Assembly (NCBI GenBank): GCA_002269645.1
Contig: NIVC01002624.1
Location: forward strand, 1-60,120
Length of the DNA: 60,120 bases
Source: Macrostomum lignano
Taxonomy: Eukaryota
Reading direction: 5' to 3'
Under the pieces are notes generated by a model, which saw only the letters and a list, made by a program, of their open reading frames with translations, was not told the DNA's origin and made no database searches. This document shows, piece by piece, positions 1-60,120 of this stretch. The position numbers and the translations under genes were made by a program. Positions within the stretch are counted from its first letter, which is position 1. Every line of letters begins with the position of its first letter.

Positions 1-14119: not shown

Positions 14120-14704
14120 ATTAGAGGGGTGGAGAGTCTAGATAGTTTTTATTCCTGAATTATTCGGTAATGAATGCTTTTACTTGTAGTAGGAAGACAG
14201 CAAAATGACTGCATTATTTTAAGGACAAAATAAAGTACATATATAAGCCTATTCGACGGTAGATTCCATCTTCCGATAAACACGTCAGTTACACTAATCG
14301 CGACTTGCTCTGCTTTCTATTTGACATGACAGACGTTTTGTACGAAGGCGTCTAGCAATCGTTCAGACCTGTCAGAATTCTTTCTAAGATGGAGAATCTG
14401 ATGGACTGAAAAAACATCAAGAAATCATTGTCTTTAGAAAGGAAAGAGGCAGCACTGGAAGTAGGCGATGGAGAGATTATGAGGGATTAAGAGGAAGTGC
14501 GTGGTAATCCCTATGGGGATTTCAAGAATCCAACTTTGTCAAATAAAAGCTGACACAAAAACTGCTTTTCTGCGTTGTGACTGTGAGGTCGATGATCATT
14601 ACGCGCTTTGCTAACTATTTTAGCTACTTCGATACATATCGGCATCTGCAATTATTACAATTAACATGTACCGAGTCAAAATATATCAATGCTTTCCACA
14701 AACC

Positions 14705-15050
14705 CACAATCTCAGCTCAATCACTCACAATCTCAGCTCAATCACTCACAATCTCAGCTAAATATCAGCTCAATCACTCACAATCTCAGCTAAATATCAG
14801 CTCAATCATTCACAATCTCAGCTAAATATCAGCTAAATCACACACAATCTCAGCTAAATCACACACAATCTCAGCTAAATATCAGCTAAATCACTCACAA
14901 TCTCAGCTAAATCACTCACAATCTCAGCTAAATCACTCAATCTCAGCTAAATCACACAAAATCTCAGCTAAATCACTCACAATCCCAGCTAAATCACTCA
15001 CAATCTCAGCTAAATCACTCACAATCTCAGCTAAATCACTCACAATCGCA
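14705..15050. repeat. ~21-bp minisatellite (ATCTCAGCTAAATCACTCACA)
   Basis: Direct reading. Confidence 0.92.
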
Positions 15051-15984
15051 CACAAAATCGCACAGGTCAAAAGCCCCTAAACACGCATCAGAACCCCAAA
15101 CTACGAGTATTATTTGCTTATGCTTGCTCCGTTGAAAATCGAAATCCTTTTGCAATTTATACAATAACCTATATAATTCCTTGAGCAGTTTGAGATAAGT
15201 CAAGCAGAGCCTAATAGCTCTCTCACTCCCTGCTTACCAATTTAACCGCCCCCATGCCCCCTTCTTGTCCTGAGACCTGAGAACAATCCATAGCACATGC
15301 CTGTGCTCCACACCCTGCAATGCATATTCTCTCCGCGCTGAGCAACCTTGTGCATACTATACATGCTATACAAAGCATTTTTCTCGATCGATGACTCATT
15401 CAAGCTAGCTATGTTAATCTGCACTGCCTAAGCACACCTTTTCCCAGCGAGAATTTAGGGCCGGCTAGAGATTGTAGGTGTACATTGTATACGGTGTACA
15501 CGCATTGAAGGTACAGCACTCGTACAGTTGTGCTCACTCATTATAGTGTGTTTTTGGGCAAGACAGACAAGCCTCTCTGCTCCGCAGGAACCATAGCTAC
15601 TCATGTGCATGTATTGCTTTCCTCTCCTTATCTGTTCTGTCTCACCTCTCTCTCTCTCTAAACTCTTTCTAAAACCTTCCTCGCTTTGCAACAATACTTT
15701 TTGTTACCATAGTAATCAAGTGCTGAGCTAATGCCTATCTAGGCTTTAGTTAGTGTTGAAACAGCATTTTGTCTGGCTTAATTTTGCATTGATCTGGTGT
15801 GTACATGTAGTGGATACATTTTATTCTAATTGAAATTTCCATTTTAGAATTTTGCTCTTTAAATTTGCTTGCTAAACTTAAGCCTTACGCTTTTGGGGAA
15901 TGGAAATTTATATACTATACTACTTTTACTGTAGTTGCATGCCACTGCGTGCAGTATTGTAGCCTTATACCTTTGCATCCTCTC

Positions 15985-16290
15985 TACTCTCTCCTCTCTG
16001 CTCTCTCCTCTCTACTCTCTCCCCTCTCCTTTCTCCCATCTCCTCTCTACTCTCTCCTCTCTGATCTCTCCTCTCTACTCTCTCCCCTCTCCTTTCTCCC
16101 ATCTCCTCTCTACTCTCTCCTCTCTGATCTCTCCTCTCTACTCTCTCCCCTCTCCTCTCTCCCCTCTCCTCTCTACTCTCTCCTCTCCCTCTCTACTGAT
16201 CTCTCCTCTCTACTCTCTCCTCTCTGCTCTCTCCTCTCTTCCCTCTCCTCTCTCCTCTCTGCGCTCTACTCTCTGCTCTCTACTCTCTCT
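15985..16290. repeat. CT-rich repeat (CTCTACTCTCTCCT-type), left flank of the Penelope element
   Basis: The same units recur at 18215-18540. Confidence 0.9.
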
Positions 16291-16292
16291 AC

Positions 16293-18160
16293 AGCTGTCT
16301 CCAAATTTGTTCGATTCAAGAGACCCAACACTGCTGTTTTCGGTGATGTATCTGAGGTGCACAGTATCTTGGTCAAGAAACAACTTTGTGACAACCGCCG
16401 GAAACTGCGCCATGTACAAACACAAGTCCAGGATATGAAGACGATGCTGAAATCACATCTCGGAGTTGTCTCCTATGCTGCTCTCTGGCACTTGGTGACC
16501 AAGAAGACCAAGGAAAAACTGCGAGCGGATGAGCTGAGATTGGGAAAAAAGCTTCTTGGCTTATGGAGCGACAAGAAGATAAATACTCGAGGAGTCCAGG
16601 CCGTCACCAACCTCTCTAGCTACAAGCCTTCTATCACGGAACTAAACTCTGCAGCATGGTCTACGTAACCCAACGCTACCTAGACGCCTCAACAACTTCA
16701 AGATTGCTGCTGAAATCGAGTCGGGGGTGAGTAGGTGCCTCCAATCGAAATACCTGCTGGGGAAAAACGTGCTGGCACCTAATAGCTTAGGCACCACTTG
16801 ATTGCTGAATTTGATCGTTTTCTCTGTAAAGCTCAGGGTTATGTTAACTCGATTAGAAATAGACTTTTTCACCAAACGATGAGCAAACTGAAGAAAAATG
16901 ATAGTATAAAAGTTATTAGTTATGACAAAGGATACGGTGTTGCCATTATGGATAGTATACTGATTACGTTGACAAGCTTGAAAAGATCGTGCATGATGGT
17001 CAGAAGTTCCATTGCCTTGGGACGGTTGATGAGGTCACGTTGATGTATCCTGTGTTTAAAAGCGAGAGATCTCTGCAAAAGAATTTTTCCATGCTATTAA
17101 TCATATCCATCCTAACATCAAATTCACGACCGAATGTGGAGGAACTAAACTCTCTTTTCTTGACATGGAGATTGATATCAGCAATGACCTGATCGAAACT
17201 AAAGTCTTTAGGAAGCCCAGCTTCACCGGTCTTATGCTGAGATTCGATGCCCTCTGCCCATGGCAATGGAAGAATGGCCTGATTCGCTGCTTTCTGCAGA
17301 GCTTTTCTGATCTGTAGCTCCTGGAAACTGTTTCATGATGAGGTGGAACAGCTTACTGGCCATCTCATTGGGAATGGTTACCCCAAGAACTACGTGTCTC
17401 GCATTATGAACCAGTTTTTAAATAACAAGCTGACTAATCAACACAGCACTCAGGAGGATAATGCTAGAGAAACTAACAGCCCTACGATTGTGTTGCCGTT
17501 TTTCGGCCTATGCTCTATTGAGTTCAAGAAAAAAGTGGAAAAACTGTTCAAAAAAGCCTCAACGTGCAGCTTAGGATCACGTTCCGCACAGAGAAGGTGT
17601 CCCAGTATGTCTGCAACTTGAAGTCCCGTGTGCCTCGGCCTCTCAATGCAGATGTCGTTTATAAATTTCATTGCTCTGGTGACCAGAGTATTTCGTACAT
17701 CGGAAAAACTAAGCGACACTTGTACACCAGGGTCAAGGAGCACTGGACCAAAAGATCTGCTATACAGGAGCACCTTCTCACATGCAACTCATGCTGTAAC
17801 AGCAAACCGATTGATTTATTTAAGATTATCGATTCCTGCCGCCATGAGCACACTTTGAACATCTTAGAGGCTATGTACATCAAAGATCAGAACCCGAGCC
17901 TCAACTGCCAGCTAGCTATGGGGGGTGTCAGCCGCCAACTCAGCGTGTTTCAGCTTGGAGTGTACGCTACTGCACCGTGTGTTAGAACTTGTTTCAATTG
18001 AAAACTACGTACATTAATTTATATTGTGTATTCAACTTATTACAGGTATATTTATTCAACTGTTTATTAAATTTTCAATTTCATTACTGCCCTGACGATG
18101 ACCTACAAGGGTCGAAATGCATTGGCAATTGAATTAAAGTAAATAAAATCAAGTTAATGT
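16293..18160 (+). mobile_element. Degenerate, internally deleted Penelope-like retroelement (RT remnant plus GIY-YIG endonuclease)
   Basis: N-terminal AVTNLSSYK motif; late RT motifs (AINHIHPNIKFT...LSFLDMEI); thumb region (TKVFRKPSFTG, GYPKNYV); GIY-YIG (VVYKFHCSG...YIGKTKRHLYTRVKEH, LNILEAMYIKDQNPSLN). It has several frameshifts and a 3' hammerhead. Confidence 0.9.
18074..18133 (+). ncRNA. Minimal type I hammerhead ribozyme (Penelope 3' end)
   Basis: TGCC-CTGACGA-T-GACCT(ACAA)GGGTC-GAAA-TGCA-TT-GGCA: catalytic core, stem II, palindromic stem III and stem I, extended by TTCAAT/ATTGAA. Confidence 0.8.
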
Positions 18161-18214
18161 TTGTTCTCTCATTCATTTTATTCCTATTTATTAAGCGAGC
18201 TACTCTAACGGAAA

Positions 18215-18540
18215 TTCTCTCCTCTCTACTCTCTCCTCTCTACTCTCTCCTCTCTCCCCTCTCCTCTTTCCCCTCTCCACTCTGCTCTCTGCTCTCTACT
18301 CTCTCCTCTCTACTCTCTCCTCTCTACTCTCTCCTCTCTCCCCTCTCCTCTTTCCCCTCTCCACTCTGCTCTCTCCTCTCTACTCTCTCCTCTCTACTCT
18401 CTCCTCTCTACTCTCTCCTCTCTCCTCTCCCTCTCTACTCTCTTCACTCTGCTCTCTTCCCTCTCATATACCCCCTCTCCTCTGTTCTCTCATATCTCCC
18501 TCTCTCCTCTCTCCTCTCATATCTCCCTCTCTCCTCTTTC
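18215..18540. repeat. CT-rich repeat, right flank of the Penelope element
   Basis: Direct reading. Confidence 0.9.
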
Positions 18541-19671
18541 CTTTATTTTCTCAATATTTCTTCCACCTGTCCCCATCCTAACACAATAATTCTTACGCCC
18601 CTCGATGATTAATCAGGGCATCTTGTTCCCCGGTCACCTGGATCCCGCCCGGCCTTGCATTACGCAGTGTAATAAATTAACTGGGCAGATTCCTAGTCCA
18701 GTCGCTGGGGCTGTTGCCCCCTTTCCACCCGTTACCAGCGTTAGAGTTAATTGCTTCCGGATTAGTCAGTTATCAACGACTAGTATTAACGAGCCAAGTC
18801 CCTTGTATAACTTATCTGCGAGCGTATAGGCAATATGGGAAGTCATCAGATCCGTATCATAAATGTCACATAAACCAAAATGTGTAACGCTGGAACGATA
18901 TTTAAGTTATTAATATACAACTCGTAATGATAGTTTTATGCGCAGCAACAATCATGTTTGCTTGCGGAAATTGTGTCTGATAACTTCCTGTACATTCTCT
19001 TTATAAACTACCTCTTCATCGCTCTACATGTCCCAACCACTCTCTCCCTCTCTCTCTCCCACTCCCTCTCTCTTTCCTTCTCTACATCTCATTCTATTCC
19101 TCTCTCCCTCTCCCTCTCTACCTACTCACAATGACAGTCCCCTTTTCAACTTATCCTCCCTCTTCCTGTCTCACTCTCACCCTTAATTCCATCTCCCCTA
19201 TCCCTTCCACTCCTCTACCTCCCAATCTCTTATGGTTTTACATGCAGCAAAGTCTCAACCTCTACTCCAGTCTCCAACTGCAAGCAAGTGCAACGTACGA
19301 GTATGCGCTGAAAGCAGAAATCCTCGCACCACTTTTACATGCTACCTGCAAACTGCGACACCCTATAAATAAAAAACACTTTGCTACATCAATATTATAA
19401 CAAAGAAAACTTTCCCCCCCCCAAACAGCTGCACAGAATGGCTACAGTCTGTCCGCAATGAAGAGTAACCACACGGTGCAAACTTACACAATATTAACGC
19501 CAGAAATCCAACCCATTAAACAACGTTTCGCTACATTTCAATGAAAAAGTCACCAATTTTCTTCGGTTGCGGAAATGCCGCAAGCTTCGATGGAATGCTC
19601 TAATAAGTTTCATTTGATTTATAATACTGGGACACCGGAATTGTCGGTTTCCGCGTTTAACTAGTGCCTTT

Positions 19672-20116
19672 CAGGTGGCGCCGGTCAGGTAGCGCCGGTC
19701 AGGTGGCGCCGGTCAGGTGGCGCCGATCAGGTGGCGCCGGTCAGGTAGCGACGGTCAGGTAGCGCCGGTCAGGTAGCGCCGATCAGGTGGCGCCGGTCAG
19801 GTAGCGACGGTCAGGTAGCGCCGATCAGGTGGCGCCGATCAGGTATCACCGGTCAGTTAGCGCCAGTCAGGTAGCGCCGGTCAGGTATCACCGGTCAGGT
19901 ATCACCGGTCAGGTAGCGCCGGTCAGGTAGCGCCGGTCAGGTAGCGCCGGTCAGGTAGCGCCGGTCAGGTAGCGCCGGTCAGGTAGCGACGGTCAGATAT
20001 CACCGGTCAGGTAGCGCCGGTCAGGTAGCGCCGGTCAGGTATCACCGGTCAGGTATCACCGGTCAGTTAGCGCCGGTCAGGTAGCGCCGGTCAGGTGGCG
20101 CCGGTCAGGTAGCGCT
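19672..20116. repeat. 15-bp minisatellite (CAGGTAGCGCCGGT+C)
   Basis: Direct reading. Confidence 0.95.
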
Positions 20117-20729
20117 AATCTCAGCAAACTATCTGTTGTACGGTACAAATTAGTAAAAAATCAAAAACGATTTATAAGGCAGTCAGAAATAATTTTATAA
20201 TAAGTAATTAGAATTATAGTACAAACAATTTATTATATCCAGTTTACTTTTCATTGATAGACATGAGATACAAAGATTACTAAGAATTAAAACTATAAAC
20301 GGCATAAACTTGACTCATTTCGCACTCAAATATTTAAGTAATTTCAAGCAATACATGTACTTTGTTTGTGCACAAGTTTTTCGTTAAAATCTAGCAAAAG
20401 TCATGGGTTAACCACTTAAGCCGTTGCTATAGCAACAGATTTTCACAAATATATGTACAAGGCATTGCCTCGGTAATGGCCCAACGTGTGTTAACAACAA
20501 ACAAGTAACATCGAGAAAAAGTTACTAGAAAGAAGGCATTACATGGTAGAAAGCAAAGCTGCACATGTTTAAATAGTAATGAACGCAACAGCATGGCATC
20601 TAAAGTTACTGTAATAGAAAATGCCGCTAAGACATCTGTGCTAAGTGGTTCTGCTACAAGCAACTCGTGGACAAAATCACAGTCAAGCTCCACCCGCTTT
20701 AGTCTATCAGCAATTCTGATGGTTTTCCA

Positions 20730-23700
20730 TCACACCTGACTGCAGAGGCCGTCCACATGGTCAGCGAGGTCGGCCACCGGTGGCGGCGGCAGCGAGCTGT
20801 ACGAGCCGCGGTAGGCGTGGTCGGCGGTCATCTTAGCGGCTGCCTGCCTGCTTAAACTGCTGTACGGACTCTTGCTGAGCAGGATGTCCGGTTGAGCTTC
20901 TGGCTGCTGCAGCTGCAGCTCCGGCGCCTCATGGTGCGTGTACAGCGCCGAGGTGCCGTAGGGATCGAAGTCGCCGACACCGCCTCCGAGTCGACCGTAG
21001 ATGTCGCCGTGGTTGCCGTGGCCGACGAGCTCTTGCAGCTCCTGACGGGTGTAATAGTCCCTCTCTGGCACCATCTGCTGCTGCTGCTGCTGGTGGGCCG
21101 GCAGCGGCGGAGGCTGCTGGGTGAACAGCGAGCCGAACATCTGGTAGTCATCGTAGTTGCTCTGACGGCTCGGGGCTCTGTGCTGCTGCTGCTGCTGTTG
21201 CTGCTGTTGCTTGGGAGGCTTGTTCACTCGGGCGTAGGGATCGTCAATCGAGGACATCTGGATGCCCTGCGGAACCCGGCTCGAGTCGATGCCGCTGTCG
21301 GACGATGAAGCGTTGGGCGAGCCAGGGATGGCCTCGTGCATCTGCAGAGTGTCCTTGAAGGTCACGCGGTTGCCACCTTGCAGAGTCGAGGCTGCAGGAC
21401 CGCCAGCGCCGCTGCCAAGGCCGCCGCGACGCGAGGCGGTAGACGCGCTGCGCTGAAGGCTGCCGCCGCAGACGCCGCTGAACTGGGAGGCGCTGCTCTG
21501 GGTTGAACTGCGCCTCATCTGCTGGTACTTGACCAGCCCGCTGTGGTGCTGCCGCTCCAGCGTGCCGCCGCCGGCGTTGCTGCCACCCAGACCGACAGTG
21601 TAGGAGTTCTCGCTAGCAATGTCCACCTGCTCGGAGATTGTGGGAATCATTGAGATCGCCTCGCCGTTGCCGCGGGACTGCAGGTACATGTACTGGCTGC
21701 TGCCGCCTCGCTTCATGCTGCCAAAATCGGAGTTGGATCTCTGGCGCTGCTGGTGCTGCGGCTGGTGAATCTTCCCGGGAAACTCCAGCTCCAGCCGAAT
21801 GTTGAACTTCCAGTTGGCCTTGAAGCCCAGCAGGAACCAGACGCTGACCCACAGGCTGAGGTAGATTCCACCGGAGACAACGGCTGCCAGCATGGCGGGC
21901 TGCTGGTGGACCCGATAGAGGCCCACCCAGTCCCAGAGCACGGGCGCTTTGCACAGCACGGCGACAACCATCAGCAGGATTCCAGCCAGGTGCGGCGCGT
22001 AGTTCAGCCAGCATGGCGTCTCGTCGTTGCAGCTGCTGATCGATCGATCGCTGACGCTCGATGAGGCTTCAAGCTGTAGGTAGTTCCGGTACTTGCGCAG
22101 GTTTGACAGCATCTGGGCGTAGCCAAACTCGAAGAAGGCGATGTTAGCTACTAGGAGAAGCAGATCGCCGATCGAGTGCAGGGCGATGATAGCCGGCGGC
22201 AGCAGGTTCACCTGGGTGACCACGCCATTGGACATGGAGGCTTTGAACAGCACTGAGGTCGCCTCGTAGGACAGCACAATGTGCAGGCCGCAGACGCAGA
22301 GGATGACGCTGAACATGAAGGCGAATGCGCGGTTGGAGAACCAGAAAGTGGACGGATAGCGGACCAGGAGAATGGCCAAGGCCAGCATCAGGTTGAACAC
22401 CTCCGGGCAGACTGAGTTGGTTGCCGAGGCTTTCGGGTGATAAATGAAGTCCAGATTGGTGCGCCAGATCTCATCTGCAAATATTGTGTGCATAATATGC
22501 ATTATATAATATTACTGTATGTGTTACTATTAGTTAGTCATGCTTTTCATTACGGTTCAGTGGCCTCGTGGGAGCTGTAAAATACTCCAGGGTGAAGGGC
22601 TGCGGGACGTTGGGGCTGGCTTTGTCGGCAAGCCAAAGAAGTCTTTGTTGCTAACGCGCCGCAATGGCAGCCGGGGGAGGGATCATAAAACCGGAGCGTA
22701 TCCCCCTCTGTTGAGGAATTTCAAATCAATCAAAGGCATGTCTGCAGGTTAGACTAAGACAGGGCCTGCAGCTAGCGTTGCTAATATTTCCAAGATGATG
22801 GTAGCTGCCGTCCAGGCACCAACAGGCCAGACATCAAAGCAAGATTTGTGGTCGCTGGGTTCCCGCTACCGCTGACAAACACACCACATGCATACACAGC
22901 AGTCTCGTCAGGGCAGGCGGTGAGGGCAGTGTTTGCAAATGGCATTTTTTCCAGCTTGCTGTTGGGATATGACTCAGTTTAATCCGATCCCAGCTATAAG
23001 GCCGCAACAGAGACCTCCCATAGATAGCAGTGAGTCAGTAACCAGGATTAGGGAGCATTGCTAGAGTCCCCCAAACCAATCAACACAATAAGCAGTTAAA
23101 CTCTACAAACTTCTGAATGAGAAGCGCAGGGTGCAAGCTGGGTGGTTAAAGCCAGTTGCAATAAAAAGCACCTGCAGTTTTTTCAGCCGTGTTTTGTCTT
23201 TTAACTTAGGGGCTGAGGGGAGTCACAGTTCCAGGACAAGCTGAAGACTGCATTGCAGTAATTGGACGAGATTTATCAAGGGCTAGTGATGCTTCGGGAA
23301 AACTTTGCAAAGTTTTGTTTTTCTTTTTTGTGTTTGTGTTGCGTCTTGTGCGATGCGCACGGCCTACCGCGGTGTCTTTGCAAGCTTCCCTTTCAGCAGT
23401 TGAGGTGTGCGAATTCGTGCTGCGGTCGGTGCCTTCTTTGTCGTCAAGAATTTAGAGCATTGCGGGACCGCTTGAACCCATGGACAGTTCAAAAAAGGAC
23501 TCTCTGAACTAGAAAATTTCGCTTCATTCATGGCTGCTCCGGTCTCTTTAGTGCGCATGCGCTTCTCAACCGGATTTGTCTATGGTTAAACCCCATTTTA
23601 GCTGCATGTTGAGCCAGACCTGCTAAAAAGCCCACCATGTGCCACAGGGAAAGGGAGAAGCTACCTTCTTGTATCTGGCGCGGATTATAAGGCAGAGACC

Positions 23701-24010
23701 GAAATGCAAGAAGATAAACTATAGACAGAGATTACGTAATCAGCGGGAACGGCCCCCGAGTCTGTTCTGCGCACGAACGAGAGGAGGAGGAGGACAAGAA
23801 AGAATTTTGCATTGCCGTGTCGCGCTGCCTGCTAACCCCCATGCCTGGCAAGATAAGGATCTTTAATTATACATGGCCTGCTTGATCTGCCTCGACTCTG
23901 CCCTACCTGCCTCCTGCCCAGCTAGAGAGCCGCCACCAGGAAGAAAAATATAGAGCTCTATGATTTTTGTAGTTCAATCTCTTATTATTCTTCTTTCAGG
24001 TAAAAGGATC

Positions 24011-24077
<67 letters not shown>

Positions 24078-24152
24078 AAGGCAGACAGACAGACAGACAC
24101 ACAGACAGACAGACAGACAGACAGACAGAAAGGCAGACAGACAGACAGACAC

Positions 24153-24234
<82 letters not shown>

Positions 24235-24287
24235 AGGCAGACAGACAGACAGACACACAGACAGACACACAGACAGACAGGCAGACA

Positions 24288-24320
<33 letters not shown>

Positions 24321-24323
24321 ACA

Positions 24324-24357
<34 letters not shown>

Positions 24358-24878
24358 TAGACAGACAGGCAGGCAGGCAGGCAGGCAGACACAGGCACAG
24401 GCAACTCACCGCTAGGCCGTTTCGCATGGTGAATCTCGGCAGCCTCTAGCACAGGCATGGGAATGAGCAGGCAGAAGGCCGTCAGCACGTGCAGCAGGCA
24501 GGTGTAGGGCATGAAGTGCCGCCTCAAGCGGCTCATGCAGGTGCCAACGGTGGCCTGGGCACCCGCGCCGCTGCTGGTCTCGGCGATGGCCACCCGCAGG
24601 CAGTCGCGGTCCCGACCGATCTGCACCCCATCTTCAGCGTAGTTGGCGGTCTTGGCCAGCGCGGCGTAGAGAAAGAACGGCAGCAGAAAGACGGTAAGAA
24701 TCATCATGGCCAGGTAGAAATTCATGGGGCTCATGTCCCACTGCTCACGCAGGGCTTTGGCCCTGAATGAGGCGTACCGCTGGAACGCAGAGTAGAGCAG
24801 AAAGGCGTTCAAGGCCAAGACGAGGATGGCGTACCAGATGCGCCACATCTTGTCGAATTTCGCTCTAGTCTTAGCCAT
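20730..24878 (-). CDS. Tincar-like multipass membrane protein, 2 exons, about 737 aa
   Basis: Exons 24878-24410 and 22474-20730 (phase 1). Motifs recalled from the Drosophila tincar family: IWYAILV, FLLPFF..A..KTANYAEDG, EIWRTNLDF, LLVRYPSTFWFSNRAF. A long Q/G/S-rich cytoplasmic tail follows. Confidence 0.75.
24011..24390. repeat. (CAGA)n grading into (CAGG)n, abutting the tincar splice donor
   Basis: Direct reading. Confidence 0.95.
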
Positions 24879-25812
24879 GGCTTGATGAAGTTCAGCTTTC
24901 TGCCAACAAAGCTTGTTGCTTTCAGAAGGTTTGAATTTTATAACTGATTTTCCTTTAGCTCTTAGCAAATAGCTTCTGAAGACTGGGGGGCAGAGGGGGG
25001 CTTTATATATATTCTGATATAAGCTTGTGCATTTCTTTTTTTAGAACCAATCCATGCTAAGTCACCACTGTGGCCCATTCCCTTTCCCAGCTGTGGGTGG
25101 GCGGTCAGAGCAGGAGCATTGGACAATGGGGGTGGCAGTGAGTCATCGCTCTCTCTCTCCCTCCAACACCCCCCAATCTCTCCTATCTCGTCGTCCAAAG
25201 GCCACAGTTTGCCCAGGTAAGGCAGGACAGGAATTTTAGGGCGACGAATGTTACTAAAAATAGTAACAAGGAAGAGGCAGAAAATAATTTCCGAATGGCG
25301 TGCGCTAATCAGACTACTTCTTTGTTGGCTTCAAGTAGAAATTAAAGCAAAAACTGTCGAAGAAGAAGATCGAGTTGAATTCACAGATACTAAAGAATCT
25401 AGATAGACTAGAAATGTACATAGCAATTCAAATTGTAAAGAAGCTGAGAACCTACTCTGTTTTCAATAGTTTGTCTGCGCAGTGTCACTTAAATGTAATC
25501 TGGCAGCTAAAATCTCTTCTTCTTCCTCGAGATTTGCGGCCTCAGAAGCATATGGGGTTAAGAATGAGCAACAAGAATATAACTCGATGTACACAAGTGA
25601 ACGCAAGACGGAAAAAAACTCTGCCTAGGGGGGGGGGCAGTCTAGCTCAGCCAATGAGAGAGCAGTAAGGAGAGAGGTTTAAGTCAGACGGACAAAACTC
25701 AACCTAGGGGGCAGGCCCAATCTGGCTCGGCCAATGACAGAGCAGTAAGGAGAGAGGTTAAAGTCAGGCAGAAGCGGGCCAGAGGAAAGCAAAACTACGT
25801 ACAATTGTACAT

Positions 25813-26244
25813 GTCCTGTGCCTAAAAACCATTAAAATGGCACAGCTCGGCTCCTTGATTTTATGCATGTAGTTTATCACAAGGACTACTTAACTGTTAA
25901 GTAATCCTTGTTTTATCATCGCTGTTACACATATTCTAACACAAAAGTTAAAATCAACATAGATTATAATCAATTCTTTCTACCGACGCGTTTCGGACCA
26001 ACAATGGCCATCTTCATCTTCATCTTCATGGCCACCCTGAAGATGGCCATTGTTGGTCCGAAACGCGTCGGTAGAAAGAATTAATTATAATCTATGTTGA
26101 TTTTAACTTTTGTATTTCTCTGCCTGCTAAAGCGTGCTACCTTACCTCAATTTTATTCTAACACAGTCAGCTAAAAATCATAAAATAGATTCATAAAACC
26201 AATGAGCCGAGCCGTGCCATTTTAATGGTTTTTAGACACAGGAC
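25813..26244. mobile_element. MITE with 41-65 bp terminal inverted repeats, carrying a nested insertion
   Basis: GTCCTGTGCCTAAAAACCATTAAAATGGCACAGCTCGGCTC (25813-25853) is inverted at 26204-26244 with 2 mismatches. Confidence 0.75.
26032..26074 (+). ncRNA. Minimal hammerhead ribozyme inside a TSD-flanked inverted repeat
   Basis: ACC-CTGAAGA-T-GGCCA(TTGT)TGGTC-C-GAAA-CGCG-TC-GGT, with a GTC cleavage triplet and palindromic CGCG stem III. Confidence 0.75.
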
Positions 26245-26829
26245 TAATGACAACTCAAGTCTTGAGTAGTCTTTGATATAGAGTTTCTCATTTAATTGGT
26301 CTACCAGGGGCGATTAGTTGCAGCTTCACGAAGTGCAAATCTTTTTTCAACTTTAAAAAAATGAATATACTCGTAAAGGCAATAAACGCTAATTTTGCTA
26401 CTGAAAATAGAGTAGATGAGCGCAATTTGAATTAAAGTAAACTTGGACTAAGCAAAATTCCAGGAAATGGTTTAGTTTCACCAGAACAGAAATTATAGGC
26501 CTGTATAAGAAATTGCGATTTCCCACGATCGCGAATGGTGTATAGAGCGATACCAGAAATTTATATTTTAAATAGTTAAGCAACCTACACATGGATATCA
26601 TTACATTCCTGCCACAACTGCGAAATTTGTCTTGTCTTGAATTCAATTACGTGGTAGCTTCCACACGTTCTACTGCTATCCAAACACTTATTGATACTGT
26701 GGATAGGAAGTGCGCCTATTTATACTGCTAACTTAGGCCATAATGCAATTTATCATCACTACGCTCGAGTTACAGAAATTTTGATGCATAATTTGATGTT
26801 GTCATCTATCTACAGGCGGTGGAATTTGT

Positions 26830-27682
26830 AAGATAGGGAATCGCCATTCTAGAGGGATAAGAGAATTGTCCATTGTAGGGAATCGCCATTCTATAGGGGA
26901 ATTCTCCAACATAGGGAATTGCCATTCCATAGGGGAATTCTCCAACATAGGGAATTGCCATTCCAAAGGGAAATTATCTACCGTAGGGAATCGCCATTCC
27001 ATAGGGGAAATATCTACCATAGGGAATTGCCATTCCAAAGGGGAATTATCTACCGTAGGGAATTGCCATTCCATAGGAGAATCCTCCAACATAGGGAATT
27101 GCCATTCCATAGGGGAATTATCTACCATAGGGAATCGCCATTCCATAGGGGAAATATCTACCATAGGGAATTGCCATTCCAAAGGGGAATTATCTACCGT
27201 AGGGAATTGCCATTCCATAGGAGAATCCTCCAACATAGGGAATTGCCATTCCATAGGGGAATTATCTACCATAGGGAATCGCCATTCCATAGGGGAATTA
27301 TCTACCATAGGGAATCGCCATTCCATAGGGGAATTATCTACCATAGGGAATCGCCATTCCATAGGGGAAATATCTACCATAGGGAATTGCCATTCCATAG
27401 GGGAATTCTCCAACATAGGGAATTGCCATTCCAAAGGGGAATTATCTACCGTAGGGAATCGCCATTCCATAGGGGAAATATCTACCATAGGGAATTGCCA
27501 TTCCAAAGGGGAATTATCTACCGTAGGGAATCGCCATTCCATAGGGGAATTATCTACCATAGGGAATCGCCATTCCATAGGGGAATTATCTACCATAGGG
27601 AATCGCCATTCCATAGGGGAATTATCTACCATAGGGAATTGCCATTCCATAGGGGAATTATCTACCATAGGGAATCGCCATC
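26830..27682. repeat. 36-bp minisatellite (ATAGGGAATCGCCATTCCATAGGGGAATTATCTACC)
   Basis: Direct reading; variant units recur in blocks. Confidence 0.95.
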
Positions 27683-28225
27683 CCACAGAATCCTTCGCAG
27701 TCAGATAGGCTAAATATCATACAAGGAATTTTCAGCTGAGATGACCGTTACAATTCATATACACCTGTAATAAAAGCGGCAAAAGTAAAAGATAACTTTT
27801 TCAAAGAAATACCCCAGCTTGTGCAAGGTTCATTTTAGACAAATAATTTTTCTGTTTTTTATAATTTATATTTGATTGAGTACTAAGGAGGGGCTGATAA
27901 GTTCAAAAGCAATTTTTGTATTATACATTCAAAATGTGGTGCAATAATAATGTAAATTTATGCAATTGACAAAAGATAAACAAAGTTAAAATTAGACAGA
28001 CAGTTGTCCAAGACAATAGCTAACTCAAAGGAAAATAATGCTTTATGTGATGAAAAGGTAAAAAAGAAAATTTTAATTTGAAATTTCGAAAAGTTTTAAA
28101 TTATACTTACAATTTATTTGTTTATTTTTGAAAATAAATAATTATTAAATAGTAGGGTGCAAATTGCCTTTACCGATGAAATTGACAACTCTAAACACTA
28201 TTGAGATGAACTTTTAAAAAAAGCT

Positions 28226-29192
28226 TGACTTGGCATCAGCTCATTTTGTCTCACTCCAGGGGTTGCATCAGCTCATTTGGTCTCACTCCAGGGGTTGCAT
28301 CAGCTCATTTTGTCTCACTCCAGGGGTTGCATCAGCTCATTTGGTCTCACTCCAGGGGTTGCATCAGCTCATTTTGTCTCACTCCAGGGGTTGCATCAGC
28401 TCATTTGGTCTCACTCCAGGGGTTGCATCAGCTCATTTTGTCTCACTCCAGGGGTTGCATCAGCTCATTTGGTCTCACTCCAGGGGTTGCATCAGCTCAT
28501 TTTGTCTCACTCCAGGGGTTGCATCAGCTCATTTGGTCTCACTCCAGGGTTGCATCAGCTCATTTTGTCTCACTCCAGGGGTTGCATCAGCTCATTTTGT
28601 CTCACTCCAGGGGTTGCATCAGCTCATTTGGTCTCACTCCAGGGGTTGCATCAGCTCATTTGGTCTCACTCCAGGGGTTGCATCAGCTCATTTGGTCTCA
28701 CTCCAGGGGTTGCATCAGATCATTTGGTCTCACTCCAGGGGTTGCATCAGCTCATTTTGTCTCACTCCAGGGGTTGCATCAGCTCATTTGGTCTCACTCC
28801 AGGGGTTGCATCAGCTCATTTGGTCTCACTCCAGGGGTTGCATCAGATCATTTGGTCTCACTCCAGGGGTTGCATCAGCTCATTTTGTCTCACTCCAGGG
28901 GTTGCATCAGCTCATTTTGTCTCACTCCAGGGGTTGCATCAGCTCATTTTGTCTCACTCCAGGGGTTGCATCAGCTCATTTGGTCTCACTCCAGGGGTTG
29001 CATCAGCTCATTTTGTCTCACTCCAGGGGTTGCATCAGCTCATTTTGTCTCACTCCAGGGGTTGCATCAGATCATTTGGTCTCACTCCAGGGGTTGCATC
29101 AGCTCATTTGGTCTCACTCCAGGGGTTGCATCAGCTCATTTGGTCTCACTCCAGGGGTTGCATCAGCTCATTTGGTCTCACTCCAGGGGTTG
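28226..29192. repeat. 30-bp minisatellite (CAGGGGTTGCATCAGCTCATTTGGTCTCACTC-type)
   Basis: About 32 near-perfect units that run directly into a SINE. Confidence 0.95.
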
Positions 29193-29426
29193 TAGTTTTA
29201 GCCCAGTGGTTAGAGCGTCGGACTCGGGACTGAAAGGTCGGAGGTTCGATTCTCGACCCACTCAACTCTGCATTGCTTCAGTTCACCCAGCTGTAAAATG
29301 GGTGCCAGCATTAGCTGGGGTAATTGAGGCTGTTTGTGGCGACCCCCCAGTCCTTGGACTGAACAGCCGTACGCAGCCTTCAGATGCGCCGCGCAATAGC
29401 TGCGGCTGAGCTGTCGGTTACACATC
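29186..29426 (+). mobile_element. tRNA-derived SINE with a CORE-like domain
   Basis: A-box TAGCCCAGTGG and B-box GGTTCGATTCT, then CTTCAGTTCACCCAGCTGTAAAATGGG (MIR/CORE-like). A second copy lies at 49194-49378. Confidence 0.8.
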
Positions 29427-29633
29427 TGGCCATTGGGAAAGGTATAATGACAAACTATAGTCTGCAAAATATAAAACCCGGTTGCTTCTGACCTAAATTT
29501 CAGTTTTATAAAAAGCAAATAATGTTCATAGATTTCACGACCACCCTCATTCTTGTTACGCATTTGCGCTCCAAAGTCTGGACATCTGATTTGGGTAAAT
29601 CAAGTTAAAAATCTCCTTTGAGAAACTCAGAAT

Positions 29634-31148
29634 TCAGTCACAGAATCCGCCATCGTGCGAGTGCACCTCGTAGGCCCTGCGCCAGATGATGGACAGGCAC
29701 ACAGTGGAGTGGAACCTGTAGAATATGTTGATGGGCTGCCCGATGTGAACCAGAATATTCAGTGCGGCCGGTGACACATTGTCCAACTGATACGAGAACA
29801 TCAGCTCCTCGACTTTGCGCACCTCGAAAGTCTCCATGACCCACATGGACAGGTTGACGCCCAGCAGGGCCATCACGTGACTGCGTCCGGGCTTCGCCAC
29901 GGCGGTGGGAAACGCATCGGCTCTGCGTCGAAGACCGTCGAGTAGGCAGAGCGTCTGCAGCGCCAGCTGGAGACTGCAGCTGGCCTGCGTGATGAGCTCG
30001 GCAACCAGGTAGGCTGGCGGGAACTTATCCGAGTGATCCACGAACACGGACGCCAGCGTGACCTGGTAGACCAGGGCGCCGAACAGGGCGAACGTGAGCA
30101 GCTTGTCGTCGAAAGTGTGCCGCTCGCATTTGGTCAATGCTAGGCGCTTCAGACGCTGGTAGACCATCAGGGACATGAAGCTGCCAGCCATGCTGAGTAG
30201 AATGTCCTGGCTGAGATAGGCGGCGCTGGCTGTCCAGCCGTCCAGGAACAGGTAGACAGCCACCGTGATCACTACGGTGACAGCCAGAGAGGCCAGACAG
30301 AGCGTCAGGCCACGCCGCGATTTGGCGAAGCGTCGACGGAAAAACTCAGCAACTGCACCAGCACTCGCGGAGCCTCCGTTGCCGCCGTCTTCGACCTCGG
30401 CGCCCTCGACGGCTTGCTGAGGATGAAGCGGCGCGAAGCTGCGATGGTCGCCAACGCAGGCCATGAGGTGCAGCACCATGGGAGCGCAGAGCAGGCAGTA
30501 CTCGATCACAGCGGGCATGAGGAAAGGCTGCGCGGATTCCAGCAGACTCGAGGCGGAAGCGGCGGCAGAGTGCTCGCTGCAAGAATTCGACTCGTTCCGA
30601 GAATGATGCGGCTTTTCCTCGAACTTTTCTTTGATCTCGCCGATGGCCGAGCTGGCCCAGATGCAAATGTTAGCGGTGAACAGGTGAGCCAGGGCCATCC
30701 GGTTCTGAGCTTTTCGTTGCAGAAACACGGCTCGATGATGGCGCAAGATGAACACCGCTTGAAAGGTTGTGAAGACCGCTTCGAGCAGGCTCATGAGAAT
30801 TGCGGTGGTCCGAGAGCCGCAGGAGTGCACGGCGGCCAGCACAGCTGCGGTGCATCGCATCAGGTTCAGCGCCACGGCCCCGGCCAAGAAGACAACCAGG
30901 CCGATGCGCAGGTAGATCACCTCCTGCGACGATGCAGCCGCCACCTGCCTGGCGTGCCAAGCCAGGTAGACAACAGCCGCCGTGCCCAGGGCGTAGAGTA
31001 AGGCAAAGAAGATCTCGTGGAATTGGGCGTGGGTGGGCGAGCTGCTGCTAACGGCGAAGTAGACAGTGGTGGCAACTCCGATAGACACGGCGGCGATCGT
31101 GTAAACGGTGCTGACGAGCTGCCAGAGGAGACGGTACTCGCGGTTCAT
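29634..31148 (-). CDS. Otopetrin-family proton channel, single coding exon, 504 aa from the first ATG
   Basis: HLFTANICIW, PFLMPAVIEY, KPGR..V..LL..N..MW, and the C-terminal IFYRFHSTVCL signature; about 12 hydrophobic segments. Confidence 0.9.
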   Translation of the reverse strand: MNREYRLLWQLVSTVYTIAAVSIGVATTVYFAVSSSSPTHAQFHEIFFALLYALGTAAVVYLAWHARQVAAASSQEVIYLRIGLVVFLAGAVALNLMRCTAAVLAAVHSCGSRTTAILMSLLEAVFTTFQAVFILRHHRAVFLQRKAQNRMALAHLFTANICIWASSAIGEIKEKFEEKPHHSRNESNSCSEHSAAASASSLLESAQPFLMPAVIEYCLLCAPMVLHLMACVGDHRSFAPLHPQQAVEGAEVEDGGNGGSASAGAVAEFFRRRFAKSRRGLTLCLASLAVTVVITVAVYLFLDGWTASAAYLSQDILLSMAGSFMSLMVYQRLKRLALTKCERHTFDDKLLTFALFGALVYQVTLASVFVDHSDKFPPAYLVAELITQASCSLQLALQTLCLLDGLRRRADAFPTAVAKPGRSHVMALLGVNLSMWVMETFEVRKVEELMFSYQLDNVSPAALNILVHIGQPINIFYRFHSTVCLSIIWRRAYEVHSHDGGFCD

Positions 31149-31884
31149 TTCGGCTGCTGTGTGGGGCTGCGGTGAAATGGAGGAAATTAATTGATTTATT
31201 TTCCTGAGTAGGATTAATACGAAACAGTCGGTTACCAAGAAACAATGCATAGCAAATAATCCTCGTAGTACCTGCGAGTCTCCCCTCTAACCAGAATCCA
31301 ATATAGTAAATTGGTGTCTGCTATAGTGCATGTGGGTAGAACTATAAAGCGACTTCCGACATTTGGTTGCGGCAAATTATCACGATTATAGTTTTGTCGG
31401 CCCCATTTAATTGGGACTTGGACAGCGGCTTGTCGTGCTGTTCACAGCCAAGAGGGCCAACCCCCCAAGGTGCAGAGAGTGGTATATGCCTGACAATTAG
31501 AAAGTCAGGGGGGCTGCTGTACACTCTGTGTGAGTGTGTGTACATGCATGTTCTTTTGCATGTGCTCAGAAGCCAGCGGAATGGGCTGAATTGATTCAGT
31601 TGTCACATCTCTCCTGCAGCTGTTTTATTATTACTACTATTGATACTGCACCCAAACCAAGAGCCGGACGAGTGTAAGAGTCCACGAAAGCACCCGGGCT
31701 ATACTTTAAGGTTAGGAATACTTTAAGCATGCAGCTTGTGCCATATCTCAAGACACGACGGCGGAAACAGAGGCATGGATTTTATGGCGGGGACAAAGCC
31801 AAGAATTCTGCATATTGAACATGTACACAACTAAATTCCTGCATGATGTACATTATAGTTTCAGAATGCGTGCTGTCAGCAATT

Positions 31885-34236
31885 ATTTTGGCGCCGCAGA
31901 CACCCCTTTTAGCGCAGCAGGCACCATTTTAGCGCTGTAGGCACCCATTTTAGCGCCGAAGGCACCATTTTAGCGCCGTAGGCACCATTTTAGCGCCGTA
32001 GGCACCCATTTTAGCGCCGCAGACACCCCTTTTAGCGCCGCAGGCACTCATTTTAGCGCCGCAGGCACCATTTTAGCGCCGCAGGAACCCATTTTAGCGC
32101 CGCAGGCACCCATTTTAGCGCCGTAGGCCACCATTTTAGCGCCACAGGCACCATTTTAGCGCCGCAGGCACCATTTTAGCGCCGTAGGCACCATTTTAGC
32201 GCCATAGGCACCCATTTTAGCGCCACAGGCACCACTTTAGCGCTCCATTTTAGCGCCGTAGGCACCATTTTAGCGCCGCAGGCACCATTTTTGCGCCTCA
32301 GGCACTCATTTTAGCGCCGCAGGCACCCATTTTAGCGCCGCAGGCACCATTTTAGTGCCGTAGGCACCATTTTAGCGCCGTAGGCACCATTTTAGCGCCG
32401 TAGGCACCATTTTAGCGCCGCAGGTACTCATTTTAGCGCCGCAGGCACTCATTTTAGCGCCGCAGGCACTCATTTTAGCGCCGTAGGCACCATTTTAGCG
32501 CCGCAGGCACTCATTTTAGCGCCGCAGGCACCCATTTTAGCGCCGCAGGCACCATTTTAGCGCCGTAGGCCACCATTTTAGCGCCACAGGCACCCATTTT
32601 AGCGCCGCAGGCACTCATTTTAGCGCCGTAGGCACCATTTTAGCGCCATAGGCACCCATTTTAGCGCCGCAGGCACCACTTTAGCGCACCATTTTAGCGC
32701 CGTAGGCACCATTTTAGCGCCGCAGACACCATTTTAGCGCCGTAGGCCACCATTTTAGCGCCACAGGCACCATTTTAGCGCCGCAGGCACTCATTTTAGC
32801 GCCGCAGGCACTCATTTTAGCGCCGCAGGCACTCATTTTAGCGCCGCAGGCACTCATTTTAGCGCCGTAGGCACCATTTTAGCGCCATAGGCACCCATTT
32901 TAGCGCCGCAGGCACCACTTTAGCGCACCATTTTAGCGCCGTAGGCACCATTTTAGCGCCGCAGACACTCCTTTTAGCGCCGCAGGCACTCATTTTAGCG
33001 CCGCAGGCACCCATTTTAGCGCCGCAGGCACCATTTTAGCGCCGTAGGCACCATTTTAGCGCCGTAGGCCACCATTTTAGCGCCACAGGCACCATTTTAG
33101 CGCCGTAGGCACCATTTTAGCGCCGCAGGCACCATTTTAGCGCCGTAGGCACCATTTTAGCGCCGCAGGCACTCATTTTAGCGCCGCAGGCACTCATTTT
33201 AGCGCCGCAGGCACTCATTTTAGCGCCGCAGGCACCCATTTTAGCGCCGCAGGCACCATTTTAGCGCCGCAGGCACCCATTTTAGCGCCGTAGGCCACCA
33301 TTTTAGCGCCGCAGGCACCATTTTAGCGCCGCAGGCACCCATTTTAGCGCCGTAGGCCACCATTTTAGCGCCACAGGCACCATTTTAGCGCCGCAGGCAC
33401 TCATTTTAGCGCCGTAGGCACCATTTTAGCGCCGCAGGCACTCATTTTAGCGCCGTAGGCACCATTTTAGCGCCGCAGACACTCATTTTAGCGCCGTAGG
33501 CACCATTTTAGCGCCATAGGCACCCATTTTAGCGCCGCAGGCACTCATTTTAGCGCCGTAGGCACCATTTTAGCGCCATAGGCACCCATTTTAGCGCCGC
33601 AGGCACCACTTTAGCGCACCATTTTAGCGCCGTAGGCACCATTTTAGCGCCGCAGACACTCCTTTTAGCGCCGCAGGCACTCATTTTAGCGCCGCAGGCA
33701 CCCATTTTAGCGCCGCAGGCACCATTTTAGCGCCGTAGGCACCATTTTAGCGCCGTAGGCCACCATTTTAGCGCCACAGGCACCATTTTAGCGCCGTAGG
33801 CACCATTTTAGCGCCGCAGGCAGTCAATTTAGCGCCGCAGGCACCCATTTTAGCGCCGCAGGCACTCATTTTAGCGCCGTAGGCACCATTTTAGCGCCGT
33901 AGGCCACCATTTTAGCGCCGCAGGCACTCATTTTAGCGCCGTAGGCACCATTTTAGCGCCGCAGGCACTCATTTTAGCGCCGCAGGCACCCATTTTAGCG
34001 CCGCAGGCACCATTTTAGCGCCGCAGGCACTCATTTTAGCGCCGCAGGCACTCATTTTAGCGCCGTAGGCACCATTTTAGCGCCATAGGCACCCATTTTA
34101 GCGCCGCAGGCACTCATTTTAGCGCCGCAGGCACCATTTTAGCGCCGCAGGCACTCATTTTAGCGCCGCAGGCACCATTTTAGCGCCGCAGGCACCATTT
34201 TAGCGCCGCAGGCACTCATTTTAGCGCCGCAGACAC
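31885..34236. repeat. 2.3-kb 21-22-bp minisatellite (TTTTAGCGCCGCAGGCACCA)
   Basis: Direct reading; more than 100 units with internal block duplications. Confidence 0.97.
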
Positions 34237-35889
34237 CATATTTTTTTGCCCTGTAGCAAAATTATTGATTTCCATAACAGGTCAACAAAGCGTTGGCATC
34301 TCCTTCCCATAGCTCTTACTGGCCTTCGCCTATGTGAGAAGTGCATGCCTGAGTACGAGTAAGAAAGATGATTCTTCACGCGCTCTGAGGTCACAGAAAT
34401 GTGAATGTCTTATGAATCGGGGGTCACAGCTCCCTGAGAGCTCAACTATGAACTATAGCTCCAATGAGTCACGAATTAAAAAGGCCAGTTCCGTTCTGAA
34501 ACCTCCCGTCTACCCATTATGAGGACTTTCTGGGAAATTCTCTCAGGCAGCCAGATGTTATCGACCTTGACTGGAAGTTTATTTTTTACTGATATTCACC
34601 TTGGATTTCGATGGGGCGGAAAATTTATGAACGCAAAGAATAACAAAGCAGAAGCATCTAAAGCCAGACTGCTGTGGGGGTGAGCAATTTCTGCTGCTAG
34701 ACAGTACTGAATCGCTGAAGAATTTATTGAACAAAACTGCATCTCTTAGAAATAAATTTCCAAGCCGCAACCAAAACAAAATGCAAAAAACGATTTTGCA
34801 CTTTTAAGCCACACAGCTCCAGCAGGAAGGAGCACTGCCACAGGGGGACAGAGATATTCCGAACGCTGTGTATCAGCTAGAGGCCAAGCGTTGATGCTTG
34901 CAAGTGTGTAGTAATAAATAAATTAGGGCAAGCATATGGGCTGCCTAGATGGTTGTTCCATTGGCTAAAGTGTCAGAGAACGATCCGCCCTTCCCATGTT
35001 GAATTACTGTATGAAATTGTTATTGGCATGGCTAATTGCACTATTATGAAACACAACACTTGGACTGGATTTTCTAATTACAGGGGTTGGCACAACGTTT
35101 TTTTACCTGAATGGGCCTGAGATGAGATGAGAGAAAAGTGGGTTGGAGTCTGACGAGCCTTGATCGCTGATTAGTGATAAATTAAACAGGCCAACTGCAC
35201 GAGAGTAACACACTGCAAGCACTTACTGTATCACCAGATGTCCGCTGGTTCACAGTGGCTAAACAAAAAGTAATTAATGCCTCAGGCTGGGTCCTCGAGC
35301 TCTCCATCCAGTGCAGTCGGTGCAGATATAAATGCAAAAATGCACGGGGGAAGGGGCAGGAGGGAACTGGGTTAGACTTTGGCATCCAAAAGTGCACTAA
35401 ACTGTGCTTTCCCTATTGGCTAAGCTCGGAAAAAGCTAATTGGACGATTTTAATCTAATTCAAGTTGGTAGAGCAGAGACATGTGTCGCTTAATGAGCTT
35501 CTCAGATTTTTTACGGAATTAATATATCGATAATCGACACAAGCCGATTTGGCGGCCAACCAAGGTAAGTCGCAAAAATTCCCACCCGAATAAATACCAA
35601 AGTAGTACTAAGTAGATGACGAGGCATTTTGCCTTAATAAGACAGTTATAGTTACTCCTGCCGTTTACCCAAAGTTGCGTTAGTTTTGCTTTAGGACTTC
35701 TTTTACATGTACGAGCGTAAGTCGCATTTTTGGCCAAAAACTACGTCGCATTTTTGTTAAAACTAAGTCGCACGGCCGACCAAATTTTGGAGGTTGCGCA
35801 TGTATGACACAAGCATTAGAATACGTTTTCTAGGCAGCAAATCCACAGATTTCTTTGTCCAAGCAAAATAAACCCGATGGAAACGGTAC

Positions 35890-36200
35890 CTACAGAGTCT
35901 GAGACGAGTCTGAGACGTTTCTATAATGACTCTGGGGCCGTAGAGTCGAATCTGAGACCTGCCAGAGTCGCTGTAGAATCACCTGAGTTGCGCCTAAAGC
36001 GCATTTGCATCATTTTATGAATTTGAATCGCATTTTACATTTTGTCTACTTGAACTTTAGAAGGTTATTAAACCGCTAACACCACCACTCATTAAACGAC
36101 TTTCTCGTGACTCAAACGATTCTGCAACTCGCGTGATGCGCTCGTGACTCAACAGTCGCCTCTCCGTCGCATTGCAGTTGTTTGAGTCGTTAAAAAGTCA
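35890..36200 (+). mobile_element. Unclassified dispersed repeat; second copy fills Vps34 intron 3
   Basis: Long colinear match to the reverse complement of about 48400-48671, e.g. GGCCGTAGAGTC..ATCTGAGACCTGCCAGAGTCG and GTGATGCGCTCGTGACTCAA.AGTCGCCTCTCC. Confidence 0.7.
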
Positions 36201-36598
36201 CGAGAGTCGCCTTAGATTCGCTATAGTCACGAGTGAGTTGTTGGCAATAACTCTAACGATTATTGGCACGGTACAACGTTTCTAACGGGAAAGACTTAGA
36301 TGCAGTATAGATTATTCTAGATCGTAGATTATTCTGTGACCCAATATGCAATAAGTACTGTAAATATTGAACCACTTAATCCAGAAAAATCAAACTGACT
36401 CCAAGAACTGATTTGCTTTGCACCGAACAGAACGGCTACTACAGATGGAGTGCCAGCACTGTGTAAGCACCAACTTATATTGTTATATTTACTTAGACAC
36501 AAACGTCAGCTGTAACAGATTTAATAGGCCACAACCATGTCAAACCATTACACAGACGCGAAATCAGTGCAGTGGCCTTGACTCCCAACGGATCCAAG

Positions 36599-39500
36599 TT
36601 AGTTGTTGAGAAGCTGGAAAAGGAGGTAAAATAGACAATTTTACTTATTTTAGAACCGTTTGTCACTTTCCGTATACAAAATAAAAGCTACGAGCTAGGT
36701 GAGAGAGTATTTGAACTCACGTCGCGGATTCTGTCGATGTTCTGCTGCAGGCGGTCCCTCAGAGGTCCCTCGGGCAGCCTCTCCAGAGCCTGCTCAAGAC
36801 GCTCGAGAATACGCTCAAGAAATTCGACGCGGTCAGACTCGCCGAAGTTGAAAGCGGCGTCCTGCAGGTCGGTCAGCTTGCGGCGCAGGTACTCCAGAGC
36901 CTTGTTCAGGTAGGCGCGCAGCCTCGAGTCCTCGGGCAGCTTGGCGATGGCGTCCTCCAGACGGGCGATGGCCCGCTCTAGCATCTCGATGGCCTTCTCG
37001 CGCCAGTCGGACACGGATAGGCTGCTGCTCTCCAGACGCTCCTTCAGGCGGTCGATGCGCTCGCGCACCTCAGACTGGATGGGCTCCGGCAGCCGGCTGA
37101 CCAGCCTCTCGAGCAGGTCGGAGTTCAGGAACCTGAGCAGGGCTTCGTTGCCCTCCTCCTTGTACTTGTTGATGAGACGGCGGATCCTGTCAAGCAGCTC
37201 GCGGACCCTGTCGGTCACCACGATGGCGTCTTCTTCGGGGCGCAGGGAGTTCAGAAGCTGCCATGGGTTGAGGTGGTTCGGAACTTTTGGATTTGGATAG
37301 CAGACGATGCTGTGTAGGTCTAGCAGTAATGGGGTGTGAATCACACGACAACCCCTGGCCAATTTTCATGCACAAGCCTCAGCTGAATGTGGCCGAGCAC
37401 AGAGTCTAACCAAGGTACTTTAGCGCGATTGAGACGCGTTAACAGCAGAGCTACTCCGAGCCCTTCACATCAGGCAACTTTGCGACTCATACTAGCCTAT
37501 CTTTAGCTTAGGTTTAGCTCATCGTGTACGCAAAATTTAATCTAGGGAGAGCTGCTAATCTGGGGGTGAGTATTAAAAATCTGGATGAGTGGTGCTAATC
37601 TAAGTGTGGGAGTAGTACTAATCTGGGTGGGAGTGGTGCTAATCAGGATGGGAGTGGTGCAAATCTGATGGTAGTCGTGTCAGATTTATCGCGGAATGAT
37701 TGCAAATTTAGTATTTCTTGGAGATGAGTGACATTTGCCCTGGGACTGTGCAAAACTGCCTATATACAAGCGCTAAACTGCTAGGGAGCCACCCGGTTGG
37801 GGGGAAATGGCTAGTCCCATATACTAAAAGTGATTTTGTCCGTAGGTAGATGTGATTGATTTTAGGAAATAGGACTGAACCGCTTTTCCCGAGACTTGCA
37901 CCGTTAGATAATTAAGAAAATATCTGGTGACGGAACACGTGTCGTGGCTAAGAATTTGCTCGTCAGATAGCTCGTACCAGTATAATCAATCTTGGTAATC
38001 TGAAATCCACTAAATCCACTATACCAAAAATAAAATCTAAGTTTGAATCCCAACGCATAAAAATAGCAATTTGAAGCATATAAACAATTACAAAATCGTT
38101 GACTAGTAAATGAGTGAGTAACATTTAAGGCTAAAAAACAGTTAGGAAACTGTACGAGCGTAATTAGTAAAACCGATGAGGCAATAAGGATGCGATAAGA
38201 TTATAATGTAAGAAGCAAAGAGATCATACTAACAGACAAAAATAACTATGGCAGGCTACAAAAAGAGGAAGAAACATTAACTATAAACTCACATCGCGGA
38301 TCCTGTCGATGTTCTGCTGCAGACGGTCCCTCAGAGGTCCCTCGGGCAGCCTCTCCAGAGCCTGCTCAAGACGCTCGAGAAGACCCTCAAGAAATTCGAC
38401 GCGGTCGGACTCGCCGAAGTTGAAAGCGGCGTCCTGCAGGTCGGTCAGCTTGCGGCGCAGGTACCCCAGAGCCTTGCTCAGGTAGGCGCGCAGCCTCGAG
38501 TCCTCGGGCAGCTTGGCGATGGCGTCCTCCAGACGGGCGATGGCCCGCTCTAGCATCTCGATGGCCTTCTCGCGCCAGTCGGACACGGATAGGCTGCTGC
38601 TCTCCAGACGCTCCTTCAGGCGGTCGATGCGCTCGCGCACCTCAGACTGGATGGGCTCCGGCAGCCGGCTGACCAGCCTCTCGAGCAGGTCGGAGTTCAG
38701 GAACCTGAGCAGGGCTTCGTTGCCCTCCTCCTTGTACTTGTTGATGAGACGGCGGATCCTGTCGAGCAGCTCGCGGACCCTGTCGGTCACCACGATGGCG
38801 TCTTCTTCGGGGCGCAGGGAGTTCAGCAGCTGCCATGGGTTGAGGTGGTTCGGAGCTATGTACATGTCTGTGGTTCAGCAACTGCATGGCATGTATCCAT
38901 GCATGTATATCGATTTTCTAGGGTTTACAGATTAAGGTGTGTCTGTGTGGTCGTGCTTTGTTTTTTTTCAAAATACGAGTATTAGCTAGCTTGCGACCCA
39001 ACGATGTTTTGACGAATGTAGAGCTCTGTTTTTATTGCGTGAACAGGGCCGGTCATGCAAGGCCTCAAGAAAAGTTTTGGTCGTCTAAGAGATGAGACTT
39101 ATAATCAGCTTGGCTACAGAATGCTGTGCGCAATGTTGCTATGTGGTGGCAACGCAATTCTCGGGAGCTGTTTGTGACTCCTAAAGGTGGACTTTGAGCT
39201 GCTCCGTGCAGTGAATTCACTAGACAAGAAGTTTGGAACCGCAATACGCATCAGAACAGACCATCTTGGTTATCTATTGTCTAAAAGGAGCCTCGGTACC
39301 TCAGTTTTGATGCTATAATTTCCACCAATGATTCCAGACATCCAAGCATGAAAATCCATGCGCACATGATGGCTTCGGTAACCTAACGACTGCGTGCGCG
39401 AATCCAAAGGAAACAGGGCTTTTTCAGAAAAACACCTAAACAGACAAAAAGGAGTACGATTTGAACAATAGGCCACTCACATCGCGGATCCTGTCGATGT

Positions 39501-39867
39501 TCTGCTGCAGGCGGTCCCTCAGAGGTCCCTCGGGCAGCCTCTCCAGAGCCTGCTCAAGACGCTCGAGAAGACCCTCAAGAAAGTCGACGCGGTCGGACTC
39601 GCCGAAGTTGAAAGCGGCGTCCTGCAGGTCGGTCAGCTTGCGGCGCAGGTACTCCAGAGCCTTGTTCAGGTAGGGACGCAGCCTCGAGTCCTCGGGCAGC
39701 TTGGCGATGGCGTCCTCCAGACGGGCGATGGCCCGCTCCAGCATCTCGATGGCCTTCTCGCGCCAGTCGGACACATCAAGCTCCTGGGCTGGCAGAGCCT
39801 TGGCGTCGGTGAAAGCGATGGGAGCCGCGACAGCGGCTACGGCGATCAGCACCCACAGTAGCTTCAT
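36599..39867 (-). CDS. Unrecognised secreted alpha-helical repeat protein, 4 coding exons, 491 aa
   Basis: Exons 39867-39481 (129 aa, with signal peptide MKLLWVLIAVAAVAAPIAFTDA), 38829-38293 (179 aa), 37257-36721 (179 aa) and 36613-36599 (LLNN-stop). All are phase 0 with GTGAGT donors and CAG acceptors. A probable 5'UTR intron spans 39966-39872. Confidence 0.85.
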
Positions 39868-41313
39868 GGTTCTGCAAGTCGCGGTTTCGGTTTGAAAGCA
39901 ATTCGTATAATCAATACAAAAGCTGACAGAATTGCAGCAATGCACGAGCTTATTGATGAGACTTACCGTTAAGCGTAGTCTTGTATACCGTAATCAATGA
40001 CAGAAATATCAACAAAGCGGCTGCTGACTAATTTATAGTAATAGTCACAGCAACACGTGCTGATCGAGCGCTTGCCATTGAATCTTATCGGTCCAATGGG
40101 GTCATGCAACGTCAGCCGTGTAACCCCGTCAGCTTGCCAATTGTCAATACCAGACTGAAAATTCGTTTCTACAAAGTTTCGCACCCTGCTATGACCAGTT
40201 TAAGGCGGTTTCTCATTCTCACACACTGTCACTTCGTGACAAAACTTGCTGACTACATGGGCTGATTTTATAACGTGATTTTTTCTGCTTTTTTGTTGAC
40301 TGTTGAACAGCGATATGGGCGCTTGTATGCGTGGGTGCAGAAAAAGAAAACAATTTCAATATTTCCCGAGCGCATGAGCCTGTCTTTGATAGATGCGTAG
40401 CACGCAGTAAAGAAAAGACTCGAACTCTACCACTACGAGATCTACGAACTAGTCCAATGAGGAATATCACGAGTATTCCAACTGGCAGAACTTAGAGTCT
40501 ATAGATTCAATTAAGTATAGATTATAGATTATAAGATTATAAGATCATAGATTCAATTAAGTATTTCCATGTCTTATAAGGGTAAAGACTGCTTTTGAGA
40601 AATTAAATGAGCCCTTAATCAAGTAAAATGGTCGTAAAAGAGAGACAAGAGCAAAAGACAGACCAGCTCAGTGGGTAAACGCGTCCGACTTTCCGTGTGT
40701 GTCGACATCAAATTGACGGCCAAAAACCTCAGGGCACAGGGCGTGTACATATCAGTCTTAATTTGTAAAGTTCCAGAAAGGCTCACATACAATACTATTA
40801 AAATATCTTAGATGGTATCACTTGCAGACGATAGACAGCATAGTTCGATAATACAAGGAGCGTATCAAATTAATCTTTTATCTTTAGCGCAGCTGTTGCC
40901 AGTGTCTGTAACAGTAGGAATACATTTTCCGTCCGTCGAACTGCCAAGAGTAGAAATTCCCTAGGGACAATTTTTTGTTGCACACCTCGAAAAATAAATA
41001 AGTCGCTAGCCCTCCATACAGTCGAGATATTCAACGATTCTGCCAGATCAGATTTTTCCAAAAGCTCCAGTGTATTCAATGCACCCCCGTGCACCAATCA
41101 GCACTGCGCCTCACTGCGGCCTTGCGAAGCCTCCAAATTTCATCAGCACGTCGACCACACGTGTCTATGTATCTGGTCACTGGCCTTCTTCACCTAGACG
41201 GAGCTTCGGGACCTTCAACAGATAGCACCGAGTGACTATGGACACTCTATTGCGAATTTCTCTGATCAAGCCTCATCAGTGGGCAAACCTCAAATGCTGG
41301 ACATCCTCAGCTA

Positions 41314-41790
41314 CGAGGGGTGTCCGGAAATAAAGTTCCGACGCTTTTGATCCCAGAGCAAAAACAGCAGCAGCTGCAAGCACAACTTTTGGTGTCATTT
41401 TAAAGCGGCACGTCTCTTCTTTACAATCAATTCAGTCGCGTGTACTTTGGTTATTTCATTCAAAAGTTGTGTTTAAAGCCATCGAAAAGCCACTGATAGT
41501 CGTACACTCATTGCACACTCATGATGGTGTCGATGATCAGAAAAAACCAAAATACTTGACTAAGCAAAATTTCGCAAGGTGCAAAACAGCGAGATTTGCT
41601 TACAAGTGACGGAGTGTATAAAATACTCAACACAGAAGGGGTGGGCGGTAAGAGGGATGCACTGTACATTAGAGCCGTTTCGTGAACGCTGATATACTAC
41701 TGCTGGTATATGACACCAAAATTTGTGCTTGCAGCTGCTACTGTTTTTGCTCTGGGATCAAAAGCGTCGGAACTTTCCGGACACCCCTCG
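41314..41790. mobile_element. Tc1/mariner-type MITE, 477 bp
   Basis: About 85-bp TIRs starting CGAGGGGTGTCCGGAAA, with TA target duplications at 41312-41313 and 41791-41792. Confidence 0.88.
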
Positions 41791-42195
41791 TAGTTTCTCA
41801 AGCATTCGGTCGTTATCCAGACGCTGTCGGCACCTTCAACTCAAAAGACGGCACGAAGCGACTATGGGCACGGTCCGGAGGGCTGGCGACTTGATTCGTG
41901 TTTCAGAAGATGCGCAGAAAAAATTATCTAAGGGAACCTCCCCCTCCTGGTAGTTCTATTGTTAATACGAGCGTAGACTGTAAAAAAAGAAAAAAAATTC
42001 AAATTTGTTGGATATTTCCTTGCATTTTTGCAACAAATTGACAAGCAGCAATGCAATGCAAGTAAATTTTATTTTAGAATACAATCAGTTTGAATAGTTA
42101 CACAATAAAAATGCTACAGAACAAGCAGGTTAACTAAGCAGTGAGTTTTTGCTAACTGTTATTACATTCCATTAGCTACGAGTTCCGGATTTAGT

Positions 42196-42801
42196 TCAAG
42201 CATCCTTAGGCCTATCGGACAGCTGTCGCCGGTCCAAAATATGATTCTCTGGCAGTTCAAACAGTCTTGGAACCTCATCTAGCTCCTGTTTAGAATACTC
42301 GTCCAAGCGTTTAGGCACAGGTAGCACCTGTTCAATGACGCCAGTAATGTTGTTTAGCAGGTTCTTGTTGACGGTCTCCAAGCCGTCCGGATGCAAGAAC
42401 GCCCTGGCCAGAGCGATAGGCCGCTCCCTGAGTTTGCTAGGCATCGTAGCTCGAATCTCGGACTTCATAACCAGAGTCGGATCTCGGCAGTGCATCTCGC
42501 GCATAGTCTCCTCACGTCTAAACGAAGGAAACCGAGTATGCTGCGTGTACAGCAGTCTGTCCCAGAACCGGCTGTTGTCTTTAGCGGCAATGTGTCGAGT
42601 ATTGATAACCACAACAAAATCGCCAACTTCAGTTAGATCCGGAGCGCTGATCGGTTTGTGCAGGCCGCGTAAATAGCGAGAGATTCGCTCGGCAGACAGC
42701 ATCGGGCACTGCTTGTAGCAGTCGTATAACCAATATTGCCGGGCAAATGTGGCCCATTGAAGGGCTCGCCAGTGAAGATGTGCGGGCAGCAGAAAGTTCA
42801 A
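42196..42801 (-). CDS. MRPL13: Mitochondrial ribosomal protein uL13m; start codon unresolved
   Basis: QWATFAR, LRGLHKPI, GDFVVVINTRHIA, YTQHTRFP, DPTLVMK, VPKRLDEY. No in-frame ATG lies upstream of QWATFAR. Confidence 0.9.
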   Translation of the reverse strand: MNFLLPAHLHWRALQWATFARQYWLYDCYKQCPMLSAERISRYLRGLHKPISAPDLTEVGDFVVVINTRHIAAKDNSRFWDRLLYTQHTRFPSFRREETMREMHCRDPTLVMKSEIRATMPSKLRERPIALARAFLHPDGLETVNKNLLNNITGVIEQVLPVPKRLDEYSKQELDEVPRLFELPENHILDRRQLSDRPKDA

Positions 42802-42934
42802 GTCAGTTCGTAGTTTGTCTTTTAGATAATTTAATGAACTTTTTGGTTGTGCGTTGCTAGCACTTCGGGTTTATTGTGCTGAACGCTTTTCGGAGTTGTG
42901 GTTTTTTAGGTTTGTCATGCCCGGCCCCCCTCCC

Positions 42935-43350
42935 TGAAGAGAGGAGACGAGAGGAGGAGAGAGACGAAAGGACAAGGGAAGGGAGGGAAGAGAAGGGAGT
43001 GGAGAGGAGGGAGAGGAAGAAGAAAACAGGAGGGTAGAGAATGTAGAAGAGAGAAGAGAGTGGAGAAGAGGGGATAGAAAGGAGTGGAGAGAAGGGGAGA
43101 GAAAGGAATGGAGAAAGGGGGAGAAAGGAAGGGAGAGGAGAGGAGGGAAGAGAAGGGAGGGAGAGAAGGGGAGAAGGAAGGGGAGAGAAGAGGGGAGAGA
43201 AGGGGAGAGAAGGGAGGCGAGAGGAGGGAGGCGAGAGGAGGGAGGCGAGAGGAGGGAGGCGAGAGGAGGGAGGCGAGAGGAGGGAGGCGAGAGGAGGGAG
43301 AGGAGGGAGGCGAGAGGAGGGAGAGAAGGGAGGCGAGAGGAGGGAGGGAG
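42935..43350. repeat. GA-rich low-complexity tract with GGCGAGAGGAGGGA units
   Basis: Direct reading. Confidence 0.9.
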
Positions 43351-43779
43351 ATGAGGAACGATTTCATCAGACTACTGATAGTAAGCTCAAAAATAGCAAC
43401 CTGTTTCTGTATTTCTTTTTTTACTCAATCTAAGTTAGATCAAAAAATAGGCAAATTAAATAACAGACTAAGCAGAATTGCATATTCAATCAGCAACTGC
43501 AAAAATCACTTTATTAATTCTGAATAATATTCAATACAAAGAGGCAGATACGAATAAGGATTGCAAAGTTACAAAAATCATTAATAACAAGGCATACAAT
43601 GATTTACAATCGAATACTTATTTATTAGACAAAATACCTGCAAATTGTTACCGCATAAAATTCAATACGCTACCCGCATAAGCGGGAAATCTCTATGGGT
43701 ATGTACTGCATTCTTTGTACATTTACTCTATAGATTCTTCATGGCAAAGAATAATTGGCTATGCGCAACAAAAAATATT

Positions 43780-44512
43780 TTAGCGCCATGATGGACACTA
43801 ATTTTAGCGCCACCATGGACACTTATTTGGCGCTATTGGACACAAATTTTAGCGCCATGATGGACACTGATTTTAGCGCCATGATGGACACTGATTTTAG
43901 CGCCATGATGGACACTGATTTTAGCGCCATGATGGACACTAATTTTAGCGCAATGATGGACACTAATTTTAGCGCCATGATGGACACTAATTTTAGCGCC
44001 ATGATGGACACTAATTTTAGCGATATGATGGACACTAATTTTAGCGCCACCATGGACACTTATTTGGCGCTATTGGACACAAATTTTAGCGCCATGATGG
44101 ACACTGATTTTAGCGCCATGATGGACACTGATTTTAGCGCCATGATGGACACTGATTTTAGCGCCATGATGGACACTAATTTTAGCGCCATGATGGACAC
44201 TGATTTTAGCGATATGATGGACACTAATTTTAGCGCCATGATGGACACTAATTTTAGCGCCATGATGGACACTGATTTTAGCGCCATGATGGACACTGAT
44301 TTTAGCGCCATGATGGACACTAATTTTAGCGCCATGATGGACACTGATTTTAGCGCCATGATGGACACAAATTTTAGCGCCATGATGGACACTGATTTTA
44401 GCGCCATGATGGACACTAATTTTAGCGCCATGATGGACACTGATTTTAGCGCCATGATGGACACTGATTTTAGCGCCATGATGGACACTAATTTTGGCGC
44501 CATTATGGACAC
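43780..44512. repeat. 21-bp minisatellite (TTTTAGCGCCATGATGGACAC+T(A/G)A)
   Basis: Direct reading. Confidence 0.95.
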
Positions 44513-44776
44513 CAACGATAGATCTCAGATGGTGTATTCGTAAATAGAGAACTATTTTTGGAAAATTATACTGCATAAAATACATACAAACAATGCTTCA
44601 AATAAACAGTTAGCTAAAGCTTTCCTTCGTATAAAATTATATTTATTACAAAATCAGAACTATAAATCGATTGATACATTGCTACTGATAGTAGTGCATG
44701 GAAAAATCACTGCGACAATAATTAGGAAAGACAAAATCGCATAGTTCAAAATCGCCACATAGGCATCGTGCTTATG

Positions 44777-45326
44777 CCGTATAAAAGTGGGTGGGACGGC
44801 ACGGTGTCATATTTTTTGGTTACCTTCAAAATGTGACACCGCCTGTCACACTTGTGACCGTCAAGTTAATAATGTGACCCTACAATCTGACCGTCGCAAA
44901 CAAATTAGTATGAGTGACCATTTATTTGACAGTCACATTTGAGGGTCACATTGACGGTCACATGAGTGACCATTTATTTGAGGGTCACATTGACGGTCAC
45001 ATGAGTGACCCATTTATTTGAGGGTCACATTAACGGTCTCATGAGTGACCATTTATTTGAGGGTCACATTGACGGTCACATGAGTGACCATTTATTTGAG
45101 GGTCACATTGACGGTCACACGAGTGACCATTTATTTGAGGGTCCCATTGACGGTCTCTTGAGTGACCATTTATTTGACGGTCACATTCGAGGGTCGCATT
45201 GACGGTCACAATAGAGGGTCACATTGACGGTCACACAAGTGAACATTTATTTAACGGTCACATCCGAGGGTCACATGCGATACCGTTGTTTGATGGTCAA
45301 AATGTGACCAACCCACTTTTATACGG
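44777..45326. mobile_element. MITE-like element with 16-bp TIRs and an internal ~36-39-bp tandem array
   Basis: CCGTATAAAAGTGGGT at 44777-44792 is inverted at 45311-45326. The internal unit is GAGGGTCACATTGACGGTCACATGAGTGACCATTTATTT. No clear TSD. Confidence 0.65.
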
Positions 45327-45399
45327 GTAGAGTTATTATGGCACTCAGCATTTATGGATACGGGAACCAACATTTGAAAAAAAACTTCTTGACCCGAAC

Positions 45400-48300
45400 T
45401 CAACGCTTCATAGCCTGAGTCCAGTCGTGCAGCGTGTCAATCAGCTGAGGCATGAAAGCTGATAGGCTGTCTTGGATCACTTTCACAATATGCTGAGTGG
45501 CCTCTTCGTCAGTGAGATGCAGACAGAATCGGTCAGTCAGCTTCTTCAGCGTCTTGTCCGGCTCCATAGCGATTTCGGGCACGCTGGAATCCAGCATGAG
45601 CGAGAACAGATTAACAATGACGCTGGCGTGCCGGCGCAGGCTTTTATAAGCGGTGTCGCAGTGCTTGAGGAAGGCAATAAACTCCTGGCTATCCTGACCG
45701 CCCATCGCTGCCACCATGCCGTCTGTCAGCTTCATTGGCGGCGGCATCACTTTGGGATCGCGACCGAGAATGAAGCCGAAATCAATGTGGAACAGGCGGC
45801 CATCTCTGGTCAGCATCAGGTTGTCCAGGTGCCTGTCCCCCACGCCCAGCAGGTAGGTCACTATGCAGTAGCCGGCACAGGAGCGAACATAGTTCTCTAG
45901 GACTTCCGGTTTGACACCGTAGGGACTGGCTGGGCTGCTGCCGCACTGGCGCAGGTAGTTCAGCACAGAGGTCTGCACCGAGCTCAGCGGCACCTGTGGG
46001 GGGGGGGGGAGGCAGGTAGGGATGGAGGTGTTACAGTTGACAACTTTATTGAAGACTGTTTCAGGAAATTAAAGGTGCGGGGCTGAGACAAAACACAGGG
46101 CGAGAAAACAGATGATCGGGTGAGTGATCGAGAGATTAGAAGAGAAGAGGGAGATTAGACGTGAAAGGGAGATCACAGGTGAGAGGGAGATCACAGGTGA
46201 GAGGGAAATCACAAGTGAGAGGGAAATCACAGATGAGAGGGAGATCACAGATGAGAGGGAGATCACAGATGAGAGGGAGATCACAGATGAGAGGGAGATC
46301 ACAGGTGAGAGGGAGATCACAGGTGAGAGGTAGATCACAGGTGAGAGGGAAATCACAGATGAGAGGGCCATACCGAATTGATGCACTGCACAAAGCCCTG
46401 CTCGCGGCCGGTGGCCAGCACCCGATAAGGCGTGAGTCTGAGATCGACATTCTCCTGTCTGAGCAGCCGGTCCATCAGCTCAATCATTTGCATCACTAAC
46501 TGATCTTGCCGAAGATCGTCGCCATATTTAAATATCGTAGTGTAAGTTTTAGAGCTTCTAGGAGGCGATTTCTGCTGTTGCTGCTGCTGCTGCTGCTGAG
46601 GCGCCGGTTCCAATAGGAATTTAATCCTAGCCGGCATTCGAGAACTTTTAAACAGACCAGCGGAGCGGCTGTCCAAGCCTACGGCTCTGCAGGACGGATC
46701 CAGCATGAATTGGAATGGGAAAAATGTCTGCTTGGCCAGCTTAGCCTGGTGCTGCTGCTGCTGCTGCTCAGCTACGGTTTTTCCACCGCTGCTGGCGACG
46801 GCCGATGTTGGGGAAGCCGACGCTGAGTCCCGGGGGGCGTGAGCAGCGGCGCTAGGGAATTCCTCATCTAGTCGGACTCGAAGCAGTTCCTCTTTTTTTA
46901 ATCGATCGCCCCGTTCGGAGTTCACCGCGCTTAGAATTGTTGCTAGGCGAGCGACAAAACGGTCTTGACGTTTCAGATCGAGCGCGAGGCTGCGCTGGTC
47001 CAGGTTGCCGTTTTTCAACCGCTGCAGCAGCCGGTTGCGCACCTGCCAGGTGGGGTGGGGTTTTAGAGATTAGAATGCGGTTCTGAGGGATTAGAGAGGC
47101 GATTCTGAGGGATTAGAGAGGCGATTCTGAAGGATTAGAGATCCGATTCTGAAGGATTAGAGAGGCGAGTCTGAAGGATTAGAGAGGCGATTTTGTGGAA
47201 TTAGAGAGGCGATTCTGAATGATTAGAGAGGCGATTTTGCGGGATTAGAGAGGCGATTCTGAAGGATTAGAGAGGCGAGTCTGAAGGATTAGAGAGGCGA
47301 TTTTGTGGAATTAGAGAGGCGATTCTGAATGATTAGAGAGGCGATTTTGCGGGATTAGAGAGGCGATTCTGAAGGATTAGAGAGGCGATTCTGAGGGATT
47401 AGAGAGGCGATTCTGAAGGATTAGAGAGGCGATTTTGCGGGATTAGAGAGGCGATTCTAAAGGATTAGAGAGGCGATTCTGAGGGATTAGAGAGGCGATT
47501 CTGAAGGATTAGAGAGGCGATTTTGCGGGATTAGAGAGGCGATTCTAAAGGATTAGAGAGGCGATTCTGAGGGATTAGAGAGGCGATTCTGAAAGATTAG
47601 AGAGGCGATTCTGAGAGATGAGAGAGGCGATTCTGAGAGATGAGAGAGCCGATTCTGAGATTAGAGATCCGATTCTGAGATTAGAGATCCGATTCTGAGA
47701 GATGAGAGATCCGATTCTGAGAGATGAGAGAGCCGATTCTGAGATTAGAGAGATGAATCGGGGAAAATCAGTGGGTGATTCTCTATGCCGATGGCAGTAA
47801 GAGGGGCGTTCTCTGATCTGGGGAGACAAAATAGCAATCAAAAATGTGCACCTGTCCGAAGAACTTCTCTCCCTCGCCAGCGTCCTCAGCCTCCACAGTG
47901 AGGTACCAATAGAACAGCTGGGCCAGCCGGCCGCCCTGCCGCTTGCAGCAGTGGTCGATCAGGAAATTAGTCAGCGGCTCGTCCGAGGCGGCCCCGGCGT
48001 GTCGGCGATAACTAATTGGACCTTCGTCCTCGGCTAGGGCTTCGGTGAGCAGGTGCTCAACTGCCGAAGATGAAGAATTGCTTGTTGCAGATTTTTGAGA
48101 TGTAGTTGCGTCGAATGCCTGCTGCTGTTGAGAAGAGATCGATGATGAGTCGGCAGAAGATGATTGCTCCTGCTGCTGCTGCTGCTGATGCTGCTTTCGC
48201 GAAGATGCAGGACCTCCGATAGGCGGCTGGGAGGCTGCGGCGGCTGGCTGCTGGTACTCATATCGCAGCGCCTGCACCAGCTGCGGCAGGTAGAGCAACT

Positions 48301-51300
48301 GCGGATAGGTGGGTTATGAAATTGGGAGGGGGGTGTAAGGCACATGGAAACCTGAGTACTTCACTTCAGTCACGACCTCTGATTTGATTCCGTGAATGGA
48401 GAGTGCGATGGAGAGGCGACTATTGAGTCACGAGCGCATCACGTGAGCTGTAGAATCGTAAAAGGAGTCCCCGAAATAGTCGCTTAACTTCCTACTGACT
48501 CTCAAGTCTCAAGTAGACTAAACAGAGTTGCTATAAAAATTCGAAAAGCGATTCGAACTCATAAAGTGATGCAGACGCGCTTTAGACGCAACTCAGTTGA
48601 TTCTGCAACGACTCTGGCAGGTCTCAGATACAGACTCTACGGCCACAGAGTCGTTTCAGAGTCGCAGACTCTTACCAGTTCGTCCATAGGCGACTTGGCC
48701 AGCCTGCTGACAGCGTAGTGCCGAACAGCCGGGTGCGGGAAATCCGGCGACAGCAGCTCCAAGGCCTCGGCCGAGTCTAGGGCCTGCCAGTGCCGAATCA
48801 GGCCCAGAGCCTGCTGAACCTCGGCCGGCCTCGTGAAATCTATGCAGCGTAGAAATTTGCCCAACGCTCGCTTATAGCGGCTGAGATAGTAGCGGTACTT
48901 CCACACCAGATCGCGCTCCTCCATGCTGATCTCGCGGTGCGGCGGGTAAGCCATGATGGCGTGCAGGCAGTCGCGCTCGACAGCGTTCGGCTTTCGTTCG
49001 CGATCGAATGCGCCGCGCGAGACGCCGCGCTCGATGGCGTGATGCTTCTCCTCGGACAGATTGGCCGCGTTGATGTCCGGATCGGGGCACACGACCAGGT
49101 CTGCGGGCCCGGTCTGGAGGTGGGTGAAGGCCTTCTCAAGGAAACTGCTGGCAAGACATAATCATAATTGGTTACACCTGACCCAAATCGGCCGATGTGC
49201 AACCGACAGCTCAGCCGCAGCTATCGCGCGGCGCATCTGAAGGCTGCGTACGGATGTTCAGCCCAAGGACTGGGGGGGGGGTCGCCACACACGCCCTCAA
49301 TTACCCCAGCTAATGCTGGCACCCATTTTACAGCTGAGTGAACTGAAGCAGAGTGGCAGAGTTAAGTGTCTTGCTCAAGGACACAAACTGTTAAAGTGTC
49401 CTTGTTAAAGTAGGACGATTTCTTAGAAAACTGGTTACAACGGCACTTTTTCAAACTTAACTGTTTTAAGAGAAAACGGTTCTAGCTTCTGTGCTAGTAG
49501 CTCGTATATAGTATCTGTGAAACATGTATTCTAAGTTAATTTGAAATTGTGTGTAAATATTATTCTGGCATTTAAATTAAAAATTCATTTTGCACGAAAC
49601 AACCCCCATCTGCAACTGGGCCCCGCCCTCTGTGTGAGTTGTTTAGTTCGCACATCGCATTTCAGACCAGCTTTAACACCCCATCTCTTTCTTCTATCGT
49701 CTATCAGACTGGGTAAACGATAAAACTCAATTAACACCGCAAATTGCGAGCCCGAGAGAAGGGTCATAAAACGCCTTAGCTTTTATTGTGAATGTACATT
49801 CTACACTGTACATTGGCCAAGGAGAGGCCTAAATGGTTGAACTGAAGAATTAAATTCAAACGGAGCGCCCATTGAAAGCATTAAAAAAGCATCGTTTTTC
49901 GAATATTTGACCCACTTCCAATTCGGATTTTTTTCTTCAAAAAAAGTTATTTATGATCGCCGAAAAACAAGAATTTTTTTTTAAAAAAATTGGCCAGACG
50001 GTCCTCAAAAAACAATTACTGACAGACAAACAGCGCAAAATTAGTATATAGACTAGCTATTAGCGCCCCCCCGTTGGGGACCCAACAAAGAATTGAGTAC
50101 AATATTTTTAATAAACTATATGTAGCTTCTAACCTCAGCCTTGACAGCTCAGCAATTCTCAGTGCATAGATTAGCGGTTGTTAAACACACCTGAGGCAGC
50201 AGCCGATGCGCGTCTCGTTCAAAGTACACGACCGAGTGCTCCAACGAGTCCAGCAGAAACTTCTGAAATGTCACATTAAGAAACATCAGGCCGCCACGGC
50301 GCCGCTTCTCAGCCACTATCCGCACCTCCAAATCTTTCAAAGCCAGCTGGTCCTGCCAGTCAATTTTATTGATGCTGCCCTCCGAATAGCGTTTGCGAAC
50401 TTTCAACAGGCGGGACAGCTCCGGGTAGCTGGTCTTGCCCACTTTGCCCGGCGTCACGCCCGGCTCGGCCACCTGTCCGGGCCACACAACCAGCTCGTAC
50501 ATGCCGCGGCGCATCTGGCCGCGCTTGCTGAACACAGATACACAGCTGCCGCCTATTGGTCGGCGCCTATGGGAGATTGCGGGTAGCGATTAAGCTTTCT
50601 TTCTTTCTTTCTTTTTCGGGTCACGGACATTGTAGCTAGACGTAGCTAATAGGACCGGGGGCGTAGCCCCATGCAGCCGGGGCGCTGACCCTGCGCGGGC
50701 GGGCAGTAGACGGCGGAATCCAATTTGCTGCCTGCGGCGGGTGGCCAGAGAGCGTGGGGACCCGAGTCCCGGTGCGCAGGGCTCCTCCGCAGACCGACTT
50801 ACAGCGATTAAGCTGCTGCTGTTGCTGGCTGTGCACTACTGTTAGTAGTAATATTTAGCTAAACTGGACTGAATAGGGTGTCTTGGCAATCTGGATAGCT
50901 AACGGCTGATACAGAAGGATCTGGGAGGGTGAGATCTAGGCCCAGGCCGAGGATCTGACCAACTGAGGATCTGACCAACTGAGAATCTGACCAACTGAGA
51001 ATCTGACCAACTGAGGATCTGACCAACTGAGGATCTGAACAACTGAGAATCTGACCAACTGAGGATCTGACCAACTGAGAATCTGACGAACTGAGGATCT
51101 GACCAACTGAGGATCTGACCAACTGAGAATCTGACCAACTGAGGATCTGACCAACTGAGAATCTGACCAACTGAGGATCTGAACAACTGAAAATCTGACC
51201 AACTGAGGATCTGACCAACTGAGAATCTGACCAACTGAGGATCTGACCAACTGAGAATCTGACCAACTGAGGATCTGACCAACTGAGGATCTGACCAACT

Positions 51301-52262
51301 GAGAATCTGACCAACTGAGAATCTGACCAACTGAGAATCTGACCAACTGAGGATCTGACCAACTGAGAATCTGAACAACTGAGAATCTGACCAACTGAGG
51401 ATCTGACCAACTGAGGATCTGACCAACTGAGAATCTGACCAACTGAGAATCTGACCAACTGAGAATCTGACCAACTGAGGATCTGACCAACTGAGAATCT
51501 GAACAACTGAGAATCTGACCAACTGAGGATCTGACCAACTGAGGATCTGACCAACTGAGGATCTGACCAACTGAGAATCTGACCAACTGAGAATCTGACC
51601 AACTGAGAATCTGACCAACTGAGGATCTGAACAACTGAGGATCTGACCAACTGAGGATCTGACCAACTGAGAATCTGACCAACTGAGAATCTGACCAACT
51701 GAGGATCTGACCAACTGAGGATCTGAACAACTGAGAATCTGACCAACTGAGGATCTGACCAACTGAGAATCTGACCAACTGAGGATCTGACCAACTGAGA
51801 ATCTGACCAACTGAGGATCTGACCAACTGAGAATCTGACCAGCACGACAGCTCACCTGCAAGTCCCGTAGACGTCCCAGATGGTGAGGCAGAGGCAGGCG
51901 TCCCTTGGCAGCGAGGCGATGGCGGCGGGCACTGCCAGCCATTCGTTCCAAGAGTAGGGGCCCCGCCTGTCGCCAGCCAGCTTTCCAACAACGGCTCGCT
52001 GAGTCTGCCGCGGCAAAGTCAGCCGGCGACCCTCCGAGTGCAGCTCTAGGGTGACGTAGGGCGAGTCGCCGTGAAAGTTCAGCAGGGCGTCCTCCAGAGC
52101 GGACTCTGGAGTAGCAGCCAAGCCGTTCGGCTGGCAGCCTTCCAGACAGCCGATTTTCAGTTTGAGATTGCATTTGTCCAGTTCGTGAGAATAGAGCACA
52201 TGGAGTACTGTGTCCTGCTGTTGCTGCTGCTGCTGGTACTGATAGTAATACTCCAGGTCCAT
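45400..52262 (-). CDS. PIK3C3: Class III PI3-kinase Vps34, 6 exons, 976 aa
   Basis: Exons 52262-51856, 50566-50191, 49113-48676, 48298-47852, 47042-46374 and 45993-45400 with consistent phases. C2 (LTIWDVYG, PIGGSCVSVFSKRG), helical (DLVWKYRYYL, LLYLPQLVQALRYE) and kinase (FKYGDDLRQDQL, LGVGDRHLDN, FHIDFGFILGRDPK, HDWTQ) domains. Confidence 0.96.
46140..46366. repeat. 18-bp minisatellite in Vps34 intron 5
   Basis: GAGAGGGAGATCACAG(A/G)T units. Confidence 0.92.
47072..47752. repeat. 20-bp minisatellite in Vps34 intron 4
   Basis: GGATTAGAGAGGCGATTCTG-type units. Confidence 0.93.
49194..49378 (-). mobile_element. Headless copy of the CORE-like SINE in Vps34 intron 2
   Basis: GAGCAAGACACTTAACTCT...CAGCTGTAAAATGGGTGCCAGCATTAGCTGGGGTAATTGAGG; the body and 3' end match 29270-29426. 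Confidence 0.85.
50597..50802 (-). mobile_element. ~205-bp retroposed insert with an A-rich tail and 12-bp TSD
   Basis: AGCGATTAAGCT occurs at 50585-50596 and 50803-50814; the minus-strand 3' end is GAAAAAGAAAGAAAGAAAG. Confidence 0.75.
50945..51840. repeat. 15-bp minisatellite in Vps34 intron 1
   Basis: GATCTGACCAACTGA(G) units, about 60 copies. Confidence 0.96.
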
Positions 52263-52329
52263 CCAAGCTCACAGACAAATTCAAGGGGTGGAGATTCTGG
52301 GTTAGAGATGCAAGTCAGCTCCATTAAGA

Positions 52330-52850
52330 CTCAGTATCCTCGCTCTGAATTCCACCATTGCCCAGCATCCTGTCTGAGCTCCATCCTTACCCAGTATCCT
52401 CGCTCTGAATTCCACCATTGCCCAGCATCCTGTCTGAGCTCCATCCTTACCCAGTATCCTCGCTCTGAATTCCACCATTGCCCAGCATCCTGTCTGAGCT
52501 CCATCCTTACCCAGTATCCTCGCTCTGAATTCCACCATTGCCCAGCATCCTGTCTGAGCTCCATCCTTACCCAGTATCCTCGCTCTGAATTCCACCATTG
52601 CCCAGCATCCTGTCTGAGCTCCATCCTTACCCAGTATCCTCGCTCTGAATTCCACCATTACCCAGCATCCTGTCTGAGCTCCATCCTTACCCAGTATCCT
52701 CGCTCTGAATTCCACCATTGCCCAGCATCCTGTCTGAGCTCCATCCTTACCCAGTATCCTCGCTCTGAATTCCACCATTGCCCAGCATCCTGTCTGAGCT
52801 CCATCGTGACTCAGCACCATCTCTACGAGCTCTTCATCACTCAGGATCTT
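52330..52850. repeat. 60-bp tandem array (dimer of diverged 30-mers) between NDUFA2 and Vps34
   Basis: About 8 near-identical units with degenerate flanks. Confidence 0.95.
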
Positions 52851-53283
52851 CATGGATCTTCAGCTTCATGAGCCCCAGCATCCTCTATGAGCTACACCAT
52901 TACCCAGAATCCTAACTGTAAGCAAAAGTAAAAAAGTCGATAAAGAAATGTTCTCCAATTAATGAGAACAAATATATCTGATTTATTACACAATATGCAG
53001 CAATAAATTCTACGCAAACAATGCAATAAGCTACTAAACTGAGAGTATACAGAGTACTACGGGTGTTATATTATAAATAAAAGCCTAACTTATCTTTACT
53101 AATTCAATGTCTTTAATTCCTACTGGACGTTGACAGCTAAGCAAGCTAAAGATTTAAAATTCTAGATCTAGGCAACTGGGGAGTCACTAAAAATTTAGAA
53201 TTTACGAGCGGTTTATATGCACATCCATACGACAATCGGTCAGTGGATCTTGCATTCACAGAAAACAACACACAACAATATTA

Positions 53284-53568
53284 TCAACGATTAGCCTGTT
53301 GAACAACGGTCTGCAACACCTGTTCACTGGTAGCATTGCTCAAATCGAAGGCCTGCTCACGGCCGCGCTCGTAGCGAGCGTGCAGAGCCGCCGGGGCGTT
53401 GCTGCACTCGCGAATCAGGATTGGCAGGCCGGGGTTCGCGCTCTTCAACGCCACATAGTGATTGGCTATGAAATCTCTGACGCCTTGGCTAGCCGGGGAG
53501 CGCTGGCACAGGTGAATGCGCAATTCTTTCAGGTGACGGGCGAGCTTGACGGATGCAGCGGCTGACAT
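53284..53568 (-). CDS. NDUFA2: Complex I subunit B8 (NDUFA2), intronless, 94 aa
   Basis: LKELRIHLCQRSPASQGVRDFI...LKSANPGLPILIRECS...ARYERGRE. Confidence 0.95.
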   Translation of the reverse strand: MSAAASVKLARHLKELRIHLCQRSPASQGVRDFIANHYVALKSANPGLPILIRECSNAPAALHARYERGREQAFDLSNATSEQVLQTVVQQANR

Positions 53569-53624
53569 AACTGGTTTTTATTAGCGATTGCATAAAGATG
53601 AGCAGTGCAGGTTGGATTAACTGT

Positions 53625-54180
53625 GTGCTATTGAGTAGCTAGCTGTGCTATTGGGTAGCTAGCTGTGCTATTGGGTAACTAGCTGTGCTATTGGGTAGCT
53701 AGCTATGCTATTGGGTAGCTAGCTATGCTATTGGGTAACTAGCTGTGCTATTGGGTAGCTAGCTGTGCTATTAAGTAGCTAGCTATGCTATTGGGTAGCT
53801 AGCTATGCTATTGGGTAGCTAACTGTGCTATTGGGTAGCTAGCTGTGCTATTAAGTAGCTAGCTATGCTATTGAGTAGCTAGCTATGCTACTGAGTAGCT
53901 AGCTGTGCTATTGGGTAGCTAGCTGTGCTATTAAGTAGCTAGCTATGCTATTGGGTAGCTAGCTATGCTATTGGGTAGCTAACTGTGCTATTGGGTAACT
54001 AGCTGTGCTATTGGGTGGCTTGCTGTGCTATTGGGTAGCTAGCTGTGCTATTGGGTAGATAGTTGTGCTATTAGGTAACTAGCTGTGCTATTGGGTAGCT
54101 AGCTGTGTTATTGGGTAGCTAGCTGTGCTATAGGGTAGCTAGCTGTGCTATTGGGTAGCTAGCTATGCTACCCAATAGCT
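53625..54180. repeat. 20-bp minisatellite (CTATTGGGTAGCTAGCTGTG) ending in an inverted unit
   Basis: Direct reading; the array ends with CTACCCAATAGC. Confidence 0.93.
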
Positions 54181-54440
54181 AGCATTTTAGTTAATATGGT
54201 AAATTAAAAGTTATGCTTATATACTAGGCCTTTGATAGCTTATATTGAGCTACAAAAAGAGTTGTATATCAAAGAAAATCTTTAATAGCATTGTATATAA
54301 CTTTGTAATCAAACTTGGTAAGGATACAAGCTAATACAATTGAAATTTTATGCAGGTTACCCCTATTGGAATAAATGTTAAAAACCCACGGACGCGCGCT
54401 TTAGAAAAGAGTCAAACTATTTTACCGCGCTTTAGGATTA

Positions 54441-54754
54441 TTAGAGATGTTCTGAAAGATCTGCAGTTTCGTCGAAATCAAAATTTGCTAACTTTCCAAA
54501 ATCAAAATTGAAATTTCCCGAAATCATAATTCAGAAAAACAAAGTTTAGTATGATCAACACTCACTTTTTTACTTTCAATTTACTGCTTAAGCAAAAAGT
54601 AATACATGTATATGTAGTAGAAAGTAGTTTATTTTTAGCGACTTTTTAGACACTACCAAAATTTTCACTTCTAAATTTTATTTTGAAATTGAAATTCGCT
54701 CTAAAAAATTTCAAACTTTGGAAAATTGAAATTGAATTTTTGGAACATCTCTAA
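54441..54754. mobile_element. Possible small MITE
   Basis: TTAGAGATGTTC is inverted as GAACATCTCTAA. Confidence 0.45.
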
Positions 54755-55379
54755 GCTTAATAAATTACGAGTGTATAAGCCCCTTCAACAGAGGTATTAT
54801 ACCCATTTCCATGTATATGTATTTGCTAGAGCAGCAGCCAGTAAGAAAGGGCAGCGCGCGTAGGCACTGCGTCTGTGGGCGCGCTGCGCTTTAGAAAAAT
54901 TTCAAAAGTGCGCCGGACACCGTCCGCGGTTTTACAACTTTTTCCTATAGGGCAGGTTACTCTATGGTATATTTTTATACACAATTTACTTAACATTTAT
55001 ATTTTTATAACTGTAGTATTAATCAATGTTTATTTGACAACAAAACAGAAAATATTAATGAATTTTACTAATAATTTAAATTATATTTCTAGGCTTAGTA
55101 GTAGTAGTAGAATATAATAAGGGATTAAAGACAAAGTATAAACATTAACATAAAGCAATATACTATAAGCAAGCAATTAGACAAAAAACAAAGATAAAAA
55201 AGACAAAATAGAAGACAAAGCAAAAAATAATTAAAATTGATCAATATATATATGTTGATATATTATAACATTTTTAACTAATCAATATTAAATTAGGCCT
55301 AAATGCCAAGAGATAGACAAGATAGGATAATAATTAAAATTAAAAATTATAATTTTTGTTAAAATCAAGGCCTATAACA

Positions 55380-55883
55380 GAGCAGGCCTATTCATTATTC
55401 ATTAAATTAATTGTAGGCCTAATGCTTGTTATTAGGAAATAAACTGAGATCCATAGTCAGGAAGATGGCCTTTTTCATGGAAAATTCTAGTACAAAAGGG
55501 CTGGCACCTTCTGGCATAGACAAGGAAGACAAATCGGGCGCAGTACAGCACAAGACAAAAATAATTGGTACAATTTGGTGCAAGACAAAACTTTTGACGA
55601 GACAATATTTTCTTAGATAAAAAATTAGCATGTTATTTCTTTTTATTAGCACTTTTTTTGCTGTTATATTGATAAGGCCTAGCTTTTTAATTAATTTATG
55701 TTAACATTGCATTTTTTATCAAATAGATTCAAATGGCATCTACTAAAATATGAAAGCGGATAGGGAAGTGGATACAGAATGTTTGCTAAAATGTAGAAGA
55801 TGGAATATTTTCTTAAATTATAAAAGCGGATATGGATGTTGTGGTGACTACATTTAGCTTTCTGTGCAGAGTGGGGGATGGGA

Positions 55884-55917
<34 letters not shown>

Positions 55918-56860
55918 GTACTTGCGCATGTGCATACTCTGGAGCGCAAACACGCCAGAGGTAGTGGCTGATTGGTCAGCCTAGTCAGGCAGGAAAATAA
56001 ACTGGTATTTATTGAGAGAGCTAGGCTTGGCCAGCTCTAAGATTTTCCTCTCTGCAAGCCACACAGACTTTGTTATAGATGTTAATTTAAATAGCGCAGA
56101 TAGCTGTCAGACAAACTCACAAGCAATAATTTTTTATCCCAAAAGTAACAAAAACTATGCCTATATTATTATGATTATAAGTATGACAAAATCATAGCTA
56201 GTACAAAAATGCTATTAGTATAAATTCCAAATTTAGAAAATATTGATTTTGAACTTGTTAGCTTATTAACAGTAGGCTATAGGCATTTTTCTTCTTTTAA
56301 TATATAATTTTCCTAGAATTCATACTGAGTAAGATTTTTGTAGCCATGTTATTTTGTCATACTTGTAGTCATATTAATATAGGTGTGGTTTTTACTCTTT
56401 TGGGGTCATAAATCATTGCTTGTAAGCTTGTCTGATAGCCACCTATGCAATTTAAATTAATATCTACTATTTGCTTCCATAATTTAAGAAAATATTCTAT
56501 CTTCCACATTTTAGCAAGCATTCTGCATCCACTTCCGCATTTTAATATATGCCATACAAGTTTTACAAAAAATACTGATTCATTGTAAAATACTCACTAC
56601 TCAGCTGGAAAATTTGTAAATAGAAAATGGAAAATTTGAAAAAAACATTTTTTTCAAAAAGTTGCGGTAAACAAAAACATTTTTTTATAAGATTTGTTCT
56701 GGTGCACAACACAATCAAACTTTTCAAATAAGATTCATTCTAGCGCTGGCACAAGCATGCCATGATCCTGACTTGACTATAGGATAAGATACCAAGTCTA
56801 AGAGCCAAATAGGGCTTACCAAAAAAATATAGGCCTATTAGAATGAATAAATAAGGGTCA
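55380..56860. mobile_element. AT-rich foldback element (long imperfect inverted repeat)
   Basis: 55760-55820 matches the reverse complement of 56480-56540, and 56100-56200 matches that of 56340-56440; centre near 56270. Confidence 0.7.
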
Positions 56861-58084
56861 AAATGATTGATTATTATATATGTACTATACACTTGAGCAT
56901 ATTTAAAATCTTCAAAATTAAATAGTCATTTAGGGCCTAACCCAAATTGTATCAAACTAAAATAAAAGTTTGCTTTAATTCTACTATTCAATCAACCTTA
57001 GAGTAGGTCTAATTAAAAAAATAAAATTAACTATGATTAGTATTATTAAAATGTGTAGCCTTTACTATGATCTAACGTAGCTATAAACATATAATCAAAG
57101 TTTGCATATGGCACTCAACAATTTTGTATATTCATAAAAAATTCATAATAGTAATTAAGTGATTTAGTATGTTCTTTGGTTTCAGGACTGACTTAATAGT
57201 ATTGTGGCAGATTTTTTTGCGTCAGGAGCATTTAAAAACGAGTTTTGAGGCATGGAGCAGAGGGCAGAAAGGTTTTCGGCAATTTTGGACTAAATTTAAG
57301 TCATGTAGGCTAGGGCGAATTTTTTGCACAGAACAGAAGTATGGCCCAAATTGGGTTAGATCCTAAAATGTCGTTGCATAAATTTTTTGTGTGTTTTTTA
57401 TATAATAGAAAGCTCGCAGTTTCTGAGCAAATGATCCATAATGTAATGTTTAGAAAATTATAATTCATCCATTACGACAATCGACAACTCAATTAAATTA
57501 AATCGCAAAAGTAATTCCTACGACTAATTTGAACTTGTCACTAAATTTCCGCGAAGTGCTTATCGATCAAAACAAGTTCGGACTACGAGTGTCATAGGAT
57601 CAGTAAATGGTAAGCCGTGATTTCTAAGATTTATAATTAAAAATGGCTACTTAATATCTTAGTAATATCGAAATCTTTGTTTGTCTGACGGATCAACTAA
57701 GCTGTTAAAACCGGTGTTAGTACGTTCTCTGTTCTTAATTTGGGAGCTACAGTCCAACAATAATTCCCGGTACAATCCTATAAAAGGTCACTAAGCAAGA
57801 CCTTTACATGTGCACCTGTGAATTGTCGATATCTACATGTATGTTTACGTCAACGCGCAGATCTTGGCAAAGTCGATTTTCCATCCAATGTACATGTACA
57901 TGTAAGGAGAGACAATTTGGATACTCCAGCATGAAGAATCAAACATGAAGTTTTGTCAAGATTACAATTACATGCAGGTTACAATTACATGGATGCGATA
58001 ACATCCAGCGAAGCGTCGGTAAGCTCGATAACCAAAAACGGCGATGAAGCTATTATTTTTTAGTCTGGATAAAGAACCTCGCAA

Positions 58085-59262
58085 TCAGGTCGTCCAAGTT
58101 CCGTTGTTACAGACGGAGACTTTACTCCTGCGCAGCGACACCGATTCGATGGTTAGAAAATCTTGTCGGGGTGCAGCACAGATACTATAGAATAACTGTG
58201 GAGTGCAGTCTGATTCAACCATCGTTAAGATCCTGCATGACCATACCTCAGGATAGGCAAGCTGTCCGCACGCTGAGTGCCCCATCAGCACAGCGTCGCT
58301 CAAAGCAGGTCCGCATGGAGTTCGCGCGTCTCATGCTCGACTAATTCGATGACGGCGCCTCAAAATTAGTGGACAATAATACCCTCTTGACTTACTTGAC
58401 TTAGCTGCAGGGGCTCCGTGCGTCGGAAACAGCGAGGAGGCATTTTCGCCCATTTTGCTAACCCCTGGCGACTACGGGCAGCTAGTGCTGCGGTGTCGCG
58501 CAGGGAGTTCCGGTGGTGCCGGTGTCCGCCAGCGCGGTCCCCCTCCGGAGAGTCCAGGAAGTGGATTGTCGCTCGCCCGGTAGCCCTTAGGTACAATAAT
58601 ACCCTCAGGGGTGAAGACACCTGGATCTATTTCAACGACCCGGAGACTAGGGAGCACAGCCGTCAGAGGGTCACCAGTGACGAGGATGCGCCACCGAAGT
58701 TTCGCCGCCAGCGAAGCTTCGGGATCAAATGTGATGTCCGTCACTTTTCTCACCGCTGAAGCATCTTGCGGCCAGTACGTTGCTCGAGCAACGATCACCA
58801 CAGTGACTGCTGGTACTGCAGGCACTTGATCAAGAGTAGCAAAAATCGAGAGATAAAGACACCTTCCTTCACGACGACAACGCACCTGCGCACGGATCAG
58901 AGTCGATGCAGCAATTTCTGCAGACAACGCAGCTTCAGCAGCTACCGCAGCCGGCTTTTTCGCCCGAATTCGTGCCTTGCGCCTTCTTCCTTTTTCCCAA
59001 GATGAAGAAGAATTTGAAAAGGAGTCGATTTGACTCGAGAGGAAGCTTGTGAATGCCTTGCAATCTGAGCTGGACTCGTTCCAAGAAGGTGATTAAGGGT
59101 GCTTCAGCTGGTGGTTCCAGCGAATGCAAAGATATGCTTTGATCTGAATGAAGCTGATGTTGAGAAATTTGATTAGGTTCCTAATCACGGGGTATAAATT
59201 AAATTGCAGCTGAAAACAACAATGCGAAGTGCATTTTTCCGAGAACTTAATTAACACCCTCT
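58085..59262 (+). mobile_element. Degenerate mariner transposase
   Basis: SGRPS, KILHDH..GKLSAR.VPHQ, WIV...GEDTWIYFNDPET, HDDNAPAH and FSPEFVPCAFFLFP; it has frameshifts and a lost third catalytic Asp. Putative right end ACACCCTCT-TA at about 59262. Confidence 0.85.
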
Positions 59263-59954
59263 TAGCCCATGGTCCAGCCCTGTCCCTCCAAGCGACATGT
59301 TGCGCCTTCCCGTGACTCCAGCTGTTCCTATCATTTGCACAAGCATCCTTATTCAGGTGCGAAAACTGTGAAAAATCGGCACCCCAAAAGCTCAATATCG
59401 CACTGCTTCGAACAAAATCACGAGATGCGAAGCATTAGTCAAAAAGCGAAATCAGATGTCGAATCCAAACGGAGACGATCGGCAGCACACAAAGAAGTCA
59501 CCAGATCCGGTTAAAAAAGAAAAGTAAAAAAATAAAATTCGGAAGAATCTTCCAAGGCTGTGAGTTTTATTGAAACGGTGAACATATCGTAAAAATTAAT
59601 TATTTTCTTGAGAATTCTATCCAGCCATTAAATACCTGGGCAGAAACTAACGGCCCTCCAGCCGCCAAAGAAAAGTGAGGCCGCATTGCGCTCATAAGCC
59701 AATTGTTGCTTTGGCCCCCTCTCAGCTGCCCGTCACTCGCGACTGTCGCCTACCCCGCGCTCACAAAGGCCCAGCGCGGTGTCATAAAGTCAGCCATAAC
59801 CCGAGCGATGTCAGAGGGCTTCCGGGGCTCTCCTGCATTTAAGTAAGTCGATTTCTAGCCCCAGGAAAGTCAAGCAATCTGCGACTCTGCAACTGCCGAA
59901 CTGCAACTTCTCTGACTCGAATATTCGATAAACCTCGCTCTACAAGCCGAAGCC

Positions 59955-60095
59955 ATGCTGAGATTTCTGATGCTCCTCGCCGTTCTGATTCTGGTGAGCG
60001 CCACGCAACAGGCGGCTGCTGCTGATGAATGCAGCTGCCACCCGAATGGATTCTGGCAATGGAGGAGAGAAGTGCAACCGAGGCTTCTGCAATAG
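59955..60095 (+). CDS. Small secreted peptide; probably longer and Cys-rich through a frameshift, running off the window
   Basis: MLRFLMLLAVLILVSATQQAAA signal peptide, then DECSCHPNG; closes after 46 aa as assembled. Confidence 0.55.
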   Translation: MLRFLMLLAVLILVSATQQAAAADECSCHPNGFWQWRREVQPRLLQ

Positions 60096-60120
60096 AGATA
60101 GCCAGGGCGGCTGCTATTTA

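What the first reader, a model, noticed from the sequence alone, without database searches (positions are those of the whole stretch)
36599..39867. Unrecognised secreted, cysteine-free helix-LPE-helix repeat protein built from duplicated 179-codon exons
Seen: splicing the exons gives a signal peptide plus modules [B,C]-[A,B,C]-[A,B,C]. Each module is an amphipathic helix, an LPE(P/D/G) turn and a second helix: A LLERLVSR-LPEP-IQSEVRERIDRL; B IARLEDAIAK-LPED-SRLRAYLNKAL; C LERLEQALER-LPEG-PLRDRLQQNIDRIRDLL. Linkers end in S/T-D N-caps (VTDR, VSDW, ESDR). The protein is dominated by L, R and E and has no Cys. The exon junctions restore a continuous helix (NIDRIRD|LLNSL), and a 5-codon terminal exon (LLNN-stop) completes the last one, which supports the model. 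I recognise no family. Inference: a lipid- or hydrophobe-binding helical bundle (apolipoprotein- or nematode polyprotein allergen-like in logic), a membrane-active secretion, or a gland or seminal-fluid protein.
Basis: partly seen in the sequence, partly recalled or inferred. Interest (0 to 1): 0.82.

Follow-up and report, generated by a model that had tools for sequence, protein, structure and literature searches.

The report
Secreted helical-repeat orphan protein of Macrostomum
This is a real gene of the flatworm Macrostomum lignano, already in GenBank as a "hypothetical protein". It encodes a secreted, all-helical protein built from eight copies of a ~60-residue helix-LPE-helix module; its function is untested, so it is a modest curiosity rather than a major find.

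Summary
On the minus strand, four phase-0 GT..AG exons (39481-39867, 38293-38829, 36721-37257, 36599-36613) splice to a 491-aa protein. It has a signal peptide, then modules [B,C]-[A,B,C]-[A,B,C], then LLNN-stop, with no Cys, His or N-glycosylation sequon. The product is 100% identical to GenBank PAA56398.1/PAA86881.1, an RNA-seq-derived "hypothetical protein" of Macrostomum lignano, so the gene model is not new.

Exhaustive profile searches found true relatives only in M. lignano and a few unnamed Logan contigs. No Pfam family, PDB sequence or Foldseek match is credible. Matches to bacterial Endotoxin_C2 repeats, the DC-SIGNR neck and apoA-I are short helix-Pro-helix motif resemblances inflated by repetition.

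AlphaFold predicts an all-helical chain broken exactly at the LPE turns and S/T-D caps, but the tertiary packing is not confident. The helices are strongly amphipathic, with Lys/Arg at the polar-nonpolar interface and Asp/Glu at the polar centre (class A pattern).

The two cassette exons are 98% identical while their introns are unrelated, and site patterns across two gene copies indicate gene conversion. The protein evolves fast (dN/dS about 0.4-0.5).

Best guess: a secreted, exchangeable-apolipoprotein-like protein that binds lipid or hydrophobic surfaces. This is untested, and expression is unknown. Interest is moderate to low.

The parts
39799..39867 (-). Signal peptide, residues 1-23 (MKLLWVLIAVAAVAAPIAFTDA|K). 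The exact cleavage site is uncertain, between residues 21 and 23.
   Evidence: Residues 3-19 have a mean Kyte-Doolittle hydrophobicity of 2.59, and the mature chain has no other hydrophobic stretch (maximum 19-residue mean 0.47). The segment is conserved in the relative on L002, MRLLWVLLVAAAVAAPIVYA. SignalP was not available, so secretion is inferred by rule of thumb.
39481..39867 (-). Exon 1, 129 codons: signal peptide plus modules B and C.
   Evidence: Translation and splice sites. Identical to the deposited CDS.
38830..39480 (-). Intron 1, 651 nt, GTGAGT...CAG.
   Evidence: It is 97% identical to intron 1 of the paralogous copy g1, but unrelated to intron 2 except for the last ~25 nt.
38293..38829 (-). 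Exon 2, a 179-codon cassette with modules A, B and C.
37258..38292 (-). Intron 2, 1035 nt. It contains a 21/42-nt minisatellite at 37545-37679.
36721..37257 (-). Exon 3, the second 179-codon cassette with modules A, B and C. It differs from exon 2 at 10 of 537 nt (6 synonymous, 4 replacement).
36614..36720 (-). Intron 3, 107 nt, GTGAGT...CCAG.
36599..36613 (-). Exon 4: LLNN plus stop. It finishes the last C helix.
   Evidence: The same terminal exon is present in copy g1.
38286..38854 (-). A 569-nt duplicated block: exon 2 plus 25 nt of upstream intron and 7 nt of downstream intron. Its partner is 36714-37282. A third, partial copy lies at 39475-39774.
   Evidence: blastn self-comparison gives 98.2% identity over 569 nt, and 97.0-97.7% over 300 nt for the partial copy.
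36520..36525 (-). Candidate poly(A) signal ATTAAA, 74 nt after the stop codon. Inference only.
   Evidence: Motif scan. No RNA data were seen.

Best explanation
SHOWN.
This is an intact, RNA-supported gene of Macrostomum lignano. The window is scaffold NIVC01002624.1 of assembly Mlig_3_7. The gene encodes a ~55-kDa acidic (pI 5.1) protein with an N-terminal signal peptide. The protein has no transmembrane segment, Cys, His or N-glycosylation sequon.

It is made of eight ~60-residue modules. Each module is an amphipathic helix, an LPE(P/D/G) turn and a second amphipathic helix. Three diverged module types, A, B and C, make one 179-residue unit, and each unit is one phase-0 cassette exon.

The cassette architecture is older than the split from a relative with ~65% protein identity. 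Within M. lignano, however, the cassettes are 98% identical while their introns are unrelated. The exons are therefore being homogenised by gene conversion. Overall the protein evolves fast and is found only in Macrostomum-like sequences.

INFERRED (mechanism).
The chain is secreted. It folds into helical hairpins or small bundles, segmented at the Pro and S/T-D caps, that bury narrow Leu-rich faces. The helices have the class A charge layout: Arg/Lys at the polar-nonpolar interface and Asp/Glu at the centre of the polar face. The chain is also Cys-free and sequon-free, and helix length is ~20-25 residues. For these reasons the most likely single mode of action is that of an exchangeable apolipoprotein. 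The bundles would open reversibly and lay their hydrophobic faces on lipid or another hydrophobic surface or ligand, and cassette number would set the valency.

The stated confidence refers to this functional reading. The structural description (secreted, all-alpha, modular) I hold at about 0.85.
For: - Gene model. It is identical to GenBank PAA56398.1/PAA86881.1, whose annotation comes from StringTie/TACO/TransDecoder on RNA-seq (PMC5730564 read).
- Three scaffolds carry the same two-cassette structure.
- Conservation: orthologous exons with identical AG/GT borders on Logan contigs L001 and L002 keep the ORF open at 62-67% amino-acid identity, while the flanks are not conserved; dN/dS is 0.42-0.54.
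- Helices: AlphaFold gives an all-helical unit (pLDDT 78), and a full-length model broken at the LPE turns and S/T-D linkers.
- Amphipathicity: hydrophobic moment (muH) is 0.5-0.7 for every helix.
- Class A pattern: Lys/Arg lie at a mean of 101 degrees from the hydrophobic moment (20 of 31 within 60-120 degrees). Asp/Glu lie at a mean of 136 degrees (21 of 31 within 120-180 degrees). Mann-Whitney p = 0.0003.
- Intrahelical i/i+3 and i/i+4 opposite-charge pairs number 94, against 75 +/- 7 in shuffles.
- Gene conversion: among the four cassette exons of the two gene copies, 7 sites group by gene (nt 138-435), 4 group by position (nt 445-537) and 0 group the third way. Introns 1 and 2 are each orthologous between copies (97% and 95%) but unrelated to each other.
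- Weak pairwise resemblance to human apoA-I, in which helix-Pro-helix segments line up (ERL-PEG-PLRDRLQQNIDRIRDLL against [25 protein letters not shown]). BLASTP gives 24 bits, E 0.005 for that single comparison.
Against: - There is no experimental or expression evidence of any kind.
- Pfam Apolipoprotein (PF01442) is absent from every list printed. For the three modules those lists were complete at E <= 10. For the full protein and for P0006 only the best 25 families are shown.
- There is no regular 11/22-mer periodicity. Pro-to-Pro spacings are ~21, ~50 and ~55 residues.
- Several hydrophobic faces are narrow (120 degrees or less). That fits self-packing bundles at least as well as lipid binding.
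- The class A charge pattern also occurs in ordinary soluble helical bundles and coiled coils.
- AlphaFold tertiary confidence is low (pTM 0.40 and 0.23) with only a 5-sequence alignment.
- M. lignano already has an apoB-type lipid carrier (Mlig005144.g2, cited in PMC12732829).
- The UniRef name 'Apolipoprotein A-I' for the 133-aa form is an automatic label, not evidence.
Confidence: 0.35

Rival explanations
1. The protein is a rapidly evolving gland secretion: prostate or seminal fluid, adhesive or releasing gland, cement gland, rhabdite or mucus. It would act as a structural or partner-interacting extracellular protein, with no specific lipid binding. The helical modules would simply give a soluble, extensible, protease-resistant rod.
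For: - It has a signal peptide and is lineage-restricted: only Macrostomum-like hits among 1.84 billion representative proteins and 5.8 billion clusters.
- dN/dS is high at 0.42-0.54. In Macrostomum, fast evolution is reported for reproduction-related genes (titles of PMC7336406 and PMC8662610, listed).
- Codon bias is strong, with GC3 of 0.85.
- A TATAAAT motif lies 170 nt upstream of the ATG.
- Cassette-number variation is possible because all exons are phase 0.
Against: - There are no expression data. Neither Mlig002501 nor Mlig027859 appears in any main text searched, nor in the held supplements of the prostate-screen, positional RNA-seq comparison or adhesion papers. Those files may use other transcript IDs, so this is absence of evidence only.
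- GC3 is not a clean expression proxy here. The neighbouring L13 gene has GC3 of 0.59.
Confidence: 0.3
2. The modules are true homologues of the bacterial Endotoxin_C2 domain (PF18449, Cry1Ac protoxin domain IV/VI-like three-helix bundle), which forms stalks in Gram-positive surface proteins. They would have arrived by ancient descent or horizontal transfer, and the protein would be a rod of small three-helix bundles.
For: - After the flatworm sequences, the best hits of the unit profile are LPXTG or Cry1Ac-D-VI-related repeat proteins (E 2e-13 to 1e-6).
- An HMM built from those bacterial repeats scores 22 bits on each C module, against at most 5.2 bits in 2000 composition-matched shuffles.
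- hhalign gives 95% probability over 36 columns: LERLPEGPLRDRLQQNIDRIRD against DKLPAGPEKDRLQGLVGAAQD.
- Both are extracellular, Cys-free tandem helical repeats of ~60 residues.
Against: - Only 28-36 residues of module C match. Modules A and B do not.
- Pfam's own PF18449 model does not hit any module at E <= 10.
- The library-wide E-values come from summing 5-8 near-identical repeats in the targets, so they are inflated. A single 22-bit match is not significant in 2.4e11 residues.
- Neither the A1 profile search of PDB sequences nor Foldseek against the PDB returned any toxin or Endotoxin_C2-type chain.
- The gene has spliceosomal introns and flatworm-typical structure.
- A similar short-motif match occurs with an unrelated human protein, the DC-SIGNR neck. 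That argues for a generic helix-capping motif.
Confidence: 0.07
3. The protein is an oligomerising stalk. The segmented helices would assemble between chains into four-helix or coiled-coil bundles, as in the 23-residue neck repeats of DC-SIGN and DC-SIGNR.
For: - The unit profile hits the DC-SIGNR neck structure 3JQH at E 3.5e-7. The core of module B, ARLEDAIeKLPEDSRLRAY, aligns to TRLKAAVGELPEKSKLQEI in each neck repeat.
- The Leu-rich faces are narrow.
- Low pTM for the monomer would be expected if partners are needed.
Against: - Each repeat match is only 7-11 bits.
- There is no 23-residue period and no attached functional domain such as a lectin head.
- Helices of ~20-25 residues joined by tight LPE turns suggest intrachain hairpins.
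Confidence: 0.1
4. The protein is a polyprotein precursor, cleaved into ~20-kDa or ~7-kDa ligand-binding units in the manner of nematode polyprotein allergens.
For: - It consists of tandem, near-identical 179-residue units behind one signal peptide.
- An RIRR site matching the furin consensus RX[KR]R occurs once per cassette, at residues 153 and 332.
Against: - RIRR lies inside the predicted first helix of module A, not at a unit border.
- It reads KIRE in the relative on L001.
- The inter-unit linker SLRPEEDAIV has no basic site.
- No nematode polyprotein allergen (NPA), fatty-acid- and retinol-binding protein (FAR) or cestode hydrophobic-ligand-binding protein (HLBP) family appears in the complete per-module Pfam lists.
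Confidence: 0.05
5. The gene model is an annotation or assembly artefact, for example a collapsed or expanded repeat, a pseudogene or an untranslated transcript.
For: - Older database entries give other lengths: 393 aa (A0A1I8GZ91) and 133 aa (A0A1I8GPK8).
- I could not inspect RNA-seq reads.
Against: - Three independent scaffolds carry the same structure with distinct, orthologous introns.
- All junctions are canonical and phase 0.
- The ORF is conserved in other samples with dN/dS below 1.
- The deposited model derives from RNA-seq.
Confidence: 0.03

Closest known systems
Exchangeable apolipoproteins (vertebrate apoA-I/A-IV/E, Pfam PF01442; insect apolipophorin-III)
   Same: - Both are secreted and Cys-poor or Cys-free.
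- Both are built of tandem amphipathic helices of ~20-25 residues punctuated by proline.
- Both show the class A charge layout.
- The unit size of 21 kDa is close to that of apoLp-III (the apoLp-III size is from my own knowledge).
- There is a weak pairwise BLASTP alignment to human apoA-I in which helix-Pro-helix segments line up.
- UniRef auto-names the 133-aa form 'Apolipoprotein A-I'.
   Different: - There is no match to the Pfam apolipoprotein models.
- There is no 11/22-mer periodicity.
- The repeat is a ~60-residue helix-LPE-helix module, tripled into a 179-residue exon.
- The hydrophobic faces are narrower.
- No lipid-binding data exist.
Endotoxin_C2 / 'toxin Cry1Ac domain D-VI-related' three-helix repeats of Gram-positive surface proteins (PF18449)
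   Same: - Both are extracellular, Cys-free tandem helical repeats of ~57-68 residues.
- They share the motif LP-x-G-x-(L)-K/R-D-x-L-Q-x-x-(I/V)-D-x-x-x-D-(L/M)-L-N with module C.
   Different: - Only one helix-turn-helix of module C matches.
- The Pfam model itself does not hit.
- The bacterial helix-1 motif (LFTD) and loop are absent.
- One is a eukaryotic intron-containing gene and the others are bacterial LPXTG proteins.
- Significance is inflated by repeats.
Neck repeats of DC-SIGN/DC-SIGNR (CLEC4L/CLEC4M; PDB 3JQH)
   Same: - Both are segmented helices interrupted at an (E/K)LPE-x-S-(K/R)-L turn.
- The core of module B aligns to every neck repeat.
   Different: - The neck has a 23-residue period that forms a tetrameric stalk under a lectin domain.
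- Here the modules are ~60 residues, no other domain is present, and each match is only 7-11 bits.
Nematode polyprotein allergens (ABA-1 type) and cestode hydrophobic-ligand-binding proteins (antigen B type). The comparison with these families is from my own knowledge.
   Same: - Both are helminth-restricted, secreted and helix-rich.
- Both are tandem or oligomeric small helical units, known in those families to carry fatty acids and retinoids.
   Different: - There is no sequence similarity in the complete per-module Pfam lists.
- There is no conserved basic cleavage site between units.
- The organism is free-living.

Membership tests
Exchangeable apolipoprotein (Pfam PF01442 Apolipoprotein A1/A4/E) | Sequence match to the family model at its gathering score | tested here: not met
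   PF01442 is absent from the complete per-module lists at E <= 10. It is also absent from the 25 best families shown for the full-length protein and for the 133-aa form.
Exchangeable apolipoprotein (Pfam PF01442 Apolipoprotein A1/A4/E) | Tandem 11/22-residue amphipathic repeats punctuated by Pro | tested here: not met
   Predicted helices are 19-25 residues long. Pro positions derived from the sequence and the LPE positions give segments of about 21, 50 and 55 residues. The repeat unit is ~60 residues, or 179 for the triple.
Exchangeable apolipoprotein (Pfam PF01442 Apolipoprotein A1/A4/E) | Class A amphipathic helices: basic residues at the polar-nonpolar interface, acidic residues at the polar centre | tested here: met
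   Lys/Arg lie at a mean of 101 degrees and Asp/Glu at 136 degrees from the hydrophobic moment (p = 0.0003). Hydrophobic moment (muH) is 0.5-0.7. This feature is not exclusive to apolipoproteins.
Exchangeable apolipoprotein (Pfam PF01442 Apolipoprotein A1/A4/E) | Reversible lipid binding | not testable with these tools
   This needs recombinant protein and lipid assays.
Endotoxin_C2 (PF18449, Cry1Ac protoxin domain IV/VI-like) | Match to the Pfam model over the ~63-residue three-helix domain | tested here: not met
   No PF18449 hit for any module at E <= 10, and none among the 25 best families shown for the whole protein. An HMM built here from bacterial repeats covers only positions 35-62 of 68 on module C.
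Endotoxin_C2 (PF18449, Cry1Ac protoxin domain IV/VI-like) | Three-helix-bundle fold | tested here: inconclusive
   The AlphaFold unit model is all-helical but has pTM 0.40. Foldseek against the PDB gives no hit with E < 1.
Nematode polyprotein allergen (ABA-1 type) | Tandem units separated by conserved tetrabasic cleavage sites | tested here: not met
   The only RX[KR]R site is RIRR, inside helix 1 of module A. It is not conserved (KIRE on L001), and the linker SLRPEEDAIV has no basic site.
DC-SIGN/DC-SIGNR neck repeat | 23-residue tandem period forming a tetrameric helical stalk | tested here: not met
   Only the LPE-x-S-(K/R)-L turn of module B aligns, at 7-11 bits per repeat. There is no 23-residue period. 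The oligomeric state is not testable here.
Baculo_PEP_C (PF04513), NPV_P10 (PF05531), DUF6415 (PF19979), TNFAIP8 (PF05527) | Whole-protein score above the gathering threshold that reflects a genuine domain match | tested here: not met
   The full-length protein exceeds the thresholds (40.1/38, 35.5/29.8, 38.7/27.5 and 33.8/22.5 bits) only by summing three repeats. The single-unit form scores 14.2, 16.5 and 22.8 bits for the first three, and TNFAIP8 is not among the 25 families listed for it. Four mutually unrelated helical families are involved, and Foldseek against viral structures finds nothing.

The most novel reading that the evidence does not exclude
Free-living macrostomid flatworms have evolved, from a ~60-residue helix-LPE-helix module, their own exchangeable apolipoprotein or hydrophobic-ligand carrier. 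It would be convergent with vertebrate apoA-I, insect apoLp-III, nematode polyprotein allergens and cestode antigen-B-type proteins. Valency would be tuned by phase-0 cassette exons that are kept uniform by gene conversion.
Probability: 0.2. Interest if true: 0.6.

Novelty: new variant of a known kind. Interest (0 to 1): 0.33.

Why it matters
If the lipid- or hydrophobe-binding reading is right, this would be another independent invention of a secreted helical lipid carrier in helminths, this time in a tractable free-living model that has transgenesis and RNAi. That would be useful for asking how such carriers arise and what they transport.

Independently of function, the locus is a clean small example of concerted evolution confined to exons. 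The cassettes are 98% identical, sit between unrelated introns, and show a mosaic conversion tract visible across two gene copies.

The nearly idealised, Cys-free helix-turn-helix modules could also interest protein engineers.

As it stands, though, this is one of many uncharacterised, lineage-restricted secreted repeat proteins in a flatworm genome, and the gene model is already public.

Tried and rejected
1. Pfam on the whole protein gave 79 weak helical families, four of them nominally above threshold. I rejected them as repeat-summed, coiled-coil-type bias, because the single-unit form and the isolated modules fall below threshold.

2. PDB sequence searches found nothing credible. With a single unit the best hit was DC-SIGNR at E 0.0056, a short-motif match; with the unit profile, only that DC-SIGNR match.

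3. Foldseek of the unit model found no hit with E < 0.1 against either the PDB or the BFVD viral library. The full-length model (pTM 0.23) was too poor to search.

4. Three word-indexed searches of 5.8 billion clusters and one exhaustive HMMER search of 1.84 billion representatives were run.
   - No named relative was found outside M. lignano.
   - A distant module-A relative exists on Logan contigs DRR639055 and DRR639838 from an unidentified organism.

5. A scan of JGI metagenomes gave 599 pattern matches, none confirmed.

6. Literature:
   - The gene IDs are absent from all main texts.
   - They are also absent from the held supplements of Wudarski 2017, Weber 2018, Brand 2020 and Wunderer 2019.
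   - One further paper had no held supplements.
   - Expression could therefore not be established. These files may use other transcript identifiers.

7. GC3 as a proxy for expression was rejected. This gene has GC3 of 0.85, but the neighbouring L13 gene has only 0.59.

8. A recent tandem duplication as the explanation for the exon identity was rejected. Introns 1 and 2 are unrelated to each other, yet each is orthologous between the two gene copies.

9. Several long ORFs elsewhere in the window were scanned in Pfam. Many turned out to be minisatellite arrays.


Full report
**What is there**

The window is the complete 60,120-bp scaffold NIVC01002624.1 of the Macrostomum lignano assembly Mlig_3_7 (GCA_002269645.1). 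The minus strand between 36599 and 39867 carries a four-exon gene.

| Exon | Coordinates | Content |
|---|---|---|
| 1 | 39481-39867 | 129 codons, ATG at 39867 |
| 2 | 38293-38829 | 179 codons |
| 3 | 36721-37257 | 179 codons |
| 4 | 36599-36613 | LLNN-stop |

Every donor reads GTGAGT, every acceptor ends in CAG, and every junction is phase 0. The introns are 651, 1035 and 107 nt long. Exons have 64% G+C (GC3 0.85) and introns 43%.

The spliced product is 491 aa. It is 100% identical to GenBank PAA56398.1/PAA86881.1, 'hypothetical protein BOX15_Mlig002501g2 / Mlig027859g1', whose CDS spans exactly the finding's coordinates. That annotation was generated from RNA-seq with StringTie, TACO and TransDecoder (PMC5730564). 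There is therefore indirect transcript support for the junctions, although I could not inspect reads.

A near-identical copy (2 nt different across the gene) lies on NIVC01000260.1. A 94.7%-identical, fully colinear copy (g1; PAA93578.1; 12 amino-acid differences) lies on NIVC01000024.1. All three have the same two-cassette structure, which rules out an assembly artefact.

The protein begins with a typical signal peptide: MK, a 16-residue hydrophobic core with mean Kyte-Doolittle hydrophobicity 2.59, then small residues around 21-23. There is no other hydrophobic stretch. SignalP was not available, so secretion is an inference.

The mature chain is 468 aa, about 55 kDa, with pI 5.1. It follows the pattern [B,C]-[A,B,C]-[A,B,C], with eight LPE[PDG] turns at residues 57, 111, 185, 236, 290, 364, 415 and 469.

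Composition is L 86, R 69, E 62 and D 40. There is no Cys and no His, only 3 Met, 3 Trp and 5 Thr, and no N-X-S/T sequon.

Modules A and C, and modules B and C, align around the LPE turn better than all of 2000 composition-matched shuffles (z 5.2 and 7.2). The 179-residue unit is therefore itself an old triplication of a ~60-residue module.

**Structure**

AlphaFold2 was run on one unit with a 5-sequence alignment, the only alignment obtainable. It gives pLDDT 78, pTM 0.40 and an all-helical chain.

The full-length model has pLDDT 67 and pTM 0.23. It again shows helices of 19-25 residues that break exactly at the LPE turns, at the S/T-D caps and at the SLRPEEDAIV inter-unit linker. One helix, H115-134, runs through the exon 1/2 junction at residues 129|130.

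Secondary structure thus supports the helix-LPE-helix reading. The tertiary arrangement is not predicted with confidence. Foldseek found nothing in the PDB (best E 1.5) or in BFVD (best E 0.23).

Every helix is strongly amphipathic, with a hydrophobic moment (muH) of 0.5-0.7. Lys/Arg sit at the polar-nonpolar boundary, at a mean of 101 degrees from the hydrophobic moment. Asp/Glu sit at the centre of the polar face, at a mean of 136 degrees (p = 0.0003). Opposite-charge pairs at i/i+3 and i/i+4 number 94, against 75 +/- 7 in shuffles. The boundary-basic, centre-acidic layout is the class A pattern of lipid-associating apolipoprotein helices. That definition is established knowledge, and the pattern is not exclusive to apolipoproteins.

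**Relatives**

Word-indexed searches of 5.8 billion clusters and an exhaustive HMMER profile search of 1.84 billion representatives were run. They found the following clear relatives:

- the M. lignano copies;
- two older alternative predictions, of 393 aa and 133 aa. The 133-aa form equals exon 1 plus exon 4 of copy g1, and UniRef auto-names it 'Apolipoprotein A-I';
- two short genomic Logan contigs of unidentified origin:
  - L001 (SRR31628435) carries a 176-codon A-B-C cassette with the same AG and GT borders;
  - L002 (SRR31628394) carries a 129-codon first exon, SP-B-C, with the same donor.

Against M. lignano these two are 62-67% identical in protein, with dN/dS of 0.54 and 0.42. This indicates a constrained but fast-evolving coding sequence.

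A much more distant relative of module A (35% identity over 74 residues; hhalign 95%) lies on Logan contigs from DRR639055 and DRR639838. At least four A-like 'helix-LPxx-helix' modules occur there in successive frames. Nothing was found in JGI metagenomes. No relative carries a functional name.

**Resemblances that are not membership**

1. Bacterial Endotoxin_C2 repeats.
   - After the flatworm sequences, the profile's next hits are Gram-positive surface proteins made of Endotoxin_C2 repeats (PF18449, 'toxin Cry1Ac domain D-VI-related'), at E 2e-13 to 1e-6.
   - The match is real at the motif level. An HMM built from those repeats scores 22 bits on each C module against at most 5.2 bits in 2000 shuffles, and hhalign gives 95%.
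   - It covers only 28-36 residues. Pfam's own model does not hit any module. The small E-values come from adding many near-identical repeats.

2. The DC-SIGNR neck. The profile hits 3JQH at E 3.5e-7 through four 7-11-bit matches of ARLEDAIeKLPEDSRLRAY to TRLKAAVGELPEKSKLQEI.

Three unrelated proteins share the same kind of short match. This argues that L-P-E/D-x-(S/G) followed by an amphipathic helix is a generic helix-start device. Pro at the first turn, with acidic residues in the first turn of a helix, is established knowledge. It is not evidence of common descent.

4. Four helical Pfam families. Baculo_PEP_C, NPV_P10, DUF6415 and TNFAIP8 exceed their thresholds on the full-length protein only by summing three repeats. 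The single-unit form is below threshold.

**How the gene evolves**

Exons 2 and 3 differ at 10 of 537 nt (dS 0.046). The identity block extends only 25 nt into the upstream intron and 7 nt into the downstream one. Introns 1 and 2 are otherwise unrelated. Yet each intron is orthologous between copies g1 and g2 (97% and 95%), and the SP-B-C / A-B-C exon design already exists in the ~65%-identical relatives. The duplication is therefore old and the exon identity is maintained.

Among the four cassette exons of g1 and g2 the site patterns are as follows:

| Sites group by | Count | Position in exon |
|---|---|---|
| Gene | 7 | nt 138-435 |
| Position (exon 2 or exon 3) | 4 | nt 445-537 |
| The third way | 0 | - |

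This is the mosaic expected from a gene-conversion tract covering the 5' and central part of the exon. At the protein level the same signal shows. In copy g1, SDMLERL (against SDLLERL in g2) is found in both cassettes, and RVDFLE is found in all three B-C units. In copy g2, both cassettes instead read RVEFLE.

Because all exons are phase 0, gain, loss or skipping of cassettes keeps the frame. Products of 133, 312 and 491 aa are possible.

**What it most likely does**

Nothing here is experimental. I hold the following at about 0.85: a secreted, soluble, all-alpha modular protein whose helices pair across the LPE turns.

For the mode of action I commit, at 0.35, to an exchangeable-apolipoprotein-like mechanism. 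Helical hairpins or bundles would bury Leu-rich faces in solution and open onto lipid or another hydrophobic surface or ligand. The grounds are as follows:

- the class A charge layout;
- Pro-punctuated helices of ~20-25 residues;
- the absence of Cys and of glycosylation sequons;
- a 21-kDa unit size;
- multivalency.

Several points count against it:

- no family match;
- no 11/22-mer period;
- rather narrow hydrophobic faces, which also suit self-contained bundles;
- the existence of an apoB-type carrier in this animal.

The main rival, at 0.30, is a fast-evolving gland secretion such as seminal fluid, adhesive or cement secretion, or mucus, with a structural or partner-directed role. The other rivals are less likely:

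- true Endotoxin_C2 homology (0.07);
- an oligomeric stalk (0.10);
- a processed polyprotein (0.05). Its only furin-type site, RIRR, is intrahelical and not conserved;
- an artefact (0.03).

**Limits**

- I saw no RNA-seq reads and had no SignalP.
- The alignment was too shallow for confident folding or site-wise selection tests.
- The species behind the Logan contigs are unknown.
- The gene IDs were not found in any searched text or held supplement, so tissue of expression remains unknown.

**Verdict**

It is already deposited as a hypothetical protein, and no evidence assigns it a function. It is a sequence-orphan variant of a familiar kind, the secreted amphipathic helical-repeat proteins, with a neat case of exon-restricted concerted evolution. 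Interest is 0.33.

Noticed in passing
window 31885-34239, 28233-29192, 26876-27685, 50949-51841, 43777-44512, 47068-47752, 53624-54170, 52332-52805, 11397-11877 and others: The scaffold is packed with long minisatellite arrays with periods of 14-62 nt. Examples are a 21-nt unit repeated 116 times and a 32-nt unit repeated 30 times at 97% identity. They create many long six-frame 'ORFs' and the odd zero-stretch Pfam hits (ESPR, SoxD, PAS_11) seen when those ORFs were scanned.
   Followed up: partly
window 37545-37679 (intron 2 of the gene): A 21/42-nt minisatellite (GGGAGTGGTGCTAATCTGGGT, about 6 copies at 68-72% identity) lies inside the intron that separates the two cassette exons.
   Followed up: no
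window 39872-40037, minus strand, upstream of the ATG: A TATAAAT motif lies 170 nt upstream of the ATG (40031-40037). A GGTAAGT donor-like site is at 39961-39967, and a TTGCAG acceptor-like site ends 5 nt before the ATG (39872-39877). Together they suggest a short 5' UTR exon plus a ~90-nt intron, or an SL trans-splice acceptor. This was not checked against RNA data.
   Followed up: no
window 36116-36171 and 48404-48459: A 56-nt inverted dispersed repeat (91% identity) has one copy about 430 nt downstream of the gene's stop codon and the other inside the PI3K gene region. It may be a small transposable-element remnant.
   Followed up: no
window 14047-14119 (-): A tRNA-Cys(GCA) gene was found by both ARAGORN and Rfam, the latter at 71 bits.
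   Followed up: yes
window 42196-42747 (-), about 45400-49867 (-), 29634-31250 (-), 9294-9944 (-): The neighbouring genes are a Ribosomal_L13-family gene 2.3 kb upstream on the same strand, a class PI3K gene (PI3K_C2, PI3Ka and kinase domains), an otopetrin exon and an HSP20 / alpha-crystallin ORF. There is no functional clustering with the helical-repeat gene. The same L13 and PI3K neighbours flank the copy on NIVC01000260.1, and L13 also flanks the copy on NIVC01000024.1.
   Followed up: partly
L003 (Logan DRR639055, 1-1764) and L006 (Logan DRR639838): Contigs from an unidentified organism carry at least four successive 'helix-LPxx-helix' modules in different reading frames. These resemble module A; for example LLELLESDGLEKALSKLPKKVQAELRRQCEALKEALEKG. 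The ~60-75-residue module may therefore define a wider, still unannotated family.
   Followed up: partly
UniRef entries A0A1I8GPK8 (133 aa) and A0A1I8GZ91 (393 aa) for this gene family: The automatic names 'Apolipoprotein A-I' and 'Chromosome partition protein Smc' are attached to alternative predictions of this gene. Neither is backed by a family-model match here.
   Followed up: yes
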